NCBI GenBank assembly: GCA_943356745.1
Contig: CALRFT010000005.1
Location: 1 to 54,771 of the forward strand
Length of the DNA: 54,771 nt
Direction: 5' to 3'
DNA from: Parcubacteria group bacterium
GTDB lineage: Bacteria > Patescibacteriota > Minisyncoccia > Phycocordibacterales > CSBR16-119
Shown piece by piece: positions 1-54,771 of this stretch. The notes beneath the pieces are model-generated. The model had not been told where the DNA came from. It saw only the letters and a program-made list of their open reading frames with translations, and ran no database searches. How positions within the stretch are numbered: the first letter of the stretch is position 1; every line of letters begins with the position of its first letter. The translations under genes were made by a program, and so were the position numbers.

Positions 1-2
1 AT

Positions 3-1013
3 GCAAAAGAAATTTCAAGCGAGGAAAGAGTTTGGGCAGCAATTCAAGGACTTGCTTCAAGTTACGGTGATCCTTATACAACCTTCTTTAACCCTGAAGA
101 AATGGCTAATTTTGATGAAGACATTAATGGTGAGTTTTCTGGTGTTGGAATGGAAGTTGGTTTAGAAGATGGGTATGTAACAGTTATAGCACCTCTCAAA
201 GATAGTCCAGCAGAAAAAGCTGGAATTGAGGCTGGAGATATTGTTACAAAAATAAATGATGAATCGACCCTTGATATGACTATTGATCAAGCGGTGGAAA
301 AAATACGCGGACCCAAAGGGGAAATTGTAAGTCTTACAATTGCGAGAAATGGAGAAGGAGAGTTAATCGAATTTGAAATTGTAAGAGATACAATAGAGCT
401 TACAACAATTGAAACTTCTATTTCTCCAGATGATAAAAACATTTTTATCATTTCAATGTATAACTTCAGTGAGGATTCATCTCTTGAATTCAATAATGCT
501 ATACAGGAATTCATTAAGAGTGGCAAAAAAAAGTTGATATTAGATTTAAGAAGTAACCCAGGAGGTTACCTCACTTCTGCTGTTGATATTTCAAGTGTCT
601 TTGTACCTCAAGGGAAGGTTGTTGTTACAGAATCTTTTTCAGATTCTTCAGAGAAAGAAGATATTATTTATAGAAGTAAGGGCACAAACTTAAAACTACC
701 TAAAGATATGAAAATGGTTATTCTTGTAGACAAAGGATCTGCGTCTGCGTCTGAGATTGTCGCTGGATCTCTTCAAGAATATAAAATTGCAACATTGATT
801 GGAACAGAGACATTTGGCAAGGGAAGTGTACAGGAATATCTCAAGCTTGATAATGATACAGCTATTAAAGTAACTGTTGCAAGATGGCTTACACCTCTTG
901 GTAATTCTATTGAGGAATCAGGGTTGACTCCAGATTACGTCGTAGAGTATGATAGCGAGGCTGAAAAAGATTCTCAAATTCAAGCAGCTATCGAAATTTT
1001 AAATAAACGATAA
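3..1013 (+). CDS. ctpA: C-terminal processing (tail-specific) serine peptidase, S41 family; 5' end cut by window edge
   Basis: The frame stays open back to nt 3 (AKEISSEERVWAAIQGLASSYGDPYTTFFNPEE precedes the first Met of the listed ORF). Has a PDZ-like segment (GVGMEV...GIEAGDIV) and S41 motifs GSASASEI and TFGKGSVQ. Confidence 0.85.
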   Translation, partial: AKEISSEERVWAAIQGLASSYGDPYTTFFNPEEMANFDEDINGEFSGVGMEVGLEDGYVTVIAPLKDSPAEKAGIEAGDIVTKINDESTLDMTIDQAVEKIRGPKGEIVSLTIARNGEGELIEFEIVRDTIELTTIETSISPDDKNIFIISMYNFSEDSSLEFNNAIQEFIKSGKKKLILDLRSNPGGYLTSAVDISSVFVPQGKVVVTESFSDSSEKEDIIYRSKGTNLKLPKDMKMVILVDKGSASASEIVAGSLQEYKIATLIGTETFGKGSVQEYLKLDNDTAIKVTVARWLTPLGNSIEESGLTPDYVVEYDSEAEKDSQIQAAIEILNKR

Positions 1014-1023
1014 TATAAAAACC

Positions 1024-1470
1024 ATGAAAGTAATTTTATTGCAGAATGTAAAAAAAGTTGGACAGAAGGGAGAAGTAAAAGAAGTGTCTGAGGGTTTTGC
1101 TCACAATCACTTGTTTCCCAGAAAATTAGCAAAGCCTGGAACGGTTCAAAATCTCAATGAAGTTGCAAAACTTTCTCAAGATAAAAATAAACATAAACAA
1201 AATGTTTTAGGTAAGATACAAGAAAATTTTAATGCTGTACATAATCAAACATTTTGTTTTAAATTAAAATCAAATGAGCAAGGTGCTTTATTTGCTAAAT
1301 TTGAAGAAAAACATCTTATTGAGGAATTACACAAAAAAGGTTTCAAAAATATTGAAAGTAAACATATCTCAATACAAGGTTCCCCAATTAAACACACCGG
1401 TGAGTACAGTGTTACCTTAAAAGAAGATAAACTTATTGCAACTTGTGCTGTTTCAATACAGCCATTGTAA
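1024..1470 (+). CDS. rplI: 50S ribosomal protein L9
   Basis: N-terminus MKVILLQNVKKVGQKGEVKEVSEGFAHNHLFPRKLA is the bL9 signature. Starts 10 nt after the ctp stop. Confidence 0.9.
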   Translation: MKVILLQNVKKVGQKGEVKEVSEGFAHNHLFPRKLAKPGTVQNLNEVAKLSQDKNKHKQNVLGKIQENFNAVHNQTFCFKLKSNEQGALFAKFEEKHLIEELHKKGFKNIESKHISIQGSPIKHTGEYSVTLKEDKLIATCAVSIQPL

Positions 1471-1473
1471 ATT

Positions 1474-1499
1474 AAAAAACACCCAAAAGGGTGTTTTTT
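1474..1499. terminator. bidirectional intrinsic terminator between rplI and rpmA
   Basis: AAAAAACACCC-AAAA-GGGTGTTTTTT, with an A-run and a T-run flanking the stem. Confidence 0.8.
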
Positions 1500-1501
1500 A
1501 A

Positions 1502-1774
1502 TTATTTAACATGAACAATATTTTTGATAACAACTTTGCCATCAAATCGTTTATGTCGTTTCTTTAGGAATGATACAACTCCATCTTTAAGGGCAAAAAT
1601 AGTATGATCTCGTCCAAGACCTGTATTTTCTCCCAAAATGAATTTAGTTCCTCGTTGTCGTACGATGATTCCTCCAGCTCGCACTGATTGACCATCTGCA
1701 ATTTTAACTCCCAGGAACTTTGGATTTGAATCCGTAAGGTTTTTAGCCGATCCTCCGGCTTTCCTTGTTGCCAT
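1502..1774 (-). CDS. rpmA: 50S ribosomal protein L27
   Basis: [12 protein letters not shown]...[12 protein letters not shown] is the bL27 signature. Confidence 0.93.
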
Positions 1775-1882
1775 ATTAGAATAAAGCCCAACTCGTAGGA
1801 CATGAGAGGTGATTGGGACACCTCAATACGAGTGCGCTGCTACTTATAAGTACTTATGAGCATAGCAGTAAACTATGTCACG
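1775..1882 (-). promoter_or_regulatory. structured ~105-nt 5' leader of rpmA (candidate r-protein autoregulatory leader)
   Basis: Nested helices in the minus-sense RNA. ACUCGUA(1833-1827)/UACGAGU(1797-1791) encloses GAGGUG/CACCUC. A second hairpin CUGCUA/UAGCAG spans 1837-1868. Confidence 0.4.
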
Positions 1883-1888
1883 AAGGTG

Positions 1889-1917
1889 ATTATAGAACAA
1901 TCTATTAGACTTTGCAA
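1889..1917 (-). promoter_or_regulatory. sigma70-type promoter for rpmA
   Basis: TTGCAA-17 nt-TATAAT on the minus strand. Confidence 0.6.
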
Positions 1918-1949
1918 TACCCTTGTTTTTAGGCATAATAAAGGGTAAT

Positions 1950-2285
1950 ATGACACACAAGCAAAAAACAATTATCACAATAGCATTTCTTGGAAGTCTT
2001 GTATTAGCTTTTATTCTCGGAAGATTATCTACAATAAGTAAACCCCAGGGAAATTCAGAGATTAAAATTATAACTTCTCAGGATTTAAAACAAGAAAAAC
2101 AAAGCGGTGAAAATTATCAACCAGATATACAGATCCGAGCCTCTTCACAAGGTACCAAATATTACTTCCCGTGGTGTAAAAGCACCTTTAATGAAGAAAA
2201 TACAATCTACTTTAGTTCAGTATCGGAAGCAATAGAAAAAGGATATGAGCAAGCATCTGGATGTTTACTGGAACCAACAAATTAA
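1950..2285 (+). CDS. small membrane-anchored protein with a C-terminal Ada-like Cys motif domain
   Basis: ATG at 1950 (MTHKQK...) is followed by a TM helix. The C-terminus KYYFPWCKSTFNEENTIYFSSVSEAIEKGYEQASGC follows the Y-x-P-x-C...N..F.S..EA...GY....C pattern. Confidence 0.6.
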   Translation: MTHKQKTIITIAFLGSLVLAFILGRLSTISKPQGNSEIKIITSQDLKQEKQSGENYQPDIQIRASSQGTKYYFPWCKSTFNEENTIYFSSVSEAIEKGYEQASGCLLEPTN

Positions 2286-2293
2286 TTTATTTT

Positions 2294-2419
2294 ATGGATA
2301 AAGATACTCTTATAAAAATATTTAAAGTAATACTCTTTGTGCTTCTGGCACCAATAATGGTATTTGGAATGATACTTAGTATTTTTGTTCCAAAATGGCT
2401 TGAGCTTTTAGATATTTAA
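2294..2419 (+). CDS. possible 41-aa membrane peptide
   Basis: MDKDTLIKIFKVILFVLLAPIMVFGMILSIFVPKWLELLDI has one hydrophobic helix. A terminator follows directly. Shorter than the ORF-track cutoff. Confidence 0.3.
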   Translation: MDKDTLIKIFKVILFVLLAPIMVFGMILSIFVPKWLELLDI

Positions 2420-2455
2420 AAACACCCCCTTATAAATTTGAAAGGGGGTGTTTTA
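2420..2455 (+). terminator. intrinsic terminator
   Basis: ACACCCCCT-N12-AGGGGGTGT followed by TTTT. Confidence 0.75.
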
Positions 2456-2648
2456 TATTACTCAAAGTAATTTTTATTATTATCTAAATTATTTTAATAG
2501 TAAAAAATAAAAGTAGATAACTCAGAGGTGGCAACATAATCAGCAACTCGACATTTACTTTATTTATTATGAGAATGAAAAAGGAAGAGAGAAGAGGGTG
2601 TCTGGAATTATATACCAGTCTCTATATTTATAAGTAAAAGAATATATA

Positions 2649-2664
2649 TAATGTCGCACAATAT
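2649..2664 (+). repeat. 16-nt direct repeat copy A (TAATGTCGCACAATAT)
   Basis: Identical 16-mer recurs at 3050..3065 inside the same ORF-free region. The core AATGT-CGC-ACAAT is nearly palindromic. Confidence 0.7.
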
Positions 2665-3049
2665 ATCTTTTACGACACTATATACATAATATATAGCTTG
2701 TATATAGATCTATTAAAATAAGGCTCAAAGGAAGCTTTTAAATGCCCTATAAGCTCTGTCTATCTTTATAAACATATATTGATTCATTTTAAATCTCCCC
2801 CTTTCCTGTGTCTTTCTCAAAATAACCTTACAGCTTAAGCTAGAAATGGTATCTCCTACAAAAAATATTTTTACAGAAGTAGATGTATGGAAACCTAAAA
2901 AAATTAAAAATATTTTAAGTATACAAAGTCTTATGAAATTATTTTTAAATAAATAGACAACTCATACCAATATGCAATTATGGGATTAGTAAATAGATAA
3001 TATAAGTAACACCTACTCATTACTAACAATGGATACATAGAAAAGTATT

Positions 3050-3065
3050 TAATGTCGCACAATAT
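3050..3065 (+). repeat. 16-nt direct repeat copy B (TAATGTCGCACAATAT)
   Basis: Identical to 2649..2664, 401 bp away. Confidence 0.7.
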
Positions 3066-3156
3066 TATGAGGGACCAATATAAGTTTTCCACAGATAGAG
3101 TTGCATCGGTGGGTTGATTCAGTATTATTAAAGAGAACGTATACGTGATGCGTGTT

Positions 3157-3188
3157 GCAAAAGACCCTGTTCGTGCAGGGTCTTTTGC
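3157..3188. terminator. 13-bp stem hairpin downstream of the MGMT-family gene
   Basis: GCAAAAGACCCTG-TTCGTG-CAGGGTCTTTTGC. The T-rich tract lies on the plus side (TTTGTCTTTTTT). Confidence 0.6.
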
Positions 3189-3231
3189 TTTGTCTTTTTT
3201 ATTCTTTTTTTATTCTTTTTTTATTTAAACT

Positions 3232-3477
3232 CTACCCCCTCTCTCTCTTGAGAATTTCTCTTTTTGAAATTGTCCGAAGTCCATTATACTGCCCAAGAGA
3301 TCCATCTGATTTAATTACTCTATGGCACGGAATATTTTCATCTTGGTTTTGTTTTAATATAGTCCCAACAACTCTATATGCTTTCGGGCTACCAGCTCTC
3401 ATTGCAACTTCTTTGTAAGAAAGTGTTGTACCTTCCGGAATACTTTTTACAACTTCCAAAACTTTTTCTTTAAACAT
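3232..3477 (-). CDS. MGMT-family (methylated-DNA-protein-cysteine methyltransferase DNA-binding domain) protein
   Basis: YKEVAMRAGSPKAYRVVGTILKQN...IPCHRVI carries the PCHRV active-site motif. Confidence 0.8.
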   Translation of the reverse strand: MFKEKVLEVVKSIPEGTTLSYKEVAMRAGSPKAYRVVGTILKQNQDENIPCHRVIKSDGSLGQYNGLRTISKREILKRERG

Positions 3478-3481
3478 ATTT

Positions 3482-3787
3482 TTATTGAACGTTTCCGGGG
3501 TTCTGAATTTGCTCTACAAACCCTCCGTTTATAACACTCTGGATAAAAGGTTCCCAAAGCATTTCGATAATAATATTATTCCAAACATGGAGAACCGGAC
3601 TTGATAAATGATTATCCCAAATATTTGAAACTAAATCTAAGACGAAAGAGAAATTAGTTTGGACTGTCTCATTTGCAATAACATCCTGCTGTAAATCAAA
3701 TCCAAGTAGAGAAATAAAAATAATAACAATTACAACGGTTATAAAAAACTTCACTAGACCGAAACCTCGAGTTAAATTATTTTGCAT
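3482..3787 (-). CDS. small membrane protein, hypothetical
   Basis: Start moved to the ATG at 3787 (MQNNLTRGFGLVKFFITVVIVIIFISLL...). The longer listed ORF would overlap the upstream gene. Confidence 0.5.
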   Translation of the reverse strand: MQNNLTRGFGLVKFFITVVIVIIFISLLGFDLQQDVIANETVQTNFSFVLDLVSNIWDNHLSSPVLHVWNNIIIEMLWEPFIQSVINGGFVEQIQNPGNVQ

Positions 3788-3806
3788 ATATACAAGTATA
3801 ATAAAT

Positions 3807-5123
3807 TTATTTAAACATATCAGCAGTTGCTTTTGGAAGATATCCCAGTGGATCAAAATATGTTGATCCAGCAACGATTGGAGTTGTATAATTTTTACCA
3901 GGACAACCAGCACTTGGCCATGTTTTTATCTCGACCGCATCTGTTGGTACGATTTTCACGTCTAAATGTGGACCTGTTGAATATCCTGTATTTCCCGAGA
4001 TAGCAACCAGTGTATCCTTTGTAACTCTTTGACCTTTAGTAGCCTTAAAGCTTGATAAGTGACTATAGATACTCGAAAGTCCGTTATCGTATCGAATCAG
4101 CATCCACCCGCCAAAAGAAGCTCTCGGGCAATCTAAATCAGTATTTCCAAAATCAACCACAGTTCCATTTCCCATAGCATAGACATTGTCATTATTTGCC
4201 CTAAAATCAACTCCAGTATGTCTTCCACTCCATGTTCCTTTTCTATAGCTATAGAGTTTTGCAGAATCAGCGGTTAATCCAAAAGGTTGGGTAATGAGAA
4301 CGTATTCAAGTGGCCAGTCAAAAATTCCAAATGAAGGCGCTGGATACGAGGACGGATTGAGAACATATTGAAGTTCAGATTCAAGAGTCTGAAGTGAATC
4401 TTCAAATTGTTTCTTAAGTGCAATTTTTTCATTGAGTATTTTTTGATACTCACTTTCTTCTGATTTTGTTTCCTTAAGGAGGGTTTTTTTTTCTTGTTGT
4501 ACTTTTTTTACACTTTCTTGCTCAGCACTTTTTTCTTGAACAAGTTTTTCAAAATGATTTTTTTCTTCCTCATGAGTCTTTTTTACGACACCTAAATCTT
4601 GAAGAAAGTTTGTGAATTCTTTTATCTGAGAACTGAAAAGATTTTGCATTCGATGATAAGTATTAAGAGCACGGACCATTTCTCCAAGTTCACGTTCCCT
4701 TATAATAGAAAATACTATAGGTGTTGTCTCAAGTTCATTCATTGTCTGAATATATTGAGAAATCAGATAAGTATCTCTATCAATCTTTGATTCAAGCTCG
4801 TCAATGGTAAGGGATAAATTTTGAATATTTTTTTCTGTATCTTCTATTTTCAAAGAGGTACTTTTAATAGCCGTTTCGATTCTCCTATTTGTAAGATTTA
4901 ATTCTTTAACAGTTGATTCTAAAGTCTTTCTCTGTCCTGAAACTTCGTTGAGTTGTTTTTGGTATTCTAAAATTTCTTTATCAAGATCCTGTATAACGGT
5001 TTGAGAATTTTGTATTTTTGATTGAATTTCTTGTATTTTCTCTGTATCAGCAAAAGAAATACTCGGCATAAGTACAGTAAGAAGAACCATGTATAGAAGT
5101 ATTTTCTTGTTTGTGTAATTCAT
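3807..5123 (-). CDS. secreted coiled-coil + M23 (LytM-type) peptidoglycan metallopeptidase, EnvC-like architecture
   Basis: Signal peptide, ~230 aa of heptad-rich coiled coil, then HTGVDF...GNTGYSTGPHLDV. Confidence 0.85.
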   Translation of the reverse strand: MNYTNKKILLYMVLLTVLMPSISFADTEKIQEIQSKIQNSQTVIQDLDKEILEYQKQLNEVSGQRKTLESTVKELNLTNRRIETAIKSTSLKIEDTEKNIQNLSLTIDELESKIDRDTYLISQYIQTMNELETTPIVFSIIRERELGEMVRALNTYHRMQNLFSSQIKEFTNFLQDLGVVKKTHEEEKNHFEKLVQEKSAEQESVKKVQQEKKTLLKETKSEESEYQKILNEKIALKKQFEDSLQTLESELQYVLNPSSYPAPSFGIFDWPLEYVLITQPFGLTADSAKLYSYRKGTWSGRHTGVDFRANNDNVYAMGNGTVVDFGNTDLDCPRASFGGWMLIRYDNGLSSIYSHLSSFKATKGQRVTKDTLVAISGNTGYSTGPHLDVKIVPTDAVEIKTWPSAGCPGKNYTTPIVAGSTYFDPLGYLPKATADMFK

Positions 5124-5140
5124 TACCTTAATTGTACCAG

Positions 5141-5170
5141 AAAAAAACAGTCTCTTTCGAGACTGTTTTT
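5141..5170. terminator. bidirectional intrinsic terminator
   Basis: AAAAAAACAGTCTC-TTTC-GAGACTGTTTTT. Confidence 0.8.
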
Positions 5171-5174
5171 AAAT

Positions 5175-6980
5175 TTATATCAACGCCGTTTGGTGTTGAA
5201 TATTGTACAAATTTTGATATATTTCACATCGACTAAGAAGTTCTTGATGTGTTCCAATATCGATAATTTTTCCCTCATCAAAGACAAAAATTCTGTCTGC
5301 ATTCACGATTGTTGAAAGTCGGTGTGCAATAATGATCTTTGTTGCAGAAATACTTTCCTTTGCAAGATTATCAATAGCCTCTTGAATTTCTTTTTCTTTT
5401 TCAGAATCCAAAGAAGCCGTTGCTTCATCCAGAATCAAAAGTGCTGGCTTTTTGATCAAAGCACGGGCAATCGCGAGACGTTGTCTTTGTCCTCCAGAAA
5501 GCTTAACCCCCTGCTCCCCTATTTTGGTATCAAGACCATTCGGGAGTTTTTCAATAAAATCAAGGAGTCCGGCTTGAGTGAGAGCTCGTTTGAAGTCTTC
5601 TTCTTCCAGTTTCTCTTCTGTCGCAAACGAAAGATTTTCTCGAATTGTTGTATCAAAAAGTTGAGTTGACTGCTCTACATATCCAATATGTTGAAGATAC
5701 CAAGATGGATGAAGTTTCTTTAAATTATTTCCATCAATCAGAATACTTCCTTTTGTTGGGTCGTAATTTCTTAGAAGGATTTTAATAAAAGTACTTTTTC
5801 CAGAACCAGATCTACCAACAACGCCAATTGTTTCTTTTGGTTTTATTTCAAAAGAAACATTATCTAAAATTGCGTCAGAGTTTTCATCGTCAGGATATTT
5901 AAAGGAAACTTCTTGAAATTCAATTTTCCCTTCAAAACTCTTAGGTTTCAAAGTTTTTTTAGATATCTTCACAGAAGGTTCTATGTTCATAAAATCTTGA
6001 AACTCCTGAATTGCTGGTACATTTGTAGCAAAAACTCTCTGTAGATATTGAATCATATAGAGTTCAGAAAAAAGCATGCCAGCCCAAGAACTTACAACAA
6101 CAAACATACCTGGACTCATTTGACCAGCTTGTATCTTGAATACAACTGTAATCATTATCGCAGCCGATGAGAAAGCTATCAAAAAAGCACTTACTGACAT
6201 TTTGTTGAGAAAAGCCATCCAATATTTTTTGGCAGGTTTTTGTTCCTCTAGAAAAAGATCGTCAACATGATTGTAGCCGTATTCTTCTCTTCCGCTGTTT
6301 TTAAGAAGTGAAATATTTCTGAGTATTTCAGAAAATCCCTTACTTCTATCTTGTCCTAAGGTTTCAAGCTCTCTAAATTTTGGAATATATTTTCCTGTAA
6401 TGTTAAGTTTTATCTTAATAATTACAGCTGATGCAATTAAGGCAAACAAACCTATCTGCCAATCTATGACAAACAAAGCAACAAGAAGAGCGAACATTTT
6501 CAAAATAAGAGGAAGAAAATTATAAAGCAAGGCTTCAACTAACGTTTTAACTGAGTTTACCCCCTTATTTAAAATTGTATCTTTTACTCCAGAATTTTTA
6601 TCTATATGTTGCCCAACCGACAAACTAAGCATCTTATCTAGTCCGTACATACTAATGTCTTTTCGAAAATCAAAAAAGAATTTTTGAATATCGAGATAAT
6701 GCTTAACCATCCAAAGTAATCTTGAAACGATAGCCGTTCCAAATCCGATAAGGACCAGAATGATTGCTTGTTTTACTTGAAAATTATCTTGGAAAAAAGT
6801 ATCAACAAGACGACCTGTAATAAGTGGAGAAACAAGAGAAATTGATTCTGTGAGTAATGTCACCACAGCCAGGAGAACTAGGGTTTTCTTGTAAGGTCTG
6901 GCTTTATACCAGACAAATTTTAATAGATCCTTCATAGAACCATGGTGTTTTTTGGGTGTTTTTTGATTTAATATTGGCAT
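5175..6980 (-). CDS. ABC exporter, fused permease/ATPase (MsbA-like)
   Basis: Six-TM N-terminal half, Walker A GRSGSGKST, signature LSGGQRQR, Walker B LILDEATS. Confidence 0.9.
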   Translation of the reverse strand: MPILNQKTPKKHHGSMKDLLKFVWYKARPYKKTLVLLAVVTLLTESISLVSPLITGRLVDTFFQDNFQVKQAIILVLIGFGTAIVSRLLWMVKHYLDIQKFFFDFRKDISMYGLDKMLSLSVGQHIDKNSGVKDTILNKGVNSVKTLVEALLYNFLPLILKMFALLVALFVIDWQIGLFALIASAVIIKIKLNITGKYIPKFRELETLGQDRSKGFSEILRNISLLKNSGREEYGYNHVDDLFLEEQKPAKKYWMAFLNKMSVSAFLIAFSSAAIMITVVFKIQAGQMSPGMFVVVSSWAGMLFSELYMIQYLQRVFATNVPAIQEFQDFMNIEPSVKISKKTLKPKSFEGKIEFQEVSFKYPDDENSDAILDNVSFEIKPKETIGVVGRSGSGKSTFIKILLRNYDPTKGSILIDGNNLKKLHPSWYLQHIGYVEQSTQLFDTTIRENLSFATEEKLEEEDFKRALTQAGLLDFIEKLPNGLDTKIGEQGVKLSGGQRQRLAIARALIKKPALLILDEATASLDSEKEKEIQEAIDNLAKESISATKIIIAHRLSTIVNADRIFVFDEGKIIDIGTHQELLSRCEIYQNLYNIQHQTALI

Positions 6981-7068
6981 ATGTTTTTATTTTTACGTCA
7001 AAATATTTTGAGTAAGGTTTTTGTGAGATTTTTATTATACCATAGGTTTTTAAAGGTTTTTCATGGTA

Positions 7069-7097
7069 TTGACAAAATATATATAATATGATATAAA
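7069..7097 (+). promoter_or_regulatory. sigma70-type promoter
   Basis: TTGACA-17-TATAAA upstream of the 7125 ORF. Confidence 0.55.
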
Positions 7098-7124
7098 TAA
7101 ATCATAATTAAAACCCAGTTCATT

Positions 7125-7364
7125 ATGAAAACAATCATTCTTTTCCTTTCCGCCCTTATGATCAGCTTCACTTCCCTCGCAGCAAGCCAGACTACCACTC
7201 AAAGCTCAAAAAGCTTCGAAACAAGCATTTCTGAGTCAAAACCAGGACCAAGCTACAACAAAAAGAAACGTGCCAAGCAGGTCAAAAAAATGCGTAAAAA
7301 AGCAGCCAAGAGTAGCAAACGCTCCGGAGGAGATCTGACAAATTTTAATTGTCGCCGTCGCTAA
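7125..7364 (+). CDS. small secreted lysine-rich protein, hypothetical
   Basis: Signal peptide MKTIILFLSALMISFTSLAA, then a basic tail. Has its own consensus promoter and a TTAAAACCC motif 8 nt before the ATG. Confidence 0.5.
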   Translation: MKTIILFLSALMISFTSLAASQTTTQSSKSFETSISESKPGPSYNKKKRAKQVKKMRKKAAKSSKRSGGDLTNFNCRRR

Positions 7365-7560
7365 ACACCGACGTCGCAATAGAAATTTCCTTGAAAGAAT
7401 TTGAAATTTCTTTAAAAACACTCAAGAAAGATGTTCGATTATTGTCGATAATATTTGGCAATTTCTTCATACTAATATAATACCCTAAAACCCCTATTTT
7501 CAAAACCTAATAGGATCTCTGTGTTTTGGTCAGATTTTGTATGAGATAGTAGGTTTTTGG

Positions 7561-7601
7561 GAACAAAAAATCCCCTTTGATATGAGGGGGATTTTTTGTT
7601 C
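7561..7601. terminator. long-stem hairpin terminator of the ACAAAAAATCCCC family
   Basis: GAACAAAAAATCCCC-N10-GGGGGATTTTTTGTTC. Confidence 0.7.
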
Positions 7602-7618
7602 TGCTTCACAAGTATAAC

Positions 7619-7647
7619 TTGACATAAATATATTAAGATTGTATATT
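7619..7647 (+). promoter_or_regulatory. sigma70-type promoter
   Basis: TTGACA-17-TATATT. Confidence 0.55.
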
Positions 7648-7673
7648 TATACTAAATTTAAATACATATTGTT

Positions 7674-7934
7674 ATGTTATCTACTCAAAAACTTTTGTTG
7701 CTACTGATCTTTTTTGTGAGTGTCCTTGTCTTATGTGTCTCTGTTGTTATTTGTCTTGAGATATTTTTTGATTTCGACATGCCGTGGATCACCATGAAAA
7801 CCAATGAATTTACTCTATTTGGACTTCGTATCTCTGAAGAGAAACAAAATGGTGTATTAATGGTTGTAGGGTCCCTCTTAACCATCTCAGTTCCAGCCAT
7901 CTCTTTTTCGGCATCGAGATTGAGGAAAAAATAA
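7674..7934 (+). CDS. small membrane protein, hypothetical
   Basis: Two hydrophobic helices, bracketed by a consensus promoter and a terminator. Confidence 0.5.
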   Translation: MLSTQKLLLLLIFFVSVLVLCVSVVICLEIFFDFDMPWITMKTNEFTLFGLRISEEKQNGVLMVVGSLLTISVPAISFSASRLRKK

Positions 7935-7946
7935 TAGAATTTTTTT

Positions 7947-7978
7947 AAAGTGTGTTCCAAAATGGAACACACTTTTTT
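7947..7978 (+). terminator. intrinsic terminator
   Basis: GTGTGTTCCA-AAA-TGGAACACAC followed by TTTTTT. Confidence 0.8.
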
Positions 7979-8003
7979 ATTACATTACTGCTTTATACAA
8001 AAA

Positions 8004-8034
8004 TAAAAAACCGGTAGCTTGTATAAGCTACCGG
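8004..8034 (-). terminator. intrinsic terminator of the 8056..8514 gene
   Basis: CCGGTAGCTT-GTAT-AAGCTACCGG, with a U-run on the minus strand. Confidence 0.8.
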
Positions 8035-8055
8035 CACGACTGCTTTACCATATGA

Positions 8056-8514
8056 TTATGGTTTGCCCTTCCAAACTAAGCAGTCGAAAGATTCTTGGTG
8101 GTATACCACGAGAATAATTTCATAAGAACACAGCTCCAAGATTTCTGCATTGTCTGGATCCACATCTATAAGATGAGTCTGGATGTCACTCCTCAATCCA
8201 AAGCCAAGGGTGTGATGAGGTAAACGTCTTTTTGGATTTTTGATAAAATCATCCACATGCTCTTTCCCTTCTTCTGTCTCTGAATCTATCATAAGCACAA
8301 TGTAGAAATTGGCATCTTTTCGAAGATTTTCAAAATCTCCGAGAATTTTAGCGATCGCACCAAAATTCTCATTCAAAAGATTTTGCAATGCCTCAAAATG
8401 TTCTTGATCAATTTGCTCAAAATGCTCCGGAACCCCTAGAAAAAATACTCCCTCTTGAATACTGCAAGTGACATACTGTGTTTCAAGTTCTTTTTGGTCT
8501 TTATTTTCTTCCAT
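8056..8514 (-). CDS. acidic cytoplasmic protein, hypothetical
   Basis: 152-aa ORF with its own TTGACA-16-TATTGT promoter (8542..8569) and terminator. No family recognised. Confidence 0.6.
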   Translation of the reverse strand: MEENKDQKELETQYVTCSIQEGVFFLGVPEHFEQIDQEHFEALQNLLNENFGAIAKILGDFENLRKDANFYIVLMIDSETEEGKEHVDDFIKNPKRRLPHHTLGFGLRSDIQTHLIDVDPDNAEILELCSYEIILVVYHQESFDCLVWKGKP

Positions 8515-8584
8515 GTAAGTAACAGGTATTGGTTTACATATACAATACTGAATATTTCGATTTTGTCAAAGGATTCTGGAATGT

Positions 8585-8613
8585 TTGACAGAAATATAGA
8601 AAAATGCTATAAA
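8585..8613 (+). promoter_or_regulatory. orphan sigma70-type promoter
   Basis: TTGACA(8585-8590)-17-TATAAA(8608-8613). No downstream plus-strand ORF. Confidence 0.5.
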
Positions 8614-8619
8614 CGACAC

Positions 8620-8720
8620 GAAGATTACTCAAGGTTGGCAAAGGTTATTGGTTGACGCCTTGGGTAAGTCGGTTTTTACAGAATAGGGAAAGGCCGAAGC
8701 GTAGCTTCGGCCTTTTTTTA
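8620..8720 (+). ncRNA. candidate ~100-nt small RNA (promoter to terminator, no ORF)
   Basis: Runs from the orphan promoter to the hairpin AGGCCGAAGC-GTAG-CTTCGGCCT plus T7. The U-run is much better on the plus strand than on the gltX strand. Confidence 0.35.
8691..8720 (+). terminator. intrinsic terminator (also lies just 3' of gltX on the other strand)
   Basis: AGGCCGAAGC-GTAG-CTTCGGCCT followed by TTTTTTT. Confidence 0.75.
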
Positions 8721-8735
8721 TTTCCCTCAATTAAA

Positions 8736-10055
8736 CTATAGACTCTCTAGTACGGATTGTATTCTTTGAATTGTTTTTTCTTTTCCAATCACACTTGCAA
8801 CAAAAAATGGATTTGGAGATTTATCTTGTCCGGTAAGAGTATATCGAAGTGGCCACAGCACATCACCCTTCCCCACCTCTTCAGCATAATCCCAAACTAA
8901 ATTTTTTACAGATTCTTCAGTTTCAAAATCAGAATCTTCTGCCTTGTTACATAATTCCAAAACATGAGAAAGATGTTTTTTTGCATCTTCCAAGGTTGAT
9001 TGTTTCCAAATTATTTTTGATAGATCTGTGATTTTTGGATTTTCGATATAGTATGAAAATTCTCCAGCCTGATACATATCAACAATTTCCTTTCCATACG
9101 AAACTCGCTCCACCAAAAGAGTTCTTATCTTAAGATACAGTTCCTCAGAAATTTCTTGAGGTAGGAATTTTTTGAAATATATATCGAGCTCGCCATCTGA
9201 AAGTTTTTTCAAATGTTCTTTGTTGATCCAGAAAAGTTTTTGAATATTGTACACACTTCCCTTTTTCTGAACCTTGTCGAGAGAAAAAGCTTGTACGAGT
9301 TCTTCTTTGGTAAATATCTCTCTTTCGTCTCCCGGATTCCAGCCAATCATCGCCATGAAGTTGATGAGCGCATCAGGCAAAATTCCCATTTCTCGATACT
9401 CAGTCACAGGATAGACACTTGGATCACGTTTTGACATTTTGCCTCCTCCTTCGCTTAAAATAAGCGGAATATGAGCATATAAAGGACGGGTAAACCCAAG
9501 CGCTTCAAGAATGAGAATCTGCCGCGCTGTATTTGAAATGTGATCTTGCCCACGAATCACATGAGATACCTCTGAAAGACCATCGTCAATCACCACCGTA
9601 AGATGATACAGTGGTGAATTCATATTTCGTGCAATCACAAAATCTCCAAGCTCCTCTGTGTTGAAAGTAATATCTCCGAGAATTAGATCATGGAAAGTTA
9701 CATCAATATTTGGATTTTTGAAACGAATCACCTTTCCGCCTTCGTCTCCTGAAGATTCCTCTGCTTCATATGCATGTCCTGAGAGAATGAGTTTGTTGAT
9801 ATGTTCGATATAGATATCAGTGCGGTCACTTTGTCTATAAAAAGCATCGTGTTCTAAACCGAGCCAAGCAAGCGCCTCAAGCATGTTTTCTTCAAATTCT
9901 TTTTTACTTCTTTCCTTGTCTGTGTCTTCAGAACGTACAATAAATACACCCTCGTTTTGACGAGCAAAGAAATAGTTATATAAAGCTGTTCGAAGTCCTC
10001 CAATGTGGAATTTTCCCGTTGGAGAAGGAGCTATTCTTGTGACAATTTTTGACAT
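8736..10055 (-). CDS. gltX: glutamyl-tRNA synthetase (short form)
   Basis: RIAPSPTGKFHIGGLRTALYNY (HIGH region) and KMSKRD (KMSKS). Confidence 0.92.
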   Translation of the reverse strand: MSKIVTRIAPSPTGKFHIGGLRTALYNYFFARQNEGVFIVRSEDTDKERSKKEFEENMLEALAWLGLEHDAFYRQSDRTDIYIEHINKLILSGHAYEAEESSGDEGGKVIRFKNPNIDVTFHDLILGDITFNTEELGDFVIARNMNSPLYHLTVVIDDGLSEVSHVIRGQDHISNTARQILILEALGFTRPLYAHIPLILSEGGGKMSKRDPSVYPVTEYREMGILPDALINFMAMIGWNPGDEREIFTKEELVQAFSLDKVQKKGSVYNIQKLFWINKEHLKKLSDGELDIYFKKFLPQEISEELYLKIRTLLVERVSYGKEIVDMYQAGEFSYYIENPKITDLSKIIWKQSTLEDAKKHLSHVLELCNKAEDSDFETEESVKNLVWDYAEEVGKGDVLWPLRYTLTGQDKSPNPFFVASVIGKEKTIQRIQSVLESL

Positions 10056-10066
10056 AAATATAAAAG

Positions 10067-11200
10067 TTAGTTTTCGTGCTTAAATCCTATAGAAATAAGT
10101 TCTGAAGCAATGGTTTTTGCGGCATTTCCATACCGAGAAAGTTCTGTTGCTTTCTTCATATTACTCTGTAATTTGCTGTCGTCAATGATTCTTCGAACTT
10201 CTTGAAGAAAGATCTGAGGAGTTAGGTTTTTTTCCTCAATCACAGAAGCTGCTCCAGTTGCACCATAACTAAAGGCATTTTTTCTTTGATGATCACCATT
10301 TGAATCAGTTATTGGTATAACTATTGAGGGAGTTCCCCACCATGCAATTTCTGCAATACTTGAAGCACCTGCTCGACTCACCACAAGAGTTGCCACTCCA
10401 GCACACATTCGAAGAGTAAGAGGATTCAAGTATGGGTATGTATGATATTTTTCTTGCAAATCACTTTGGTTTTCCAGAATAACACTTGCGTGCATTTTGA
10501 TCTCTTCAAAATTCTTCACTCCTGTTTGATGGATAACTTGATACTTCTCCAAGAGATCTGGTAAAACATTCAAGATAGCGTCATTGATAATTTTCGCACC
10601 TTGAGATCCTCCCATGATAAAAATAGTTGGGATTGTCGGGTTTAGTTTAAGATATTCATATGCACCTTCACTGATCGGCTTTTGAAGTTCTCGTCTTACA
10701 AGATGTCCAACAAGGGCAACTTTTTTTGAATCAAAATATTTTGAAGCTTCTTTAAAAGAAATTGCAATTCTATCTGCATATTTTGCAGTCAGTTTTGTTG
10801 TTCGTCCTGGAATTGTATCAGACTCATGAATAACAATTGGAATTCGAAGAACTTTAGCAGCAAGAACAACCGGCACAGCTGCAAAACCTCCTTTACTAAA
10901 CACAACATCAGGATACAAAACAAAAAGTTTATACAAAGCAACAAAAAACCCAAATCCTGTTTTAAAAATATCACTTATGTTTTCCAAAGAAAAATATCTT
11001 CGAAGTTTACCTGCTGGAACTTTTGAAAATGATATTTGGTTATCAAAAAGAGCCTTCTCATCATATTTAGTATGAGCAAAGTAATGTATCTCCATTTGAA
11101 GAATATTTTTTTGTTCAGCAAGCATTCTGAGTTCTTCAGCAACTGCAATGAGAGGATAAAAATGTCCTCCTGAACCTCCTCCTGTAAGTACTATTTTCAT
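10067..11200 (-). CDS. murG: UDP-GlcNAc:lipid I N-acetylglucosaminyltransferase
   Basis: MKIVLTGGGSGGHFYPLIAVAEEL N-terminus, and its position after ftsW. Confidence 0.92.
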   Translation of the reverse strand: MKIVLTGGGSGGHFYPLIAVAEELRMLAEQKNILQMEIHYFAHTKYDEKALFDNQISFSKVPAGKLRRYFSLENISDIFKTGFGFFVALYKLFVLYPDVVFSKGGFAAVPVVLAAKVLRIPIVIHESDTIPGRTTKLTAKYADRIAISFKEASKYFDSKKVALVGHLVRRELQKPISEGAYEYLKLNPTIPTIFIMGGSQGAKIINDAILNVLPDLLEKYQVIHQTGVKNFEEIKMHASVILENQSDLQEKYHTYPYLNPLTLRMCAGVATLVVSRAGASSIAEIAWWGTPSIVIPITDSNGDHQRKNAFSYGATGAASVIEEKNLTPQIFLQEVRRIIDDSKLQSNMKKATELSRYGNAAKTIASELISIGFKHEN

Positions 11201-11205
11201 ATAAA

Positions 11206-12330
11206 TTAGTTCTGCGACACTTGACGCTTTGAGATATTAAGAATAATTCCAACTGAGAATAAGGCAAAAAGTAATGAAGTTCCTCCATGGCTTATAAATA
11301 CAAGCGGAACCCCTGTAAGAGGAAACAACCCAGAAATCGAAGCAATATTGAGAAACGATTGAGCTGTGAGGATTATAACAAGTCCTGTCACAAGAAGTCT
11401 AGAAAATGTATCCGGACTACGACTTGCAATCCGAAGTCCTCTTAATGCAAAAAGGACATAGAGAAGGATTGTAATAAAAGAACCAACAAAACCAAGCTCT
11501 TCACCAATAACTGCGAAGATTGAATCTCCTTGAGGTTCTGGGAGATAGGTAAATTTTTGGATTCCCTGACCAAGTCCTCTTCCCCATACACCCCCCGCAC
11601 CAATTGCGATTTGAGCCTGATTAAGCTGAAAGGACGCTCCACGAGGATCGTGAGAAGGATCAAGAAAGGTTTGAACTCGTTCTCTAACATAGGGCTTAAA
11701 AGCAACTACAAGACTAAACACAAGAACCCCGATAAGCATAAGTCCTGCAATATATTTGTAAGGAATTTTTGCAACAAACATCATTACCATTCCTGTAGAC
11801 ATGAGGAGAATCAAACTTTTTGTATCAGGTTGTTGAACCAAAATAGCAGTAACGATTCCAAAAAGAATAACAAATGGAATGACTATTTTTTTAACATGAT
11901 CTATATTTTCTTTTGGTTTTATCCACGCAATCCAAGCAGAGAAATATATAATGAAAGCAATTTTAAGAAACTCTACCGGTTGAAAAGAAAGCGGTCCAAA
12001 ACTGAGCCAACGTGTCGCACCTCCATGAGAAAATCCAAGTCCAGGAACAAACACAAGAGCAATTAAAATAATTCCAGCAATAAACAAATAAAATGCATAT
12101 TTTCTCCAAAATTCATATGGAATTTTATAAGCAACCCACATTGCAAATGAACCCCCGATCAAACCGAGAGCTATTTGATTGAAAAGAATTCCTGAAAACT
12201 TTGCTTGATCTTTTGCGAGAACTCCAAAAGAAGCCGAAAGAAACATAATAAGCCCAAAAACAACCAGAGCAATCACTATGCCCAGAAAAAAAGTATCTAT
12301 GCTTTTTTCTTTTTTGGTAATTAAAGACAT
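11206..12330 (-). CDS. ftsW: SEDS-family peptidoglycan glycosyltransferase FtsW/RodA
   Basis: Ten-TM SEDS pattern (...LPEPQGDSIFAVIGEELGF...). Sits between mraY and murG. Confidence 0.88.
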   Translation of the reverse strand: MSLITKKEKSIDTFFLGIVIALVVFGLIMFLSASFGVLAKDQAKFSGILFNQIALGLIGGSFAMWVAYKIPYEFWRKYAFYLFIAGIILIALVFVPGLGFSHGGATRWLSFGPLSFQPVEFLKIAFIIYFSAWIAWIKPKENIDHVKKIVIPFVILFGIVTAILVQQPDTKSLILLMSTGMVMMFVAKIPYKYIAGLMLIGVLVFSLVVAFKPYVRERVQTFLDPSHDPRGASFQLNQAQIAIGAGGVWGRGLGQGIQKFTYLPEPQGDSIFAVIGEELGFVGSFITILLYVLFALRGLRIASRSPDTFSRLLVTGLVIILTAQSFLNIASISGLFPLTGVPLVFISHGGTSLLFALFSVGIILNISKRQVSQN

Positions 12331-12333
12331 ATA

Positions 12334-13431
12334 TTAAAAGAGTGAAATAATAACTCCTGCAACTGCAAAGAAAATAGAAATAATCCAATAACGCATAGTA
12401 ATTTTTGGTCGTGACCATCCTATTGCTTCAAAGTGGTGGTGGATAGGTGCAACGCGAAATACCTTTCCTTCTGGTCCACGAATCTTCTTTGAAACAATTT
12501 GTATAAAAGAAGATAGTGAAGTAATCACAAGTGGGAAACCGATAATTGGAAGGAGGAGGACTGAATCTGTAAGAAACGCAACCACAGCAAGAGAAAGCGT
12601 CAGCCCAAGCATTCCTGTTTCTCCAAGATAAAATCGTGCCGGTGGAACATTGAACCACAAGAACACAAGAAGTGCAGCGGTAACAACAGCGCAAAATACA
12701 GCAAGGTCAATCTGGTTATTAAAATATGAAATCAAACTATATGCAGAAAAAATACTTGCCATTACACCCCCAGCAAGTCCATCAATTCCGTCAATTACTC
12801 CAGAAGAAAAAGTTCCCATAGTAACAATGATAAAGACTGGAACAATAAGCCAACCAAATTCAATTCTCCATTCCGAAAAAGGAATTGCGATTGATGTAAT
12901 TCCAAGTTTTGTAAAAAACCATACACCAAAGATTGTTCCCAAAATAACAATAAGCCCAATCATATAGTTTCGAGGTAGTCCATTTACGAAAGTTCCTTGT
13001 GGCGCACGAATAGTTAAGAAATCATCAACAAGACCAACAACCCCGCCCATGATTAAGGCAATGAAAGGAAGCAATGTTTGATTCTTACTTACGAATTCAA
13101 GTTTTGATGTTGTTTCGTTTGGAAAAATAACAAATGCAACAAACATAAGGAAACTTGTGAGAAGAACAGAAGCCCACACAACAATACCACCAACTCTTGG
13201 TGTTCTTATTTCTTCTTGTTCGTTAGTTATTTTTTGAAACTCTTTTGAAATTGCATCTGGATGCATCTTTCCTTTTTCATCAAGTACGTGATCCGCTCCG
13301 TTTTTTCGAGCTGATCTTTTCCAAAGTTTATATTTATACATCCAATTTGTAAGAATTGGAGTGATCATCATACCAACAAAAAAAGTAACAATAATTGGTA
13401 GGAAAAGTTTTATAAGATTAAGACTCATCAT
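12334..13431 (-). CDS. mraY: phospho-N-acetylmuramoyl-pentapeptide transferase
   Basis: Polytopic protein with GLVDDFL, GVIDGIDGLAGG and APIHHHFE motifs. Confidence 0.92.
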   Translation of the reverse strand: MMSLNLIKLFLPIIVTFFVGMMITPILTNWMYKYKLWKRSARKNGADHVLDEKGKMHPDAISKEFQKITNEQEEIRTPRVGGIVVWASVLLTSFLMFVAFVIFPNETTSKLEFVSKNQTLLPFIALIMGGVVGLVDDFLTIRAPQGTFVNGLPRNYMIGLIVILGTIFGVWFFTKLGITSIAIPFSEWRIEFGWLIVPVFIIVTMGTFSSGVIDGIDGLAGGVMASIFSAYSLISYFNNQIDLAVFCAVVTAALLVFLWFNVPPARFYLGETGMLGLTLSLAVVAFLTDSVLLLPIIGFPLVITSLSSFIQIVSKKIRGPEGKVFRVAPIHHHFEAIGWSRPKITMRYWIISIFFAVAGVIISLF

Positions 13432-14354
13432 ATAGTATTTTCTTGATTTGCTAATTCAATAATTTTTTCTACATCTTCAAATCTTCCACCTCGAGAAGAA
13501 TGAAGCACTGTTACAATATGCGGAACATTTTGTATATTCACAATAATCGAAAGATTTCCTCCTGCGGTGTTTGTGTAGCCTGTTTTCGAGCTAATGATTC
13601 CCGGCATACTATGAAGCGCAATGTTCGTATTTTCTGCTGTGTGAATCTTTGTATCTGTTTCAAAACTTATCTTTGCTTCCTTTGTCTGAATAAAGATTTC
13701 CGGATACGCTTTGTAAGTCAAATTGAAAAGTTTTGTAATTTCTTCCGCGCTTCCAACCGCACCTGGGATTGTTTCGTTTGTATCAACATCAAGCCCTGAA
13801 GCATTTTCGAATGACAGTGTTTCAAAACCAAGTTCCCTTGCCTGTTTTGTCATGTATTCAGGAAGAGAAATTCCATCAGTATATTTCTCAGCCTCTCGTT
13901 CGATTGCAAGCGCTGCATCGTTTGATGAAGATACGAGCATGAAGATAAGTAAATCTTTTAAATTCCAAACCTCGCCAACAATCAACCCGTGATCACCTGC
14001 GCCTCGCAAATCACTTTCTGTAATAGTTATCTTTGCATCTTCCGGAAAGAGAGAAAGTGCTGTGTATGTTGTCATTATTTTTGTTAATGAAGCAAGTGGA
14101 AGAATTTGATTTGCATTTTTTTGATAGACTGCTTTTCCTGTTTCCAGATTTTCAATATATGCGACATCAGCTTCAAGAATCGCGTTTTCAAATGAGGAAT
14201 GTGAGAAAGAAAATGATTCTGTAGCGGATGCTTGCAAAACTTCAGTTTCTTTTGATTTTTGCGGAACTGAAACAATAGAAAATATAATTGCAAGAAATAT
14301 AATTGCAAGAAATAATCCTCCCTTATTTGATATTGTCGGTGTTGTATCTGACAT
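13428..14354 (-). CDS. D-alanyl-D-alanine carboxypeptidase (S11 low-MW PBP)
   Basis: SxxK (SLTKIMT), SxN (SSSNDA) and KTG (KTGYT) motifs. 4-nt overlap with mraY. Confidence 0.85.
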   Translation of the reverse strand: MSDTTPTISNKGGLFLAIIFLAIIFSIVSVPQKSKETEVLQASATESFSFSHSSFENAILEADVAYIENLETGKAVYQKNANQILPLASLTKIMTTYTALSLFPEDAKITITESDLRGAGDHGLIVGEVWNLKDLLIFMLVSSSNDAALAIEREAEKYTDGISLPEYMTKQARELGFETLSFENASGLDVDTNETIPGAVGSAEEITKLFNLTYKAYPEIFIQTKEAKISFETDTKIHTAENTNIALHSMPGIISSKTGYTNTAGGNLSIIVNIQNVPHIVTVLHSSRGGRFEDVEKIIELANQENTI

Positions 14355-14357
14355 GTA

Positions 14358-14942
14358 TTATTCTGATTCTTTTTGTTCGCCTAATAAATTCTCAACTTTT
14401 TCTTCAAGAAGTTTTTTAATTCTTTCAAAATCAGGAAGATCTTTTGTTTCTGAAACTCCAAGATATGCAAGAAGTTCATGACTACCAGTATAGATAAAAG
14501 TTCGCGCGTCACTCGGGTGAGGTTTTCGAAGTATAAGACCTCGCATAAGAAGATTTCTTAAAATAAAACTTGAGTTTACTCCTCGAATAAAATCAATATC
14601 TCCTCGAGTTACATTATCTTTATAGAGGATGATTGAAAGTGTTTCAAGGGCTGGCTTTGTAAGTTCTTTTGTCAGTTCGTCTTTTCGGATTTTTTCAATC
14701 ACAGAGTGGGATTCTGGATGTGTTACAAGTTGAACTTCCCCATCGTGAATCACAAGTGAAAGACCTGTTGAGCTGAGCTCTTGTTTAAGTTCTTGCACCA
14801 GAGATTCAATACTGCTTATTTCAACTTCAAACAAACTTGCAAGACGTTTGAAAGAAACAGGTTCTGCAAGATAGAACAAAACAGCTTGAATGTTTTGTTT
14901 TGTGACAGAAATATTTGATTGTGTTGTTTGTTGTTCTTCCAT
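14358..14942 (-). CDS. scpB: segregation and condensation protein B
   Basis: Tandem winged-helix pattern (IQAVLFYLAEPVSFKRLASLF...; ETLSIILYKDNVTRGDIDFIRG). Confidence 0.85.
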   Translation of the reverse strand: MEEQQTTQSNISVTKQNIQAVLFYLAEPVSFKRLASLFEVEISSIESLVQELKQELSSTGLSLVIHDGEVQLVTHPESHSVIEKIRKDELTKELTKPALETLSIILYKDNVTRGDIDFIRGVNSSFILRNLLMRGLILRKPHPSDARTFIYTGSHELLAYLGVSETKDLPDFERIKKLLEEKVENLLGEQKESE

Positions 14943-14944
14943 AT

Positions 14945-15700
14945 TTAGTCTTGATAATTTTCGTTATTAAAACCTTGTTCAATTTCAATATCTCCATGTC
15001 TTTCTCCTTGGTTTGCTTGCACAATTCCTTGTCGCACCAATTCAAGAAGTGCTAGAAAACTTACAATCACATGAACTTTCTTTCCTTGATCTGTTTCTTT
15101 GTGTGAAGCATCAGAAAACTGATTAAATGACATTTTCATTGATCTTTGAATTCTATCCGTAAGAGAAGAAATCATATCTTCAAGAGAAATAACCTTTTCA
15201 ATATACACTTCTGGTTTTTTACTTTGAGGTTCTGGAATCGCTCGGAGAATATCGAGAATATTGTCATGAGGTGAATCTTTTGTGATTTGCTTATCTGGAC
15301 TGAAAATGACTTCTTTAAGAGGTTTTGCAGTTCTTCCATATGAAGGACATTTCAAAAACAAAGGACCAATGTGCACCTGCGAAGCTTCTTGAATTGTTTT
15401 GTAAAAGAAAAGACGAAGCTCGAGTTTTTTGATATCTTCTTCTTCGTCTTGCGTGAGCTCAAGTGTTGGCAGAAGTGATTTTGATTTAATCAAAAGAAGC
15501 GTCGAAGCAACAGCGATGAACGAGGCTCTTGAGTGAATTGAAAGAGAAACGCCTCTTTTGATGTAATTAATATATTCATCCGCAACACTCGCAAGAGAGA
15601 TATCGTTTATGAAAAGTTTTCTTTTTTGAATCAAGTGCAAAAGCAAAGGAAGCGGTCCTTCAAAAACCTCTGTTTTAATGCTAAACACTTCTGTTTCCAT
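14945..15700 (-). CDS. scpA: segregation and condensation protein A (kleisin)
   Basis: METEVFSIKTEVFEGPLPLLLHLIQKRKL is the ScpA N-terminal signature. The ATG at 15700 was chosen because TACAAT sits 6 nt upstream. Alternative ATG at 15727. Confidence 0.85.
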   Translation of the reverse strand: METEVFSIKTEVFEGPLPLLLHLIQKRKLFINDISLASVADEYINYIKRGVSLSIHSRASFIAVASTLLLIKSKSLLPTLELTQDEEEDIKKLELRLFFYKTIQEASQVHIGPLFLKCPSYGRTAKPLKEVIFSPDKQITKDSPHDNILDILRAIPEPQSKKPEVYIEKVISLEDMISSLTDRIQRSMKMSFNQFSDASHKETDQGKKVHVIVSFLALLELVRQGIVQANQGERHGDIEIEQGFNNENYQD

Positions 15701-15767
15701 GATTCCATTGTACCCTATTTTAATCATTTCCCTATATATCTTCTTTCCACACAAAGATATATTGCTA

Positions 15768-15796
15768 TTGAATATTTTCTGAAAATTACTTATAAT
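15768..15796 (+). promoter_or_regulatory. sigma70-type promoter
   Basis: TTGAAT-17-TATAAT. Confidence 0.6.
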
Positions 15797-15846
15797 ATGT
15801 TTCTAATAAAAGTTCATTTCATATAAACCATCAAAACCAACCGCCC

Positions 15847-16017
15847 ATGACCGATACAGCACAAGAAGGTGGATCAACACCTAAAAAAGATCAAGCAAAA
15901 GAACCATTTACATTAGACTCAGGCGGAGGTCCAAAAGAAGGTGCTTTCGCCGGACAAGGACATCTCAAAGATAGCCAGGGACTTCCATCAGGAGCTTGGG
16001 AGAAAACAAAAAAATAA
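15847..16017 (+). CDS. 56-aa hydrophilic, Gly/Lys/Gln-rich micro-protein
   Basis: MTDTAQEGGSTPKKDQAKEPFTLDSGGGPKEGAFAGQGHLKDSQGLPSGAWEKTKK. Has its own consensus promoter and terminator. Below the ORF-track cutoff. Confidence 0.45.
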   Translation: MTDTAQEGGSTPKKDQAKEPFTLDSGGGPKEGAFAGQGHLKDSQGLPSGAWEKTKK

Positions 16018-16020
16018 CAA

Positions 16021-16048
16021 AAAGCCGCGACGAAGTCGCGGCTTTCTT
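16021..16048 (+). terminator. intrinsic terminator
   Basis: AAAGCCGCGAC-GAA-GTCGCGGCTTT. The same hairpin recurs at 21978. Confidence 0.8.
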
Positions 16049-16064
16049 ATTACCCCAAAAAGAC

Positions 16065-16093
16065 TTGAAAAAAAATAAAATATGGGTTATATT
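16065..16093 (+). promoter_or_regulatory. sigma70-type promoter
   Basis: TTGAAA-17-TATATT. Confidence 0.6.
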
Positions 16094-16121
16094 GTATCCC
16101 TAAATAAAAGTTATTTAAAAA

Positions 16122-16271
16122 ATGGAAAAGAACGCAGAACTTTTAGAGAAGCCAAAAGAAAAAGAACAAAACACCCAGGGTCAGCAAGGGAGCCAAGGAG
16201 ATCGAGGTCAAGCTCCTGAAACAAACGCCCAAACAACTTACCCGAGATTTTCCGGGTTTGATGGTTTTTAG
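16122..16271 (+). CDS. 49-aa hydrophilic Gln/Gly-rich micro-protein
   Basis: MEKNAELLEKPKEKEQNTQGQQGSQGDRGQAPETNAQTTYPRFSGFDGF, with its own promoter and terminator. Confidence 0.45.
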   Translation: MEKNAELLEKPKEKEQNTQGQQGSQGDRGQAPETNAQTTYPRFSGFDGF

Positions 16272-16285
16272 AAAAGTTTTGTGAA

Positions 16286-16314
16286 AGCCCGTAAGTATAC
16301 CTTACGGGCTTTTT
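16286..16314 (+). terminator. intrinsic terminator
   Basis: AAGCCCGTAAG-TATAC-CTTACGGGCTT followed by TTT. Confidence 0.8.
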
Positions 16315-16444
16315 GTATGATTTTCACAAAAAGAAAAACCCCGCAGACGTTTCCGCAGGGTTTTAAGACGAAAATTAGCTAAAAAACCAAACAAATTCTA
16401 TATATGGTTTAACCTATACCCATATGAGAATTCTTACTATTATC

Positions 16445-17869
16445 TTATAATTCCTTTTTATCTATGTCAACCTTAATAGAAAGTTCTCGAAGCTGAGCGT
16501 TTCCGATTTCACTCGGTGCATCCATCATAATATCTTTTCCGTCTCGAGTCTTTGGAAAAGCAATCACCTCTCGGATATTTGGCTCGTTTTGGAGAATCAT
16601 CATCAAACGGTCAAATCCCCATGCGATTCCTCCGTGTGGTGGAGTTCCTGATGCAAAAGCCCGAAGCATGTGTCCAAAGTTTGCGTCAATTTTCTCGTCA
16701 GTGTGCCCAAGAATCTGAAGAATTGTTCGCAAGATTTTTGGATCGTGAGCTCGGATTGAACCTCCTCCGATTTCAAATCCATTCAAAGTGATGTCGTATT
16801 GAGCAGCAAGAATATCTCCGATATTTTCCTTGTTCATCAAATTTTCAATATGTTCCGGCTTGCAAAGTGAAAATGGATTGTGAGTAAATGTCCATTCACC
16901 TTGTGCTTGTGGGTCGTCTGAAGTTGCAGTTTTTTCAAAGAAAGGAAAATCTACAATCCACAAAAACGCCAAAAGGTTTGGATCATTTTTGTCTTCTCGA
17001 ATATCTGGTCGATCACTTCCATACTTTTCCATCGCATCTTTATATGACATTCTCGGGAAAGGAATCTTTTGAATTTTCTTTTCTGGATACAAAGTCTGTA
17101 CAACCTTGATCAAAAGTTCTTCATTGATTCGCATGATATCTTCTTCTGTCGCAAAAGACATTTCAAAGTCCATTTGAGTAAATTCTGGTTGCCGATCCCC
17201 TCGCCCGTCTTCATCTCGCATACATCGTGCAAATTGGAAATATCGTTCCATCCCAGAAGACATGAGAAGCTGTTTGTATTGTTGTGGTGACTGTGGAAGC
17301 GCAAAAAACTTTCCTGGGTTTGTTCGTGAAGGCACCACGAAGTCTCGAGCTCCTTCTGGAGTACTTTTTGTAAAGATTGGAGTTTCGATTTCTGTGAAGC
17401 CTTGTTCATATAAAGCGTTTCGCACAAGCTGTGCTACCTTTCCTCGCATTCGAAGGTTTGCTTGCATTCTGTCTGTTCGCAAATCCACATATCGATCTCG
17501 CAAACGCACTTCTTCGTTGATATCGATTGAGTTGTTTTCCGAAACTTCAATCGCAGGAGTTTCCGCAGTATTCAAAACCTTGATTCCTGTGATTTCAAGT
17601 TCAATATCTCCGTTCAATACTCCTTCCTTTATCATTTTGTCTGGTCGCTTGTTTACGATTCCTTTCACTTCCACCACAAATTCTGGTCGCAATGTTTTTG
17701 CAATTTCCAAAACTTCTGGCTTTCCAAACACCACTCCTTGCACCTTTCCACTCATATCTCGAAAATCAAAGAAAGCCATCTTTCCCTGATCTCGTGCAAT
17801 ATGTACCCAAGACATAATAGTTACCTCACTTCCAATATGTTGTTGTAAATCTTTAATTAATATTCGCAT
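16445..17869 (-). CDS. aspS: aspartyl-tRNA synthetase, bacterial-type core lacking the GAD insertion domain
   Basis: LPQSPQQYKQLLM, RCMRDEDGRGDRQPEFTQMDFEMSF (motif 2) and GGGSIRAH (motif 3). ...GSDRPDIREDKNDPNLLAFLWIVDFPFFE joins directly where the GAD domain normally sits. Confidence 0.92.
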   Translation of the reverse strand: MRILIKDLQQHIGSEVTIMSWVHIARDQGKMAFFDFRDMSGKVQGVVFGKPEVLEIAKTLRPEFVVEVKGIVNKRPDKMIKEGVLNGDIELEITGIKVLNTAETPAIEVSENNSIDINEEVRLRDRYVDLRTDRMQANLRMRGKVAQLVRNALYEQGFTEIETPIFTKSTPEGARDFVVPSRTNPGKFFALPQSPQQYKQLLMSSGMERYFQFARCMRDEDGRGDRQPEFTQMDFEMSFATEEDIMRINEELLIKVVQTLYPEKKIQKIPFPRMSYKDAMEKYGSDRPDIREDKNDPNLLAFLWIVDFPFFEKTATSDDPQAQGEWTFTHNPFSLCKPEHIENLMNKENIGDILAAQYDITLNGFEIGGGSIRAHDPKILRTILQILGHTDEKIDANFGHMLRAFASGTPPHGGIAWGFDRLMMILQNEPNIREVIAFPKTRDGKDIMMDAPSEIGNAQLRELSIKVDIDKKEL

Positions 17870-17870
17870 G

Positions 17871-18392
17871 TTAGTTTTTACTATAAACTTCTAAATATTT
17901 TTCTTGTGGTTTATCATTCCTCTTTAAAGAAGAAACTAATCGTTCGAGAATTTTATAATTGATACTATTTTTATCTTCAAAAAGAATTAAAGCTGATTCC
18001 AAATTTATCAAATTATTATTAAAATAATCTCTTGTGCCTCTGACATATAGATACCAGTCAGATTTATCGTCAATTTCTCGTAATATTTCCTCCGCTTTAT
18101 TGAATGATTCAGAATCAAGGAATCCTTGTCCCTTGTGAAAATAAAAAAATGCGAGAAGTTTTTTATACGATTCTAAGACTTCAGGGTTTTCAGTGGCTAG
18201 TTTTTCAACCTTATCAAAAATCTCTTTATCCTCGAGTAATTCTATATTTACCTCAGCATTTTCTGTATGGTTTCCCTCTTGATCAATTTTCAAAATAGCA
18301 TCACGAAAATCTAAAGGAGTTATTTTACCTTCTAAAAATTTTCTCTTTAAAATTTCATGTCTATTTTCTTGGGATGGTTTAAATTGTTCCAT
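17871..18392 (-). CDS. hypothetical protein, first gene of the T-box-controlled aspS operon
   Basis: ATG at 18392 (MEQFKPSQ...) directly follows the leader terminator. The stop abuts the aspS start. Confidence 0.6.
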   Translation of the reverse strand: MEQFKPSQENRHEILKRKFLEGKITPLDFRDAILKIDQEGNHTENAEVNIELLEDKEIFDKVEKLATENPEVLESYKKLLAFFYFHKGQGFLDSESFNKAEEILREIDDKSDWYLYVRGTRDYFNNNLINLESALILFEDKNSINYKILERLVSSLKRNDKPQEKYLEVYSKN

Positions 18393-18535
18393 AAAAAAAA
18401 TACCCCACAAAGACTAATAATCTTTGTGAGGACGATTTTTTGGACCGCGGTGCCACCTCACATTCCCTAGCGAGCGCTAGGACACTTTTATAGAATTTGG
18501 AGTCTCCACCCTTGTCATCGGGTTTCTTTGACTCT
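18393..18535 (-). promoter_or_regulatory. T-box riboswitch leader, probable Asp specifier
   Basis: The minus-sense RNA contains the T-box sequence AAUGUGAGGUGGCACCGCGG. The antiterminator 3' strand CCUCAC is shared with an 11-bp terminator stem (CCUCACAAAGA/UCUUUGUGGGG) followed by U8. Stem III is CCUAGC/GCUAGG. Short Stem I is GAGUC...GACUC with apical loop GAUGACAA. Confidence 0.78.
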
Positions 18536-18624
18536 TTCATTATACATGTTTTGATATTTTTTTCTATATATTGACAAATTATTAATATAATATATTATCT
18601 AACCAAATTAAAACCCGTACAAAA

Positions 18625-19005
18625 ATGCACTACGATCAATTATTTGAAGGATGCTTTATAGTCTCAGACTATAACTCTTTAAAACAACGACTTGTTGGAG
18701 TTATTCAAAACCTAACACCAGATGGAGAAGAGACTGCTAACTATGACCGCAAATATGAGATTTTCTTTCCAGAATTAAATGAACAAAAAAAATCTATTTG
18801 TTTTGGTTCTGGAGTAACAGAAGAAGCAGTATTTCTACCAAAAGAAGAAGCATTAAAACTTTTGAATGATCTAATACCTTCTTACACTTTAGATATTCAA
18901 GACAAAAAAATCAGCATCTCAAAAATCGAAATAGAAATTGCTGAATTTGAAAAACGGAAAATTTATATCGAAAATTTTCTTACAGAACTAGAGTTTGTGA
19001 AATAA
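18625..19005 (+). CDS. acidic hypothetical protein
   Basis: 126-aa ORF with a TTGACA promoter region upstream, TTAAAACCC 8 nt before the ATG, and its own terminator. Confidence 0.6.
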   Translation: MHYDQLFEGCFIVSDYNSLKQRLVGVIQNLTPDGEETANYDRKYEIFFPELNEQKKSICFGSGVTEEAVFLPKEEALKLLNDLIPSYTLDIQDKKISISKIEIEIAEFEKRKIYIENFLTELEFVK

Positions 19006-19006
19006 T

Positions 19007-19058
19007 GTTTAAGAAACCAAAAGAGTCGCGCGAAGCGCGACTCTTTTTTCTTTATATT
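19007..19058 (+). repeat. 52-nt terminator module, copy A
   Basis: GTTTAAGAAACCAAAAGAGTCGCGCGAAGCGCGACTCTTTTTTCTTT. Near-identical copy at 19503..19554, with a compensatory stem change. Confidence 0.8.
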
Positions 19059-19065
19059 GCTATAA

Positions 19066-19094
19066 TTGACAAGTATTTGAAATATAGGTAATAT
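19066..19094 (+). promoter_or_regulatory. sigma70-type promoter
   Basis: TTGACA-17-TAATAT. Confidence 0.6.
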
Positions 19095-19124
19095 TTTAAA
19101 AGAATTTTAAAACCCTATAAATTT

Positions 19125-19508
19125 ATGCACCCTATGGTTCGTTCTTTGTTTAAAGCAAAAAAAGCAACAAAAAAACCCGAAACAAAAAAGAAAGAATTCC
19201 CTGTGATTCTGACTCTGTCAGACATTACCAAAAAGCCGACATTGTCTCTCTCGAGAGAATCCAATGTCTACTATCATTTTTCTGTTTCAGCGCCCACTCA
19301 TGGGAAGCTACCTTCAAAAATTCGAAAAGGTAAAAAAACATTACCTTTCCCTTCCCAAATCAGAATCAAGAAAGGAAGATTCCAAATGCAAGGTAAAGTT
19401 GGCGATTCTATTCAGGGAACCATTTCATGGGATGGTTCAAAATTCAGAAATCCTGAAGCAAAAACTTTTGTTGTTACAGCAACCAAGAAAAAACTGCAGG
19501 TTGTTTAG
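19125..19508 (+). CDS. basic (Lys-rich) hypothetical protein
   Basis: 127-aa ORF with a consensus promoter, TTAAAACCC 9 nt before the ATG, and its own terminator. Confidence 0.6.
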   Translation: MHPMVRSLFKAKKATKKPETKKKEFPVILTLSDITKKPTLSLSRESNVYYHFSVSAPTHGKLPSKIRKGKKTLPFPSQIRIKKGRFQMQGKVGDSIQGTISWDGSKFRNPEAKTFVVTATKKKLQVV

Positions 19509-19554
19509 GAAACCAAAAGAGTCGCACGAAGTGCGACTCTTTTTTCTTTTTCTA
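19503..19554 (+). repeat. 52-nt terminator module, copy B
   Basis: GTTTAGGAAACCAAAAGAGTCGCACGAAGTGCGACTCTTTTTTCTTT. The G-C pair of copy A is replaced by A-T, so the stem is preserved. Confidence 0.8.
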
Positions 19555-20043
19555 TTTCAAAAAACTATCAAACTTCACCGCGTGACAAGTATACCCTTCT
19601 GGATAGTGTTGCAAGTAGTCTTGATGTTCTTCTTCTGCTGGCCAAAAAGTTTGAAACTCTTCAAGTGTTGTTACAACAAGATCTTTCCAAACCCCGCTTG
19701 TATCAACAAGCTTGATAAAATCTTCTGCTTCTTTTTTCTCTGCTTCATTTTGATAAAAGATAACAGAACGATATGAGGTACCAATATCATTTCCCTGTCT
19801 GTTTTTTGTGGTTGGGTTGTGAATACGAAAAAAGAAATCCAAAAGATGTTTGAAATCTGTCAGGTTTGGATCATAAACAACCTTCAGAGTTTCGGCGTGA
19901 CCTTCATGATTTCTGTATGTTGGGTTTTCATTTTCACCTCCACAGTATCCTGTTTCTGTATCCAAAACTCCTTTTTCTTTTCGAAAGAGTTCTTCCATTC
20001 CCCAAAAACATCCGCCACCAAGATATATTGTTTGTGTGTTCAT
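19552..20043 (-). CDS. msrA: peptide-methionine (S)-S-oxide reductase
   Basis: MNTQTIYLGGGCFWGMEELF carries the GCFWG active site. Start set at the ATG at 20043. Confidence 0.92.
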   Translation of the reverse strand: MNTQTIYLGGGCFWGMEELFRKEKGVLDTETGYCGGENENPTYRNHEGHAETLKVVYDPNLTDFKHLLDFFFRIHNPTTKNRQGNDIGTSYRSVIFYQNEAEKKEAEDFIKLVDTSGVWKDLVVTTLEEFQTFWPAEEEHQDYLQHYPEGYTCHAVKFDSFLK

Positions 20044-20063
20044 ATGCTTTAAGAATACCACAA

Positions 20064-20094
20064 AACAAAAACCCCGTTGTCGGGGCTTTTTGTT
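20064..20094 (-). terminator. intrinsic terminator
   Basis: Minus-sense GCCCCG-ACAA-CGGGGU followed by UUUU. Confidence 0.7.
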
Positions 20095-20448
20095 TTATGC
20101 ATGTTTTTTTCGATTCCAAAATATCCAGAAAAATGCACCTGTAGCAAGGAAAGAAAATCCTTGAATCAAATTTCTCTTCAGATTGTTTTCCTGCATTGTT
20201 ATCTCTTGTGCTGTTCGCTTTGCAATACAATCTTGCTTTGCCTCTTCATCCAGCTGTATATCTTTTCCTAGAGATTGGTCGAATTTATACATACAACCAT
20301 CTTCGACATATGAAAGATCTGGTTCAATGATAAAGTATTCTAAAGTAGAACCAATAGTCATCACACCTCCGATTGCTACAAACAAGATTCCAATCAAGAG
20401 TCCCGCTGTTGGGACGATTTTTTTAATCCATTCCATAATATTTGACAA
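20095..20448 (-). CDS. two-TM membrane protein, hypothetical
   Basis: N-terminal and C-terminal hydrophobic helices flank a Cys-containing loop. Confidence 0.6.
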   Translation of the reverse strand: MSNIMEWIKKIVPTAGLLIGILFVAIGGVMTIGSTLEYFIIEPDLSYVEDGCMYKFDQSLGKDIQLDEEAKQDCIAKRTAQEITMQENNLKRNLIQGFSFLATGAFFWIFWNRKKHA

Positions 20449-20529
20449 AAAATATTTTATAAGTATAATTTTTTCAATAGTACGCGAGTATCTGAGCTCG
20501 CAAACTGGTTATTTAATTTTTCAAGTATA

Positions 20530-20561
20530 GTGAAAACCTTTCCGAAACGTCGGGAAGGTTT
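20530..20561 (-). terminator. intrinsic terminator
   Basis: AACCTTTCCG-N6-CGGGAAGGTT hairpin just 3' of the SIMPL gene. Confidence 0.65.
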
Positions 20562-21302
20562 TTATTTTGCTTTAAATGTTGCTCGAACTGTTACCATGAT
20601 TTCTTTTTCTGGAGTTGAAGTGTCATATGAACCATAGTCTGAAACTTCAAGTGAGTTTGGCGCAAGCACCTGCACTACACCACTTGATGCAGAAAGAAGT
20701 TTTCCAACTCGTCCACCTGCTCCTTTTGCAATTTCCGCAGCTCGTCTTTTCGCATCTTTTACAGCTTCTGCAGTGAGATCGATTCGAGCTTGTGCAAGTT
20801 CTCCGTAGTAGTATTGAACACCAAAACTTTGGTACAACACTCCACTATTGATAAGTGAACCTGAATCATTTGCAACTTTTGCAGCCTTGTCGATATCGTT
20901 TGTGTCAATTCGAACTTCTTGACGAAGATCGTATCGCTTTGGTTGGTTTTGTGCCCCCTCATAATAATCATATCTTTCGTTAAGAGATACTGGGAGAATT
21001 TCAAATTCTTCTTCTGTGAGTCCATTCTTAATGAAGAATTCTCGAACTTTTGCTCCGTCATTTTTCATTGCAGTGTAACCACTCGCAAGCGCGTTTTCTG
21101 AAACTGTTCGAGAGAAAGATGCATTAATTTTTGCAGTGTCTGACATAACAGTCATTTTTGCAGAACCTGTTGAGGAAAGAGTATCATTTCCTGCACGAAT
21201 TTTTGAGATAAAAACTCCACCAATAAGAGAACCAACAATGAAAGCAACAGACAGAACAAGAGCTGGAGCAACAAAGGGTTTTTCAAAGATATTTTTAAAC
21301 AT
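20562..21302 (-). CDS. membrane-anchored SIMPL/DUF541-like protein
   Basis: N-terminal TM helix, ~220-aa domain, and overall length and pattern as in BP26/SIMPL proteins. Remembered similarity only. Confidence 0.55.
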   Translation of the reverse strand: MFKNIFEKPFVAPALVLSVAFIVGSLIGGVFISKIRAGNDTLSSTGSAKMTVMSDTAKINASFSRTVSENALASGYTAMKNDGAKVREFFIKNGLTEEEFEILPVSLNERYDYYEGAQNQPKRYDLRQEVRIDTNDIDKAAKVANDSGSLINSGVLYQSFGVQYYYGELAQARIDLTAEAVKDAKRRAAEIAKGAGGRVGKLLSASSGVVQVLAPNSLEVSDYGSYDTSTPEKEIMVTVRATFKAK

Positions 21303-21427
21303 AGAGTATATATAACTAGATTATCTGTTAATGACTTCATTATACAGTAAAACCATTTTTTATTGAAATATGATATTCTATAGTGAAATGACTGAAGAAA
21401 AAAAAGACATTTAAAGAAAGACTCATA

Positions 21428-21979
21428 TTGGCATCACAATCCAGATATGGATCTTTTATTCTATATTTTGTTTCGTGTATTGAATCAATCTTTTTCCCTA
21501 TTCCGCCGGATTTTCTCATGATTCCAATGGTTGTCAGTAAGTCATCTTCATGGAAAAAACTAGCACTCGGGGTAACTATATTTTCAATAGTTGGAGCCTT
21601 CATTGGATACCTCATTGGTTCAGTTTTTTTTGATACTGCTGGACAATGGATCATGAATACCTATTCACTCCAAGATGAATTTCAAACCGTTCAAAATTTT
21701 TATCAACAAAATGCATTTTGGAGTATCATCGTTGCAGGATTCACACCAATTCCCTACAAGGTATTCACCATTACTTCAGGAATGTTTGATGTAAATCTTT
21801 TTATCTTTTTTATTGCAAGTATTATTGGACGAGGAGCTCGATTTTTCTTGGTTGGATATCTTGCGAGTGTGGGAGGCAATCAAGCTTTTTGGTCATATCT
21901 CAAAAAACTTAAACTTTCAACTTGGATTATAATTGCAATTGTTTCTCTCTTTTTTGGATACTGGTTTTTGATCAAATAA
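21428..21979 (+). CDS. YqaA/DedA-related (VTT-domain) membrane protein
   Basis: ...CIESIFFPIPPDFLMIPM... and ...GFTPIPYKVFTITSG... motifs. TTG start. Confidence 0.72.
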   Translation: MASQSRYGSFILYFVSCIESIFFPIPPDFLMIPMVVSKSSSWKKLALGVTIFSIVGAFIGYLIGSVFFDTAGQWIMNTYSLQDEFQTVQNFYQQNAFWSIIVAGFTPIPYKVFTITSGMFDVNLFIFFIASIIGRGARFFLVGYLASVGGNQAFWSYLKKLKLSTWIIIAIVSLFFGYWFLIK

Positions 21980-22006
21980 AAAAGCCGCGACGAAGTCGCG
22001 GCTTTT
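21978..22006. terminator. bidirectional intrinsic terminator
   Basis: AAAAAAGCCGCGAC-GAA-GTCGCGGCTTTT. Confidence 0.8.
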
Positions 22007-22030
22007 CACAATACAACAAACATTACAGTT

Positions 22031-22717
22031 CTAGACAGAAACGGCAGATTTTGAACCTTTCTTTACAGTTCTTCTGTGTACTTTCCCTGAAAGATCTTGA
22101 ACGTCTTTTGGCTTGTTGGCCACATATTCAATTCTTCCATTAAAAATATCCAAAACCTCTTTTTTCTTTGCGGGAAATCGATCCAAGAATTCTTCGCTCA
22201 GGATTTTCTTTCTTTTGGAAATACTTTTCGGTGAATCTGGATCTGAGAAATAAATATTCCATTTGTTTTTTTCAGATCGCTGGAGAATCATATATTCACC
22301 ACTGTCAGTTCTTGGATGTTTAAGCAAAACATTCACAAGGAAGCCCGTAACGGTTTCAACACGATCTTTCATTCCATCCCATTTTTTGAAATAGATTCCA
22401 AACACTCTTTTGTGTTTATATATGGTCTTTACCTGAACAGTAACCTGACCATGTTGAGTGAACGTTTTTGTTTCTTTGTTGAACCTTGGAATAACTTCAA
22501 GAAAATAACCAGACATGAAAGGTTTTCGAAATACTGGACAACCATCACCCTCTTCTTGTCTTTGTGTTACCGGCTTTGAAATTTTCATCGCTTTTCGTTC
22601 GAGTGCAAGCTCTTGCGGAGCAACAATCTCAAAACCTAGTTTTGTTAAAAAATTTGAAATGTTAGTAAACATATCATACTGATTTTCAGATGAAAGTTGT
22701 AATAATGATTGACTCAT
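22031..22717 (-). CDS. hypothetical protein
   Basis: 228-aa ORF with a basic C-terminus. No family recognised. Confidence 0.6.
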   Translation of the reverse strand: MSQSLLQLSSENQYDMFTNISNFLTKLGFEIVAPQELALERKAMKISKPVTQRQEEGDGCPVFRKPFMSGYFLEVIPRFNKETKTFTQHGQVTVQVKTIYKHKRVFGIYFKKWDGMKDRVETVTGFLVNVLLKHPRTDSGEYMILQRSEKNKWNIYFSDPDSPKSISKRKKILSEEFLDRFPAKKKEVLDIFNGRIEYVANKPKDVQDLSGKVHRRTVKKGSKSAVSV

Positions 22718-22770
22718 TGTTTGTATTGGTTTTTGGTTTGTACTTATATTTTCTTTTGAAAATTACCATA

Positions 22771-22805
22771 AACAAAAAGAAAAAGCCAGCGAAACGCTGG
22801 CTTTT
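22771..22805 (-). terminator. intrinsic terminator
   Basis: AAAGCCAGCG-AAA-CGCTGGCTTT. Confidence 0.75.
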
Positions 22806-22828
22806 GGATCAAGAAGAAAAATTATTTT

Positions 22829-23038
22829 TTATTCAAGCTTTGATAGTTCTTTTTTGCAATCACGAAGATGACTTTCGTAAGCGAGAAGGCTGACATTGTG
22901 AGGCCCAGCACCTTTTTTCTTCTCAGTCTCAATGAGTGCTTCATAAGTATTAATTTTTCTTTCTAGGGATTTCTTTTCCCGTTTAATTTTTCCTTCTAGG
23001 GATTTCTTTTCCCATTTTTCTTTTAAATTTTTAAGCAT
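22829..23038 (-). CDS. small coiled-coil protein, hypothetical
   Basis: 69-aa Lys/Glu-rich ORF with an internal duplicated KKSLE(G/R)KI unit. A terminator follows. Confidence 0.45.
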   Translation of the reverse strand: MLKNLKEKWEKKSLEGKIKREKKSLERKINTYEALIETEKKKGAGPHNVSLLAYESHLRDCKKELSKLE

Positions 23039-23103
23039 AGGACTATAGGGTTTGACTGTACACTAACACACTTTGTTGTAAATGTAAATATAAAGCAGCG
23101 GGA

Positions 23104-24081
23104 CTAAAGTCCCGCTGCTTTTCGTACTTCTTTCATCATTGGTTCCACCTTTTTTCGAGCCTGCTTCGCTCCTTTTACAAGAATTGCCTCTACTTTTTTA
23201 GGATGCTTTTGAAAATATTCATATTTCTCTCTCATTGGTTTGAAATATTCCAATACTTTTCGAAGAAGCTCTTTCTTTGCATCTCCGTAGCCCATTCCTC
23301 CCTTTTCCAAAAAACTTCGCATCTGTTCTTTTTCTTCTTGAGTTGCGACCAATTTGTAGATTTGATAAATCACAACCTCTTCAGGATTTTTTGGATCCGC
23401 TGGAGATTTTGAATCTGTCACAATAGACATCACTGCTTTTGAAATTTCTTCGTCTGTTCCAAAGAGTGGAATTACATTGTTGTAACTCTTTGACATTTTT
23501 TGACCGTCAATTCCTGGGACTGTTTCAACTTCTTCAACAATCAATTCTTGCGGTTCTTTAAAAATAGAAACGTTGTATGTTCGATTAAATTTTTGTCCAA
23601 TCTCTCGAGCCATTTCAACATGTTGCTTTTGATCTTTTCCTACCGGAACAACATCTGCGTTATACATGAGAATGTCAGCAGCCATGAGAAGTGGGTATGT
23701 AAATGTACCAACAGAAATTTCCTTACTTTTTGCTTCAGCATCTTTAAACGCATGAGCACGCATCAAATATGGCATGGTGGTTTGAGAAGAAAAAATCCAA
23801 GAAAGTTCTGCAAGTTCTGGGAAAGCTGATTGCTTAAACAAAACTGTTTTCTTTGGATTGAGTCCTATTGCAAGATATGCACAGATGAGATCAAAAGATG
23901 ATTTCTCCATCGCCTCTTTTTCTTGCATTGAATTTAAAGCATGGTAGTTTGCCAAAAAAACATATGATTCATATGTTCCAGAATTTTGAAGATCTACAAA
24001 CTGCTTCATTGCCCCAAAATAGTTTCCAAGATGAAGACGCCCTGTTGGTTTTACCCCTGAAAGTAAGGTTTTCTTTGTCAT
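23104..24081 (-). CDS. trpS: tryptophanyl-tRNA synthetase
   Basis: SGVKPTGRLHLGNYFGA (HIGH-type) and KMSKS motifs. 325 aa. Confidence 0.93.
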   Translation of the reverse strand: MTKKTLLSGVKPTGRLHLGNYFGAMKQFVDLQNSGTYESYVFLANYHALNSMQEKEAMEKSSFDLICAYLAIGLNPKKTVLFKQSAFPELAELSWIFSSQTTMPYLMRAHAFKDAEAKSKEISVGTFTYPLLMAADILMYNADVVPVGKDQKQHVEMAREIGQKFNRTYNVSIFKEPQELIVEEVETVPGIDGQKMSKSYNNVIPLFGTDEEISKAVMSIVTDSKSPADPKNPEEVVIYQIYKLVATQEEKEQMRSFLEKGGMGYGDAKKELLRKVLEYFKPMREKYEYFQKHPKKVEAILVKGAKQARKKVEPMMKEVRKAAGL

Positions 24082-24107
24082 GTAAACATTGTATCAAAAA
24101 TGAAAGA

Positions 24108-24137
24108 ATAAAAAAACCAGCTCAAATGTGAACTGGT
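24108..24137 (-). terminator. intrinsic terminator lying upstream of the trpS start
   Basis: Minus-sense CCAGUU-CACAUUUG-AGCUGG followed by U7. The G-U pair makes it strand-specific. Confidence 0.6.
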
Positions 24138-24181
24138 CTTGGTTGCAAATTTTCCCTTGCAGAAAATTTACTTTTTGTTCT
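24108..24181 (-). ncRNA. candidate ~75-nt terminated transcript or leader upstream of trpS
   Basis: TGTATAAT (-10 at 24188-24193), hairpin UGCAA-GGGAAAAU-UUGCA (24144-24161), then the terminator. Contains no ORF. Confidence 0.3.
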
Positions 24182-24272
24182 AAAGATATTATACACCTAA
24201 AACATTTCCACTCTTTCCACACAGATCTGTCTAGTCTTTTCAAACCAAGCCCTGTGCTAAAATACAAACACT

Positions 24273-25661
24273 ATGGCAGACAAAAAATCAATGCGAATTC
24301 CACCACAAAACCTTGATGCAGAGAAGGCGCTTCTTGGAGCGCTTATGCTCCGAAAAGAAGCGATCTACGATATCGAAGATTTGGTAGGTCCAGATACTTT
24401 TTATAGTGAAAAGCATCGAATTATTTTTCAGGCAATTATCAAACTTCACACAAAAAGTGAACCGGTAGATCTTTTGTCTCTTTCGACAAAACTCGAAGAA
24501 CTTGGGCAACTTGACCAGATCGGTGGACGAAGTTACCTTGCAGACCTTGCAGAATCTGTACCAGCATCAACAAATGCAAAACACTACGCAAAACTTCTTG
24601 AGAAAAAAGAAATTCAAAGAAAACTTATTGACGCTGGTGAATTTGTTTCTGAGCTTGGTTTTTCTGAGGGAGAAGATGAAATTCAAGACGTACTCGACAA
24701 GGCTGAAAAGAAAATTTTCGGAGTAACCAATGTTCCTCGTGGACAAAAGTTTATCAGTATCAAGCATTCTCTCGAAGAGACTTGGGCACAAATTGAAAAA
24801 CTTCAAGATTCCGAAGGAGAACTTCGAGGAGTTCCAAGTGGATACCCAGCACTCGACAATATGCTTGCTGGATTCCAAAAATCAGACCTTATCATTCTCG
24901 CAGCTCGTCCTTCTGTGGGAAAGACAACTCTTGCGCTTGATATCGCTCGAAATGCTGCGGTAAAGCATGGAATTTCTGTGGGAATTTTCTCTTTGGAAAT
25001 GAGTGCAGGACAACTTACTCAACGTATGCTTTCTGCACACTCAAAAGTTGATGCATGGAAACTTCGAACAGGAAAACTTTCTGCCGAACAAGAATTTCAA
25101 GCACTTTCAGAAGCTCTTCATGAACTTTCAAAAGCTCCAATCTATATTGATGATCAGGCTGGAAATAATATTACAAAAATGAAAGCTGCAGCTCGAAGAC
25201 TCAAAAGTGAACATGACTTGGGGCTTATCATGATTGACTATCTCCAGCTCATGACAACAAACAAAAACTACGACAACATGGTAAACCAGGTAACGGAAAT
25301 CTCTCGATCTCTCAAAGGACTTGCTCGTGAACTTGATGTACCAGTAATTGCCCTTTCACAGCTTTCTCGAGCTGTGGAAAGTCGTGGAGGAAAACCTCGT
25401 CTTTCTGACCTTCGAGATTCTGGATCAATCGAACAAGACGCCGATGTGGTAATGTTTATTCACCGAGAAGACCGAGCAGGAACACGAAGTGAAAATGAAA
25501 GTACAGGTATAGCAGAAATCTTGATTGAAAAACACCGAAATGGTCCTGTTGGAAAAGTTGATTTGTATTTCGATCAAAAGACGAGTTCATTTCTTTCTAT
25601 CGACAAAAACACACATCTCACTGGCCCAGCACCAAGTGATGATGGATTTGGAGGATTTTAA
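24273..25661 (+). CDS. dnaB: replicative DNA helicase
   Basis: PPQNLDAEKALLGALML N-terminus, Walker A ARPSVGKTT, and RecA-like C-terminal motifs. Confidence 0.95.
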   Translation: MADKKSMRIPPQNLDAEKALLGALMLRKEAIYDIEDLVGPDTFYSEKHRIIFQAIIKLHTKSEPVDLLSLSTKLEELGQLDQIGGRSYLADLAESVPASTNAKHYAKLLEKKEIQRKLIDAGEFVSELGFSEGEDEIQDVLDKAEKKIFGVTNVPRGQKFISIKHSLEETWAQIEKLQDSEGELRGVPSGYPALDNMLAGFQKSDLIILAARPSVGKTTLALDIARNAAVKHGISVGIFSLEMSAGQLTQRMLSAHSKVDAWKLRTGKLSAEQEFQALSEALHELSKAPIYIDDQAGNNITKMKAAARRLKSEHDLGLIMIDYLQLMTTNKNYDNMVNQVTEISRSLKGLARELDVPVIALSQLSRAVESRGGKPRLSDLRDSGSIEQDADVVMFIHREDRAGTRSENESTGIAEILIEKHRNGPVGKVDLYFDQKTSSFLSIDKNTHLTGPAPSDDGFGGF

Positions 25662-25663
25662 AT

Positions 25664-26281
25664 ATGACAGATCTCGAAAAACTTACAGAGCTATTTAAAC
25701 AATTTCCTGGAATTGGCGAACGACAAGCCAAGCGTTTTGTCTATTTCCTTCTCCGAAAAAGTCCGAGGTATCGTGAAGAACTTTCTGATGCAATCAAAAC
25801 AATCACTTCAAATATCAGACAATGCCCTGAGAGTTTTCAATATTTTTCTCCGAAGATGAAAGACCAAATACTTTCCCCTATTATTCTCGACACTTCTCGA
25901 GACAAAGGAAAACTTGTAGTGGTTGAACGAGATTCCGACCTTGAAGCAATCGAACGAAGTGGAGCCTTTGATGGACACTATTTTGTTCTCGGTGGAAGCA
26001 TCCCTATTCTTGAAAAAGAACCAAACAAAGCAGTGAGACTTCATGAGCTTTTAGCACAAGTTTCAAAACGCCTCCAAAATAAATCTCTTCGAGAAGTCAT
26101 TTTGGCATTTTCACTCACACCCCAAGGCGAACACACGGAAGATATTGTAAAGCAAGTACTTCTCGCACTCACAAACGGTTCAGTAAAAATTTCTGTTCTT
26201 GGACGAGGACTTTCAACTGGGTCTGAACTTGAATATACAGACAAGATGACGCTTGGAAACGCATTTGAAAATAGACATTAA
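25664..26281 (+). CDS. recR: recombination protein RecR (Cys4 zinc finger degenerate)
   Basis: FKQFPGIGERQAKRFVYFLL (HhH) and Toprim VVVERDSDLEAIE...YFVLGG. Only one Cys remains in the finger region. Confidence 0.9.
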   Translation: MTDLEKLTELFKQFPGIGERQAKRFVYFLLRKSPRYREELSDAIKTITSNIRQCPESFQYFSPKMKDQILSPIILDTSRDKGKLVVVERDSDLEAIERSGAFDGHYFVLGGSIPILEKEPNKAVRLHELLAQVSKRLQNKSLREVILAFSLTPQGEHTEDIVKQVLLALTNGSVKISVLGRGLSTGSELEYTDKMTLGNAFENRH

Positions 26282-26282
26282 A

Positions 26283-26307
26283 AAAACCGCCTCATAAAGG
26301 CGGTTTT
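26283..26307. terminator. bidirectional intrinsic terminator
   Basis: AAAACCGCC-TCATAA-AGGCGGTTTT. Confidence 0.75.
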
Positions 26308-26726
26308 CCCATAAGGGTGATTTTCTTTTCAACAACAATTTGGAAATATACTGAATCAAAAGATAGATCAGATGAAAAATATTTTGAAACATCAAAAGTA
26401 TTAATAATAGTATCGTCAGATACTCTATTAAGATAATTTGTTTGAAAATAATCATCCATGATTTTTTGGTTTGCATCTTTTAAAGAAATTTCAAATTCAC
26501 TACGCTTCCAAGGATTGTACCATTTTGAATATTTAATATTTCCGACAATGGTCAATTTGTACATAATTGGTTTGTCCTGTACATCAAAATAAGATTTTGT
26601 ATCTTCAACTTTTACAGGTTTTGGACTAAATGGTGTAGTTTGAAAAAAAACTACACAAAATATTATAAGTAACACAACTAACGCCACGGTGACTGGGACT
26701 ATTTTCTGAACTATTTTTTGAATCAT
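26292..26726 (-). CDS. membrane-anchored hypothetical protein
   Basis: 144-aa ORF with an N-terminal TM helix. Confidence 0.6.
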   Translation of the reverse strand: MIQKIVQKIVPVTVALVVLLIIFCVVFFQTTPFSPKPVKVEDTKSYFDVQDKPIMYKLTIVGNIKYSKWYNPWKRSEFEISLKDANQKIMDDYFQTNYLNRVSDDTIINTFDVSKYFSSDLSFDSVYFQIVVEKKITLMGKPPL

Positions 26727-26791
26727 GATTATTAAGTTTTTGGTTTAGTACTTTTGTTCAGAAGACACTTTAGCAGAAATACGCGTAAATA

Positions 26792-26816
26792 AAAAGACCC
26801 ACTTTGTGGGTCTTTT
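26792..26816 (-). terminator. intrinsic terminator of rplU
   Basis: AAAAGACCCAC-TTT-GTGGGTCTTTT. Confidence 0.8.
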
Positions 26817-26819
26817 TAT

Positions 26820-27146
26820 TTACGCAATCTTTGTGATTTTTACTTTCACAAAATCTTGTCGGTGTCCTCGTCGAATGAAAGTTCGACTCTTTGACTTGTA
26901 TCGTACAGCGAGAACTTTCTTTTCTCGTCCGATTTCTAGAATTTCAGCAGATACCTTTGCTCCAGCAACAGTTGGTTTTCCAAGAGTTGTTGATGATCCG
27001 TTGTCCTTCAATAGTACTTCGTCAAAAGTGAGAGAATCTCCTACCTTTGCGCCACTTGAAAGTTTAGCGATTTTAATCACAGAACCTTCAGATACTTTAT
27101 ATTGTTTTCCACCAGTTTTTATAACTGCAAATTCACTGTTTGACAT
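26820..27146 (-). CDS. rplU: 50S ribosomal protein L21
   Basis: MSNSEFAVIKTGGKQYKVSEGSVIKI is the bL21 signature. ATG at 27146, with an alternative GTG at 27155. Confidence 0.9.
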   Translation of the reverse strand: MSNSEFAVIKTGGKQYKVSEGSVIKIAKLSSGAKVGDSLTFDEVLLKDNGSSTTLGKPTVAGAKVSAEILEIGREKKVLAVRYKSKSRTFIRRGHRQDFVKVKITKIA

Positions 27147-27234
27147 AACAGACACTATTCTACCTATTTTTTTAAATAATGCAAGCTCAAAAAAAGCCTA
27201 GAATTTTCCTTATTTTACGGTACAATAAACCCAT

Positions 27235-28581
27235 ATGCTGAAAATCTATAATACCCTCACAAAACAAATAGAGGAATTTAAACCTATCAAACCAGGCCAT
27301 GTTGGAATGTATTCTTGTGGACCAACAGTATACAACCTCCCTCACATTGGAAACTACAGAGCCTTTTTATTCAATGACATCCTGAAAAGAAGTCTTAGCT
27401 TTTTAGGGTACAAAGTAAATCATATTATGAACATTACTGACGTGGATGACAAAACAATCCGCGACTCACAAAAAGAAGGGAAAACTCTCAAAGAATTTAC
27501 AGAATTTTACACAAAAGAATTTAACCGAGAATTGGAACTTCTTCACATTCTTCCACCAACACAAGAAGTTCTTGCAACAGACCACATCCAAGAAATGATT
27601 GATATGATCGAACTTCTCAAGGCAAAAGGTTTTGCATACGAAGGAGAAGATGGCTCAACATATTTTTCTATTTCAAAGTTTAAAGAATACGGAGCATTGT
27701 CTGGAGTCGACCTTGAAAAAAGTAATCAAACCTTGAGTCGGATTGTTTCAGATGAATACGACAAAGACAATCCTCAAGATTTTGCACTTTGGAAAACTTG
27801 GACAAGTGAAGATGGAGAAAATTACTGGGACGGAAGTCTTGGGCGTGGACGACCAGGTTGGCATATTGAGTGTTCGGCAATGTCGACAAAATATCTCGGA
27901 AATCATTTTGATATTCACACAGGTGGAATCGACCTCACTTTCCCCCACCACGAAAACGAAATCGCACAATCTGTATGTGCTCACGGAGAACCATTTGTAA
28001 ACTTCTGGCTTCACAATGAACACATTTTGATTAATGGAGAAAAAATGTCGAAGTCAAAAGGAAATCAATTTACTCTTTTTGATATTATTCAAAAAGGATA
28101 TGACCCGCTTGATCTTCGCTATTTTGTTCTCGGTGCTCATTACCGAACAAAAATAAATCTCACTTGGGAATCACTCGACGCTGCTCGAAACGCAAGAATC
28201 AAACTCACTCGTTTTGTGCAAGACACTGAACAAACAGGAGAAGTTATTGAGAAGTATGTCGAGAATTTTAAAGAAGCACTTGAACATGATCTCAACACCT
28301 CAGAAGCTCTCGCAGTAATTTGGGAAATGATAAAAGATAGCACTTTTTCAAAAGAAGACAAAAAAGAAACACTTCTTGTGCTTGATTCAGTACTTGGTTT
28401 TGGTTTTTCAAAGATATCAAAAATATCTCTTCCAGAAGAAATCAAAAACTTGATTCAAAAACGAGACGAAGCAAGAGTTCAAAAAGACTTTGGAACAAGT
28501 GACGAAATCCGCGCAAAACTCGAAAGTCTTGGTTATGATGTTCTCGATACCCAAGAAGGAACAAAGGTGTATAAAAATTAA
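27235..28581 (+). CDS. cysS: cysteinyl-tRNA synthetase
   Basis: MYSCGPTVYNLPHIGNYR (HIGH), GWHIECS, KMSKSKGN. Confidence 0.95.
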   Translation: MLKIYNTLTKQIEEFKPIKPGHVGMYSCGPTVYNLPHIGNYRAFLFNDILKRSLSFLGYKVNHIMNITDVDDKTIRDSQKEGKTLKEFTEFYTKEFNRELELLHILPPTQEVLATDHIQEMIDMIELLKAKGFAYEGEDGSTYFSISKFKEYGALSGVDLEKSNQTLSRIVSDEYDKDNPQDFALWKTWTSEDGENYWDGSLGRGRPGWHIECSAMSTKYLGNHFDIHTGGIDLTFPHHENEIAQSVCAHGEPFVNFWLHNEHILINGEKMSKSKGNQFTLFDIIQKGYDPLDLRYFVLGAHYRTKINLTWESLDAARNARIKLTRFVQDTEQTGEVIEKYVENFKEALEHDLNTSEALAVIWEMIKDSTFSKEDKKETLLVLDSVLGFGFSKISKISLPEEIKNLIQKRDEARVQKDFGTSDEIRAKLESLGYDVLDTQEGTKVYKN

Positions 28582-28582
28582 A

Positions 28583-28611
28583 TTGCGTAATATAGGCCGA
28601 CGTGCTATGAT
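28583..28611 (+). promoter_or_regulatory. sigma70-type promoter of csp with ~80-nt 5' UTR
   Basis: TTGCGT-17-TATGAT. Confidence 0.6.
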
Positions 28612-28697
28612 GTGAATGTCAAAACACTTGTGGCTTGTGGAGTCTAAATCTAGAGGTTTGAGTTGTTTTGAGTTATAAGGTTAATTGTAAAACAACA

Positions 28698-28898
28698 ATG
28701 GCACAAGGTGTAATCAAACGTCTAAACGACAAAGGATTCGGTTTCATCTCTGTTGAAGGAGAAGCAAAAGATTATTTCTTCCACGCTTCAGAACTTCAAG
28801 ATGTTGCTTTCAACGATCTTCGAGAAGGAGATGCGGTTGAATTCACAGCAGCAAACGGAGAAAAAGGACCACAAGCTCAACAAGTTTCTCGAGCATAA
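28698..28898 (+). CDS. cspA: cold-shock protein (CspA family)
   Basis: MAQGVIKRLNDKGFGFISVEG...YFFHAS contains the RNP1 and RNP2 motifs. Confidence 0.9.
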   Translation: MAQGVIKRLNDKGFGFISVEGEAKDYFFHASELQDVAFNDLREGDAVEFTAANGEKGPQAQQVSRA

Positions 28899-28907
28899 TC
28901 CTACAAG

Positions 28908-28940
28908 AAAAAACGAACGAAAGTTCGTTTTTTCTTTTTT
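28908..28940 (+). terminator. intrinsic terminator
   Basis: AAAAACGAAC-GAAA-GTTCGTTTTT followed by a T-run. Confidence 0.8.
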
Positions 28941-28969
28941 TTATGATAGAATCCTAAAAAACGTACAGT

Positions 28970-29122
28970 ATGCTAAAACTACTGACCATGATTGGAATCT
29001 TCTTGTATCTTGTATCCGCCTGGTACATCAAGAAATTCCTCCTGATCTACAGGGAAAAAGAACTCATCCATCAAAAGTATGTACCTAAAAAACGCATACG
29101 AAAAATCACCCGAAGAGGGTGA
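28970..29122 (+). CDS. possible 50-aa membrane peptide
   Basis: MLKLLTMIGIFLYLVSAWYIKKFLLIYREKELIHQKYVPKKRIRKITRRG. Ends inside the bidirectional terminator. Confidence 0.3.
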   Translation: MLKLLTMIGIFLYLVSAWYIKKFLLIYREKELIHQKYVPKKRIRKITRRG

Positions 29123-29129
29123 TTTTTTA
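29101..29129. terminator. bidirectional intrinsic terminator
   Basis: AAAAATCACCC-GAAGA-GGGTGATTTTTT. Confidence 0.8.
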
Positions 29130-30005
29130 TAATCCTTTTTCTTGAAGTTCTTCGATGAGTTTCTTTTGTTCCTTTGAAAGTGAATCTGGAATGAGAACTT
29201 TTACCTGAAGCAAAATATCTCCTTTTTGAAATGCATTCACTCGCACTCCTTCACCTTTTACTCGTAGCAGTGTTCCCGTGTTGATTCCTTTTGGAATCTT
29301 CACTGTCACATTCCCATCGAGAGTTTCGATTTCGTATTTCGCTCCGAGGATTGCATCTGTGAGTTTGACTTCAAGTGTTCGTACCAAATGGTACCCTTCT
29401 TTTCGATACACTGGATGTTCTGGAACAGAAATGATGAGATACAAATCTCCTGTTTGTCCTCCAGAAACAGCTTCTCCATATCCAGAAAGTTTCATCTTTT
29501 GACCGTGCTCGATTCCTCCAGGAATATCAATCTCAACTTCTTTCTTCCCTGCCATTGCACTTTCACTTGGAATCTTGATTTTCTTTTTTGTTCCAAAGAT
29601 TGATTCTTTGAATGTGAGAGAAAGGCCTAGTTGAATGTTTCTTCCACGACGAACTCTTTGTCCCCCAAAACCGCCTCCAAAAAATCCTTCGAAGATGTCG
29701 TTCAAATCAAACTCCATGTTTTGACCGTTTTGGAATCCAGAAAAATCAAAACCTCCAAAGCCTTGCTGGCCACCAAAACCGCCTCCACCCATGTTTGGTC
29801 CTGCAGATCCAAAACGATCGTAAGAGGCCCGTTTTTGGTCATCAGAGAGCACTTGATAGGCTTCGTTTACTTCCTTGAACTTTGCTTCATCCCCACCCTG
29901 CTTGTCTGGGTGGTACTGATGCGCAAGCTTTCGAAAAGCTTTCTTTATTTCATCCTTGGTGGCAGTCTTGCTCACTCCAAGTGTTTGATAATAGTCTTTT
30001 GACAT
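29127..30005 (-). CDS. dnaJ: J-domain co-chaperone (DnaJ/CbpA type) without the Cys-rich zinc-finger domain
   Basis: DYYQTLGV...YHPDK J domain, G/F-rich linker and C-terminal beta domains. No CxxCxGxG repeats. Confidence 0.88.
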   Translation of the reverse strand: MSKDYYQTLGVSKTATKDEIKKAFRKLAHQYHPDKQGGDEAKFKEVNEAYQVLSDDQKRASYDRFGSAGPNMGGGGFGGQQGFGGFDFSGFQNGQNMEFDLNDIFEGFFGGGFGGQRVRRGRNIQLGLSLTFKESIFGTKKKIKIPSESAMAGKKEVEIDIPGGIEHGQKMKLSGYGEAVSGGQTGDLYLIISVPEHPVYRKEGYHLVRTLEVKLTDAILGAKYEIETLDGNVTVKIPKGINTGTLLRVKGEGVRVNAFQKGDILLQVKVLIPDSLSKEQKKLIEELQEKGL

Positions 30006-30018
30006 GGTTATTCACTAA

Positions 30019-30348
30019 CTAGCTAGCTAGTAAAGTTGCAATTAAAGTTACAGTTGCAGTAACAAGAACATGCAACCAAGATTGGTTATACCATTTTCTT
30101 TTAAAATCTCTTTCTTCTTTTTGTAATTGAAATTGCCTTTCTTTTTCTTTAGATTTAATTTTTGAATCAATTGACTCAGGGGTATCGTCTTCAATAAATA
30201 GGTCTATTGAGTTAAAGTTTCCCATGAATTCAGACCTTGCCTTAGAAAGTTCTAATTTAGATTTTTTATTTTGAAGTAAGACAATTTCCTCTTCAATTTT
30301 TTGTAATTTTTGAGACATATCTTTCTTGACCCTTCGTAGAAAAGCCAT
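30019..30348 (-). CDS. coiled-coil protein with C-terminal TM helix, hypothetical
   Basis: 109-aa ORF between dnaK and dnaJ. Alternative start MSQKL at 30318. Confidence 0.5.
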   Translation of the reverse strand: MAFLRRVKKDMSQKLQKIEEEIVLLQNKKSKLELSKARSEFMGNFNSIDLFIEDDTPESIDSKIKSKEKERQFQLQKEERDFKRKWYNQSWLHVLVTATVTLIATLLAS

Positions 30349-30355
30349 ACAGAGA

Positions 30356-30427
30356 TGCGGAAAATTTTTCGTACAAAAACTTGCGTTTAAGCGAAGCGGT
30401 TAGCAAGTTTTAGAAAAATTTTCCGCA
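30356..30427 (-). promoter_or_regulatory. long imperfect hairpin (~24 bp) in the dnaK-dnaJ intercistronic region
   Basis: TGCGGAAAATTTTTC(GTAC)AAAAACTTGC...GCAAGTTTT(A)GAAAAATTTTCCGCA. No U-run. Ends 8 nt before the 30348 ATG. Confidence 0.45.
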
Positions 30428-30488
30428 ATCTCCGGCTTTTCAAGGGGTCTTGAGTTTTTGCTACTTTTTTATCAAGAAAAAAGTAGGA

Positions 30489-30614
30489 TTATTTCTTTTC
30501 TAGTTTATCAAACAAATTATCAATAATATCCACAACTTCCGTTGCAAAAGAAACAATTCCAACACCTACCCAAGATATCAACCAAAATGGAGCTTTTAAT
30601 ATTGTTCGTATCAT
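30489..30614 (-). CDS. possible 41-aa membrane peptide just after dnaK
   Basis: MIRTILKAPFWLISWVGVGIVSFATEVVDIIDNLFDKLEKK, 15 nt downstream of the dnaK stop. Confidence 0.3.
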   Translation of the reverse strand: MIRTILKAPFWLISWVGVGIVSFATEVVDIIDNLFDKLEKK

Positions 30615-30629
30615 AATATTTAGACCAAA

Positions 30630-32537
30630 TTACTTCTTATCCTCATCCACAACCTCCGCATCTTGCACTCCATCATCAGCCTTTGGAGTTTCTGCTCCTG
30701 CTGTTCCCTTTTCTTGTTCAGCCTTTTGCATTATCTCATAAATCTTTGACATCTCAGTATTGAGTTCATCTGTCGCTGATTTGATTGGTCCATGATCAAG
30801 ACTTTCTGCATGAGCTGGGATCTCTTTCACTTCTTTAAGCTTTGCAACTTTTTCTTCAATCACCTTTTTTGTATCTTCTGGGATTTTTTCCGCATGATCC
30901 TTCAAAGCTTTTTCTGCCGCAAAGAGAGTTTGTTCTGCTGTGTTTTTAATATCCACAAACTCTTTCTTTTTCTTGTCAGTTTCTGCATTCATCTCTGCAT
31001 CTTTTTTCATTCGTTCAATATCATCTTTTGAAAGTCCTGAAGACGCTTCGATTCGGATTGATTGTTCTTTTCCACTTGTCTTATCTTTTGCTTTTACAGA
31101 AAGGATTCCGTTTGCATCCAAGTCAAATGTTACTTCAATTTGAGGAACTCCTCGTGGCGCTGGCGGGATTCCATCCAAAACAAATCGTCCAAGAGATTTG
31201 TTGTCAGCTGCCATTGGTCGTTCTCCTTGAGTAATATGAATCTCTACAGAAGGTTGGTTGTCAGCTGCTGTTGAGAATACTTGTGACTGTTGTGCTGGGA
31301 TTGTTGTGTTTTTCTCAATAAGTTTTGTTGCAACACCTCCAAGTGTTTCGATTCCAAGTGAAAGCGGAGTTACATCAAGAAGAAGAACATCTTTCACATC
31401 TCCTTGAAGCACACCTCCTTGAATTGCTGCTCCCGCTGCAACTACTTCGTCTGGGTTGATAGATTTGTTTGGTTCTTTTCCAAAGAATGCCTTCACTGCT
31501 TCTCCAATCGCTGGCATTCGTGTTTGTCCTCCCACAAGAATAATTTCATTGATATCAGATTTTGAAAATCCAGAATCACCAAGTACCTGTTCTGTGATTT
31601 TGATTGATCGTTCAATGTATTCTTGTACCAAAGATTCAAGCTTTGCCTTTGTCATTGTGAGTACAAGGTGCTTCGGTCCTTCTGCTCCAGATGTAATGAA
31701 TGGAATATTGATTTCTGCTTGATTTGCAGATGAAAGTTCATGCTTTGCTTTTTCTGCAGCTTCTTTGAGTCGTTGAATAGCAAGTGGGTCTTTTGAAATA
31801 TCCACTCCTTGATCTTTTTTGAATTCTTCAAGAATCCACGCGATGATTCTTTGGTCGAAATCTTCTCCTCCCAAGTGTGAATCTCCACCTGTTGATTTCA
31901 CTTCGATAGTATCATCTGAAACTTCAAGAACGGTCACGTCAAATGTTCCTCCTCCGAAGTCGTACACTACAACTTTTTCATCTTTGTTTTTGTTGAATCC
32001 GTATGCAAGCGCGGCTGCTGTTGGTTCGTTGATGATTCGTTTTACATCAAGTCCTGCGATTGCTCCTGCGTCTTTTGTTGCCTTTCGTTGCGCATCGTCA
32101 AAATACGCTGGTACTGTAATTACCGCTTCTGTAATTTTTTCACCGAGTTTTTCTTCCACGTCAGCTTTGATCTTTGAAAGAATCATCGCAGATACAGCTT
32201 CTGGAGAAAACCATTCTTCTCCCATTTTTACTTCCACTCCACCGGTTGAAGATTCTCGGATTTCGTATGGGATCAAATCTTTATCTTTTTTCACTTGATC
32301 ATCAGAAAATCGGTGACCCATGAATCGTTTGATTCCATGAACAGTATTTTTTGGATTTGTTACAGCTTGGCGTTTTGCCAAAAGTCCCACAATCCGTGAC
32401 AAATCTTTTCCAACAGCCACCACTGATGGTGTTGTTCTATTCCCCTCTTTGTTTTCTATGATTTTTGGTTGCCCTCCCTCAACAATCGCAACTGCTGAGT
32501 TTGTTGTTCCTAAATCGATTCCAATTATTTTTGACAT
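30630..32537 (-). CDS. dnaK: molecular chaperone DnaK (Hsp70)
   Basis: [18 protein letters not shown] and the full-length Hsp70 pattern. Confidence 0.97.
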
Positions 32538-32597
32538 ATTGTTTTATATTTGACTAAGTTAATAAATTATGATTAAATTTTTAAAAATTTAATAAAA

Positions 32598-32840
32598 ATG
32601 AAGTATCATCACAAACTAATAGTTTTCGGCATTATAATGCTGATACTTAGTACATTCTTTTTTATCTATATTCTAAAATTAGATATAGAACTTATTGATT
32701 TAACAGAGATATTCCCCGGACAAAAAGTCAGTGTTGCAGGAAAAGAATATTTTCTATTCATGACATCAGTCTGCTTTTCAGTATTTGGAGTTCTCCCAAT
32801 CCTTCTTGGACTATTGGGAAGAGAAAACAGTAAAAGTTAA
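32598..32840 (+). CDS. small two-TM membrane protein, hypothetical
   Basis: 80-aa ORF with two hydrophobic helices. Confidence 0.5.
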   Translation: MKYHHKLIVFGIIMLILSTFFFIYILKLDIELIDLTEIFPGQKVSVAGKEYFLFMTSVCFSVFGVLPILLGLLGRENSKS

Positions 32841-32926
32841 AAAATTTGAAAGCCTAGTACGTTCAGACCTGAACCGAACGGCTTTTTTATTTTCCAAATA
32901 AAAATCCTTCCTTTCTTTTTTCATCT

Positions 32927-33484
32927 TTATTCTTTCTTCTTATAAGTTTTCACTTTCACCGGACGAATAACAGTATCTTTCATCTTGTAACCCTTTTGCA
33001 TCACTACTGAGATTTTTTCATTCAAACTTTCATCTTCTGTTTCAACCGTCTCGAGCGCTTGATGCATATTTGGATCAAAAGAATCTCCTTCCTTTGTTTC
33101 AATTTCAGTCACTCCATATTTTTCGAGAGTTGTTTGAAATTGTTTCAAAATATATTCGATTCCCATTCGCCAGTTTTGATCAACCTTTTCCCAGACCTCT
33201 TTGTTATTCATAGCCATCGAAAAGCTGTCGAGTACCGGAAGTAAATCTTCCACAATATCACTCACAACATAACTTCGAAGATTTTGAATTTGCTCCGCGT
33301 GAGTTTTTTGGAGGTTTGCATAGTCAGCGCGAGCACGCTGCCAACCTTCCATGTTTTCTTTGTTTTTTTCTTCAGTTTCCCGAAGTTTTTGCCGGAGCTT
33401 TTTGACAACATCCAAAGAGGTTTCCTCGTCGTTTTCTAGTTCAACATCAAATTCTTCATTTGTTTGATTATTTTCTTCACTCAT
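32927..33484 (-). CDS. grpE: nucleotide exchange factor GrpE
   Basis: ...RARADYANLQK...LLPVLDSF... and the C-terminal beta domain VMQKGYKMKDTVIRPVKV. Confidence 0.92.
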   Translation of the reverse strand: MSEENNQTNEEFDVELENDEETSLDVVKKLRQKLRETEEKNKENMEGWQRARADYANLQKTHAEQIQNLRSYVVSDIVEDLLPVLDSFSMAMNNKEVWEKVDQNWRMGIEYILKQFQTTLEKYGVTEIETKEGDSFDPNMHQALETVETEDESLNEKISVVMQKGYKMKDTVIRPVKVKTYKKKE

Positions 33485-33520
33485 GGATATATTTAAAAAC
33501 TTACTTGTAATACACCTCTC

Positions 33521-33548
33521 ATTATATTCATCCTGATTTTTTTGACAA
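33521..33548 (-). promoter_or_regulatory. sigma70-type promoter of grpE-dnaK operon
   Basis: TTGTCA-16-TATAAT on the minus strand. Confidence 0.6.
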
Positions 33549-33551
33549 GTA

Positions 33552-33567
33552 TTTTACGTACGTAAAA
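33552..33567. promoter_or_regulatory. perfect 16-bp palindrome, candidate operator
   Basis: TTTTACGTACGTAAAA lies 3 nt upstream of the grpE -35 and inside the divergent promoter of the PaaX-like gene. Confidence 0.5.
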
Positions 33568-33599
33568 ATATTGTAAAATGTGGATAACCATGATATAGT

Positions 33600-34160
33600 A
33601 TGGCCATGAACAACAAAAAGACTAATATTCAAGAAAAGATATTAAGCTTTCTCCACGGTAAAAAGGCGGTAAATAAGGAAATGCTTCACGAAGAGCTCGA
33701 AAACGATTTTGGGGCTGATTTTGAGGCTTCCACAAAGCCTAAATATGCTATAAACCGAAGCCTCAAGACTCTTTCTGAGTCTGGCTTTGTGGAAGAGATA
33801 GAAACCCCAAATTCTTCTTTTGTGCGAATCACTCCAGAAGGTCGTCACAAGCTCCGAAACCTCAAACTCTCTTCCCCAACCTCTTTGGTTTCGACAAGTT
33901 GGGATGGGTACTGGCGAATGGTTATGCTCGATCTTCCGGAGTCACGAAAAAGTGAACGAAACTCCCTTCGATACATTTTGAAAAAAGCTGGCTTTGTGAT
34001 GCTCAAAAATTCTGTCTGGGTTTCTCCCTATCCGCTTGAACATCTTTTTATGAATATTAAAAAAGATATGGGACTCGCCACAGAAATCACAATTCTCGTA
34101 ACACAGCTGATTGATCCAGAAACTGAGCAAGAGCTTGTTAAGTTGTTTGGATTGAAATAA
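33600..34160 (+). CDS. PaaX-family-like transcriptional regulator (wHTH + WDGxWR...PE module)
   Basis: N-terminal winged-helix-like segment, then WDGYWRMVMLDLPESRKSERNSLRYILKKAGFVMLKNSVWVSPYP. Confidence 0.65.
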   Translation: MAMNNKKTNIQEKILSFLHGKKAVNKEMLHEELENDFGADFEASTKPKYAINRSLKTLSESGFVEEIETPNSSFVRITPEGRHKLRNLKLSSPTSLVSTSWDGYWRMVMLDLPESRKSERNSLRYILKKAGFVMLKNSVWVSPYPLEHLFMNIKKDMGLATEITILVTQLIDPETEQELVKLFGLK

Positions 34161-34189
34161 AAAAGCCGTCGCGAAGCGACGGCTTTTTG
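34159..34189. terminator. bidirectional intrinsic terminator
   Basis: AAAAAAGCCGTCGC-GAA-GCGACGGCTTTTT. Confidence 0.8.
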
Positions 34190-34192
34190 TTT

Positions 34193-34540
34193 TTAGAGAT
34201 TGTTTTTTAATTCTTTCCACTTACAGACAGATGACCAGTCAATTTTCTCAGGTAAAGTTTTCCCTTTTTTGTAAAAATACAGATTGATTAGTTTATTCAT
34301 TGAAAAACTAACAATAATAATGAGGAATGGTATATGAGATCCATCCTCAACATGTGGGTAAATCACTTCTGATTTTTCTACAGAGTTCAAGATCTCGTAA
34401 TCTCTTGAAGGCATTGGTGTACCTTGGAAAAAAGCAAACCAGACAGCAGTAAGTACAGCAAGGATCCTGAAAAAATTTCTAGTAGAATTTTTTCTGGAAT
34501 TACGGTATTTTGCAACACGGCGAAGTTGTTTGTATTTCAT
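34193..34540 (-). CDS. membrane protein, hypothetical
   Basis: 115-aa ORF with a basic N-terminus and two hydrophobic segments. Confidence 0.5.
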   Translation of the reverse strand: MKYKQLRRVAKYRNSRKNSTRNFFRILAVLTAVWFAFFQGTPMPSRDYEILNSVEKSEVIYPHVEDGSHIPFLIIIVSFSMNKLINLYFYKKGKTLPEKIDWSSVCKWKELKNNL

Positions 34541-34573
34541 AGGGCGAACGGTATTGGTTTGAAATGATTATAA

Positions 34574-34612
34574 GACAAAACAAAAAACCCCGCAAGGGGT
34601 TTTTGTTTTGTC
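34574..34612 (-). terminator. long-stem intrinsic terminator of rpsI
   Basis: GACAAAACAAAAAACCCC-GCAA-GGGGTTTTTGTTTTGTC. Confidence 0.8.
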
Positions 34613-35023
34613 TTATCGTTTTGACCACTGCTTTCGCTTTCGAGCTTTTCCAGCCATACCAGCCTTTCGTCGCTCTTTTGATCGAGGATCTCGCTTGAGG
34701 TATCCAAGCTTCTTGAGATCTCCTTTCACTTCTTGATTAAGTTCAACAAGTGCTCGTGAGATTCCGTGTCGAACAGCTGCTGCTTGTCCGGCAAATCCTC
34801 CACCAGTTACAACTGCTGTAACAGTGAATTTGTCTTCGATTTTTCCTTTTGCGAATACATCAGTGATAACCTTTTGAAGTTCTACTGTTTTAAAGTAGTC
34901 TGCAAGTGGCTTATCATTTACTGAGTAAGTCATTTTACTTGAAGGAGTGATTCGAACCCGTGCTGTTGCAGTCTTTCGTCGTCCAACAGCTTCAATATAT
35001 TTGTTTTCTTTAGTCGTTGCCAT
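34613..35023 (-). CDS. rpsI: 30S ribosomal protein S9
   Basis: GRRKTATARV... and C-terminal ...KRKQWSKR. Confidence 0.95.
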   Translation of the reverse strand: MATTKENKYIEAVGRRKTATARVRITPSSKMTYSVNDKPLADYFKTVELQKVITDVFAKGKIEDKFTVTAVVTGGGFAGQAAAVRHGISRALVELNQEVKGDLKKLGYLKRDPRSKERRKAGMAGKARKRKQWSKR

Positions 35024-35027
35024 ATAT

Positions 35028-35375
35028 TTATTCTGAGATGATTAGGTTCTTCATAATCTGCTTTCTGAGTTTATTCCCAGGGAGCATTCCATACACAGCA
35101 TTTCGAAGCACTTCTGCATATCCTTTCTTCTCAATCATTCGTGGCATTGAAACCATTTTGAGACCTCCTGGATATCCTGAAAACTTTGCATACTTCTTTT
35201 CGTCCATCTTCTTTTCGTCGATAGCCATTTTTGAAGCATTTGAAACAATCACCTTGTGAGGAGCCACAACGTTTGGAGCATATGATGGGTCATTTTTTCC
35301 CATCAGAATAACTGCGATTTCACTCGCAAGTCGTCCTAGTTTTTTGTTTGTAGCGTCAAATGTAAATTCTTTCAT
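35028..35375 (-). CDS. rplM: 50S ribosomal protein L13 (short)
   Basis: MKEFTFDATNKKLGRLASEIAVILMGK. ATG at 35375 abuts the rplQ stop. Confidence 0.88.
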   Translation of the reverse strand: MKEFTFDATNKKLGRLASEIAVILMGKNDPSYAPNVVAPHKVIVSNASKMAIDEKKMDEKKYAKFSGYPGGLKMVSMPRMIEKKGYAEVLRNAVYGMLPGNKLRKQIMKNLIISE

Positions 35376-35376
35376 A

Positions 35377-35739
35377 TTAGTCAACAAATTCGATAAGCGC
35401 CATTTTAGCAGCGTCACCACCCCGTTGTGGGAGTTTCAAAATTCGTGTATAACCACCATTTCGATCCTTGTATTTTGGTGCAATCTCTTCGATAAGTTTT
35501 TTAGCTTCTGGATTTCGGTTCATTAATGTTGAGATTATTGAACGTCGAGCTGGAATACTTTCTTTTGCAACTCGTGCCTTTGTAATGAGTTTCTCAATAA
35601 AAGGTCGTAGTTCTTTTGCCTTTGCTTCTGTTGTTTTGATACGTCCGTATCGCACAAGAGATATAGCCAAAGATCGAAGCAACGCTCGTCGTCCGTCTGT
35701 GTCTCGTCCAAATTTTCTGTTTTTATTATGATGTCGCAT
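35377..35739 (-). CDS. rplQ: 50S ribosomal protein L17
   Basis: MRHHNKNRKFGRDTDGRRALLRSLA is the bL17 signature. Confidence 0.93.
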   Translation of the reverse strand: MRHHNKNRKFGRDTDGRRALLRSLAISLVRYGRIKTTEAKAKELRPFIEKLITKARVAKESIPARRSIISTLMNRNPEAKKLIEEIAPKYKDRNGGYTRILKLPQRGGDAAKMALIEFVD

Positions 35740-35798
35740 AATGTTTTATATAGTGTTATATATTACTGAATATTTCGTCTTTGGCAAGCCCCTTGTAG

Positions 35799-36797
35799 CT
35801 ATTTCAAAAGAATACCAAAATTTGATAGAGCGCGGCGGATTTCTTGGATTCCTTTTTCACCCATTCCATCGATAGCTAGAAGATCTTCTTCTCGCTTTCG
35901 CGCAATACCTCCGACCGTTCTAATTTTTGCACTTGCTAGTGCGTTCATTGTTCTTGTTGAAAGATTAAGATCTTCGATTCGAGTCTTAAGCATTTCTTGT
36001 TGCTTATCGAAATCATCTTGACTCATTTCTTCTGAATCTGATGTTCGATCTGCAGCAATTTCTTTTTCCATTTCTTCTGCGATTACTTCTGGCTTCTCAT
36101 CAAGACCTTTGAAGTCGTGAATTGATTGAAGTTGCATAATGAGGATTTCAACTGCTTTTTCGAAAGCCTCACGTGCTGTATATGTTCCGTCTGTTTCGAT
36201 AATTATTCGAAGTCGGTTATGATCTGTTCGATCTCCTACTCGCATGTTTTCTACTTCATACGCAACCCGTCGCACTGGAGAGAATGCAGCATCTACTGCG
36301 ATAGTTCCAATATCAACTTTCTCTTTTTGAAGAGATTCACGTGTAAGGTATCCAATTCCCTTTTGAATTGTGATTTCGATGTTAAGCTTTGTTTTTGAAT
36401 CTGTGATTTCACAAATGTATTGTTCAGGATTCAAAACTTCAACTTGTCCTACAGTTTGAATGTCTTTTGCTGTAACAACCTTTGGTCCGCCAACAGAAAT
36501 TTCAACTGTTTGTGGTTCATCGGTTAGCAATTTAAAACGAACAAGTTTGAGGTTAATGATGAGATGAAGAACATCTTCTTTTACACCTTGCAGTGTATCG
36601 AACTCATGTTCCACTCCATCAATCTTAAGAGATGTTATAGCAGCACCTTCCAGTGAAGAAAGAATGATTCTTCGAAGAGAGTTGCCGAGTGTGTGACCAA
36701 ATCCAGGATTGAGGTTATCTACTTCATAAATTCCCTTGTTTCCTTCTTCAGACACAAGTCGTGGCTTTGAAGGCAAAATAATTTTTGTGTTAGACAT
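35799..36797 (-). CDS. rpoA: DNA-directed RNA polymerase subunit alpha
   Basis: GFGHTLGNSLRRILLSS-type N-terminal domain and a C-terminal domain with LNLSTRTMNAL. Confidence 0.95.
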   Translation of the reverse strand: MSNTKIILPSKPRLVSEEGNKGIYEVDNLNPGFGHTLGNSLRRIILSSLEGAAITSLKIDGVEHEFDTLQGVKEDVLHLIINLKLVRFKLLTDEPQTVEISVGGPKVVTAKDIQTVGQVEVLNPEQYICEITDSKTKLNIEITIQKGIGYLTRESLQKEKVDIGTIAVDAAFSPVRRVAYEVENMRVGDRTDHNRLRIIIETDGTYTAREAFEKAVEILIMQLQSIHDFKGLDEKPEVIAEEMEKEIAADRTSDSEEMSQDDFDKQQEMLKTRIEDLNLSTRTMNALASAKIRTVGGIARKREEDLLAIDGMGEKGIQEIRRALSNFGILLK

Positions 36798-36856
36798 AAA
36801 TAAATTGAGCGCTCATTTATTACTAATAACCAATAAACAAAAAAGAAGGGGTTTGA

Positions 36857-37468
36857 CTATCGACTGTAGAATTCGATAACTCCGTGGAAGTCTAGGAATG
36901 CATCATCAGTTTTCGGTCGTCCAGTAAGTTTTGCTGACATTGCTTTTTCGTCAAACGAAAGCCAGTTTGGAAGATTTTTTTGTGACATCTTCTTTGCAAT
37001 ATCTTGGAAAAGAGGAGAAGTTTTTGAACTTTCTCGCACAGTCACAACATCTTTTTGTGAGATAGCTTGTGAAGGAACATTTGTTCGTTTTCCATTTACT
37101 ATAAAGTGTCCGTGAGACACCATTTGTCTTGCATGTCGTCGTGAAGACGCAATTCCAAGTCGGTACACGACATTGTCGAGTCGACTTTCAAGAAGTTCTG
37201 CAAGTTTTTCTGAAGGTTTTGCCCCAGAAATAGATTCCGCTTTTCGTACATAGTTTACGAATTGCTTTTCAGAAACTCCGTAAGAAAAACGGATTCGCTG
37301 TTTTGCAATCAACTGAATACCATAGTCAGTAAGCTGCTTTGGTTTCTTTTGATTTTTTCCTCCTTTTGCATGACGAGCCTCAGAAAGCATGTACTTTTGT
37401 GATTGACACTTATCGTACACACCTGAACCAAGTCGTCGGCAGATTTTAAATTTTGCTCCAAGAATCAT
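36857..37468 (-). CDS. rpsD: 30S ribosomal protein S4
   Basis: S4 N-terminus plus S4 RNA-binding domain (RLDNVVYRLGIASSRRHARQMVSHGH). Confidence 0.95.
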   Translation of the reverse strand: MILGAKFKICRRLGSGVYDKCQSQKYMLSEARHAKGGKNQKKPKQLTDYGIQLIAKQRIRFSYGVSEKQFVNYVRKAESISGAKPSEKLAELLESRLDNVVYRLGIASSRRHARQMVSHGHFIVNGKRTNVPSQAISQKDVVTVRESSKTSPLFQDIAKKMSQKNLPNWLSFDEKAMSAKLTGRPKTDDAFLDFHGVIEFYSR

Positions 37469-37507
37469 GTGTTTGTTCTACAATTAATTAGTTATTAGTA
37501 AGACGGA

Positions 37508-37942
37508 TTATACTCGTCGTGGCTTTCGTTGACGTGTTCCGTTGTGTGGAATTGGTGTTCGGTCTTGAATTCGAGAAACCTCGATTCCATGAGCCATAAA
37601 AGATCGGATTGCTGGTTCACGACCTGAACCTGCGCCCTTTACAACTACTACTGCTTCTTTTACACCAATGTTTTTAGCTTTTTCTCCTATAAGTTCACCA
37701 ACTTTTGCAGCTGCGAATGGAGTACCCTTTTTTGCACCCTTAAATCCTAGTGATCCTGTTGAAGACCAGAAAATAATGTTTCCTTTATCATCACCAAAAG
37801 AAACTTTTGTATTGTTAAAGGTCGCTTCAACAAAAAGCGTTCCTTCAGCAAGTTTTCTCTTTGGAGTACGAGCGAGTGAACGATTTTTGAGATCTTTATT
37901 CACTGATGTACCTTTTGTTTTAACAATTCTCTTTTTTCCCAT
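37508..37942 (-). CDS. rpsK: 30S ribosomal protein S11
   Basis: ...ATFNNTKVSFGDDKGN...GFKGAKKGTPFAA.... Confidence 0.95.
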   Translation of the reverse strand: MGKKRIVKTKGTSVNKDLKNRSLARTPKRKLAEGTLFVEATFNNTKVSFGDDKGNIIFWSSTGSLGFKGAKKGTPFAAAKVGELIGEKAKNIGVKEAVVVVKGAGSGREPAIRSFMAHGIEVSRIQDRTPIPHNGTRQRKPRRV

Positions 37943-37972
37943 TGTAGTAATTTAAATAATTAGGTGTGATGA

Positions 37973-38353
37973 TTAAGTCTTAGTTGCCTTTACTCGACCA
38001 GATCCCATAGTCTTTCGAACGTTTCCTCGAACTGTTCGAGAGTTTGTTTTTGTTCGTTGACCTCGAGCCGGAAGTCGTCGCACATGACGTTCTCCTCGGT
38101 ATGAGTTGATATCTTTAAGTCTTTTAATATCTGCTGAAACCTTTCGTTTAAGATCTCCTTCGATAAGAAATGCTTCTACTGATTGTCGAATCTTGTTTTC
38201 TTGATCTTCAGAGAGTTCTACAGCTTTTACGTTGTAAGATACTTTATTTTCGTCAAGAATTTTTCGAGCCCGAGCACGACCAATACCAAAGATGGCAGTA
38301 AGTCCCACCTCAAGTCTCTTTTTATCTGGAATCGTAATACCTGAAATTCGCAT
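37973..38353 (-). CDS. rpsM: 30S ribosomal protein S13
   Basis: MRISGITIPDKKRLEVGLTAIFGIGRARA. Confidence 0.95.
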   Translation of the reverse strand: MRISGITIPDKKRLEVGLTAIFGIGRARARKILDENKVSYNVKAVELSEDQENKIRQSVEAFLIEGDLKRKVSADIKRLKDINSYRGERHVRRLPARGQRTKTNSRTVRGNVRKTMGSGRVKATKT

Positions 38354-38370
38354 AATAATTGTCTAAATAA

Positions 38371-38493
38371 TTAACCCTGTCGAGCTTTTCGTCGAGGGTC
38401 TTTTTTGTTAATTCGAACAAGACGTCCATTTCGTCGAACAATTTGTTCTCCGGGACGCAAGTTGTTTCTTTTAATTGATGATTTTATCTTCAT
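38371..38493 (-). CDS. rpmJ: 50S ribosomal protein L36, Cys-less (type B / YkgO-like) form
   Basis: MKIKSSIKRNNLRPGEQIVRRNGRLVRINKKDPRRKARQG (40 aa) in the canonical infA-rpmJ-rpsM slot. Below the ORF-track cutoff. Confidence 0.8.
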   Translation of the reverse strand: MKIKSSIKRNNLRPGEQIVRRNGRLVRINKKDPRRKARQG

Positions 38494-38589
38494 AATAAAA
38501 AATTAAACCAAGCGGGGGTGCCCCAAGGGTTTACAAGGGAACATACTAATACAAACTTAATAAAAACGCAAGAGGAAAAACAAAACGCG

Positions 38590-38802
38590 TTAGAGGCGTT
38601 TTGTGATTCTTCCTTTTTCTCCACTTTGGTCTGTTACAACCTCAACCGTATCACCAATCAAAACCTTAATTCTGAATTTTCGCATTTTCCCAGAAAGATA
38701 AGCAATCATAAGCTTTTCATTCGGAAGTTCAATACGAAATGTGGCATTTGGCAAAGCCTCTGTAACAGTACCTTGAACCTTTATTAGATTTTCATCTGAC
38801 AT
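38590..38802 (-). CDS. infA: translation initiation factor IF-1
   Basis: VQGTVTEALPNATFRIELPNEKLMIAYLSGKMRKFRIKVLIGDTV. Confidence 0.95.
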   Translation of the reverse strand: MSDENLIKVQGTVTEALPNATFRIELPNEKLMIAYLSGKMRKFRIKVLIGDTVEVVTDQSGEKGRITKRL

Positions 38803-38814
38803 ATAACAAAAACA

Positions 38815-38843
38815 ATTCTATCATGAGTTTAATAAATGGTCAA
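38815..38843 (-). promoter_or_regulatory. sigma70-type promoter of infA-rpmJ-rpsM... operon
   Basis: TTGACC-17-TAGAAT immediately after the upstream stop codon. Confidence 0.6.
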
Positions 38844-38844
38844 T

Positions 38845-40149
38845 TTACTCTTTATTTTCTGTAGTTAAAGTGACCTTAATATCTTCATTACTATCCGGGA
38901 ATCGATTGAGCCAGAATGGGTTGATATCAAATTCAACATACTGAACACCTGGATACTTTGCAATGATATTCTGAAATTCCTTCTTTTTTTGACCCACAAG
39001 GTCAAAACTAAGAGCTTCTGTATTTACGATTGATATAATTTCAAGTACATCGTCTATCTGAAAAGCTAGATTTTCAAGAGATTCTGGATTTACAGTTTGA
39101 GATACTGGATCAACATATGAAATATTAAGGTCTCGTAGGTTTGAGATATAAGCAGTTTCTTGATCAACACCCACGATTGAAGTTTGGAGTATGTAGTTTT
39201 CGAATTCAACAGCATTAAACAGAACATTGAAAAGTGATCCAGAAAGTGTAATGAGTATAGTTCCATCTTCTTGTATAGATTCTTTAATTTCAGTATTCAT
39301 AAGAGTACTGAGATTTTCTGGAAATACTGTTTTTTCAGGAACTTGCGCTCGAGATTTTTCAAAAAGTTCACCACGAAGCTTTTCTTGTAGCTCAGCTACA
39401 ATTCGGTCTTTTTCTTCTTGAGGTACAACCATTCGTTCACCGACAAATCCCCCTTCTATTGAACCGAGAGTTTGAGCTGTAATAGTATCAAACTTTGGAC
39501 TTTTTGCTTCTTGGAAACCAATTAATTTCAAGGTTTGAACTTCTGTTTGGTTGTATGTATCCCCTGCTTTTTCGGCATAAATATCAACCTCGACTGTACC
39601 TGGAGCTGGTTTTCCATCTTTTGTTGTTTGTCCTGGAACACTCACAGCTTCTTTTGTTTTATAAATCCTTCCCTTGTCATCCACTAAACGTGTATCAATT
39701 CGAAGGGGTTGTGCCTCGGGACCATGATTATTTGAGATAACCACCCTTCCCACAGCTTGCTCTTCAACCATTTGCTTTTCTCCAGAACTTGCGGATACAC
39801 TTACAGAACCATCAACAATCATGGTTTCGAATGTGAGTTCTTTTGAGACTGACTTTTTGTATGCAATAAATCGCTCATTGAGTGGTGTGTTTTCTATTGT
39901 TGGAGTAATAACAACTTCTGCGCCTGTAAAAAATACAGACAGACCAAAAAATAATCCGAGTATGAGAACAAATGCTAAATACCACAGACCTTTTCCACCT
40001 CCACTTGGATGATTGTGTCGTGAATTGCCAAGACGACTCGGCGATGTTACCGGAGTTCTTTTGAGAGGTTTTTGAGGTTCACTGTGGCGATATTCATTAC
40101 CGTAGTGAGTCATTGGTTTTTTTATATCATGTAACTTACTGAGTGACAT
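38845..40149 (-). CDS. single-pass membrane protein with large extracytoplasmic domain, hypothetical
   Basis: Basic and His-rich N-terminus, one TM helix (LWYLAFVLILGLFFGLSVFF), then ~350 aa outside. 5-nt gap to the upstream gene. Confidence 0.65.
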   Translation of the reverse strand: MSLSKLHDIKKPMTHYGNEYRHSEPQKPLKRTPVTSPSRLGNSRHNHPSGGGKGLWYLAFVLILGLFFGLSVFFTGAEVVITPTIENTPLNERFIAYKKSVSKELTFETMIVDGSVSVSASSGEKQMVEEQAVGRVVISNNHGPEAQPLRIDTRLVDDKGRIYKTKEAVSVPGQTTKDGKPAPGTVEVDIYAEKAGDTYNQTEVQTLKLIGFQEAKSPKFDTITAQTLGSIEGGFVGERMVVPQEEKDRIVAELQEKLRGELFEKSRAQVPEKTVFPENLSTLMNTEIKESIQEDGTILITLSGSLFNVLFNAVEFENYILQTSIVGVDQETAYISNLRDLNISYVDPVSQTVNPESLENLAFQIDDVLEIISIVNTEALSFDLVGQKKKEFQNIIAKYPGVQYVEFDINPFWLNRFPDSNEDIKVTLTTENKE

Positions 40150-40154
40150 AGTGT

Positions 40155-41294
40155 TTATTGTATTACCTTTATACTTGTAAAAGCAGCGTATATCATCAAT
40201 TTAAAGTCTGGTTCTAGAATTTTTGCACTCAAGAAAGGTTGGAGTGCTTCTGCATTCATTAGTATAGCATGCAAATTTTTGTCTGATACTGAAAGATGTT
40301 TATTTCTTGGATCTTCTAATGCATTCTTAATCCAGAAAAATGTTGTTGGTTTGGAAATTACTACACAATGTTCTGGAAGTGGAATATTTTTTGTAACTTC
40401 CTGAAGAGAAGAAACAAAGTGTCTTCTCCACTCTTCTTGAACATTTGATACTGTTTTCCGAAGACCCAAAGATGCGTTCTGGTGCATAGTTCCTTGATTG
40501 AGAGTTTTAAGCTCAGAAAGAATAATATCTGGATGAATATTTTGTTCCCCTGCTTTTGAGAAAATGAGATGTTCACCACTCAAGATAACCTCTCCGTGAA
40601 CAAGCGAACCTTGATTGATGATTGAAACTTCACTATACAAACCTTCAATCGAAACTAAAACAAAATTATCAAGATATTGAAACGCATCTCGACTCACCAC
40701 GGACTGCACCAGCATTGAAGTATGGAAATAGATATCTTTTGATGTATGTCTTTCTATTGTATTTTGAAGTATTTGTTTAATATCTTTCCCCACAAGACTC
40801 ACGTAACTTGAAACTTCCACTCGTCTTGTATATTCTTTTTTGAAATCATGAATCTCGTATCCATTAATTCCAATATGAAGAATATTTTTTTCAAGAATCT
40901 CAAAATCTCCTTGATCTTTGTAGGTATTATAAAAATCTTGAACAGTATCTTTGAGAATCTTTTTTACATCTCTTTCCCGAAATACAAACGGAGCTTCTTC
41001 GTCTCGAATATAAGTATCCATGTGAGATATGTACCACGGAGAAGAAAGCACACAGAGAACCTGATCTATTTTTGTTGGTTTTTTTTGAATAAGTGCACTA
41101 ATTGCAAGATCAAGAGTCTTACTAATGTTTTGAATTGAATAGTGGTCACCCTGAACAGTTTGAATATGTTGTGCGATGATATATGGTTTTTGATGATCTG
41201 AAACATTTACAAAACAGGTTCGAATATGCGAACTTTCAACACTTATCACAAGATGGTTTTGCGATGTTGGTTTTTTTGAACCAAAGAAAAACAT
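40155..41294 (-). CDS. hypothetical protein, possibly a divergent actin-fold (PilM/FtsA-like) protein
   Basis: N-terminus MFFFGSKK...LVISVESSHIR resembles the PilM/FtsA phosphate-1 region, but the DxG is replaced. 379 aa. Weak call. Confidence 0.4.
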   Translation of the reverse strand: MFFFGSKKPTSQNHLVISVESSHIRTCFVNVSDHQKPYIIAQHIQTVQGDHYSIQNISKTLDLAISALIQKKPTKIDQVLCVLSSPWYISHMDTYIRDEEAPFVFRERDVKKILKDTVQDFYNTYKDQGDFEILEKNILHIGINGYEIHDFKKEYTRRVEVSSYVSLVGKDIKQILQNTIERHTSKDIYFHTSMLVQSVVSRDAFQYLDNFVLVSIEGLYSEVSIINQGSLVHGEVILSGEHLIFSKAGEQNIHPDIILSELKTLNQGTMHQNASLGLRKTVSNVQEEWRRHFVSSLQEVTKNIPLPEHCVVISKPTTFFWIKNALEDPRNKHLSVSDKNLHAILMNAEALQPFLSAKILEPDFKLMIYAAFTSIKVIQ

Positions 41295-41347
41295 GTACTT
41301 GTATTATATCACGCAAAATAAAAAACAGGGTTTTCCCTGTTTTTTAT

Positions 41348-43117
41348 TTATTCCAATACTGCTTTGATTCTTCGAATACCAGCACTTGAAGCTTCTTCTT
41401 TTTGGATTTTAAATGTTCCGAGTGTGTTTGTATTTTCCACGTGTGGACCACCGCAAATTTCGAGTGAGTACATTTCATCTCCATTTCCGATTTGATACAA
41501 GGTTACAGTTTCTCCGTACTTGTCACCAAAGAGTCCAAGAGCACCCTTGTTTCGAGCGTCTTCGAGCGGAACTTCTTGGAAAGAAATCGGAAGACTATCT
41601 TTGATTTTCTCATTTACAATTTGTTCTACTCGTTTGATTTCTTCTGGTGTCATTTTCTCATTGTGAGAAAAATCAAATCGAAGTCGCTCTGGTGTGATGT
41701 TTGATCCTTTTTGGAATACATGATTTCCCAAAACATCTCGAAGTGCCTGATGCAAAAGATGAGTTGCTGTGTGGTATTTTACTTCCATGTCTGAATGACC
41801 AGCAAGACCTCCTTTGAATTTTTGTTCTGCGCCGAGTCGTGATTTATCTTGGTGTTCTTTCATCTTTGAATGGAAATCATTTTCATCAATACTTTCGCCT
41901 CGAGAAAATGCAAGCTCTTTTACCATCTCAAAAGGAAAACCATATGTTGTGAAAAGAATAAAAGCATCTCGCTCACCTTTTTCAAATTCCTTCAACCCAG
42001 AAATCAAAGTCTTTTCAAACTTTGCAATTTCATCTTGAAACACAACAACGCTTTGAGCTTGCATTGTTCCATACACAGAATCATATTGCTTTTGAATCAA
42101 AACAAAGATATCTGCCAATTTTTCAAATGGAATTTCAATTTTTTGTGCGTTCACCATCGCTCGACGAATAATTCTTCGCAAAATATATCCTCGGTCTTTA
42201 TTACTTGGAACAACACCATCAGAAATCAAAAACATTGAGGCTTTGATGTGGTCAGCAATAATTCTTGCACTTATTCCTTGGTACATGAGTGCATCTTTTT
42301 TAATTGATTCCAAAATATCTGAAAACAAATCTGTTTCAAACACATTTGTTTTTCCTTGCACCACCATTGTCACACGTTCAAGTCCTGCACCTGTGTCTAC
42401 GTTTTGTTTTGGAAGTGGACCAACAACCTTTCCAGCTTTTTGCTCAAAAGCCATAAATACATCATTCCAAATCTCAACAACTTTTTGTTCGTCGTCTGCT
42501 TTCAAAAATTCTTCATGAGTAAGTCCGTCAACAAGAGTTCCTGTGACATCATAAAACATTTCTGTACTTGGACCCGCCGGAGAATCTGGTCCCGCTGTCC
42601 ACCAATTACTTTTTGAAGAAAGATAGAAAATTCTTTTTTCAGGATCGAGTCCGTGTTCGTTAAAGATAGCTCGCCAAATACCCGCTGCTTCTTCATCTCG
42701 AGCAACATTTTCATTCCCCGCAAAAACTGTTACATAGAGTCTATTGATATCAAGTCCGAGTCCTTCATCCTTTGAGGTAAGAAATTCAAAACTCCATTTG
42801 ATTGCATCTTCTTTAAAGTATGTTCCAAGAGACCAGTTTCCAAGCATTTCAAAAAATGTGAGATGAGTATTGTCACCCACTTCTTCAATGTCATTTGTTC
42901 GCACGCATTTTTGTGAACTTGCCAGCTTTCCACCTCCTGGATGTTCTTCACCAAGAAGGTATGGAATAAGAGGTTGCATTCCTGCAGTATTAAAAAGTGT
43001 TGCGTTTGTTTGTCCTTTTTCATCGGTAGTTACCAAAGAAGCCGAAGGAAGCACTGTGTGTTCCCGCTTTTCAAAAAAGTCCAAAAACCGCTTTCGTATT
43101 TCATTACTTGTTAGCAT
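41348..43117 (-). CDS. alaS: alanyl-tRNA synthetase, short form ending after the editing domain
   Basis: MLTSNEIRKRFLDFFEKREH..., editing-domain HTATHLLH and CGGPHV motifs. Start reset to the ATG at 43117. The 14 codons upstream belong to the repeat/terminator element. Confidence 0.92.
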   Translation of the reverse strand: MLTSNEIRKRFLDFFEKREHTVLPSASLVTTDEKGQTNATLFNTAGMQPLIPYLLGEEHPGGGKLASSQKCVRTNDIEEVGDNTHLTFFEMLGNWSLGTYFKEDAIKWSFEFLTSKDEGLGLDINRLYVTVFAGNENVARDEEAAGIWRAIFNEHGLDPEKRIFYLSSKSNWWTAGPDSPAGPSTEMFYDVTGTLVDGLTHEEFLKADDEQKVVEIWNDVFMAFEQKAGKVVGPLPKQNVDTGAGLERVTMVVQGKTNVFETDLFSDILESIKKDALMYQGISARIIADHIKASMFLISDGVVPSNKDRGYILRRIIRRAMVNAQKIEIPFEKLADIFVLIQKQYDSVYGTMQAQSVVVFQDEIAKFEKTLISGLKEFEKGERDAFILFTTYGFPFEMVKELAFSRGESIDENDFHSKMKEHQDKSRLGAEQKFKGGLAGHSDMEVKYHTATHLLHQALRDVLGNHVFQKGSNITPERLRFDFSHNEKMTPEEIKRVEQIVNEKIKDSLPISFQEVPLEDARNKGALGLFGDKYGETVTLYQIGNGDEMYSLEICGGPHVENTNTLGTFKIQKEEASSAGIRRIKAVLE

Positions 43118-43126
43118 GGGACTAGT

Positions 43127-43185
43127 ATACAAAATTTCCCTCTTTCCGACCAGAGCCACAAAAAATCCCCTTGTGAGGGGATTTT
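43127..43185 (-). repeat. 59-nt direct repeat, left copy (terminator hairpin + promoter-proximal segment)
   Basis: ATACAAAATTTCCCTCTTTCCGACCAGAGCCACAAAAAATCCCCT-TGTG-AGGGGATTTT. 45 + 10 nt are identical to 45234..45292; only the 4-nt loop differs. Confidence 0.9.
43156..43185 (-). terminator. intrinsic terminator after the repeat-protein gene
   Basis: Minus-sense AAAAUCCCCU-CACA-AGGGGAUUUU followed by UUGUGG. Confidence 0.7.
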
Positions 43186-43188
43186 AAT

Positions 43189-44214
43189 TTAAGCTGCCAA
43201 AATTTCTTGGCATTTTTCGTTGAGAACAGACTGAATTGAAGAAGGTTGACTTTTAAGAGTTTGTGTCTTTACAAAAACAGAAAACCAGTCCGGTATATGT
43301 TCTTTTGAAACAAGAGAAATCAACTCCATCATCCGAATTTCGATTTGTTTTTCAAGATAAGATCCATCCGTTGAATCTTCAAATCGTTTTTGTAAGATTT
43401 GATAGTTGGTCTCATCTTCATTCAACTTCATCATTCGAATTTCGATTTGTTTTGAAATGTCGGAATCAGAATGTGTGTTGTCTAGTCGTTCTTGTAAGAT
43501 TTGATAGTTGGTCTCATCTTCATTCAACTCCATCATTCGAATTTCGATTTGTTTTGAAATGTCGGAATCAGAAGATGTCTTATATAGTCGTTTTTGTAAG
43601 ATTTGATAGTTGGTCTCTGTCTTATTCAACTCGATCATTCGAATTTCGATTTTTTTTGCAAGATAAGATCCATCCGTTGAATCTACCCACCGTTCTTGTA
43701 AGATTTGATAGTTGGTCTCTGTCTTATTCAACTCGATCATTCGAATTTCGATTTGTTCTCTAAGGTCTGAACCCAAAGCTGTGTTGTCTAGTCGTTCTTG
43801 TAAGATTTGATAGTCAACAATCTTCGGGAGTTGTTCCTTATTCAACTCCATCATTCGAATTTCGATTTGTTTTTCAAGGTCGGAATCAGAAGATATGTTG
43901 TCTAGTCGTTCTTGTAAGATTTGGTAGTTAGCAATCTTCGGAAGTTCTTCCTTATTCAACTCGATCATTCGAATTTCGATTTGTTTTTCAAGGTCTGAAC
44001 CAGAAGGTGCGTCGCATAGTCGCTCTTGTAAGATTTGATAGTTAATCTCTGTCTTATTCAACTCGATCATTCGAATTTCGATTTGTTCTCTAAGGCCTGA
44101 ACCCAAAGGTGCCTTGTCTAATCGTTCTTGTAAGATTTGATAGTTAATCTCTTCTGAAATAGGTAAATTTTTGATACCTAAAAAAGATTTAATCTGTTTT
44201 TCTAAAGTGCTCAT
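43189..44214 (-). CDS. tandem-repeat protein: 8 x 34/38-aa helical repeats with a hypervariable loop
   Basis: Repeats have the form NYQILQ(E/K)R(L/W/F)-xxxxxx-S(D/G/Y)(L/I)xxQIEIRM(I/M)ELN-linker. No family recognised. Own TTGACA-16-TAATGT promoter at 44242..44269. Confidence 0.75.
   Translation of the reverse strand: MSTLEKQIKSFLGIKNLPISEEINYQILQERLDKAPLGSGLREQIEIRMIELNKTEINYQILQERLCDAPSGSDLEKQIEIRMIELNKEELPKIANYQILQERLDNISSDSDLEKQIEIRMMELNKEQLPKIVDYQILQERLDNTALGSDLREQIEIRMIELNKTETNYQILQERWVDSTDGSYLAKKIEIRMIELNKTETNYQILQKRLYKTSSDSDISKQIEIRMMELNEDETNYQILQERLDNTHSDSDISKQIEIRMMKLNEDETNYQILQKRFEDSTDGSYLEKQIEIRMMELISLVSKEHIPDWFSVFVKTQTLKSQPSSIQSVLNEKCQEILAA
43318..44145 (-). repeat. in-frame 102/114-bp tandem DNA repeats (8 units)
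   Basis: Repeated strings such as TCGAATTTCGATTTGTTT... / CGTTCTTGTAAGATTTGATAGTT are visible every 102-114 nt. Confidence 0.85.
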
Positions 44215-44280
44215 TTTATTGTATTATTTATGTTTTGTTTTACATTACACTAATTATCAAACATGTCAATGTTATAAGAG

Positions 44281-44319
44281 TCACAAAAAATCCCCTTGTG
44301 AGGGGATTTTTTGTGGCTC
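44281..44319 (-). terminator. intrinsic terminator after the SET-fusion gene (third copy of the hairpin)
   Basis: CACAAAAAATCCCCT-TGTG-AGGGGATTTTTTGTG. Confidence 0.8.
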
Positions 44320-44329
44320 TTTTTTGTTT

Positions 44330-45223
44330 TTATATATCTTCAGTTAATTTTTTTATATATCCATTTTTCTTCATTTCATCAAATAAAATCCAATCCGCCG
44401 TATAGTCAATATATTTTTTCTTAAATTCTGAAGGAAGATCCCTCCAGGGTAAAATCTTACCTAAACATTGTTGAGACCCACATAAACAAACACCTTCAGG
44501 ATTTTTCCAATCTGAATTACAAAACAAACTATAACAATATGTTAACTCTTCACCTGGGTGTATGTCTCTTAAGGTTGTGACAAAAAATAAATCTTTAACA
44601 TAACAATTGGGTTCACAAGAATGATTGAGTTTAACTGCATTTGTATTAAATCCATTTCTATAGAAATATTTATGAAAAGGAACGGCATGATCAGCTGCGT
44701 AAATGAATACCTGAGATTCTTTTTCTGCGAAATGAATTTGTCCATCAACATAAGAAATCTGGGTTTCTGCAGGAATAAAATCTTTTGCAAAAACACCAGA
44801 ACCTTTTTCGTCTGTTGTTAATATTTCAACTCTATTATCTTCTTGATATGTTAAAGGATCCGGTATTTCATGATATGAGAAATTTTTCATATCAAATTCT
44901 TTTATTACAAAATCTATAGCTTGCTTTGTGTCAAATTGTTTGCATGAGTAAATATCTACTGTTGCAAAATTTGAATTAGTCCAAACATAAGTACTCACAC
45001 CTGACTCTGCCCACACTAAAGTACCTTCAAATCCATCATGCAATGGGACGCTTTTTCCAGTGGCACTTGATATAAAAGGTCCCGCAATAATCGTCATTTC
45101 CAATTCTTGAGATAGTCTTCTCAAAAAAGAATCAACAAAATCTTCTGATTTTATTTCCTTTTGAAATAAACCTTCGATAATTAAACGTTTTCTGAAAATA
45201 TTTTTTGCTAAATTCGAATTCAT
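44330..45223 (-). CDS. fusion protein: AdoMetDC (SpeH/SpeD)-like N-terminal domain + SET + post-SET lysine methyltransferase domain
   Basis: N-terminus ...GFEGTLVWAESGVSTYVWTNSNFATVDIYSCKQ... follows the pyruvoyl AdoMetDC core pattern. C-terminus has GSGVFA, NHSCEPNC, ELTYCY and CLCGSQQC. ATG at 45223 (MNSNL) has TATGAT 7 nt upstream. Alternative ATG at 45235. Confidence 0.78.
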   Translation of the reverse strand: MNSNLAKNIFRKRLIIEGLFQKEIKSEDFVDSFLRRLSQELEMTIIAGPFISSATGKSVPLHDGFEGTLVWAESGVSTYVWTNSNFATVDIYSCKQFDTKQAIDFVIKEFDMKNFSYHEIPDPLTYQEDNRVEILTTDEKGSGVFAKDFIPAETQISYVDGQIHFAEKESQVFIYAADHAVPFHKYFYRNGFNTNAVKLNHSCEPNCYVKDLFFVTTLRDIHPGEELTYCYSLFCNSDWKNPEGVCLCGSQQCLGKILPWRDLPSEFKKKYIDYTADWILFDEMKKNGYIKKLTEDI

Positions 45224-45233
45224 GTAGTTAATC

Positions 45234-45292
45234 ATACAAAATTTCCCTCTTTCCGACCAGAGCCACAAAAAATCCCCTCACGAGGGGATTTT
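45234..45292 (-). repeat. 59-nt direct repeat, right copy
   Basis: Same sequence as 43127..43185 except the loop is CACG rather than TGTG. Confidence 0.9.
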
Positions 45293-45300
45293 TTGTGGCT
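45263..45300 (-). terminator. intrinsic terminator of gdhA
   Basis: GCCACAAAAAATCCCCT-CACG-AGGGGATTTTTTGTGGC. Confidence 0.8.
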
Positions 45301-45316
45301 TTTTTACCTGTTCTTT

Positions 45317-46555
45317 TTATTTCCTTCCTCGAAGTCTCATTGCTTCATAGAGTCTGTGTACCGCCAGAAGATATGCCGCGCCTCGAAGTGACGACATGTA
45401 CTTCTTTTGATAGTTCATTACCTCATGAAGTGAATCAACCATGATTACTTTGAGTTTTTCCTGAACCTCAGTAAGTGACCAATAGTATTGCTGTCTATTT
45501 TGTACCCATTCAAAATAAGAAACTGTCACCCCACCTGCATTTGCGAGAACATCTGGAATTACAACAATACCCTTTGATTCAAAAATCTTATCTGCTTCTG
45601 GAGTTGTTGGTCCGTTTGCAAGCTCGAGTACAATTTTTGCTTTCACTTGACCTGCGTTATCTTCTCGAAGTTGGTTATCGAGCGCTGCTACCACAAGCAC
45701 ATCACATGGGAGTAAAAGAAGTTCTTCATTTGTGACTGAGTTGAGTTTGAGTCCTTCTCCGAGTTTTTTTCCTTCTTCTTTGTTTTTCATCACAAGAGCA
45801 GGATCAAATCCAGCGTCACTCCACACACCGCCTGTTGAGTCGGAAACTCCGATGATTGAATGTCCTGCTTTATGAAGAATTTCCGCCGCAACTCCCCCAG
45901 CGTTTCCAAGTCCTTGAATAACAATCTTTTTTGGCTTTACACCTCCCTCTACTTTTTCAAGATATGTGTGAAGTACATAGACACCACCTTGTGCTGTTGC
46001 TGTATCGCGCCCGAGTGAACCACCAAGCACAATCGGTTTTCCAGTAATCATTCCTGGCTCATTTTTTCCAATCACCTTTTCATACTCATCAAGCATCCAC
46101 GCCATTGTTTGTCCATTTGTGTACACATCTGGCGCTGGAATATCTTTATCCACCCCAAGATACGGAGCCATCTCTCGTGCAAATGCTCGAGATACTTGCT
46201 CCAAATCTGCCTCAGTATATTCTTTTGGATTGATAGTCACACCACCTTTTGCTCCACCAAGAGGAATTCCAACAACCGAACATTTGATCGCCATTCCTGC
46301 AGCAAGAGCACTGACTTCGTCCAAATCTGCTTCATGATGAAAACGAATTCCACCCTTGTATGGACCACGTGCGTTGTTGAATTGAACACGATAGGCTGGA
46401 AAAGATTTTTTTCCTTTTGATGTTTCAACTTCCAAAGTTTTCTCCACAATATTTTCTGGAGTGAGAAGAAGCTTTGTAATGTGAGAATCAAGTTTCAAAA
46501 TCTGTGCCGCACTATCTATTCTTTTTTGTATATTTTCAAATGGTGTGTTTTTCAT
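45317..46555 (-). CDS. gdhA: Glu/Leu/Phe/Val-family glutamate dehydrogenase
   Basis: KGGIRFH and PLGGAKGG motifs plus a Rossmann GLGNAGG. Confidence 0.93.
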   Translation of the reverse strand: MKNTPFENIQKRIDSAAQILKLDSHITKLLLTPENIVEKTLEVETSKGKKSFPAYRVQFNNARGPYKGGIRFHHEADLDEVSALAAGMAIKCSVVGIPLGGAKGGVTINPKEYTEADLEQVSRAFAREMAPYLGVDKDIPAPDVYTNGQTMAWMLDEYEKVIGKNEPGMITGKPIVLGGSLGRDTATAQGGVYVLHTYLEKVEGGVKPKKIVIQGLGNAGGVAAEILHKAGHSIIGVSDSTGGVWSDAGFDPALVMKNKEEGKKLGEGLKLNSVTNEELLLLPCDVLVVAALDNQLREDNAGQVKAKIVLELANGPTTPEADKIFESKGIVVIPDVLANAGGVTVSYFEWVQNRQQYYWSLTEVQEKLKVIMVDSLHEVMNYQKKYMSSLRGAAYLLAVHRLYEAMRLRGRK

Positions 46556-46636
46556 AACTTTTCAATTATACCACCCAGGGCAAACAAGGGCTTTTGAAAA
46601 ACCAAAATAAAACTTTATTAATGATTTGTAAATAAA

Positions 46637-46668
46637 AAAAACCATTTCGCTTAAGCGAAACGGTTTTT
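46637..46668 (-). terminator. intrinsic terminator
   Basis: AAAACCATTTCGC-TTAA-GCGAAACGGTTTT. Confidence 0.75.
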
Positions 46669-46673
46669 AATAA

Positions 46674-47243
46674 TTATTTAGGAACACACGCAAAGTACCA
46701 CTTAGTACTCCAATTTTTCTCACGGTAAGCCACTCCCTTACAAGGTTTTTTACGATCAAAATATGCAAAAGCAGCATAACATGTATTACCATTTTCATCT
46801 CGCCACTGAGTGGCATTTGGATAATCCATAGCTAGTAACATCTCTTGCTCATTTAAATCACACAGAGTTACAAAGTCAACAAGCTTAAAACCAATATCAT
46901 CTATTCGCTCCTCAAGTTCGATAGGTGAAAGCTCTTCCCTGAAAGGAATAAGGTACACCTTCACCTTTTTGGCTTTTGCTTTTGGTGCAGCAAGTAAGAC
47001 ATCGTGATTGTAACCCTCTGAAACTGTTATAGAATTAATTGAATACCAAGCATCTTGAGGACTCAGAGTGGTGTCAACTTTAATTATTCGAGTTAGCTGA
47101 TTATCAACAAACACTTTCAAAGTGTCCACCGAAGGTGTTTGCCCCAACTGTTCTTCAGCAATTGTAGCCACGGTTTGTTTTTCTGTAGATTCTGCATTAC
47201 AACTTACAATACAGAGTGAGATAAAAATAATTAAGTATTTCAT
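46674..47243 (-). CDS. putative lipoprotein, hypothetical
   Basis: Signal peptide with a lipobox-like LCIVSC. Cys-containing C-terminal domain. Confidence 0.62.
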   Translation of the reverse strand: MKYLIIFISLCIVSCNAESTEKQTVATIAEEQLGQTPSVDTLKVFVDNQLTRIIKVDTTLSPQDAWYSINSITVSEGYNHDVLLAAPKAKAKKVKVYLIPFREELSPIELEERIDDIGFKLVDFVTLCDLNEQEMLLAMDYPNATQWRDENGNTCYAAFAYFDRKKPCKGVAYREKNWSTKWYFACVPK

Positions 47244-47332
47244 AGGACTGGATTTAAATTTACACGAAAGATATCATATAATATAATATATGTCAAGTAC
47301 TTTATTTAAAATATATTCCTTAATGTGAACAG

Positions 47333-47362
47333 AAAAAGCCGCGACAAATGTCGCGGCTTTTT
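47333..47362 (-). terminator. intrinsic terminator
   Basis: AAAAAGCCGCGAC-AAAT-GTCGCGGCTTTTT. Confidence 0.8.
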
Positions 47363-47376
47363 CTGTTCCTTTTTCA

Positions 47377-48459
47377 CTAAACTATTATCCCTCCTCCCAC
47401 ACACTGCTCTCCATCGTAAACCACAATAGACTGCCCTGGTGAAAAGGTATCTTGTTCTTGTTCAAACAGTACCATTGCTTGATTCTCCTTTCCTCGAACA
47501 ATAGTACAGTGTATTGGAATTTGATTGTAACGAATTGAGGCAGAGTATTTTTTACCAAACTCAATTGGGTGATTCCACACTGTATGTGCAATTCTAATTT
47601 CTTTTGGATTTGTGAATTTTTTTCTATCTGAAACCTCTGGCGAAACCGTAATGGTGTTTGATTCGAGATTTTTATCCACCACATACAAAGCTTTGTCACT
47701 TGTTCCCTTTTTTGTAATAGTGAATCCATGTCGTTCCCCAAAGGTAAAGAAAAGTGCTCCATCATGAACTCCGATTTCATTATTGTTTGTATCCAAAACC
47801 TTTCCTTCTTGCTTTGGAATATAATGCTGAAGAAAATCTTTCATATCAATCTCACCAAGAAAACAAACTCCTTGTGAGTCTTTTTTTGTTGCAGTAAACA
47901 AACCATTCTTCTCTGCAATTTTTCGCACCTCGTCTTTTGGAAGATGTCCTATTGGAAACAAAATGTGTTTAAGCTGTTCTTGCGAAAGAGTCCACAAGAA
48001 ATAACTTTGATCTTTTTTCTGATCGAGACCTTGAAGAAGTTTAACCTTTCCGTTTGCCTCCACGCGACGCGCATAGTGACCAGTTGCAACAAAATCCGCA
48101 CCAAGCTCTTTTGCCTTTTTGAGAAAGATTCCAAACTTCACTTCTTTGTTGCACATGACATCCGGGTTTGGAGTTCTTCCTTTTCGATATTCCTCAATCA
48201 TATACTCACCAACTTTTTCTTTATATTCTTTCTCGGCGTCGATGGTAATAAACGGAATTCCAAGATGAGCACAGACACGCATAGCATCGCGTCTTTCTTC
48301 GCGCCAAGTACATTGGATAAAATCTGGCTGCCAAGTTTTGATAAAAGCACCAACAACATTGTAACCTTCACGTTGCAAGAGAAAAGCCGCAACCGATGAG
48401 TCAACACCGCCTGACACCCCGACAAATACTGTTGGTTTTTTGTTCATGTCTTTAATCAT
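47377..48459 (-). CDS. mnmA: tRNA 2-thiouridine(34) synthase
   Basis: VFVGVSGGVDSSVAAFLL PP-loop and the overall MnmA pattern. Confidence 0.93.
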   Translation of the reverse strand: MIKDMNKKPTVFVGVSGGVDSSVAAFLLQREGYNVVGAFIKTWQPDFIQCTWREERRDAMRVCAHLGIPFITIDAEKEYKEKVGEYMIEEYRKGRTPNPDVMCNKEVKFGIFLKKAKELGADFVATGHYARRVEANGKVKLLQGLDQKKDQSYFLWTLSQEQLKHILFPIGHLPKDEVRKIAEKNGLFTATKKDSQGVCFLGEIDMKDFLQHYIPKQEGKVLDTNNNEIGVHDGALFFTFGERHGFTITKKGTSDKALYVVDKNLESNTITVSPEVSDRKKFTNPKEIRIAHTVWNHPIEFGKKYSASIRYNQIPIHCTIVRGKENQAMVLFEQEQDTFSPGQSIVVYDGEQCVGGGIIV

Positions 48460-48473
48460 ACTGATTATTGAAA

Positions 48474-48516
48474 AATAAAAAAGAGGGCGAAGCCTTCGGC
48501 TTCGCCCTCTTTTTTA
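48474..48516 (-). terminator. intrinsic terminator
   Basis: AGAGGGCGAAGCC-TTC-GGCTTCGCCCTCT with flanking A and T runs. Confidence 0.8.
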
Positions 48517-49062
48517 TTACATCTTCATCATTTTTTCATACACCTCAAAGGTTGCTCTCGCATCCGCAAGCGCTGTGTGTGCTCGTTGGTTAACAATCCC
48601 AAAATACTCTGTCAGTTTTTGAAGTGAAAATCTTTCCACTGTTGGGTCCTTGTGTAGTTTTGCAAATGCAATAGAAATGGTGTCCATTTTTTGGAAAAAC
48701 ATTTTATTTTCAACTCCAGTCTTTTTAAATGCTTCTTGAATAAATGAATAGTCAAAAGCTAGATTGTGAGCGACAAAGACAGCGTCTTTCGTTGCTTCTG
48801 CAAAGACCGTCATCGCCTCTTGAAGTGTGTGAGCAAACAACCAATCTGCATCATTATATCCATTTACTCGAAGAGCGCCTGGATCTGCATCCTCAAGTCG
48901 CTCTGGCTTAATTTTTAATTCTAATTCTTTTACTACCTGAAACTGTGTTCCGATATCATCGAGTTGTTTCACAACAACACAACCAATTTCAATCACTTCA
49001 TGTTTTTGTGGATCAAATCCAGTTGTTTCAACATCGATAAAGGCTAGGTTATTTTTTCGCAT
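48517..49062 (-). CDS. DEDDh 3'-5' exonuclease (DnaQ/epsilon-like)
   Basis: AFIDVETTG (ExoI), AHNLAFDYSFI (ExoII) and HTALADARAT (ExoIII). Confidence 0.85.
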   Translation of the reverse strand: MRKNNLAFIDVETTGFDPQKHEVIEIGCVVVKQLDDIGTQFQVVKELELKIKPERLEDADPGALRVNGYNDADWLFAHTLQEAMTVFAEATKDAVFVAHNLAFDYSFIQEAFKKTGVENKMFFQKMDTISIAFAKLHKDPTVERFSLQKLTEYFGIVNQRAHTALADARATFEVYEKMMKM

Positions 49063-49098
49063 ATCTATTTCTTTCGTTCTTTCGTTATATTAGTAAGT

Positions 49099-50097
49099 TT
49101 ATCTTAAATATTGATTTTTGTTTGCGACGTGACCGTCATGAGTAACAGCGTATCTCACAACCCCATCTCTTCCATGAAGATAGAAGAAATATTCTGATTT
49201 GATTGGATTCGCTGCAGCAGTCAGAGTTGCGATTCCAGGGTTACCAATCGGAGTTGGGGTCAAACCTTTTCGAGTATAAGTATTATATTCGTGATCTGTT
49301 CGAAGGTCGGCAATAGTTAAATCAAACGAACCCTTATCGAGATAATACTTAAATGGAGCATCAACCTGAAGATGCATTCCCTTGTCAATTCTCTTCCAAA
49401 GAATTCCCGAAATCATTTGTTGCTCTTGTTTGTTTCGATTTGCTTCTTTTTCAATAATTGAAGCCATAATAACAATTTCTTCCCAAGTTCTATTTGATTT
49501 TGCAACCTGCTCTTGAAGTTTTGCAGTTTTTTTCTGGAAATTTTCTTCAATTGCAAGAAGAACATCTTGCTCGTCAGCTGTTTCAAAAAAGATATATGTA
49601 TCAGGATATATGTATCCTTCCTTTGGACCAGCAACTCGCAAGAACTGTGTCTTATCAAACTTTGGTAATTTCTCATCCAGAATTTCTGCGTATTCATACA
49701 CTGACTCACCTTCTTCGAGACGAACCCTCACTCGTTCAAGATCATAAATTCCTTTCACGAAACGCCTTGCAAGTTGAAAAGTACTCTCTGCTGCATCCAT
49801 GGAATAATCTCCTGCAACAAGACCAGTTTCACCACCAATTGCGATTGCGATTGTTTGAAACAAAAAGACTGATTTAATATAACCCTCCTCTTTGAGTTTT
49901 TCAGCAAAAGAAGACATTGTCATTCCTTTTTCAACTTCAATAAAAGTATCCACTCTGAAATCTTTTGGTGGGAGTAGAAATGCAAACATGAAAGCAAGAA
50001 CAAGAGAAAGTAAGACACCCCAAATAACAACATGTTCTTTTTTAAGAAAATGAAAAAAAGACTGTTTAGATTGTTTTAATTTGTGAAATGTATACAT
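49099..50097 (-). CDS. mltG: endolytic murein transglycosylase MltG (YceG-like)
   Basis: N-terminal TM helix and EYNTYTRKGLTPTPIGNPG motif. Confidence 0.88.
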   Translation of the reverse strand: MYTFHKLKQSKQSFFHFLKKEHVVIWGVLLSLVLAFMFAFLLPPKDFRVDTFIEVEKGMTMSSFAEKLKEEGYIKSVFLFQTIAIAIGGETGLVAGDYSMDAAESTFQLARRFVKGIYDLERVRVRLEEGESVYEYAEILDEKLPKFDKTQFLRVAGPKEGYIYPDTYIFFETADEQDVLLAIEENFQKKTAKLQEQVAKSNRTWEEIVIMASIIEKEANRNKQEQQMISGILWKRIDKGMHLQVDAPFKYYLDKGSFDLTIADLRTDHEYNTYTRKGLTPTPIGNPGIATLTAAANPIKSEYFFYLHGRDGVVRYAVTHDGHVANKNQYLR

Positions 50098-50099
50098 AA

Positions 50100-51317
50100 C
50101 TATAGTGGAAGATTAGTTGGTGGCTCAGATTTGGTAGACTCAATTCGTTTCAATTGAGGAGTTTCAGATACAGCACCAGGAAGATGGAATATCGTAGCGA
50201 GTTCTTCTGAGTTTAATACAAATGGATCCATTTTGTAAGGTTCATAAAAATATGAACGTCGGATATACGCATCAAACATTTCTTGTTTCAAAGCTCTTGC
50301 GCGCCGCCCTGTAGGATCTTGCCATGGATAATCAAAACCAGTTGTATTGGTAGGTTTGAATCCGTTCAAAAAACCAGAGTTGTATTGTTTAAAAGCACCA
50401 AGCATTGCCCCTATTCTAAAAGCATCGAAAGATTCTTTTTTTGCAAGATACATCGTACGAATACCTGTGTCGAAACCAGGCTTTAACATACTCTTTTCAA
50501 GAGCTGAAAGAGTTTGTCTTTGGATTTCTGTCATTTGTTTTGGTTTTTCTTCTGTTCCTCCGTATTCCTCTTTGAGTTTTTTGATAACATCTTTTCCTTC
50601 ATCCTTCCAGTCACCTTTTTTAAACCAATTCCCCGGCTTGAGATATCGCTTCGTCGCCACCCGAACCATAATTTGAATCCAAAGATGTTCACCAGGACGC
50701 ATTGAACCGAGAAATTCAATCACAGGAGTAATTGGGTCAATTATCTGTTCTTGATCTAGCTTTTCAGGTGCTTGGTCAAGGTTGTAATCTACGTATGTCT
50801 TGATTGGAAAAACATCCTCTTTCGACAAAATAAAATTTGCACCGAACAAAGACCATGGCTCTTTATTCATGGAAGCCATAACAGGAATAACATAATCATC
50901 AACTTCTGTGATTTCTGCCTGAGGATATTGAGCATACAACTGGTTTTCAATAATCATCTTGAAGTTTTTGCTTGTTCGAATAAAAAATCGAACATTTCCT
51001 TCTGTGGAAACTATTTCAAGAGAGAACCAGTTAAGTACGTTTCCGAGCCAATATCTTTGAACCCAGGTTCCAACTCCCCCAGATTGAGTGAGTGCATTTG
51101 CAATTACCATCTCCATAGCAAAAGGAGATTTAAAAACTTCTTTTGGAATACGAACTTCAAGCAGTACCCATTTAATATTTTCGATAAATTTTCGATTGAG
51201 GTATCTCATCCAAAAACTCCATGCTAAAGAAACACAGATTATCAAAGTCCAAATTGGCCATGTATCCATGAAGAAAAAAAGTATTCCAAAAAGTATATCT
51301 TCCATATGTCTTTTCAT
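50100..51317 (-). CDS. membrane-anchored hypothetical protein
   Basis: 405-aa ORF with an N-terminal TM helix, then ...LLEVRIPKEVFKSPFAMEMV.... 2-nt gap to mltG. Confidence 0.62.
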   Translation of the reverse strand: MKRHMEDILFGILFFFMDTWPIWTLIICVSLAWSFWMRYLNRKFIENIKWVLLEVRIPKEVFKSPFAMEMVIANALTQSGGVGTWVQRYWLGNVLNWFSLEIVSTEGNVRFFIRTSKNFKMIIENQLYAQYPQAEITEVDDYVIPVMASMNKEPWSLFGANFILSKEDVFPIKTYVDYNLDQAPEKLDQEQIIDPITPVIEFLGSMRPGEHLWIQIMVRVATKRYLKPGNWFKKGDWKDEGKDVIKKLKEEYGGTEEKPKQMTEIQRQTLSALEKSMLKPGFDTGIRTMYLAKKESFDAFRIGAMLGAFKQYNSGFLNGFKPTNTTGFDYPWQDPTGRRARALKQEMFDAYIRRSYFYEPYKMDPFVLNSEELATIFHLPGAVSETPQLKRIESTKSEPPTNLPL

Positions 51318-51327
51318 TATACCAAAA

Positions 51328-51360
51328 ACAAAAAGAGTTCCCTGTGGGAACTCTTTTTGT
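51328..51360 (-). terminator. intrinsic terminator
   Basis: ACAAAAAGAGTTCCC-TGT-GGGAACTCTTTTTGT. Confidence 0.8.
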
Positions 51361-51370
51361 TTTAAGATAT

Positions 51371-52399
51371 TTAGATTGAGGTATATCGCCCATCTTCAAG
51401 ACGTGTGAAATACTGTGGGTTTTGGAGATTAACAAGAATAGTGTTTCGTTTAAGGAAACGTTCTTTCATAACATGGTCCACGATCTCATCGCGAGTAAGT
51501 GGTCCATATTTTTCAAGAATTTCTTTGATAACATCTCGAACAACTCCTGGTTTGTATCCCCATTCTCGGAGACCATACTTACCTCGTCCAACCAAAACAA
51601 ATCGGCTGTCTTTAATAAGTTCATTGTGAGTTGTTGCTGGATGAGTTTTCTTTCCAAAGAGTTCTGTAATTGCCTCTGCAACTTCTCGGAAGTGCATTGG
51701 ATTACCATGCTTTCTCATAACAAGAAATGCATAATCTTTTACTCCTCGAACTTTTACATTCTTTGAGTGAGATTTCCCCCATTCATTGAGTGGGTTTGGA
51801 GAAACTTTTTTAGAAATTCGAAGCCATCGTTTTGCGATTTCAAGATCTCGATGTTCTTCATTGATATCTTTGATTTGTTGCAAAAGCTTATCAACGATTT
51901 CTGCCTCTGTCATGATTTCATCATCTTTCAAATTTTTATAAAGATTTTGAAGAGCGTCATGAACATTTGTAAGAATTTGATTATCTGTTGTCCATCGTGT
52001 TTTAAAGTACTCGTTTTCTTTGTGAAGCTTGAAGTGATCTCCAAGTACCAATAAGAAGTACAAATGATTTTGAGTTGCTTGATCATCAGCAAGAGCCTCA
52101 AGAAGTTCTTCCTCATTTACAGCTCCTCCAAGTTCATGAATCATTGTTTTGAGTTCATCAAAGTGAATTTGTGCTGATTCAAATTCATCTGATTTTCGGA
52201 TTGAATTGAGAGCAGAGTTTTCAATTTGACGTACTCGTTCTCGAGTGATGCCATATTTTTGACCAATAGCTTCAAGTGTTTTTCTTTGAGCATCTGTTTT
52301 CAGCCCAAACCGACTTGAAACCACGTCGAGTGATCGGTCACGAAGAGCCCCGAGAAGGTCTTTTGTGACTTGCTTTGGTTTAAATGATAATTTTGCCAT
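51371..52399 (-). CDS. sigma-70 region-4-like HTH protein with C-terminal HARE-HTH-like domain
   Basis: N-terminus ...RKTLEAIGQKYGITRERVRQIENSALNSIRK (region 4.2 pattern). C-terminus ...MHFREVAEAI...VLVGRGKYGLREWGY. Confidence 0.68.
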   Translation of the reverse strand: MAKLSFKPKQVTKDLLGALRDRSLDVVSSRFGLKTDAQRKTLEAIGQKYGITRERVRQIENSALNSIRKSDEFESAQIHFDELKTMIHELGGAVNEEELLEALADDQATQNHLYFLLVLGDHFKLHKENEYFKTRWTTDNQILTNVHDALQNLYKNLKDDEIMTEAEIVDKLLQQIKDINEEHRDLEIAKRWLRISKKVSPNPLNEWGKSHSKNVKVRGVKDYAFLVMRKHGNPMHFREVAEAITELFGKKTHPATTHNELIKDSRFVLVGRGKYGLREWGYKPGVVRDVIKEILEKYGPLTRDEIVDHVMKERFLKRNTILVNLQNPQYFTRLEDGRYTSI

Positions 52400-52448
52400 A
52401 GTATTTCAATTTAAATCTTAAAGCGGACTTATCCGTTCGCTATTTTGC

Positions 52449-52477
52449 ATAGTAGCATTTGACATACTTTTTGTCAA
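52449..52477 (-). promoter_or_regulatory. sigma70-type promoter
   Basis: TTGACA-17-TACTAT. The -35 is part of the inverted repeat TTGACA-N7-TGTCAA. Confidence 0.55.
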
Positions 52478-52493
52478 ATTGCCTAATCGGGTT

Positions 52494-53609
52494 TTAGAAT
52501 AATTGAATAATGTCTCGAACTGTGACTAAAACCATAAGTCCTATAAGGATTAAAAAGCCTGCACTGTTTATCCAAGAAGATGTTTTAGGGTTGATTGGAG
52601 AGCCTTTAATTGTCTCAATCAAAATAAAGAGGAGTCTTCCCCCATCCAGAGCAGGAAATGGCAAAAGGTTAATAATTGCAAGGTTTATTGATATAAGCGC
52701 AGTAATAACAACCACGAAAGAAAACCCAACTTCTATTGCATTTCCAACAACTGGAACAATACCTATCGGGCCTGTAATAGATCCTGTTTGTGATTTATCA
52801 CCAGTTACCAGTCCTTTCACAAGATCAATCAAAAAGTCAGCTGTACTTACACTGAGGTTCCAAGTTCTTTGAAGTCCTCTCCAAATTGCTTCATGTGGAG
52901 GAAGACGAAGTGTGCCAACCTTATCAAGAGCAATACCAAGAGCAGGATTTTCCTGACCTTCATATAATCCATATGCTGGAGAAAGAGTGATTTCAAAAAC
53001 TTCATTTTTTCTTTCAACTTCCAATACAACTTCCTGAACTCCCTTTCCCTCAAAAGCAGATGAAAGATCCGCTGGTTCAGAAATAGAAATCTCTGTTCCG
53101 TTTGGATATGTCAGAGATGTGATTGTGTCACCAACAAAAATTTCAGCTTGATCTGCTGGAGAATCTGGGAAAACTTCTACAACAGAAACTGAAACATTTT
53201 TCATCTTGTCTCCATAACTTTCATCATAGAGTGTTGGTGAACCAACCATAAACATAACAGCAAGAATAAGCCATGCAAAAAGAAAATTAAAGAGTGGACC
53301 AGCAATAAGAACAGCCGCTTGTGTTCTTTTTTTCTTGCTTACGAAACTGTCATTTTGACCAGCTCCTTCTTCTCCATTTTCACCGAAGATTTTTACGAAT
53401 CCTCCAAATGGAATCCAGTTGAGAGTAAAGTCTGTTCCGTTTTTAGTAAAAAGTTTTTTTGCTCGTGGAGGAAATCCAAATCCAAATTCATCAACTCGGA
53501 TTCCAGATTTTTTGGCAACAATAAAATGCCCAAATTCATGAACAACGACCAAAATAGCTAAAATAAGTATAAACGCGATAATTGAAATTAAAAGTGACAT
53601 ACTGCTCAA
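52494..53609 (-). CDS. rseP: site-2 (M50) intramembrane zinc metalloprotease RseP
   Basis: HEFGHF zinc motif in TM1, a central PDZ-like domain, and NLLPFPALDGG. Confidence 0.9.
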   Translation of the reverse strand: MSSMSLLISIIAFILILAILVVVHEFGHFIVAKKSGIRVDEFGFGFPPRAKKLFTKNGTDFTLNWIPFGGFVKIFGENGEEGAGQNDSFVSKKKRTQAAVLIAGPLFNFLFAWLILAVMFMVGSPTLYDESYGDKMKNVSVSVVEVFPDSPADQAEIFVGDTITSLTYPNGTEISISEPADLSSAFEGKGVQEVVLEVERKNEVFEITLSPAYGLYEGQENPALGIALDKVGTLRLPPHEAIWRGLQRTWNLSVSTADFLIDLVKGLVTGDKSQTGSITGPIGIVPVVGNAIEVGFSFVVVITALISINLAIINLLPFPALDGGRLLFILIETIKGSPINPKTSSWINSAGFLILIGLMVLVTVRDIIQLF

Positions 53610-53649
53610 GTATAAAGGAAAACGAGAAAACTAGAAAGGAGGAATTGAA

Positions 53650-53731
53650 AAACAAAAAAGCGATTCCTTTCGGAATCGCTTTTTCACACTAGCTACACCG
53701 TAGCTTGTGTGAGTTCTTTTCTTTCTTTTTT
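53650..53731 (-). repeat. 82-nt duplicated 3' module (last 13 codons + stop hairpin + terminator), copy A
   Basis: Three differences from 54339..54420. Contains AAAAAAGCGATTCC-TTTC-GGAATCGCTTTTT plus a second hairpin spanning the stop codon. Confidence 0.85.
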
Positions 53732-54262
53732 CTTCAGCCAAAGGTAGCGGAAGACGTAGGATGTAACACAGGATGCGATGATGAATGCAGCATCAACAGC
53801 AACACCAACAGCAGCAGCAAGTATATACACAAACAAAAGATACCTAGTCTTTTCTTTTGGAATTGAGATGCTAGATAGCAGCAAAAAACCAAACGGTAAT
53901 ACCATACAAAAAATAAGGTAGTACCAGCTCATTACTGGTGGTGATTCTTTCAGTACAGATTGTTCTACATTTCCATTTTGAATGGAGAAACCTTGTACAA
54001 CTTCTGAGAACATAGGCGGGAAAAGCTGAGTCATTTTTTGTGTACTTCTTAACACTACTCCTCCCTGAAAGAGAATTGCTTTTTCTCTATCGTCGAAGGT
54101 AACGCCTGTATAGTTGGTGAAAGATAATCTCTCGATAACTCGCGTCTCTTTAATAGTTGCTGTAATAACACCAGCAGAGTCTATGTAGGTTATTTCTGTT
54201 TGTGCTTGTAATACACAAGAAAAGAGAAAGAAAGATAAGAAAATAAATATTAGATTTTTCAT
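53693..54262 (-). CDS. membrane protein with signal/lipobox-like N-terminus, hypothetical
   Basis: ATG at 54262 (MKNLIFIFLSFFLFSC...), a ~100-aa external domain, TM helices, and tail LKKKERKELTQATV. Confidence 0.6.
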   Translation of the reverse strand: MKNLIFIFLSFFLFSCVLQAQTEITYIDSAGVITATIKETRVIERLSFTNYTGVTFDDREKAILFQGGVVLRSTQKMTQLFPPMFSEVVQGFSIQNGNVEQSVLKESPPVMSWYYLIFCMVLPFGFLLLSSISIPKEKTRYLLFVYILAAAVGVAVDAAFIIASCVTSYVFRYLWLKKKERKELTQATV

Positions 54263-54338
54263 AGGGCAAAATGGTTTTTGTTCCCATTGAAAATAAAGTA
54301 TTTTTATAGATTTGTCAAACAAAATCCATGTTTAGAAT

Positions 54339-54420
54339 AAACAAAAAGCGATTCCTTTCGGAATCGCTTTTTCACACAAGCTACACCGTAGTTTGTGTGA
54401 GTTCTTTTCTTTCTTTTTTT
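54339..54420 (-). repeat. 82-nt duplicated 3' module, copy B
   Basis: See 53650..53731. Confidence 0.85.
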
Positions 54421-54770
54421 TTGAATTGCCACTGTCTCAAAATGAATGAGACGATGCAAGATAGAACAATGAAGACAATGTATTGGTTTCCTAAGGTTTT
54501 GTCAACAGCAGAGACAAAAGCGACACCAGCAACAGTAAGAATAATTGTGATAATAGAAAGGAAAGCAATGGCGCCAGCGAAGACATCAGCACTAACACTA
54601 ACAATAATAGCTATACTAGCCATAATAGCAGCAGCAGCAACAGCATAATCAACAGCGATAACAGCAGCAATGGCGGAAATGGCAGTAATAACAAAAGTGG
54701 CGCCAGTAGCAGTAAGAACACTGATGTAGGACAAGATAATATTTCTTGTTTTTACCTTTTTTTGCAGGGA
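54381..54770 (-). CDS. Ala/Ile/Val-rich polytopic membrane protein, hypothetical; 5' end probably beyond window edge
   Basis: The frame is open from the window edge (SLQKKVKTRNII precedes the listed TTG). Tail FKKKERKELTQTTV is shared with the neighbouring gene. Confidence 0.5.
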   Translation of the reverse strand, partial: SLQKKVKTRNIILSYISVLTATGATFVITAISAIAAVIAVDYAVAAAAIMASIAIIVSVSADVFAGAIAFLSIITIILTVAGVAFVSAVDKTLGNQYIVFIVLSCIVSFILRQWQFKKKERKELTQTTV

Positions 54771-54771
54771 T

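Follow-up and report, generated by a model that had tools for sequence, protein, structure and literature searches.

A predicted terminator-coupled T-box riboswitch that has a short Stem I and lacks Stem II, upstream of aspS in a Parcubacteria group bacterium

The leader that precedes a small open reading frame and the aspartyl-tRNA synthetase gene aspS on the minus strand of the window (the whole stretch of 54,771 nucleotides that was analysed) is, judged from its sequence, a real T-box of a new architectural variant, which combines a short Stem I and a transcription terminator with the lack of a Stem II. It is about 140 nt in size, is bounded by a promoter-like site on one side and by the ATG at 18392 (minus strand) on the other, and contains, in the interval 18532–18393, the full set of T-box discriminator elements. 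The reading that is preferred here, to which we give a probability of about 85%, is that this leader would act as a functional T-box riboswitch that senses the charging of tRNA-Asp and controls read-through into the operon formed by the open reading frame and aspS. T-boxes are a model system for RNA–RNA recognition in gene control, and the present leader would place this type of regulation in the Candidate Phyla Radiation (CPR); the literature that was searched holds no report of a T-box for Patescibacteria, CPR or Parcubacteria, and other papers on the subject may exist.

Architecture of the leader

All elements described below lie on the minus strand. The 5′ part of the leader folds into a Stem I of the form GAGUC...GACUC (18534–18500), both when folded as a single sequence and in an RNAalifold consensus built from nine close leaders. 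This stem is 31–35 nt long, with a K-turn below a helix of 4 bp and an apical loop of 8 nt. The basal (C) helix is formed by GUC (18532–18530) and GAC (18504–18502), plus two lineage-specific pairs; the conserved basal helix is GUC/GAC only, because transcription likely starts at about 18533–18532, a position derived from promoter spacing. Next come an AAA bulge (18529–18527), the tandem G.A/A.G pairs made by G18526 and A18525 with G18506 and A18505, the non-Watson-Crick pair A18524.G18507 and an upper helix of ACCC (18523–18520) with GGGU (18511–18508). A 3-nt bulge together with tandem G.A/A.G pairs is the signature of a K-turn, which is thus predicted at the base of Stem I; its GA...GA is invariant in 25 plus 24 leaders and is flanked on both sides by covarying helices. 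Stem I is built to one plan in all leaders, in which a basal helix of 3 bp is followed by a bulge of 3 nt, the tandem G.A/A.G pairs, one non-Watson-Crick pair, a helix of 3–5 bp and a loop of 6–8 nt. The stem has no distal platform: in the folds and in the RNAalifold consensus the specifier loop is its apex, and at its foot it directly adjoins the promoter. A specifier placed in the internal loop of the K-turn (AAA, AAG or GAA) was also considered and was rejected, as these nucleotides form the conserved bulge of the K-turn in every leader, however much the rest changes.

The apical loop, GAUGACAA (18519–18512), carries the specifier GAC at 18516–18514, with U18517 before it and the conserved purine A18513 after it. 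Of the 50 distinct leaders that were parsed, 43 have GAC as the triplet, five GAU and two AAC, and the context U-NNN-A is present in 46 of the 50. Only the Asp codons (GAC, GAU) or the Asn codon AAC have been seen at this position. An earlier note on this DNA had described a loop with both Asp codons followed by a purine; the conserved GAC-A is upheld, but the GAU is an accident of one sequence. In two of the closest relatives (L127 and L131) the loop reads AAUGACAx, with GAC kept and GAU gone, and the specifier is therefore assigned as GAC only, with the GAU of the window being incidental. GAU was accordingly rejected as a second specifier.

Stem I is followed by the linker CAAAUUCUAUAAAAGUG (18499–18483), an A/U-rich, single-stranded segment that takes the place of the Stem II and IIA/B domain and ends in AAGUG (18487–18483). 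No helix was predicted within this linker, either in single-sequence folds or in the RNAalifold alignment. The missing Stem II domain did not form part of the earlier note's description. In the published definition, a purine motif, RRRNG, and an AA flank Stem III (PMC7778990), and this RRRNG–Stem III–AA arrangement is present here as AAGUG, Stem III (UCCUAGC-GCUC-GCUAGGG, 18482–18465, from single-sequence folds) and AA (18464–18463). Stem III aligns to the Rfam T-box model RF00230 with high posterior probability, and a hairpin of other sequence is found at the same position in relatives. The T-box sequence itself, AAUGUGAGGUGGCACCGCGG, lies at 18464–18445; its core, GGTGGNACCRCG, occurs once in the 54.8-kb window, for a chance expectation of 0.15 even with one mismatch allowed.

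According to the alignment with RF00230, the antiterminator, or T-box element (18462–18425), is made of two helices around a 7-nt bulge: helix A1 (7 bp) joins UGUGAGG (18462–18456) to CCUCACA (18431–18425), helix A2 (4 bp) joins GCGG (18448–18445) to UCGU (18435–18432), and the bulge between them is UGGCACC (18455–18449). Its first four nucleotides, UGGC (18455–18452), would pair with the 3′ end GCCA of the tRNA. Bacterial tRNA-Asp generally has the anticodon GUC and the discriminator base G73, and UGGC would fit a G73 in the cognate tRNA. The intrinsic terminator (18431–18393), located by a terminator scan, consists of a hairpin (18431–18403), U18402 and A18401, and a U8 tract (18400–18393); the hairpin has 13 pairs including G-U by the scan, or 11 bp when a 7-nt loop is assumed. 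The segment CCUCACA (18431–18425) is both the 3′ strand of the antiterminator and the 5′ strand of the terminator, and the two structures are mutually exclusive. The predicted energies are −16.4 kcal/mol for the terminator versus −9.5 kcal/mol for the antiterminator, and the minimum-free-energy fold of the leader is the terminator form. The T-box sequence, Stem III, a Stem I of about 35 nt without a recognisable distal platform, the overlap of antiterminator and terminator, the 11-bp terminator and its U8 had all been placed on this strand by the earlier note, and each was recovered at the same site.

A promoter-like site at 18566–18539 has a −35-like TAGAAA (18566–18561) and the −10 hexamer TATAAT (18544–18539), separated by a spacer of 16 nt, and matches the consensus at 10 of 12 positions. 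In 47 of 51 distinct leaders a TAnnnT hexamer ends 5–9 nt (mode 6) 5′ of the basal helix of Stem I, often with TTGACA about 17 nt further up. In the window this distance is 6 nt. As the −10 box stands at a fixed distance from Stem I, the RNA probably begins at the foot of the stem, which would leave no room for a longer one.

Related leaders and covariation

At the gathering threshold, no Rfam family matched the window. In a permissive search RF00230 scored 40.2 bits, far short of the 93 set as its gathering score. Its E-value was 1.2e-7 when 401 nt were searched, and it was the best Rfam match of the whole window at E = 1.7e-5, the runner-up having E = 0.013. The alignment has high posterior probability in the 3′ half (Stem III, T-box sequence, antiterminator) and is poor in the 5′ half; RF00230 is a model in which Stem I is long and Stem II is present. 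The lack of a hit above threshold had been offered in the earlier note as a ground for discarding the T-box, and formally this is the outcome that was obtained. However, as a test it is too strict, because the nine relatives that match RF00230 all do so with only 31–59 bits, from which it also follows that the clade would be missed by annotation and catalogues based on thresholds. TBDB was built with RF00230, and its short-Stem-I model was run on Actinobacteria and on class I hits with truncated Stem I only.

About 60 distinct leaders of the same design were collected from Paceibacteria genomes and metagenomes, with compensatory changes in every helix, and these comparative data decide the matter in favour of a T-box. 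When 80 representative related species were examined (about 76 of which have usable upstream sequence), a T-box core was found ahead of aspS, and in the same orientation, in 31; the other 49 have no T-box at aspS, in a few cases through truncated contigs. Metagenomes were scanned with a pattern that comprised the Stem I frame and the T-box core, with the loop left free, and that was tuned to the aspS family. It returned 45 matches, 38 of which are leaders of the same kind, and the remaining seven (the L082 group and L103) were dismissed as chance matches inside coding regions. With this aspS-tuned pattern and its free specifier, the metagenome scan yielded only Asp leaders and none in which the same short scaffold serves another amino acid. 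An AspRS gene is found downstream of the related leaders wherever enough DNA follows, and about 12 metagenome leaders precede an archaeal-type aspartate-tRNA(Asn) ligase that is non-orthologous to the bacterial AspRS (two of these 12 or so were scanned, L090 and L122, and score 474 and 488 bits on NF003483, for which the cut-off is 353). The bulge is UGGC in all of the 53 parsed leaders, and UGGU was seen once, in L017; a downstream T-run is present in 39 of the 53 parsed relatives.

Covariation was found in every helix. In the antiterminator of 31 leaders, 92.9% of cells are paired, compared with 40–54% in slid controls, and 27 cells show a double change versus 6.4 in shuffles. The upper helix of Stem I has 70 of 72 cells paired in the metagenome set, whose selection did not involve this helix, versus 52.6 ± 2.4 when shuffled, a level reached in 0 of 2000 shuffles. 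Part of the Stem I counts come from leaders that had been pre-selected for pairing; for the upper helix, the metagenome (70/72), nine-leader and RNAalifold counts are unaffected by this. In the nine close leaders both helices of Stem I are 100% paired, with two-sided changes in six of seven pairs, and the terminator is likewise 100% paired, with two-sided changes in three pairs. Alignment columns 130 and 131, which both structures share, change jointly with their partners in the antiterminator and also with those in the terminator. The RNAalifold consensus of the nine close leaders independently gives the same Stem I and the same terminator, and leaves the linker empty. The comparison of related aspS leaders, a check that the earlier note had proposed, therefore supports Stem I, antiterminator and terminator alike. 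The leader is 88–94% identical to those of the closest relatives, against 88% for aspS and 49–67% for the 100 nt upstream.

The relatives trace a stepwise reduction, from Stem II to a plain hairpin and then to a linker. A Stem II with an AGUA/GAA S-turn and an IIA/B-like element is found in distant relatives (L041, L052, L055, L069 and L078), and intermediate relatives have a plain hairpin only (L005, L007, L009, L011, L012, L017 and L019). The window shares a single-stranded, A/U-rich linker of about 17–21 nt with L003, L004, L006, L008, L013 and L021, and a single-stranded linker is also present in L121, in L097/L122 and in the four closest relatives (L127, L128, L130 and L131). In a further group (L028, L035, L056, L083, L089, L094 and L099) a conventional Stem III seems to be missing too. 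Taken from larger to smaller, these relatives amount to a ready-made deletion analysis carried out by evolution itself.

Known T-box classes, mode of action and alternatives

Four classes of T-box are distinguished in the published classification (PMC10482949). In class I (tyrS type) Stem I is long and bears a distal double T-loop platform, and Stem II is present; class II (glyQS type) has a long Stem I and a linker replacing Stem II and is confined to glycine; class III (actinobacterial ileS type) has a short Stem I with the specifier in a 5–6-nt apical loop and requires Stem II; and class IV has a Stem I of intermediate length (PMC10482949). Published work maintains that transcriptional T-boxes need the platform of a long Stem I and that tRNA binding depends on Stem II wherever Stem I is short (PMC7583486; PMC10482949; PMC10651847), and Stem I alone binds tRNA weakly (PMC10651847). 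The leader of the window differs from class I in having neither the long Stem I platform nor the Stem II domain. With class III, as the ileS leaders of Nocardia farcinica and Mycobacterium tuberculosis are described in PMC10482949 and in a paper citing Sherwood 2015, it shares a short Stem I of about 30–35 nt, a basal K-turn and the lack of a platform, as well as a specifier with its 3′ purine in a small apical loop and a canonical discriminator with a UGGN bulge. This likeness to actinobacterial ileS, coupled to a terminator, had already been drawn in the earlier note, and it is borne out by the folds, the covariation and the U8 tract.

The differences from class III are nevertheless several. 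The class III loop has 5–6 nt, in contrast to 8 nt in the window and 6–8 nt in the Paceibacteria relatives, and the S-turn and IIA/B pseudoknot of the class III Stem II are absent from the window and from seven or eight close relatives, although distant Paceibacteria relatives (L041, L055, L069 and L078) keep a class III-like Stem II with the AGUA/GAA S-turn. Class III exerts translational control by sequestering the ribosome-binding site, whereas the window has an intrinsic terminator with U8, although its leader might also have a secondary translational effect. Class III also concerns Ile in Actinobacteria, and the window Asp in Patescibacteria. With class II, represented by the glyQS leaders of Bacillus and relatives (PMC10482949; PMC7583486), the leader shares the lack of Stem II, a flexible linker from the K-turn to Stem III and control by transcription termination. 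Unlike the window's Stem I, which ends at the specifier loop, that of class II is long and has a distal double T-loop platform, reported to be essential, that stacks on the tRNA elbow; its specifier sits in an internal loop and is specific for glycine, whereas the window reads an Asp codon. The leader thus joins a class III Stem I to a class II linker and a terminator, and therefore fits none of the four classes.

A further likeness is to tRNA itself. Grosjean, Eisinger and Crothers are said to have described anticodon–anticodon loop complexes between tRNAs with complementary anticodons, and in many relatives the 7-nt loop C/U-U-GAC-A-A/C is arranged as in a tRNA anticodon arm, with pyrimidine 32, then U33, the triplet and purine 37, and would meet the anticodon loop of tRNA-Asp head-on. 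This is no more than an analogy, and the window's loop has 8 nt rather than 7. In the mode of action that we propose, transcription would begin at the foot of Stem I, and this K-turn hairpin would present U-GAC-A, in the manner of an anticodon loop, to the GUC anticodon of tRNA-Asp. A linker of about 17–19 nt (18501/18499–18483) would then lead to a conventional discriminator, in which the purine motif and Stem III precede AA and an antiterminator that carries the UGGCACC bulge. When the tRNA is uncharged, its 3′ end GCCA would pair with UGGC, the weaker antiterminator would be stabilised and RNA polymerase would read through; when it is charged or absent, the stronger terminator would form and the transcript would stop at U8, with a length of about 135–140 nt. 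As there is neither a distal platform nor a Stem II, contact with the tRNA would be limited to two sites, its anticodon and its 3′ end. The data show the sequence elements, the covariation of the helices, the agreement of the specifier with the downstream gene and the place of the promoter; we infer from them that the leader would bind tRNA, read out its state and do so in the absence of any helper.

With both modules missing, on the other hand, the binding of tRNA might be too weak or too slow for control while the RNA is being transcribed, and the K-turn stands on a basal helix of just 3 bp at the extreme 5′ end. The strongest of the alternatives, which we hold to be possible though rather doubtful, is that the leader is a T-box in need of assistance, be it from an L7Ae-family protein that binds the K-turn or another RNA-binding protein, from a slow or pausing polymerase, or from a kissing contact of more than 3 bp. 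Reviews and single-molecule work, in which a short Stem I alone binds tRNA weakly and Stem II or a platform is essential, speak for it, as does the strict conservation of the K-turn despite its 3-bp basal helix; U-GAC-A is moreover the exact complement of U33-GUC-A37, which on paper could allow up to five pairs. However, no candidate gene for such a helper is linked to the leader, the neighbours of which vary by lineage, and the sequence data demand none. It is far less probable that a larger T-box is decaying in this leader, which would now be a constitutive attenuator or functionless. The reduction series among the relatives (Stem II, plain hairpin, none) and the 49 of 80 related species without a T-box at aspS would be in keeping with decay, but the leader is better conserved than the coding sequence of aspS (88–94% versus 88% identity), and far better than the upstream DNA, compensatory changes preserve its helices, and the specifier, UGGC and GA.AG pairs are invariant among close relatives. 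An inescapable strong terminator before an essential gene would, in addition, be harmful.

Two further alternatives concern the extent of the leader and its ligand. If the true start lay further upstream, sequence 5′ of 18535 could supply a conventional long Stem I or an equivalent of Stem II, and the RF00230 alignment does reach 18612. Its posterior probability there is low, however, and the upstream 90 nt, rich in A and T, contain a pair of promoter-like sites set back to back and are only 49–67% identical in the closest relatives. Since a −10 box also recurs at a fixed distance of 6 nt from Stem I, in 47 of 51 leaders, we regard an upstream start as highly unlikely. The ligand might instead be tRNA-Asn, with the switch tuning a non-discriminating AspRS to the demand for Asn, an idea prompted by the AAC specifier in four or five related leaders (L019, L021 and L069) and by the twelve metagenome leaders that precede the archaeal-type aspartate-tRNA(Asn) ligase. 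G73 is normal in both tRNA-Asp and tRNA-Asn, in keeping with this idea. We nonetheless consider tRNA-Asn highly improbable as the ligand: to be read by the anticodon GUU, the GAC of the window would have to form a G-U pair at its first position, and GAC or GAU is present in 48 of 50 parsed leaders.

Returning to the T-box that senses tRNA-Asp, it may be, at slightly less than even odds in our estimation, that these leaders constitute a fifth T-box class and the minimal working T-box. Such a class would comprise co-transcriptional sensors of about 140 nt that hold the tRNA at two points, by an anticodon-loop-like hairpin mounted on a K-turn and by UGGC, without a platform or a Stem II clamp, and a U-GAC-A kissing contact of up to 5 bp with U33-GUC-A37 could compensate for the missing modules. 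A conserved, terminator-coupled family that lacks both modules directly tests the rule, drawn from structural and single-molecule studies, that fast T-boxes coupled to transcription need an elbow-gripping platform, and would be the smallest natural scaffold for the study and engineering of tRNA sensing.

Genes downstream of the leader

The operon that the earlier note had assigned to the leader is upheld. The first gene of the transcript is the 173-aa open reading frame (18392–17871, minus strand), whose AUG directly follows the U tract, and aspS (17869–16445, minus strand; 474 aa) begins with an AUG 1 nt past its stop codon. The product of aspS is a bacterial-type AspRS, which scores 595 bits on NF001750 (cut-off 443) in two stretches of the 590-position model and also matches PF00152 and PF01336. 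It is closest to enzymes from Paceibacteria, Nomurabacteria and Parcubacteria MAGs, with identity of up to 92%. The host is an ultra-small, Paceibacteria/Nomurabacteria-like CPR bacterium, in agreement with the CPR-like genome that had been suspected from the sequence. Of the other aminoacyl-tRNA synthetase genes in the window (gltX, a Trp/Tyr-type enzyme, cysS and alaS), none of the four has a T-box. A gene for tRNA-Asp was found neither in the window, nor in 112–131 related loci, nor in the 7.6 kb beyond the high end of the window; the tRNA search yielded one tRNA-Ala and one odd tRNA only.

The 173-aa gene, by contrast with aspS, did not prove to be a conserved member of the regulon. Its product has no match in Pfam, NCBIfam or PADLOC, and no homologue in the 80 related loci. 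Among 5.8 billion proteins it has three homologues (92, 74 and 59% identity), all encoded in the same slot; third codon positions of the gene are 65.5% identical for L127 and 86.2% identical for L130/L131. The slot between the terminator and aspS is empty in 16 loci of other lineages and elsewhere holds unrelated genes, namely those for an Mrr endonuclease, HEPN-like proteins, a hydrolase, an HIT protein, small membrane proteins and a NUDIX protein. A conserved partnership between the 173-aa protein and the switch was considered and rejected, given that the slot genes are mutually unrelated and that this protein has three homologues only, and the gene is best seen as lineage-restricted cargo under T-box control, outside any conserved regulon. 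The structure model of the protein is all-helical, with 10 helices and a pLDDT of 88, and gives weak TPR-like matches only (E ≥ 0.17).

Enzymes and intervening genes behind the leader

The short Asp T-box leader has been kept with its function whilst the type of enzyme that it precedes differs. At the related loci L090, L122, L083, L096, L104 and L121, and at six further metagenome loci, the leader is followed by an archaeal-type non-discriminating aspartate–tRNA(Asn) ligase, whereas in the window the same kind of leader precedes a bacterial-type AspRS. The archaeal-type call is based on profile scanning with NF003483 in L090 (474 bits) and L122 (488 bits), with the remaining loci assigned from tblastn identity of ~35%.

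The slot between the T-box terminator and aspS is also variable, being occupied by mutually unrelated genes according to lineage (L002–L012, L019, L032, L069, L073, L121, L122 and L128). Among their products are an Mrr restriction endonuclease in L005, HEPN-like proteins that score below the Pfam threshold in L002 and L003, a serine hydrolase in L004, a HIT protein in L019 and a NUDIX protein in L128, alongside small membrane proteins. The slot looks like a recurrent insertion site.

Variant aspS leaders among relatives

A group of aspS leaders (L028, L035, L056, L083, L089, L094 and L099) is distinguished by a distance of only 26–29 nt between Stem I and the T-box core, as exemplified by L083:2243-2340. 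This purine-rich stretch carries a conserved GAGACCAAAGUAGGGUGG, and no convincing Stem III hairpin was found within its 26–29 nt; if real, the group would represent a T-box of ~100 nt that dispenses with Stem III as well. Two other leaders (L013:2878-2997 and L052:2682-2990) have an antiterminator with no U-tract terminator behind it. The aspS ATG of L013 lies at most 44 nt downstream of the antiterminator, and in L052 a GC hairpin is present and the U tract is absent. These two leaders may be translational variants of the short Asp T-box family.

Synthetase genes, tRNA searches and terminator-like sites in the window

Besides aspS, the window contains genes for GluRS (8736-10055, minus strand), a Trp/Tyr-type class I enzyme (23104-24081, minus strand), CysRS (27235-28581, plus strand) and a short AlaRS of 603 aa (41348-43159, minus strand). 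A T-box was found at none of these four genes, and the switch is specific to aspS within this stretch of the genome. ARAGORN called no tRNA genes across the 54.8-kb window, nor in the 7.6 kb that follow its high end (covered within L132:1-10000), which is sparse for a contig of ~0.5 Mb. At the related locus L019 (5857-5931, minus strand), it reported a tRNA-like gene whose anticodon was called as four bases (tata) and to which no amino acid was assigned. Two large neighbouring ORFs of 434 and 379 aa (38845-40149 and 40155-41294, both minus strand) had no Pfam match.

Between aspS and scpA lie 690 nt (15755-16444) with no ORF of at least 50 aa on the gene strand and a called 49-aa ORF on the opposite strand; the corresponding gap in the relative L130 is only 164 nt. 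A weak Rfam match to the rimP leader in this stretch (32.8 bits, E = 0.17) is probably due to chance. Between convergent genes at 19019-19047, a perfect 13-bp GC-rich palindrome is flanked on both sides by T runs and resembles an intrinsic terminator that could act in both directions. This region is enriched in terminator-like sites (5 observed versus 0.8 expected), which suggests that the genome makes use of intrinsic termination.

Follow-up and report, generated by a model that had tools for sequence, protein, structure and literature searches.

Integron attC sites, the '59-base elements', form imperfect hairpins that carry extrahelical bases and the R''/R' cores RYYYAAC / GTTRRRY. A Campbell-type single crossover leaves the shared homology as a direct repeat on either side of the insert, and recombination between the two copies excises the insert precisely. 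Minimal mobile elements (MMEs) were reportedly introduced by Saunders and Snyder in 2002 and Snyder et al. in 2007. Where PMC3787668 deals with them in Neisseria, MMEs are variable genes lying between a conserved flanking pair, with no mobility genes inside. Oliveira, Touchon, Cury and Rocha (2017; PMC5635113) described integration hotspots without mobile genetic elements on a statistical basis in 80 species.

We analysed a 54,771-nt stretch of DNA (the window) from a CPR/Patescibacteria bacterium, concentrating on the interval between gdh and alaS (the slot; Table 1). As in an MME, the same core pair encloses variable content in the closest relatives and mobility genes are lacking; exchange, presumed in MMEs to proceed by homologous recombination in the flanks, may do so here. 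The slot differs from MMEs in its host and in the flanking of each cargo by copies of a terminator-promoter module (38-72 nt), which would supply the expression signals and appear to evolve in concert. With the hotspots of PMC5635113 it shares gene turnover concentrated between core genes, the lack of a recognisable mobile element, and raised divergence, suggestive of recombination, in the flanks; duplicated terminator-promoter repeats as cassette boundaries are not described there. Hairpin repeats separating independently mobile, mostly single-gene units, together with a fusion ORF that lacks its own promoter, recall an integron. However, no IntI, attI or Pc was seen near the slot (precomputed annotations, ~10 kb each side), the window hairpin (H) has neither AAC/GTT cores nor extrahelical bases, and the duplication takes in host promoter DNA; the match in length between the 59-nt repeat and the '59-base elements' is a coincidence. 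A precise loop-out of the Campbell type matches the difference between the window and its relative L169. Unlike transposons and insertion sequences, which leave target-site duplications of 2-14 bp, the slot has direct repeats of 38-72 nt, no terminal inverted repeats and no transposase. A REP-like element would be scattered in many copies; the hairpin has three copies, all in the slot, in the 54.7 kb inspected, about 10% of the source contig.

In the precomputed Pfam annotations, which start ~10 kb upstream of the fusion gene and end ~10 kb downstream of alaS, there is no integrase or transposase, nor did a Pfam scan of the five slot and flanking proteins reveal one. Pfam, NCBIfam and PADLOC found no mobility domains in the cargo proteins, and ARAGORN detected neither tRNA nor tmRNA genes in the window. 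On balance, we read the gdh-alaS interval as probably an integration hotspot of the MME type without mobility genes, in which the duplicated module expresses the cargo and serves as portable homology.

Table 1. Features of the gdh-alaS interval in the window (a slash marks the repeat boundary)
Feature	Coordinates	Strand	Details
gdh	45317..46555	-	Glu/Leu/Phe/Val dehydrogenase, 412 aa; Pfam ELFV_dehydrog and ELFV_dehydrog_N; upstream flank of slot
Module copy 1, gdh-proximal	45234..45306	-	full gdh terminator hairpin and segment X; includes 59-mer 45234-45292
Promoter segment X	45234-45258 (copy 1), 43127-43151 (copy 3)	-	25 nt; GGTCGGAAAGAGGGAAATTTTGTAT on minus strand (copy 1)
Fusion-gene -10-like hexamer	45231..45236	-	TATGAT, 7 nt before ATG; spans boundary TAT/GAT
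Cargo 1, AdoMet_dc-like and SET fusion	44330..45223	-	297 aa; Pfam PF02675 6e-14, PF00856 1.5e-13
Module copy 2, middle, hairpin only	44277..44320	-	predicted terminator of fusion gene
Repeat-protein gene's own promoter	44242..44269	-	sigma-70-type; TTGACA (44264-44269), 16-nt spacer, TAATGT (44242-44247)
Cargo 2, all-helical repeat protein	43189..44214	-	341 aa; eight repeat units, each 34 or 38 aa long (102 or 114 nt)
Module copy 3, alaS-proximal	43127..43185	-	shortened 10-bp hairpin, loop CACA, then segment X; the other 59-mer
alaS native -10 hexamer	43124..43129	-	TATACT, 6 nt before ATG; boundary TAT/ACT
alaS	41348..43117	-	short AlaRS, 589 aa; Pfam tRNA-synt_2c and tRNA_SAD; downstream flank of slot

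The first-pass annotation had noted a 59-nt direct repeat at the two ends of the slot, and its description is accurate: the copies are identical at 56 of 59 positions, comprising the initial 45 nt and the final 10 nt, and all three mismatches fall in the 4-nt loop (TGTG versus CACG on the plus strand). The third, hairpin-only copy is likewise present, extending slightly beyond the 44281-44319 first assigned to it. Matches to the hairpin pattern number three in 54,771 nt, all in the slot (0 expected; 100 shuffles), and the 40-nt non-loop part of the repeat occurs exactly twice in the window (0 expected). A check for a dispersed element thus returned no hairpin copy outside the slot within the 54.7-kb window, which is about 10% of the 518-kb source contig; IMG/VR yielded no hairpin copy, and among 175 fetched loci the promoter-module motif X is confined to the slot. 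Elsewhere in the window, another terminator recurs as an identical 27-mer at 16019 and 21979.

A terminator scan, folding and the sequence itself agree with the earlier view of each copy of the 59-mer as a terminator hairpin followed by a -10-like hexamer 6-7 nt from a start codon. The gdh-proximal and middle hairpins have 18-20 bp stems followed by a U-tract on the coding (minus) strand, and their intergenic fragments have minimum free energies of -33 to -34 kcal/mol (z -5 to -7). The first of these has its stem at 45261-45300 and the loop CGTG on the minus strand (-34 kcal/mol, z -5.0), the second a stem of ~20 bp with one mismatch and the loop CACA on the same strand (-32.7 kcal/mol, z -7.0), and by scan and folding both are predicted to be strong intrinsic terminators. 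In the alaS-proximal hairpin the outer half of the 5' arm is gone, leaving a 10-bp stem (fragment -19 kcal/mol, z -1). Each hairpin is a GC-containing stem-loop with a U-tract directly 3', placed 3-20 nt past a stop codon, and H in the window is a perfect A-tract/GC/T-tract palindrome of 18-20 bp (AGAGCCACAAAAAATCCCCT/AGGGGATTTTTTGTGGCTCT) without bulges. Rfam (E <= 1, 41000-47500) gave no family above threshold, just sub-threshold matches typical of generic terminators, and a known RNA element within the repeat was rejected on these grounds. Reading of the repeat in two frames also accounts for the N-terminal extensions in the ORF track, which had rightly been called spurious.

The repeat ends inside the -10 box of the predicted native alaS promoter, 25 nt past the hairpin. 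Since AAATTTTGTATACTAGTCCC-ATG is kept exactly or nearly upstream of alaS in the loci of all seven relatives examined, down to 77% AlaRS identity, the promoter half is native to alaS and the fusion-side copy is derived. A -10 hexamer is re-formed at every junction (TAT/ACT, TAT/GAT, TAT/TAT). This promoter layout fits the genome, because a Shine-Dalgarno-like site precedes just one of 50 genes and many first genes carry a [TG]nTAnnnT-type -10-like hexamer 6-9 nt before the ATG. With X ending 6-7 nt before its ATG, the fusion-gene transcript would probably have little or no leader. The start codons proposed at first pass, 43117 for alaS and 45223 for the fusion gene, stand, as both N-termini are conserved in homologues (MLTSNEIRKRF... 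and MNSNLAxxIFRKRL...).

Pfam also confirms the gene identities: a glutamate dehydrogenase, a short AlaRS and a fusion of AdoMet_dc and SET. The fusion protein has ~64 full-length homologues, and every one with a named source comes from a candidate-phyla (Patescibacteria) lineage. Its AlphaFold model (pLDDT 87.5) has fold matches to AdoMetDC proenzymes, namely 1vr7, 2iii and 1tmi with TM-scores of 0.72-0.74 normalised to the target, and to SET domains. Sequence and fold matches in the PDB relate the SET domain to MLL1, ASH1L, NSD1 and BurB, and N200-H-S-C-x-P-N206, C246, C248 and C253, which form the NHSCxPN motif and the post-SET Cys cluster, are invariant among homologues. The N-terminal domain does not reach equivalog-level SpeD (NCBIfam SAM_DCase_Bsu 40 bits, cut-off 75.65), and its self-processing site is not conserved, the Ser of WAE-S-G being replaced by N or H throughout subclade P0040-P0051. 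The fusion ORF probably arrived with essentially no expression signals of its own. No close homologue of the protein was found in IMG/VR, and on this result and the missing hairpin match a phage origin was rejected.

The helical repeat protein has no match in Pfam, NCBIfam or PADLOC and 32 representatives only among 1.84 billion proteins; a single-sequence structure model has a pLDDT of 45 and is usable only for the all-helical repeat character. Its orthologue in L169 (343 aa, 93.5% nt identity) has the same promoter 5' of the gene. This module has a promoter of its own, together with a separate hairpin duplication of ~38 nt in which X is not copied. Base composition, whose comparison with the flanks had been suggested at the outset, gave a weak signal (fusion gene GC 0.306, z -1.8; repeat-protein gene GC 0.349, z -0.5): the cargo hardly stands out, and foreign composition was rejected as a sign of acquisition.

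Relatives were placed as a graded series by AlaRS identity. Across 77-98% AlaRS identity the gdh-alaS interval takes six states in an otherwise collinear backbone, with gdh adjoining the slot in all relatives. The window holds the fusion and the repeat protein, L169/L170 (AlaRS 98%) the repeat protein only, and L087/L088 (AlaRS 95%) the fusion only; L171 has an ORF of 154 aa, L172-L174 have ORFs of 160 aa and 113 aa, and L175 has 370 nt without a called gene. Of the four combinations that two cassettes allow, three occur in near-identical genomes. L169/L170 are ~96% identical to the window over the shared 8.4 kb and lack the fusion gene in this slot: the window equals L169 plus ~915 nt, and the breakpoints of the extra segment lie inside the hairpin. 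Positions 4807-4878 of L169 align twice to the window, to the end of gdh with hairpin 1 and to the end of the fusion gene with hairpin 2. An empty allele, gdh-hairpin-promoter-alaS with a single module, was not found among the relatives examined.

The core of the first-pass annotation, a gdh-terminator-promoter-alaS junction duplicated around accessory DNA, therefore holds, as X is native to alaS and the cargo is present or absent among relatives. Synteny bears out the accessory nature of the DNA between the repeats, L169/L170 lacking the fusion gene and L087/L088 the repeat-protein gene, but the proposed single two-gene cassette resolves into separate modules, each found alone in a close relative. 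Neither is the slot the only accessory island of the window, as had been thought: relatives differ as well in the slot from an RNase T-like gene to mnmA, in the one from mnmA to gdh and in the one that follows alaS, and at 19125-19508 a 127-aa ORF with a promoter of its own lies between copies of a 48-nt terminator repeat. PADLOC gave no credible match for any slot cargo (it matched only the 154-aa L171 protein, to UzuA at E 0.003), and a defence island was rejected on this result.

Within a genome the module copies are nearly uniform, with 72 of 72 positions identical in L087 and 70 of 72 in L088, and the repeat of this lineage is present in three independent assemblies. Between the window and L087 they are 73-77% identical, with compensatory stem changes. 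Because copies are identical within genomes and diverged between lineages, they appear to evolve in concert or to be re-made; the loops differ between copies of one genome (CGTG versus CACA in the window, AACA versus TATA in L169), so conversion would be infrequent or would not cover the loops. A recent one-off insertion does not agree with the presence of the fusion gene at the same place in the L087 lineage at 78% nt identity, with its own 72-nt repeat; judged by this divergence, the fusion insertion appears old. Comparison of the window with L087/L088 gave 93-94% identity for downstream core genes, 86-91% for alaS and 82% for the gdh that adjoins the fusion gene, on three haplotypes. This rise in divergence toward the slot is suggestive of allelic exchange via the flanking genes.

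The fusion gene was followed into other genomes with two scans. Full-length alignment against a genome collection returned 80 loci, of which 79 were unrelated SET proteins sharing the generic SET motif and L007 was usable; a metagenome scan with the N-terminal domain added four true fusion loci, L092-L168 being left out as other architectures. In nine or more different neighbourhoods, nucleotide homology between fusion-gene loci does not continue past the ORF ends, and an identical 1,176-nt unit occurs in two unrelated contexts, L005 and L006. Neighbours differ everywhere, and a conserved cassette partner was rejected. In L003 the gene is bracketed by a 43-nt repeat made up of a terminator and the end of tRNA-Ser. 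In L005 (Nomurabacteria) it lies in an array, apparently attC-like and new, of at least 11 small-gene cassettes; the array abuts tRNA-Asn, and an imperfect hairpin, always in the same orientation, stands between the cassettes (GCTCCGAAC...GTTCGGAAG). Neither the window nor any other fusion locus tested carries this hairpin element, and the region in L185, which encodes an 81% homologue of an L005 protein, contains neither the element nor an integrase. The tRNA 3' end is partly duplicated at L003 and L005, and in L090 the gene lies at the 3' end of tRNA-Glu. With the fusion gene directly beside a tRNA 3' end, L003, L005 and L090 resemble tRNA-targeted islands, from which the window differs in having no tRNA gene or nearby integrase and in a repeat that is terminator plus promoter, not a tRNA end. 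Flanking repeats are significant in three of ~10 independent contexts: they directly adjoin the gene in the gdh-alaS slot and in L003, and in L005 a distal repeat surrounds two genes. A universal flanking repeat was therefore rejected. Since most other homes (L004, L006, L007, L089, L091, L102 and L184) have no flanking repeat, duplication is not obligatory for movement of the fusion gene.

In the mechanism we propose for the window's clade, a resident module consisting of the gdh intrinsic terminator (H) and the alaS promoter (X) would have been duplicated whenever a cargo gene settled. The upstream copy of H and X would end gdh transcription and give the fusion ORF its promoter, and the downstream copy would terminate the fusion ORF and restart alaS; the repeat-protein gene would have come with its own promoter and duplicated the hairpin alone. 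The modules would then act as short portable homology of ~40-70 nt, and recombination between them could delete, re-insert or stack cassettes from different haplotypes. The two-gene arrangement of the window would be the expected product of a crossover in H between fusion-only and repeat-only haplotypes, and gene conversion would hold copies identical within a genome while lineages diverge. RecA-type recombination or conversion is the agent we infer. That the 127-aa ORF and the L003 fusion gene are also bracketed by terminator repeats counts in favour of a hotspot of this kind.

Identical copies could also be young rather than converted, if the fusion ORF had inserted independently in the window and L087 lineages and freshly duplicated H and X each time. 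A replication fork that stalls at the palindrome and switches template could, for example, produce such duplications, as could a one-module circle that integrates in the Campbell manner. The fusion gene clearly relocates, as the nine or more neighbourhoods and the unit shared by L005 and L006 demonstrate, duplicated terminators are seen with other cargo and at further sites too, and the window and L087 have different cassette leaders (GATTAACTAC versus TATTTACAT). Yet a shared slot, a shared repeat end (at TTTTGTAT) and a near-identical start after the stop codon would need site specificity or strong selection, and gdh is about as diverged as the fusion gene, which fits co-inheritance as a block; we regard independent insertion as unlikely. 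It is improbable that a recombinase from elsewhere in the genome, whether integron-like or specific for hairpins or single strands, uses the hairpins as its sites and that the slot is a small cassette array. The layout of hairpin, gene, hairpin, gene and hairpin, the independent presence or absence of the cassettes, and the genuine-looking L005 array would all suit such an enzyme, but the palindrome has no bulges or AAC/GTT cores, the junctions have no common core, and the co-duplicated X is ordinary alaS promoter DNA; moreover, the precomputed Pfam annotations near the slot contain no recombinase, and neither the window nor the other tested fusion loci have the L005 element.

Presence and absence alone give no direction, and the ancestor might have had both genes, of which relatives lost one, the repeats being unrelated similar terminators or dispersed REP-like palindromes. 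Identical terminators do occur elsewhere in the window (the 27-mers above), and ~10% of the source contig was inspected. Loss alone is nevertheless quite improbable given a repeat whose last 25 nt, past the hairpin, are native alaS promoter sequence ending inside the -10 box, the unrelated cargo or none in distant relatives, the different homes of the fusion gene elsewhere, and the lack of any extra hairpin copy in the 54.7-kb window. The source is a MEGAHIT metagenome contig, and fusion-only and repeat-only haplotypes exist in other samples, so a chimera of coexisting strains joined at the hairpin was also considered. This is highly improbable: a second contig (50-200 kb) has the same protein with the same neighbours, the flank past hairpin 2 (GTGACTCTTATAACA) is unique and matches neither the L169 version nor X, the window fusion allele is just 78% identical to the known fusion-only haplotype, and the L087/L088 repeat recurs in independent assemblies.

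CPR/Patescibacteria have tiny, tightly packed genomes in which gene gain and loss are poorly understood. Read as a hotspot with a duplicated, portable module, the locus offers a clean sequence-level example of both between two essential-type genes, and the module would explain how an ORF without signals is expressed without breaking alaS or gdh. In its copies, the concerted evolution of very short repeats, or their repeated re-insertion, can be measured. The two uncharacterised cargo families, the AdoMetDC-like and SET fusion and the very rare helical repeat protein, are candidates for strain-specific episymbiont functions. A broader view, which we think rather unlikely to hold, is that 'plug-and-play' cassettes, hairpin-bounded and recombinase-poor, are a general route by which Patescibacteria gain genes, in a CPR-specific system that is integron-like in logic, not in sequence. 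Insertion would duplicate the resident terminator, alone or together with the promoter that follows, and wire the newcomer into transcription with its essential neighbours undisturbed, and the copies would then provide homology for excision, exchange and stacking across the population. The same AdoMetDC-SET cargo rides in the attC-like array of Nomurabacteria, and if this view is true, these loci would point to a CPR cassette system.

The interval between gdh and alaS in the window, here called the slot, carries an AdoMetDC-SET fusion gene and a repeat-protein gene, and our gene calls there agree with those of the first-pass annotation. The two copies of the 59-nt direct repeat that it reported are indeed located at 43127-43185 and 45234-45292; they match at 56/59 positions and, as claimed, differ in the hairpin loop alone, with all three mismatches falling in its 4 nt. 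A third copy, consisting only of the hairpin, is present between the two genes at 44277-44320, and the spurious N-terminal extensions in the ORF track come, as had been proposed, from the repeat; they are its translations in two frames. The hairpin (H) had been described as a minus-strand terminator, and both the gdh-proximal and the middle copy show an 18-20 bp stem with a U-tract after it; the intergenic fragments in which they lie have folding energies of -33 to -34 kcal/mol (z -5 to -7). At the alaS-proximal copy a 10-bp stem is left, the outer half of the 5' arm being replaced by the 3' end of the repeat-protein ORF. The H pattern has three matches in the 54,771-nt window, all in the slot, and the 40-nt non-loop part of the repeat has exactly two, with none expected from shuffles in either case; these counts cover the window alone, which is about 10% of the source genome and lies within a 518,649-bp metagenome contig (k141_742120; ENA ERZ27280302). 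No known RNA family was found at the slot repeat in Rfam.

Genes of the gdh-alaS slot and positions of the variable hairpin loops
Feature	Position	Strand
gdh	45317-46555	minus
AdoMet_dc + SET fusion gene	44330-45223	minus
Repeat-protein gene (341 aa)	43189-44214	minus
Short alaS	41348-43117	minus
Hairpin loops, window	43172-43175, 44297-44300, 45279-45282	
Hairpin loops, L169 (relative with repeat protein alone)	~4852, ~5983	
Hairpin loops, L088 (relative with fusion alone)		

Relatives were found as a graded series with the AlaRS protein and their contexts were then read; all data, those of the window included, are metagenome assemblies. The backbone is otherwise collinear, running through yceG, an RNase T-like gene, mnmA, gdh, alaS, two conserved unknown genes, infA and rpsM onward, and it is the content of the slot that changes. 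Between gdh and alaS we observe the repeat protein alone at 98% AlaRS identity (L169 and L170), the fusion alone at 95% (L087, L088 and a third contig), a 154-aa ORF at 91% (L171), ORFs of 160 and 113 aa at 86% (L172-L174) and 370 nt without a called gene at 77% (L175). The two genes had been taken for a single cassette, whereas their separate occurrence indicates that the slot is a hotspot in which they are separate modules. Three of the four possible combinations of the two genes were seen; an empty haplotype, with a single module and neither gene, was not found among the relatives examined. By BLASTN, L169 4807-4878 aligns twice to the window, to the gdh end with hairpin 1 and to the fusion end with hairpin 2, so that the window reads as L169 plus ~915 nt with breakpoints within the hairpin. 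The L169 repeat-protein module is itself bracketed by a ~38-nt duplication (AAAATCCCCT, the loop, then AGGGGATTTTTTGTGGC(C/T)CTGGT), and the arrangement of the window is that expected if a fusion-only haplotype had crossed over in H with a repeat-only one.

The slot had also been presented as the one accessory island of the window, but further backbone positions vary between relatives, namely RNase T-like gene/mnmA, mnmA/gdh and downstream of alaS, and the gdh-alaS slot is one among several hotspots. By lineage, the mnmA-gdh position holds a 189-aa ORF, ORFs of 162 and 42 aa, a 147-aa ORF or a 267-aa ORF, and a 125-aa, 71-aa or 298-aa ORF, or none, follows alaS; no family match was obtained at either position. 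Lineage-specific backbone ORFs are located at L087 3416-3793 (minus), L171 7795-8010, L172 7866-8762 and window 46674-47243.

In a full repeat copy, H is followed on the minus strand by GGTCGGAAAGAGGGAAATTTTGTAT (the segment X), a unique 9-10 nt and the ATG. The string AAATTTTGTATACTAGTCCC-ATG is kept upstream of alaS, exactly or nearly so, in 7/7 relatives' loci, down to 77% AlaRS identity; X is therefore the native promoter region of alaS and the fusion-gene copy the derived one. The repeat boundary falls within the -10 hexamer, which is rebuilt in usable form at every junction, as TAT|ACT at alaS, TAT|GAT at the window fusion gene and TAT|TAT at the L087 fusion gene, each time at the claimed distance of 6-7 nt from the ATG. 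Such an arrangement is usual in this genome: across the 50 gene starts of the whole window a Shine-Dalgarno-like site precedes only one gene, and an extended -10-like element, [TG]nTAnnnT, lies 6-9 nt before the ATG in many first genes after terminators; the near-absence of the former, together with the short distance of the latter, suggests that leaderless or near-leaderless mRNAs are widespread in this organism. We infer that X acts as a promoter whose transcript has no leader or almost none. For the repeat-protein gene a separate promoter is present (TTGACA, 16-nt spacer, TAATGT; 44242-44269). While the observations of the first-pass annotation stand, its interpretation, a two-gene cassette inserted with duplication of the gdh-terminator-promoter-alaS junction, is only partly supported: breakpoints in the hairpin and a promoter half native to alaS agree with insertion, but of two separate modules.

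The H+X module is known from only three haplotypes. A perfect 72-nt repeat (72/72) encloses the fusion gene in L087, and in L088 the copies match at 70/72 positions, with the mismatches confined to the loop. This repeat shares the architecture of that in the window but differs in sequence (hairpin GCCGAAAAAATAACCCTTGCAAGGGTTATTTTTTCGGC, X GGTCGGAATCATTCAAATTTTGTAT): module copies are 73-77% identical between the window and L087 and 95-100% identical inside each genome. Had the duplication preceded the split and the copies drifted independently, ~17 within-genome differences would be expected, whereas 0 are observed in L087 and 3, all in the loop, in the window; either gene conversion or a duplication made anew in each lineage could thus account for the match. 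Identity between the window and L087/L088 is 77.7% for the fusion ORF, 82% for gdh, 86-91% for alaS and 93-94% for downstream core genes. We favour homogenisation of the copies by gene conversion over repeated duplication, given the similar divergence of gdh and the fusion gene and the matching junction positions in the two lineages. The 4-nt loops are far more variable than their surroundings and differ in almost every copy or genome (CGTG, CACA and CACA in the window; AACA and TATA in L169; GCAA and GTGA in L088), with the stems and flanks of otherwise identical hairpins unchanged and the DNA around them 93-96% identical. The gdh-proximal loop approximates an inverted form of the others, and this pattern points to hypermutation of the loop or to a palindrome that flips.

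The same signature is found elsewhere in the window, where a 48-nt direct repeat with a terminator (19006-19053 and 19502-19549, 94% identical) brackets a 127-aa basic ORF (19125-19508) with its own promoter, TTGACA-17-TAATAT. The copies differ by a compensatory stem change, G-C to A-T, and the ORF extends into the downstream copy, inside which its stop codon lies. As a second example, it suggests that duplication of a terminator around a small gene is a general habit of this genome. Separately, an 88-nt direct repeat (53647-53734 and 54335-54422, 93% identical) spans the last codons (KKKERKELTQxTV*) and terminator of two adjacent minus-strand membrane-protein genes, and looks like a gene 3' end and terminator duplicated or recombined together. 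An identical 27-nt terminator hairpin, AAAAAGCCGCGACGAAGTCGCGGCTTT, is located at 16019-16045 and, 6 kb apart, at 21979-22005, with a third copy (78% identical) at 34160-34186; some terminators are therefore common to distant loci in this genome.

The fusion protein has some 64 full-length homologues (P0001-P0064), and all those with a source name come from candidate phyla (Parcubacteria, Nomurabacteria, Moraniibacteria, Pacebacteria, 'Patescibacteria group'). When loci are compared, nucleotide homology ends at the ends of the fusion ORF, except within the window/L087/L088 group and within the L005/L006 pair. The ORF therefore has at least nine distinct neighbourhoods; judged from sequence, this is a gene that moves. 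It directly adjoins a convergent tRNA 3' end in L003 (tRNA-Ser), L005 (tRNA-Asn) and L090 (tRNA-Glu). In L003 a 43-nt repeat comprises the terminator and the last 7 nt of the tRNA-Ser; at most other homes of the gene no flanking repeat was found, and IMG/VR holds no close homologue of the protein. In L005 (CP064958.1, Ca. Nomurabacteria, 543324-560217), at least 11 small-gene cassettes at ~536-9202 form an apparent array (AHSA1, TauE, HD_4, glyoxalase, cyclase, unknowns and the fusion gene). Every intergenic gap contains one and the same imperfect hairpin, GCTCCGAAC-(3..27 nt)-GATGTTCGGAAG, on a constant strand regardless of gene orientation, which resembles integron attC sites in its AAC...GTT cores and bulged A. 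The array adjoins the tRNA-Asn, with three copies of a 16-mer from the tRNA 3' end and a perfect 182-nt repeat that starts with a copy of that end. No integrase was found in the visible 8 kb; the array continues past the locus end. An identical 1,176-nt fusion unit recurs in an unrelated context in L006 (in the region 7249-9132), with boundaries at GCTC|C. We found no description of integron-like arrays in Patescibacteria in the published literature.

The AlphaFold model of the fusion protein (pLDDT 87.5) matches the AdoMetDC proenzymes 1vr7 and 2iii in its N-terminal domain (TM-score 0.72-0.74, normalised to the target) and SET domains in its C-terminal domain, among them BurB, a methionine S-methyltransferase that converts Met to S-methylmethionine (PMC12542666). 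The SET domain resembles histone lysine methyltransferases as well. Against the SpeD equivalog cut-off of 75.65 the protein scores 40 bits, and the subclade P0040-P0051 has N or H in place of the Ser in WAE-S-G, the presumed self-processing site; since this putative pyruvoyl residue is lost, decarboxylase activity of the N-terminal domain may not be universal. Met could conceivably be converted in two steps, first to S-methylmethionine and then to a decarboxylated sulfonium amine. The AdoMet_dc-like + SET fusion family is uncharacterised, and we found no description of it in the published literature. Relatives of the N-terminal domain without SET occur in many soil and freshwater contigs (L092-L168, JGI metagenome contigs) and share 25-50% identity and the FRKRL motif. 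The repeat protein is built of eight 34- or 38-aa units, has an all-helical fold according to a low-confidence model, has no family match and is represented by only 32 sequences among 1.84 billion proteins.

Variable content, no mobility genes and cassette boundaries that fall within a duplicated terminator or terminator-promoter module characterise the slot, together with the native origin of the promoter half and the concerted divergence of the copies. An integron array was rejected, as no IntI occurs in the annotated surroundings and H, a perfect terminator palindrome, has neither R''/R' cores nor bulged bases. A tRNA-targeted island was rejected for the window, in which no tRNA gene occurs, and a transposon was rejected because the repeats measure 38-72 nt and terminal inverted repeats are absent. 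The first duplication could have arisen by template switching at the palindrome, by single-crossover entry of a circle with one module, or by a short tandem duplication followed by insertion. Homologous recombination (loop-out, Campbell-type re-entry, stacking) and gene conversion would act on the 40-70-nt copies, and whole slot alleles could be swapped via flanking core genes, an exchange that would account for the increase in divergence toward the slot. Of the defining features of a minimal mobile element or MGE-free hotspot, the slot shows gene content that varies between fixed flanking genes and an absence of mobility genes; it differs in adding a duplicated, co-evolving terminator-promoter module as both cassette boundary and expression adaptor, and its setting in a CPR bacterium is also new. 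Such a module would end transcription of the upstream gene, drive a fusion ORF without signals of its own, terminate it and restart alaS, so that insertion would be transcriptionally neutral for the neighbours.

What the first reader, a model, noticed from the sequence alone, without database searches (positions are those of the whole stretch)
43189..44214. Unclassified 34/38-aa tandem-repeat protein with an invariant scaffold and a hypervariable 6-residue loop
There are eight consecutive repeats. Positions 1-8 (NYQILQER) and 21-30 (QIEIRMIELN) are almost invariant. Positions 10-15 differ in every unit: DKAPLG, CDAPSG, DNISSD, DNTALG, VDSTDG, YKTSSD, DNTHSD, EDSTDG. Two units carry a 4-aa linker insertion (LPKI). 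A near-identical helical scaffold with variation focused in one short patch is the design of modular recognition repeats such as TALE, PUF, PPR and designed TPRs, where variable residues read out a polymer or ligand. The high nucleotide identity between units suggests recent expansion or concerted evolution. I recognise no known family. The gene has its own promoter and sits next to a SET methyltransferase fusion, which suggests a targeting module paired with a modifying enzyme. That link is speculation.
Basis: partly seen in the sequence, partly recalled or inferred. Interest (0 to 1): 0.78.

Follow-up and report, generated by a model that had tools for sequence, protein, structure and literature searches.

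The report
New helical-repeat protein family in CPR bacteria
The gene is real and encodes eight helix-loop-helix repeats from a small, unnamed protein family of ultra-small (CPR) bacteria, but the evidence points to a fast-evolving binding scaffold rather than a TALE-like code reader, and it is not linked to the neighbouring SET methyltransferase.

Summary
Window 43189..44214 (-) is a 341-aa ORF with a 23-aa N-terminal helix, eight 34/38-aa repeats and a 42-aa C-terminal tail.

The protein has no Pfam, NCBIfam, PHROG, PADLOC or PDB relative. A profile search did find an unnamed family of about 50 clusters in Patescibacteria/CPR contigs. Members share the repeat, the optional LPxI insert and both end caps, and carry 1 to about 12 repeats.

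AlphaFold2 with the family alignment, run on the 4-repeat orthologue P0001, gives pLDDT 92.8. Each repeat is a short helix A, an ordered 5-6-residue loop and a long helix B. Foldseek finds no close structure (TM below 0.4).

The "invariant scaffold" is also invariant at synonymous sites. The eight loops fall into four classes inherited from a 4-repeat array. Across the family the loop has its own consensus (N-T-S-S-G-S-E) and is no more variable than the helix surfaces. This pattern fits unequal crossover and gene conversion.

The protein is acidic (pI 4.7), which argues against TALE/PPR/PUF-like nucleic-acid reading.

The SET link is refuted. Related genomes carry GDH-repeat-AlaRS or GDH-SET-AlaRS, so each gene is an independent cassette bounded by terminator hairpins.

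Most likely function, by inference only: a capped alpha-solenoid protein-binding adaptor.

The parts
43189..44214 (-). CDS of the 341-aa repeat protein (ATG at 44214, stop at 43189-43191)
   Evidence: ORF list. Orthologue P0001 has the same start and stop. Family of 51 clusters.
44146..44214 (-). N-terminal cap, residues 1-23 (MSTLEKQIKSFL...). It carries the family-conserved 'L..FL' helix.
   Evidence: Alignments A3/A4 give the consensus FL motif. Helix 3-11 in the model.
43318..44145 (-). Array of eight repeats (residues 24-299). Each unit is helix A (YQILQERL), a loop (positions 10-15 plus the N-cap Ser16) and helix B (xLxKQIEIRMxELN).
   Evidence: Secondary structure.
43933..43944 (-). LPKI 4-residue insertion at the end of repeat 2 (residues 91-94)
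   Evidence: The same LPxI insert recurs across the family. In the model of P0001 it lengthens helix B (H75-94, 20 residues).
43819..43830 (-). LPKI 4-residue insertion at the end of repeat 3 (residues 129-132)
43189..43317 (-). C-terminal cap (residues 300-341, ISLVSKEHIPDWF...EILAA) plus stop. It carries the family-conserved IPxWF ... PxF ... K..L motif, modelled as two helices.
   Evidence: Alignments A1-A5. Helices 170-177 and 186-201 in the P0001 model.
44242..44269 (-). Putative promoter: TTGACA (44269-44264), 16-nt spacer, TAATGT (44247-44242). About 62 nt here are identical in L001.
   Evidence: Sequence read, alignment. The consensus scan did not report it because the -10 box is weak.
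44276..44321 (.). Terminator-like hairpin (20-bp stem) after the SET fusion gene. It forms the upstream boundary of the repeat-gene cassette.
43160..43187 (.). Terminator-like hairpin (AAAATCCCCTCACAAGGGGATTTTTT) after the repeat gene. It forms the downstream cassette boundary and is followed by the leader CTGGTCGGAAAGAGGGAAATTTTGTAT that precedes AlaRS.
45270..45291 (.). Third copy of the hairpin core, after GDH. It is followed by the same leader, which here precedes the SET fusion.

Best explanation
The gene encodes a cytoplasmic, acidic, capped alpha-helical hairpin-repeat protein of the alpha-solenoid class. It belongs to a previously unnamed family that has been seen only on contigs that are named as, or whose gene content looks like, Patescibacteria/CPR.

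Each 34-residue unit has three parts:
- a short helix A, with family consensus Y-x-x-L-x-x-R-W/L;
- an ordered S/T/D/G-rich loop that ends in an invariant helix-N-capping Ser;
- a long helix B, with consensus I-E-x-R-M-x-E-L. An optional LPxI insert lengthens helix B by about one turn, giving a 38-residue unit.

A conserved N-terminal helix and a conserved C-terminal IPxWF two-helix element cap the array.

The array evolves by unequal crossover and gene conversion. These processes homogenise the helices, down to synonymous sites, and change the repeat number (1 to about 12 across the family). Older loop variants persist. The eight units here are a rearranged expansion of a four-loop-type array.

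The gene is a monocistronic accessory cassette in a hairpin-bounded hotspot between GDH and AlaRS, and it is independent of the SET gene.

Function is inferred, not shown. The most likely role is a protein-binding adaptor or scaffold whose loop edge and exposed helix faces form a rapidly changing interaction surface. It is unlikely to be a nucleic-acid code reader.
For: Shown:
- Repeat anatomy.
- A family of 51 clusters at E <= 1e-3, 19 of them at E <= 1e-10, sharing repeats, the LPxI insert and both caps.
- CPR origin. The best AlaRS matches are 59% identical and come from Patescibacteria MAGs. P0004 is a hypothetical protein of Candidatus Jorgensenbacteria.
- A high-confidence model of orthologue P0001: pLDDT 92.8, pTM 0.83, two helices per repeat, and loop-containing 10-residue blocks at mean pLDDT 85-96.
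- The best Foldseek hits are alpha-solenoids (designed repeat proteins, BamD TPR, HAT) at probability about 0.9, although TM stays below 0.4. The best PDB sequence hit is the designed helical repeat DHR14, which has the same S-T-D-S-E-L capping loop.
- Concerted evolution. Repeats within one gene share lineage-specific synonymous codons. Scaffold dS is 0.115 against loop dS of 0.49-0.56.
- The eight loops form four classes; three of them match units r2-r4 of L001 at the nucleotide level, and the fourth (w1/w4) is only tentatively paired with r1.
- Copy-number polymorphism. The proteins are 186 aa and 148 aa in loci with the same flanks (L088 versus L089/L083), a difference of one 38-aa unit. 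Long-read contigs carry 10-12 units.
- Cassette behaviour. Three configurations occur at one hotspot, with hairpin direct repeats at the boundaries.
- There is no conserved neighbour across about ten contexts.
- No catalytic or other known domain was detected.
Against: - No partner, ligand or expression data exist, so the binding role is inferred from the fold class only.
Exposure of the loop residues and their alignment along one edge could not be measured.
- Loop dN/dS is about 1.4 in the window gene. In L002 there are 0 synonymous against 24 non-synonymous pairwise differences. These figures rest on few independent events and also fit simple relaxation of constraint.
- Net charge varies widely across the family, so members may not share one class of target.
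- One homologue (P0010) has a Sec-type signal peptide, so cellular location is not uniform.
Confidence: 0.55

Rival explanations
1. Structural spacer or ruler with no specific recognition. The protein is a rigid helical rod whose length (repeat number) is what matters. Loop variation is neutral drift in the least constrained segment, and it survives because gene-conversion tracts cover the helices.
For: - Family loops carry a consensus and are no more variable than the helix surface positions.
- Several homologues have identical loops in all repeats.
- Repeat number is the most variable property.
- Loop dN/dS is close to 1 in the window gene.
Against: - Homologues with 1-2 repeats would make a poor ruler.
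- Among recent duplicates of the w3/w6/w7 class, loops differ at 5-7 of 33 nt while scaffolds differ at about 2 of 57 nt.
- L002 shows only non-synonymous loop changes.
Confidence: 0.2
2. Host-interaction or exported effector of an episymbiotic CPR cell. The conserved C-terminal IPxWF element (or the N-terminal helix) acts as a delivery or anchoring signal, and the fast-evolving repeats engage variable host or phage targets.
For: - Strain-level presence/absence and copy-number polymorphism.
- Synonymous divergence between the window and L001 is far lower in the cassette (5 of 77 sites) than in the adjacent GDH (90 of 238 sites; Fisher p = 2e-8). This suggests recent exchange or a sweep.
- dN/dS is higher than in the flanking housekeeping genes.
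- One homologue has a Sec signal peptide.
Against: - The window protein and nearly all relatives have no signal peptide or transmembrane segment.
- No secretion-system genes lie nearby.
- No match in 2.9 million viral contigs.
- No defence-system model matches at an individually significant stretch; only faint whole-protein matches (E 0.004-0.009, 0 significant stretches) for two homologues.
Confidence: 0.13
3. One reading: a TALE/PPR/PUF-like modular reader in which each loop specifies one unit of a DNA, RNA or other polymer, acting as a targeting module for the adjacent SET methyltransferase.
For: - The 34-aa period and the helix-loop-helix unit with variation centred on the loop resemble TALE repeats.
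- The gene lies next to a SET fusion in this window.
Against: - pI 4.74 and net charge -20; each repeat has about 9 acidic and 3 basic residues.
- No Pfam TAL_effector, PPR, PUF or TPR match even at E <= 10.
- No TALE, PPR or PUF chain among the sequence or fold hits.
- There are only four loop classes, and variation spans 6-10 residues rather than 1-2 code positions.
- Homologues with 1-3 repeats or with identical loops exist.
- SET and the repeat gene occur independently.
Confidence: 0.05
4. Acidic nucleic-acid mimic or chaperone for basic proteins, for example an anti-restriction DNA mimic or a ribosomal-protein chaperone.
For: - The protein is strongly acidic.
- Several family genes sit beside translation genes: AlaRS, L7/L12, and between L4 and L23. 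In the ThrRS-containing loci (L083/L088/L089) ThrRS lies two genes upstream and the immediate neighbour is a CYTH-domain gene.
- Low-ranking fold hits include the acidic TPR chaperones Acl4 and sNASP.
Against: - 17 of 52 family members are basic (pI above 8).
- The fold hits have probability below 0.3.
- Translation genes are common neighbours in small CPR genomes, so the adjacency is not clearly enriched (inference).
Confidence: 0.05
5. Spurious or decaying ORF created by a DNA minisatellite, with no protein function.
For: A long ORF (166 aa) also exists on the opposite strand of the array. The gene is dispensable in a close relative.
Against: - Both end caps and the repeat phase are conserved down to about 25% identity.
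- Scaffold dN/dS is 0.4.
- The family alignment gives a high-confidence fold.
- The promoter region and the start codon are conserved.
Confidence: 0.02

Closest known systems
Tetratricopeptide (TPR) and related helical-hairpin solenoids (HAT, Sel1)
   Same: A 34-residue period, two antiparallel helices per unit, tandem arrays with capping helices, and typical use as protein-binding scaffolds. BamD (TPR) and the SART3 HAT domain are among the best fold hits.
   Different: No TPR-clan Pfam match even at permissive thresholds. TM is only 0.33-0.38 with rmsd around 10 A. Helix A is short (9-10 residues) and helix B long (15-20 residues). The signature (Y..L..RW ... S ... IE.RM.EL) is unrelated to the TPR consensus as I recall it. 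The units are near-identical and evolve in concert.
TALE repeats and TALE-likes (for example the STAR proteins of PMC11417379)
   Same: A 33-35-residue helix-loop-helix unit, nearly identical units at DNA level, and variation centred on the inter-helix loop.
   Different: The protein is acidic rather than basic. Variation covers six or more residues in four classes rather than a two-residue RVD code. There is no sequence or fold match. Family members with 1-3 repeats exist.
Pentatricopeptide (PPR) repeats
   Same: A similar layout on paper: an aromatic residue and Leu in helix A, an acidic/Met-rich helix B, and a Pro-containing linker in the 38-residue form.
   Different: No PPR Pfam hit. The organisms differ, the protein is acidic, and there are no code-like positions. 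The resemblance comes from my recollection of the PPR consensus, not from a test.
Computationally designed helical repeat proteins (DHR14, PDB 5cwh/5h78)
   Same: This is the best PDB sequence match (E about 1e-3). The alignment runs repeat by repeat, including the 'S-T-D-S-E-L' helix-capping loop. Designed repeat proteins also top the fold hits.
   Different: The match is to an artificial protein, so it reflects convergence on idealised helix-loop-helix capping motifs and not homology. Its repeat length and superhelix differ.
Rapidly evolving repeat effectors of host-associated bacteria (ankyrin, Sel1 or tandem-repeat effectors)
   Same: An accessory gene with strain-level copy-number variation and concerted evolution of repeats, in an organism with a symbiotic lifestyle (lifestyle stated from general knowledge of CPR).
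   Different: No secretion signal in this protein, no known effector domain and no linked secretion system.

Membership tests
Unnamed CPR helical-repeat family (defined here) | Repeat signature Y-x-x-L-x-x-R-[WL]-loop-S-x-x-x-x-x-I-E-x-R-M-x-E-[LV] with a 34/38-residue period | tested here: met
   Eight units match the family HMM at E = 1e-10 to 1e-12. Family consensus derived from 163 units.
Unnamed CPR helical-repeat family (defined here) | Conserved N-terminal 'L..FL' helix and C-terminal 'IPxWF ... PxF ... K..L' cap | tested here: met
   Alignments A3/A4/A5. Profile hits span the C-terminal profile positions.
TALE repeats (Pfam TAL_effector) | Sequence match to the TALE repeat model | tested here: not met
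   No hit at E <= 10 for repeat pairs or E <= 0.1-1 for 45 members. No TALE chain in the PDB profile search.
TALE repeats (Pfam TAL_effector) | Variation confined to a two-residue RVD on otherwise identical units | tested here: not met
   Positions 9-20 vary, and the loops fall into four classes.
TALE repeats (Pfam TAL_effector) | Basic, DNA-wrapping superhelix | tested here: not met
   pI 4.74 and net charge -20. No TALE structure among the Foldseek hits.
TPR clan | Match to any TPR/Sel1/HAT Pfam model | tested here: not met
TPR clan | TPR-type right-handed helical-hairpin superhelix | tested here: inconclusive
   BamD and HAT hits have probability 0.85-0.91 but TM of only 0.33-0.38 and E > 0.02.
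PPR / PUF RNA-binding repeats | Pfam PPR or PUF match. For PUF, three helices per 36-residue unit. | tested here: not met
   No hits. Each unit has two helices.
Diversity-generating-retroelement target | Nearby reverse transcriptase and template repeat | tested here: inconclusive
   No reverse transcriptase among the roughly 35 window ORFs scanned against Pfam or NCBIfam; shorter ORFs and a template repeat were not searched for. Loop variants are shared between strains at the nucleotide level and are not randomised.
   L001 has the repeat gene without SET. L096 and a second contig have SET without the repeat gene. No SET in 20 family loci and no repeat unit in 5 SET loci.

The most novel reading that the evidence does not exclude
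The family is a CPR-specific, naturally 'reprogrammable' binding scaffold. Gene conversion keeps the helices identical, while selection maintains and shuffles a small library of loop cassettes along one edge of a novel solenoid. Strains use this to retarget a host-, phage- or partner-recognition surface. The gene itself moves between strains as a hairpin-bounded cassette.
Probability: 0.12. Interest if true: 0.7.

Novelty: new variant of a known kind. Interest (0 to 1): 0.4.

Why it matters
CPR/Patescibacteria genomes are full of unannotated genes, and little is known about how these episymbionts interact with partners.

This work defines a new helical-repeat family: a signature, two caps, a confident fold model, a repeat-number range of 1 to about 12, and evidence of concerted evolution. 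The family has no counterpart in Pfam, NCBIfam or the PDB.

It also shows that the gene is a strain-variable cassette.

If the repeats prove to be a recognition surface, the family would be a compact natural scaffold of interest for protein engineering and for CPR biology. If not, it is one more orphan solenoid.

The work also removes a tempting but wrong inference: a TALE-like targeting module for a SET methyltransferase.

Tried and rejected
- Pfam, NCBIfam, PHROGs, PADLOC and PDB sequence searches with the protein, with repeat pairs and with 45 family members returned only sub-threshold noise. One member, P0028, reached 28.9 bits against DUF7441, but this came from a 17-residue stretch with no individually significant domain.
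- Single-sequence AlphaFold2 of the full 341-aa protein was unusable (pLDDT 45).
- The word-indexed homologue search found only 2 and then 12 relatives. The exhaustive profile search was needed to see the family.
- The GTDB species-representative scan for the repeat gene found nothing. Eighty AlaRS loci from CPR and other genomes contain no family member.
- Two viral-contig scans found nothing.
It worked with a narrower alignment.
- EF-hand or calcium-loop reading of the D/S/T/G-rich loop was rejected. I aligned the loops by eye to my recollection of the 12-residue EF-hand loop, and no register places the required Gly6, hydrophobic-8 and Glu12.
- The DGR idea found no support: no reverse transcriptase among the window ORFs scanned, and loop variants are inherited between strains.
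- Enrichment of translation genes as neighbours was considered and judged not clearly above expectation for small CPR genomes.
- Literature searches found no description of this family.
Full report
**1. Observation**

The window carries a 341-aa ORF at 43189..44214 on the minus strand. Tandem Repeats Finder reports an array at 43320..44145 with period 102/114 nt, 7.9 copies, 79-82% matches and score 766.

Translation gives a 23-residue N-terminus, eight units and a 42-residue tail. The units start at residues 24, 58, 96, 134, 168, 202, 236 and 270, and the first seven are 34, 38, 38, 34, 34, 34 and 34 residues long.

**2. Genomic setting**

The window is housekeeping chromosome throughout. It encodes DnaK/DnaJ, DnaB, RpoA, ribosomal proteins, five aminoacyl-tRNA synthetases, MurG/FtsW/MraY, MnmA and GDH. 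No Rfam family is hit. None of the roughly 35 ORFs scanned is a reverse transcriptase, a phage protein or a secretion-system component.

The best AlaRS relatives in GTDB are Patescibacteria/CPR MAGs at no more than 59% identity. The record of the neighbouring SET protein shows that the source contig is 518,649 bp.

**3. A family exists, but it has no name**

- The protein has no Pfam, NCBIfam, PHROG, PADLOC or PDB sequence match.
- The word-indexed search of 5.8 billion proteins found two relatives, both with four repeats: P0001 (79% identity) and P0002 (46% identity).
- A profile search of 1.84 billion representatives found 51 clusters at E <= 1e-3, 19 of them at E <= 1e-10.
- Members are 60-440 aa long. 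They share a short N-terminal 'L..FL' helix, 1 to at least 8 repeats, the optional LPxI linker insert and a C-terminal 'IPxWF ... PxF ... K..L' element.
- Two of the listed hits, P0019 (TPR-like) and P0031 (low-complexity), are probably false.
- The only named member is a 'hypothetical protein' of Candidatus Jorgensenbacteria.
- The consensus from 163 units is Y-[DN]-x-L-x-x-[RY]-W-x-[NK]-[TS]-[SP]-S-[GDN]-S-E-[LP]-[RE]-K-[QL]-I-E-x-R-M-x-E-[LV].

**4. Fold**

Single-sequence AlphaFold2 of the window protein failed (pLDDT 45) but already showed two helices per unit.

With the 46-sequence family alignment, the 4-repeat orthologue P0001 was modelled at pLDDT 92.8 and pTM 0.83. P0001 is 82% identical to the window protein in the alignment and has a near-identical C-terminus (2 differences in 43 residues). 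The model has:
- an N-terminal helix;
- four units, each with helix A (9-10 residues), a 5-6-residue loop and helix B (15-16 residues, or 20 where LPKI is present);
- two C-terminal helices.

The 10-residue blocks that contain the loops have mean pLDDT 85-96, so the loops are predicted to be ordered.

Foldseek against the PDB and BFVD gives no hit at E <= 1e-3. The best hits are designed repeat proteins, BamD (TPR) and HAT domains, with TM 0.3-0.39. The best PDB sequence hit is the designed helical repeat DHR14 (E about 1e-3), which shares the S-T-D-S-E-L capping loop. That match is convergence, not homology.

I conclude that the protein is a capped helical-hairpin repeat protein whose global geometry matches no solved structure. 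I could not obtain coordinates. That the loops line one edge therefore follows only from the topology of hairpin solenoids and was not measured.

**5. How the 'invariant scaffold / variable loop' pattern arises**

*Synonymous sites.* Scaffold codons 3-6, 22-24, 26 and 29 are identical in all eight units at all three codon positions.

| Region (Nei-Gojobori) | dS | dN |
|---|---|---|
| Scaffold | 0.115 | 0.046 |
| Loop, codons 10-15 | 0.49 | 0.69 |

The helices are therefore younger or homogenised, and the loops are older.

*Concerted evolution.* In the distant homologue L002, all four units share lineage-specific synonymous codons that differ from those of the window: TTG for Leu, AGG for Arg and ATT for Ile, against TTA, CGA and ATC here.

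*Loop classes.* At the nucleotide level the eight loops form four classes. Three of them match a unit of the 4-repeat orthologue; the fourth could not be compared at the nucleotide level.

| Class | Window units | L001 counterpart | Loop differences (nt) |
|---|---|---|---|
| 1 | w1, w4 | r1 (tentative; diverged, one-codon loop insertion, not comparable) | n/a |
| 2 | w2 | r2 | 1 |
| 3 | w3, w6, w7 | r3 | 2 (w7) |
| 4 | w5, w8 | r4 | 3 (w8) |

The array is a rearranged expansion of a four-type array. It is not made of eight independently diversified loops.

*Family-level variability.* Across the family, loop entropy is 2.4-3.4 bits, which does not exceed that of exposed helix positions (3.1-3.6 bits). 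Several homologues have identical loops in every repeat.

*Repeat number.* Copy number is polymorphic. Two loci with identical flanks encode proteins of 148 and 186 aa, a difference of one 38-aa unit. Long-read contigs carry 10-12 units.

*Selection.* Evidence for selection on the loops is weak. In L002 there are 0 synonymous against 24 non-synonymous pairwise loop differences. Among recent duplicates in the window, loops diverge faster than scaffolds. The number of independent events is small.

**6. Against a TALE/PPR/PUF-like reader**

- The protein has pI 4.74 and net charge -20. Family members range from pI 4.3 to 10.3, with 31 acidic and 17 basic among 52.
- Many members have only 1-3 repeats.
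- No sequence or fold similarity to those families was found.

**7. Against the SET link**

The neighbour at 44330..45235 (-) is an AdoMetDC-like + SET fusion. It belongs to a widespread CPR family of 56 clusters at E <= 1e-10.

At the same GDH|AlaRS site:
- L001 has GDH-repeat-AlaRS with no SET;
- L096 and a second contig have GDH-SET-AlaRS with no repeat gene.

Four other SET loci (L097-L100), in at least three different genomic contexts, lack any repeat unit. Twenty repeat-family loci (149 kb) lack SET.

Neighbours of family genes are diverse:
- CYTH, with ThrRS two genes upstream;
- TatD/UvrB ... ClpB;
- a P-type ATPase;
- L10 and L7/L12;
- RecA;
- MscS;
- CarS/RecG;
- in one case, a position inside the S10 operon between L4 and L23.

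**8. Cassette structure**

The same terminator-like hairpin core occurs exactly three times in 54.8 kb, where none is expected by chance. It lies after GDH, after SET and after the repeat gene.

The copies after GDH and after the repeat gene are each followed by the identical leader CTGGTCGGAAAGAGGGAAATTTTGTAT, which precedes SET and AlaRS respectively. The copy after SET is followed by the repeat gene's upstream region, which contains TTGACA-16 nt-TAATGT and is identical over about 62 nt in L001.

Relative to L096, the window carries a roughly 1.1-kb insertion (44285 to 43179) bounded by about 33-nt direct repeats.

Synonymous divergence between the window and L001 varies sharply across the region:

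| Segment | Synonymous divergence (pS) |
|---|---|
| GDH | 0.378 |
| Repeat gene | about 0.065 (5 of 77 sites) |
| AlaRS 5' end | 0.132 |

The difference between the repeat gene and GDH is significant (Fisher p = 2e-8). This points to recent exchange or a sweep of the cassette.

**9. Verdict**

The structural and evolutionary reading (helical repeats, no named family, concerted evolution) is supported. The recognition-code reading and the SET pairing are not.

The best explanation is a capped alpha-solenoid adaptor or scaffold protein of a new CPR-restricted family, evolving by unequal crossover and gene conversion and carried on a strain-variable cassette. Its binding function is inferred from the fold class only.

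The novelty lies at the level of a new repeat family within a known kind. Interest is moderate.

Noticed in passing
window 43160-43187, 44276-44321, 45270-45291; L096 555-625 and 1535-1610: The GDH|AlaRS interval is an insertion hotspot. The SET fusion and the repeat gene are each bounded by copies of one terminator hairpin plus a shared leader of about 27 nt. In L096 the hairpin sequence differs but is again duplicated on both sides of SET, so the copies are homogenised within each genome. The mechanism is unexplained.
   Followed up: partly
window 43189-44329 versus L001 1015-1743: Synonymous divergence between the window and its relative is about six-fold lower in the repeat-gene cassette (pS about 0.065, with the promoter region identical) than in the adjacent GDH (pS 0.378). 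This suggests recent recombination or a sweep of the cassette.
   Followed up: partly
window 44330-45235 (-): The AdoMetDC-like + SET domain fusion (about 297-301 aa) belongs to a widespread CPR family: 56 clusters, named 'SET domain-containing protein-lysine N-methyltransferase' in NCBI records. The role of the AdoMetDC-like half is unknown. The ORF-list start (TTG at 45268) lies inside the hairpin/leader, so the real start is probably ATG at 45235.
   Followed up: partly
L104 4245-5000 and L105 2394-3149: A family member, P0010, is the only one seen with a Sec-type signal peptide. It is inserted inside the S10 ribosomal-protein operon between L4 and L23, next to a small MazE-like gene.
   Followed up: no
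window 38845-40149 (-) and 40155-41294 (-): Two adjacent ORFs of 434 and 379 aa lie between AlaRS and infA-rpsM. They have no significant Pfam hit and no NCBIfam hit (the 379-aa ORF has only a sub-threshold Bromodomain match at E 0.16). Their size and position are conserved in L096.
   Followed up: no
window 51371-52399 (-): A 342-aa protein combines a Sigma-70 region 4 domain with a HARE-HTH domain, which is an unusual architecture.
   Followed up: no
window 41348-43159 (-): AlaRS is short (about 589 aa from the likely ATG at 43117). The listed GTG start at 43159 falls in the hairpin/leader.
   Followed up: no
window 46674-47243 (-): A 189-aa ORF has a lipoprotein-like N-terminus (MKYLIIFISLCIVSC) and only a weak ProRS-C_2 hit (E = 9e-4, below the cutoff).
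   Followed up: no
window 43263-43763 (+): A 166-aa ORF on the strand opposite the repeat array is a by-product of the periodic sequence and is not a gene.
   Followed up: yes
L084, L085, L086 (ENA ERZ1286166): Three syntenic contigs with many fragmented gene calls (likely long-read assemblies) carry family genes with about 10-12 repeats, broken by frameshifts. The frameshifts are probably sequencing errors. Short-read assemblies of this family may therefore under-count repeats.
   Followed up: partly

Follow-up and report, generated by a model that had tools for sequence, protein, structure and literature searches.

What a SET methyltransferase domain does on the same polypeptide as an S-adenosylmethionine decarboxylase (AdoMetDC)-like fold is the question raised by one gene of a Parcubacteria contig (CALRFT010000005.1), analysed here over its stretch of 54,771 nucleotides (the window). 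CPR bacteria have a minimal metabolism, and prokaryotic SET proteins are, to our knowledge, almost without exception annotated as protein-lysine methyltransferases, with chromatin or host manipulation as the usual frame of discussion. The original prediction, made from the letters of the window, described a fusion of an AdoMetDC-like domain with a SET/post-SET methyltransferase, and the fusion is borne out by one intact minus-strand open reading frame (ORF), by matches to both Pfam domains and by an AlphaFold model; the motifs quoted at the time are all present (KGSGVFA, NHSCEPNC, ELTYCY, CLCGSQQC and GFEGTLVWAESGVSTYVWTNSNFATVDIYSCKQ). The gene and its flanking elements lie as follows:

44330..45235, minus strand: complete fusion gene, coding for 301 aa and a stop codon, with its ATG at 45235; the same architecture occurs in 55-56 homologous clusters.
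44276..44321, no strand assigned: hairpin with a 20-bp stem, then a T-run on the plus strand, directly after the fusion-gene stop codon; a terminator-like element.
45258..45303, no strand assigned: second copy of the 20-bp-stem hairpin, flanked by the stop codon of GDH and the start of the fusion gene.

An AGAGGG ribosome-binding motif is located 9 nt 5' of the ATG at 45235, while database gene calls place the start at 45223, four codons downstream, giving a protein of 297 aa (MNSNLAK...) whose residue numbers are used throughout. A TTG at 45268 is an unlikely start because it falls inside the hairpin, and the hairpin copy between GDH and the fusion gene isolates the latter as its own transcription unit.

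Both domains score above their Pfam gathering cut-offs, AdoMet_dc (PF02675) with 52.6 bits (cut-off 25; E = 6.5e-14; residues 25-124) and SET (PF00856) with 51.5 bits (cut-off 22.4; E = 1.5e-13; residues 145-235), and the AlphaFold2 model of the fusion protein is confident (pLDDT 91.5, pTM 0.79) and matches both folds, the pTM suggesting that the arrangement of the two domains is fixed in the model. The architecture is found in at least 55 clusters (55-56 at 90% identity) of independent Parcubacteria assemblies, and the fusion is therefore not an assembly artefact. The joining of two genes by a frameshift or assembly error, a risk that had been flagged at the outset, and a chance likeness of motifs are ruled out, with a probability close to nil, by an uninterrupted two-domain ORF in 56 clusters whose assemblies come independently from NCBI, JGI, ENA and Logan, domain E-values of ~1e-13 and a confident single-chain model. 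A phage origin was rejected too: a scan of viral contigs returned SET-only matches (residues ~107-290) and no fusion. Public databases hold the proteins under generic names, 'SET domain-containing protein-lysine N-methyltransferase' (NCBI) or 'S-adenosylmethionine decarboxylase' (JGI), and literature searches found no publication on the AdoMetDC-SET fusion or on the Tyr-type subfamily that supplies its N-terminal domain, in agreement with the initial impression of an undescribed architecture. The AdoMetDC-fold/SET fusion is a real, conserved and unstudied gene of ultra-small CPR/Parcubacteria.

The C-terminal half of the protein comprises the following features:

44528..44833, minus strand: SET core, residues 131-232 (Pfam PF00856, invariant columns, Foldseek and PDB profile matches).
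Within 44528..44833, minus strand: GxG motif, KGSGVFA.
44606-44626, minus strand: NHSCEPN pseudoknot motif.
44531-44533, minus strand: Tyr231, at the catalytic position.
44462..44527, minus strand: post-SET region, residues 233-254, with a clade-specific S-D-W motif and C246/C248/C253.
44333..44461, minus strand: conserved C-terminal helical tail, residues 255-297 (LPWRDLP...KY..YTADW...).

Across 55 homologues, N200, H201, S202, C203, P205 and N206 are invariant, G141/G143 and Y231 are at least 90% conserved, and C246, C248 and C253, also invariant, form a predicted Zn site together with C203. The catalytic apparatus and post-SET cysteines are intact, as originally proposed, with the catalytic Tyr and the SAM-pocket motifs kept; these conserved columns identify the C-terminal half as a SAM-dependent methyltransferase of the SET/post-SET type, complete in its catalytic residues. 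The prokaryotic SET clade to which it belongs is marked by NHSCxPN, the catalytic Tyr, the S-D-W motif, CxCx4C and a Y..S/A.W tail, in which W278 is invariant throughout the clade irrespective of fusion partner.

Structural comparison of the SET half with Foldseek recovered the SET domains of NSD1, NSD2, ASH1L and MLL1 (E ~1e-9) and also BurB (E = 1.8e-8, TM 0.65), while by sequence the window SET matches KMT2A at 7.6e-6 versus BurB at 1.3e-3, and the clade profile matches KMT2/NSD at 5e-19 versus BurB at 1.5e-13. The KMT2 (MLL), NSD and ASH1L enzymes, its best matches by both sequence and fold, share GxG, NHSCxPN, ELxxxY and the post-SET Zn-cysteine cluster, whereas the prokaryotic clade lacks the eukaryotic SET-C insertions and the AWS, chromatin-reader and WRAD-binding parts, carries an S-D-W motif of its own and a conserved helical tail bearing an invariant Trp, and takes metabolic enzymes as fusion partners. 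BurB, a SET-domain methionine S-methyltransferase (MSMT), takes free Met as its substrate, its product being decarboxylated by BurI, an S-methylmethionine decarboxylase (SMMDC), and the pair serves a DMSP methylation pathway in Burkholderia thailandensis and Streptomyces mobaraensis (PMC12542666, PMC7496086), providing a known precedent for a prokaryotic SET enzyme acting on a free amino acid alongside a decarboxylase acting on the same molecule. BurB and the SET clade have in common a short SET-C and a post-SET CxCx4C followed by a '(D/E)LP' segment; BurB, however, has no S-D-W motif, and the window SET is no closer to it than to KMT2/NSD. Elsewhere in the clade, BurB is the best PDB sequence match for the C-terminal half of one member (P0070) and ranks second by fold for another (P0084); in a search with the N-terminal half of the SET domain alone, the top matches are NSD enzymes and BurB is absent among the matches listed, and a proposed correspondence between R70-x-H72-T73 of BurB and the R-D-H-A motif of the clade was dropped. 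BurB and BurI are, moreover, separate proteins from a biosynthetic cluster with a transaminase and a dehydrogenase, in contrast to the single polypeptide without such neighbours seen here.

The N-terminal half is laid out as follows:

44861..45202, minus strand: AdoMetDC-fold N-terminal domain, residues 8-121 (Pfam, Foldseek, subfamily alignments).
45002..45007, minus strand: E73-S74, counterpart of the AdoMetDC self-cleavage/pyruvoyl-precursor dipeptide (alignment).
44987..44989, minus strand: Y79, in place of the processing-essential His68 of T. maritima AdoMetDC (alignment).
44939..44944, minus strand: C94-K95, the Cys being the counterpart of catalytic Cys83 and the Lys subfamily-specific and near-invariant.

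Foldseek aligned this domain with T. maritima AdoMetDC (1tlu/1vr7) over 114 columns (E ~9e-8, TM 0.77-0.79, rmsd 2.1 Å), and alignment to the solved AdoMetDCs 2iii and 1tlu placed E73-S74 on E62-S63, G75 on H64, Y79 on H68 and C94 on C83, confirming that the Glu-Ser pair and the downstream Cys are retained and that one His is replaced by Gly and another by Tyr. With class 1b AdoMetDC/SpeD (T. maritima TM0655; 1tlu/1vr7/1tmi), the domain shares the fold, the Glu-Ser in a beta-turn (between two beta strands in the AlphaFold2 model), the Cys and the Glu of the N-terminal strand (E11 in AdoMetDC). It differs in that HTWPE becomes Y-x-W-x-x, in an extra invariant RxR and a Lys after the Cys, in a score of 40.1 bits on the SpeD equivalog TIGR03330, under the cut-off of 75.65, and in having no polyamine genes nearby; the N-terminal half falls outside the canonical SAM decarboxylases. 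The equivalent of T. maritima H68 is essential for self-processing and is conserved in all characterised SpeD, SpeDA and SpeDC proteins (PMC10407285). The AdoMetDC fold changes substrate readily, as in the SpeDA (Arg) and SpeDC (Orn) decarboxylases common in CPR and DPANN, which are recognised by conserved S63, H68 and C83 and by clustering with speY, speB, speE, hss or CASDH/CASDC (PMC10407285); the fusion protein departs from both marks, with Tyr at H68 and no polyamine genes in the neighbourhoods examined. Among 55 fusion homologues, Tyr occupies the Y79 position and Cys the C94 position in 54 each, while the Ser74 position holds Ser in 43 and Asn, His or Ala in the remaining 12.

Subfamily alignments show that the N domain is no isolated case of decay and assign it to a large, uncharacterised His-to-Tyr subfamily of mostly standalone proteins with the pattern 'RxR...E...W-x-E-S-G...Y-x-W...D-I-Y-S/T-C-K-x-F', in which the invariant RxR, Tyr and Lys are absent from SpeD. 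Standalone relatives, sought in a genome scan with an alignment of seven sequences as query, keep the cleavage-site Ser at 63/63 genomic loci and in 18/18 representatives, together with Gly (62/63), Tyr (61/63), Cys (62/63) and Lys (62/63); the position preceding the Ser is variable (E 29, T 19, S 10, N 4; n = 63), as expected for a serinolysis site. They score 26-33 bits on TIGR03330 (cut-off 75.65), and this Tyr-type branch of the AdoMetDC fold has no NCBIfam model. The window protein keeps all five of these residues, and its clade of 43 fusion clusters retains the 15 residues invariant in the standalone subfamily, with the Ser-Gly...Cys-Lys set in 43/43. A sister clade of fusions, comprising the 12 of 55 homologues without Ser, has lost Ser74, Gly75 and Lys95 jointly. 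Mean pairwise identity is 0.62 for the N domain versus 0.63 for SET among the clusters that keep Ser, and 0.67 versus 0.68 among those without it, indicating equally strong selection on the two domains. The suggestion of a non-processing SAM-binding module names only one possibility: the processing His is missing, but the invariant Ser and near-invariant Gly, Tyr, Cys and Lys of the subfamily fit the other possibility, the conserved residue pattern being compatible with a still-functional, possibly pyruvoyl-forming site built unlike that of canonical SpeD.

Standalone Tyr-type members occur in CPR, DPANN, Bathyarchaeia, Acidimicrobiia and Actinoplanes. Five Bathyarchaeia loci have them next to 4-HFC-P synthase (MfnB), in clusters that also contain ATP-grasp, amino-acid-kinase and hydantoinase-like genes, a position that we infer to be the expected place for a tyrosine decarboxylase. 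The standalone genes also have a conserved neighbour of ~280 aa.

Fusion to the Tyr-type domain is one of several architectures adopted by the SET clade, whose partners are decarboxylases and a methyltransferase, without protein-interaction domains. Canonical S/H/C-triad AdoMetDC-fold domains are joined to it in P0066 and P0079, and a PLP-dependent Orn/Lys/Arg decarboxylase (OKR_DC) in six proteins of ~880-950 aa (P0101, P0139, P0148, P0162 [MEM0985905.1], P0165 and P0189), all with the S-x-H-K PLP motif; a seventh candidate of the latter kind, P0193 (980 aa), gave sub-cut-off matches only. A class I methyltransferase is the partner in P0075, the order is reversed (SET, then N domain) in a Woesearchaeota MAG (L007), and the two domains form an adjacent gene pair in another archaeon (L061). 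Divergent fusions (P0062, P0065, P0072 and P0073) lack Ser and/or Cys, and these, with the Ser-less 12 of 55 homologues, indicate that the SET partner can dispense with pyruvoyl catalysis. The OKR_DC-SET proteins carry a middle domain of ~300 aa with no Pfam match and no PDB sequence match, its Foldseek list being swamped by SET; it looks GNAT-like, judged from secondary-structure order and an R-G-G loop only. Homology between this middle domain and the ~280-aa neighbour of the standalone genes was considered and rejected (nothing by hmmsearch; hhalign probability 3%). A faint Peptidase_U49 match and a weak TerB match were observed near OKR_DC-SET genes. The anti-phage defence role that these matches prompted was also rejected, with no PADLOC match for the window protein, the OKR_DC-SET proteins and their neighbours or a standalone N domain.

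The fusion gene stands alone in housekeeping surroundings. Its closest relative (78% identity) lies in a syntenic GDH-fusion-AlaRS locus, more distant relatives have unrelated gene contexts, and no conserved operon was found in eight neighbourhoods, nor any aminotransferase, aldehyde dehydrogenase, speE/aminopropyltransferase or transporter conserved beside the fusion. BurD/BurE-like transaminase/oxidase and aldehyde dehydrogenase genes were likewise not found beside the window gene, seven fusion homologues or three OKR_DC-SET genes. The neighbouring repeat protein (43189-44214), once put forward as a methylation target, matches no Pfam family and is missing from the locus of the 78% relative and from all other contexts; it is rejected as a conserved partner or substrate.

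The reading that we tentatively prefer, at somewhat less than an even chance, is an enzyme that works in two steps, methylation and decarboxylation, on a free amino acid or an amine and not on chromatin. The repeated and independent fusion of the SET clade to amino-acid decarboxylases suggests such small-molecule methylation and leaves the earlier link to chromatin-protein or host-protein methylation unsupported; the intact SET, the selection on the N domain, its subfamily-typical residues, the beta-turn position of the Glu-Ser pair, the BurB/BurI precedent and the BurB fold match count in favour, as do the MfnB-adjoining standalone members, through a methanofuran argument that is itself inferred. 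The reading is weakened because the essential processing His is Tyr in 54/55 fusions, because some fusions lack Ser and/or Cys, because the window SET is closest by sequence to histone KMTs and because no pathway genes are conserved beside the fusion. The same observations lend themselves to a protein-lysine methyltransferase regulated or targeted by a non-catalytic AdoMetDC-fold pseudoenzyme, serving as a ligand sensor (for which SAM, dcSAM, SAH, a polyamine or an amino acid would be candidates), a dimerisation unit or a substrate-docking module, an explanation that matches the original interpretation in essence and is doubtful on balance and yet a serious contender. It would account for the missing His, for the nearest SET relatives by sequence and fold being the KMT2, NSD and ASH1L lysine methyltransferases with their post-SET Zn cluster, for a gene alone among housekeeping genes and for the fixed inter-domain arrangement suggested by the model; the clade-wide loss of Ser, Gly and Lys, and of Ser/Cys in divergent fusions, from a domain still strongly conserved implies a pyruvoyl-independent role, at least in those fusions. 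There are parallels for such recruitment. According to two reports (PMC5201418, PMC6221367), the trypanosomatid prozyme is a catalytically dead AdoMetDC paralogue with a regulatory role that activates a bona fide AdoMetDC partner, offering a model for a fold kept without catalysis and for the Ser-less sister clade, although a SET methyltransferase takes the place of that partner here, and Ser and Cys persist in the window protein. The SpeD1-SpeD2 fusions described by the Michael laboratory (Desulfotignum, Omnitrophica, Victivallis) similarly join an AdoMetDC-fold domain to an enzyme of a related pathway, and some retain a domain minus key residues as a non-catalytic part, as with the degraded SpeDC domain of V. 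vadensis; their partner, however, is another AdoMetDC-fold decarboxylase, and that paper mentions no SET or methyltransferase fusion. Against a pseudoenzyme, the Ser-Gly...Cys-Lys set in 43/43 clusters of the clade and its strict retention in standalone proteins are hard to square with binding alone, the same SET clade is fused to competent-looking decarboxylases (with the PLP Lys motif or a full S/H/C triad), and a protein substrate common to CPR, DPANN and Pseudomonadota would have to be near-universal, with none suggested by gene context.

A genuine SAM decarboxylase, supplying dcSAM for polyamines, with a methyltransferase attached that places both SAM-consuming activities under common control, is very unlikely: the AdoMet_dc score, the retained Glu-Ser, Cys and E11 counterpart and the JGI name are in its favour, but the TIGR03330 shortfall, the replacement of H68 and the HTWPE motif, the invariant RxR, Tyr and Lys foreign to SpeD, the lack of speE/aminopropyltransferase genes near the homologues examined (eight neighbourhoods) and the non-polyamine contexts of standalone members all speak against it. 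Improbable, though less so, is a single-chain sulfonium or ammonium pathway resting on a new class of pyruvoyl enzyme, in which SET would make, for example, S-methylmethionine, like BurB, and the N domain, self-processed via Tyr/Lys, would decarboxylate it to, for example, DMSP-amine. Such a decarboxylation of S-methylmethionine would be the closest chemical counterpart of the ancestral reaction on SAM.

Under the preferred two-step reading, the N module would be a working decarboxylase with a substrate other than SAM, its pyruvoyl group probably arising from Ser74 by cleavage between E73 and S74, with Tyr79 and Lys95 possibly substituting for the absent processing His. The SET module would methylate the same small molecule, before or after decarboxylation, by analogy with BurB and BurI on methionine. 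One candidate route leads from Met through S-methylmethionine to DMSP-amine; another starts from an amino acid, basic or aromatic, and passes through its amine to the N-methylated product. A diamine, whose aminoalkyl chain resembles that of Lys, would be a good fit for a SET pocket of the KMT2/NSD kind. For the sister clade, which lacks Ser, Gly and Lys, a binding or structural role is all that the N module would retain.

That one SET clade is coupled repeatedly to amino-acid decarboxylases, and to two unrelated folds of them, suggests that SET chemistry on small molecules, as in BurB, extends far beyond the single characterised case. A large, uncurated branch of the AdoMetDC fold is also exposed, lacking the His thought essential for pyruvoyl formation while strictly keeping the Ser, and should Tyr-type proteins self-process, the way in which serinolysis proceeds in the AdoMetDC fold will have to be reconsidered. 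Were the N domain a pseudoenzyme, the fusion would represent a new case in which the domain of a metabolic enzyme, no longer catalytic, has been recruited as the control element of a methyltransferase. Were the single-chain sulfonium/ammonium pathway real, groundwater CPR would produce sulfonium or quaternary-amine compounds, an ability not suspected in them, and the standalone Tyr-type subfamily would constitute a new family of pyruvoyl amino-acid decarboxylases, including a candidate replacement for MfnA in methanofuran biosynthesis. As a conserved, putatively bifunctional, SAM-using CPR enzyme of ~300 aa, the fusion protein is a concrete and easily expressed target.

The fusion of an AdoMetDC-fold domain to a SET/post-SET domain is genuine. 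It is encoded by a single unbroken minus-strand open reading frame (44330-45268 when listed from a TTG); the originally predicted span, 44330-45235, begins at an ATG with an AGAGGG motif 9 nt upstream, and the start in public gene calls lies four codons downstream of that ATG, at 45223, giving 297 aa, the form on which residue numbers here are based. All motifs quoted in the original prediction are present in the frame, and both of its domain assignments were upheld by Pfam: AdoMet_dc scored 52.6 bits against a cut-off of 25 (E 6.5e-14), and SET reached 51.5 bits, the cut-off being 22.4 (E 1.5e-13). The predicted AdoMetDC alignment was reproduced by pairwise HMMER alignments with Aquifex 2iii and Thermotoga 1tlu, 1vr7 and 1tmi, which set WAE-S74-G-VST-Y79-VW...C94 over ISE-S63-H-LTI-H68-TW...C83. 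In an AlphaFold2 model built from 55 homologues (pLDDT 91.5, pTM 0.79), the E-S dipeptide occupies the turn joining strands 64-71 and 74-81; Foldseek matched the model to the SET domains of NSD1, NSD2, ASH1L and MLL1 (E about 1e-9), to BurB (E 1.8e-8) and to T. maritima AdoMetDC (E about 9e-8, TM 0.77-0.79). Both Pfam domains share one chain in 56 clusters from a search of 5.8 billion proteins, the named sources being Parcubacteria (Nomurabacteria, Moraniibacteria, Pacebacteria).

The gene looks monocistronic in the window, where copies of a perfect hairpin flank it on both sides, and no conserved neighbours were found in the neighbourhoods compared.

Hairpin copies and the repeat protein
43150-43190, near-identical perfect hairpin
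43189-44214, minus strand, repeat protein of 341 aa with eight ~37-aa repeats (NYQILQERL...EKQIEIRMIELNK)
44276-44321, near-identical perfect hairpin
45258-45303, near-identical perfect hairpin

Exactly three copies of the hairpin (core CACAAAAAATCCCCT-loop-AGGGGATTTTTTGTG, with stems of up to 20 bp) are present in the 54.8 kb of the window, where chance predicts none. They follow the GDH, fusion and repeat-protein genes, in the manner of a common terminator or of a REP-like element. The repeat protein matches no Pfam family and is encoded between the fusion gene and alaS; a 78%-identical relative retains the GDH-fusion-AlaRS order and lacks the repeat-protein gene, and the repeat protein is accordingly rejected as a partner. 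This gene looks like a recent insertion, since the closest relative does not have it at the syntenic locus and a hairpin copy lies on either side of it.

Judged by sequence, the N-terminal half is neither a canonical SpeD nor a one-off relic. An exhaustive profile search of 1.84 billion representatives recovered many standalone proteins of 112-131 aa, aligning to the N-domain part alone (E 1e-24 to 1e-36), and about a dozen more divergent fusions. The standalone proteins share R-x-R-L-I-I-E at the N-terminal end and the core W-x-(E/T/S)-S-G-x-x-x-Y-x-W...T/S-x-D-I-Y-S/T-C-K-x-F, with Tyr at the position of the processing His; 307 relatives were confirmed by scanning one genome per GTDB species, originating from CPR, DPANN, Bathyarchaeia, Acidimicrobiia, Chromatiales and cultured Actinoplanes.

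Conservation among 63 standalone copies
Ser, pyruvoyl-precursor position: 63/63
Gly after Ser: 62/63
Tyr, Y79 position: 61/63, with His in 2
Cys, C94 position: 62/63
Lys after Cys: 62/63
Residue preceding Ser: E 29, T 19, S 10, N 4

An invariant Ser after a variable residue is the pattern of a serinolysis site. No NCBIfam model covering this subfamily was found, nor any paper in literature searches. One 319-aa protein (P0068) carries two such domains in tandem, the E-S site being gone from the first.

All 15 residues invariant in the standalone proteins are retained in 43 of the 55 fusion homologues, the window protein among them; a sister clade of 11, Moraniibacteria/Pacebacteria-like, shows coordinated replacement of S74 by N/H, G75 by Q/E and K95 by S, and one more sequence is aberrant. 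Inside either clade the N and SET domains are conserved to the same degree (mean pairwise identity 0.62 vs 0.63; 0.67 vs 0.68), and across the two the N domain has diverged far more (0.38 vs 0.57 for SET). We read this as Ser, Gly and Lys probably forming one functional unit, maintained in the clade of the window protein and given up once, after which the domain would have been retained for a binding or structural role. More distant fusions either carry an N domain with the complete canonical S/H/C triad (P0066, P0079) or have lost Ser and/or Cys (P0062, P0065, P0072, P0073).

The surroundings of standalone genes fit a decarboxylase that would pass its amine product to a modifying enzyme. In Bathyarchaeia (L024, L026, L028, L031, L032, L036, L037, L039, L040, L042, L049, L078) the gene directly adjoins 4-HFC-P synthase (MfnB) in five loci, within clusters containing two ATP-grasp ligases and amino-acid-kinase-like, hydantoinase-like, HisA/F-like and homocitrate-synthase-like genes; these look like methanofuran biosynthesis clusters, where a tyrosine decarboxylase is expected, and the standalone protein may be a pyruvoyl-type replacement for MfnA, the PLP enzyme. 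The standalone gene is followed by one for a ~280-aa protein at 21 loci, including some from Saccharibacteria, Acidimicrobiia and Binatia (for example, L048, 8343-9185), mostly after 0-4 nt, with a few overlapping or up to ~80 nt away; its sole Pfam match is sub-cut-off (Acetyltransf_5/GNAT, 20.3 vs 22.4 bits). Genes for a ~720-aa membrane sensor protein and for a response regulator are often found in the vicinity.

The SET half looks, from its residues, fully competent for SAM-dependent methyl transfer. N200, H201, S202, C203, P205 and N206, and the cysteines C246, C248 and C253, are unchanged throughout the 55 homologues; G141, G143 and Y231, the ELTYCY tyrosine that aligns with the MLL1 catalytic Tyr, are at least 90% conserved. 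Beyond the SET core come an S-D-W motif, also conserved, and a helical tail in which W278 is invariant. A profile that includes this tail identifies the SET type in diverse architectures.

Architectures of the SET type
Single SET domain, 150-200 aa
Tandem SET domains
Fusion with the Tyr-type N domain
Fusion with a canonical-triad AdoMetDC-fold domain
Fusion with a class I methyltransferase (P0075)
C-terminal to a PLP Orn/Lys/Arg decarboxylase, six proteins of ~880-950 aa (P0101, P0139, P0148, P0162, P0165, P0189)

The last six are ordered PLP decarboxylase, unassigned ~300-aa middle domain, SET; the PLP-lysine motif S-x-H-K is present in P0101 and P0162 (MEM0985905.1, Pseudomonadota MAG), and a seventh candidate, P0193 (980 aa), has sub-cut-off matches only. 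In a Woesearchaeota MAG (CAZFLO010000017.1; L007, 949-1857), SET precedes the Tyr-type domain in the same frame, separated solely by one TAG (1435-1437) at the expected codon of a conserved tail Tyr, which could be a nonsense mutation, sequencing error or read-through site; in an archaeal MAG (L061), the SET gene starts 3 nt after a standalone N-domain gene. It follows that this SET clade has been coupled to decarboxylases repeatedly and in independent events, the decarboxylase modules having two folds unrelated to each other; this is the principal new evidence.

Decarboxylase-SET family loci comprise L086, L087 and L142-L144, and at L086 and L142 the gene adjoins one for a homologous ~300-aa protein of unknown function (39% identity). 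Shorter middle domain-SET proteins (P0083-P0088, P0076, P0095, P0110) outnumber full-length ones. Further arrangements include N domain-SET-SET (P0005, P0006; 465-467 aa), SET-SET (P0077) and a 1449-aa protein (P0064) with eight stretches matching the SET profile, five by Pfam's count. Related SET domains also occur on 52 IMG/VR viral contigs (L090-L141), several >300 kb; matches there are confined to residues about 107-290, and none of the 52 carries an AdoMetDC-fold fusion.

BurB, a SET enzyme, converts free Met to S-methylmethionine, which BurI decarboxylates, showing that SET enzymes can act on free amino acids alongside a decarboxylase (PMC7496086, PMC12542666). BurB and the SET clade share a short SET-C, a post-SET cluster and a '(D/E)LP' segment after it; among PDB sequences BurB is the best match to the C-terminal half of P0070, a clade member, and by fold it ranks second for P0084. 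The best reading, still tentative, is that the protein combines two activities, methylation and decarboxylation, on a single small amino acid or amine; its N module would probably still form a pyruvoyl group without the His, for which Tyr79 and Lys95 may stand in.

BurB, however, lacks the S-D-W motif, and the window protein scores higher with KMT2A; likewise, the SET-type profile ranks KMT2A first (5e-19), with NSD and ASH1L next (about 1e-15) and BurB after them (1.5e-13). This KMT-like character, the missing processing His and the existence of a Ser-less clade favour a protein-lysine methyltransferase whose AdoMetDC-fold domain is non-catalytic, acting in sensing, docking or dimerisation, the main alternative and one only somewhat less probable than the best reading. 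The N domain scores 40.1 bits against a SpeD equivalog cut-off of 75.65, and a true SAM decarboxylase is very improbable.

Both folds are already known, and databases list the fusion proteins by generic names. No account of the architecture, of the Tyr-type AdoMetDC-fold subfamily or of the repeated coupling of decarboxylases to SET was found in the literature searched, so that all three appear to be undescribed; SpeD-SpeD fusions are the only ones reported in a Michael-laboratory paper. The fusion protein is a solid, conserved target that is cheap to test.
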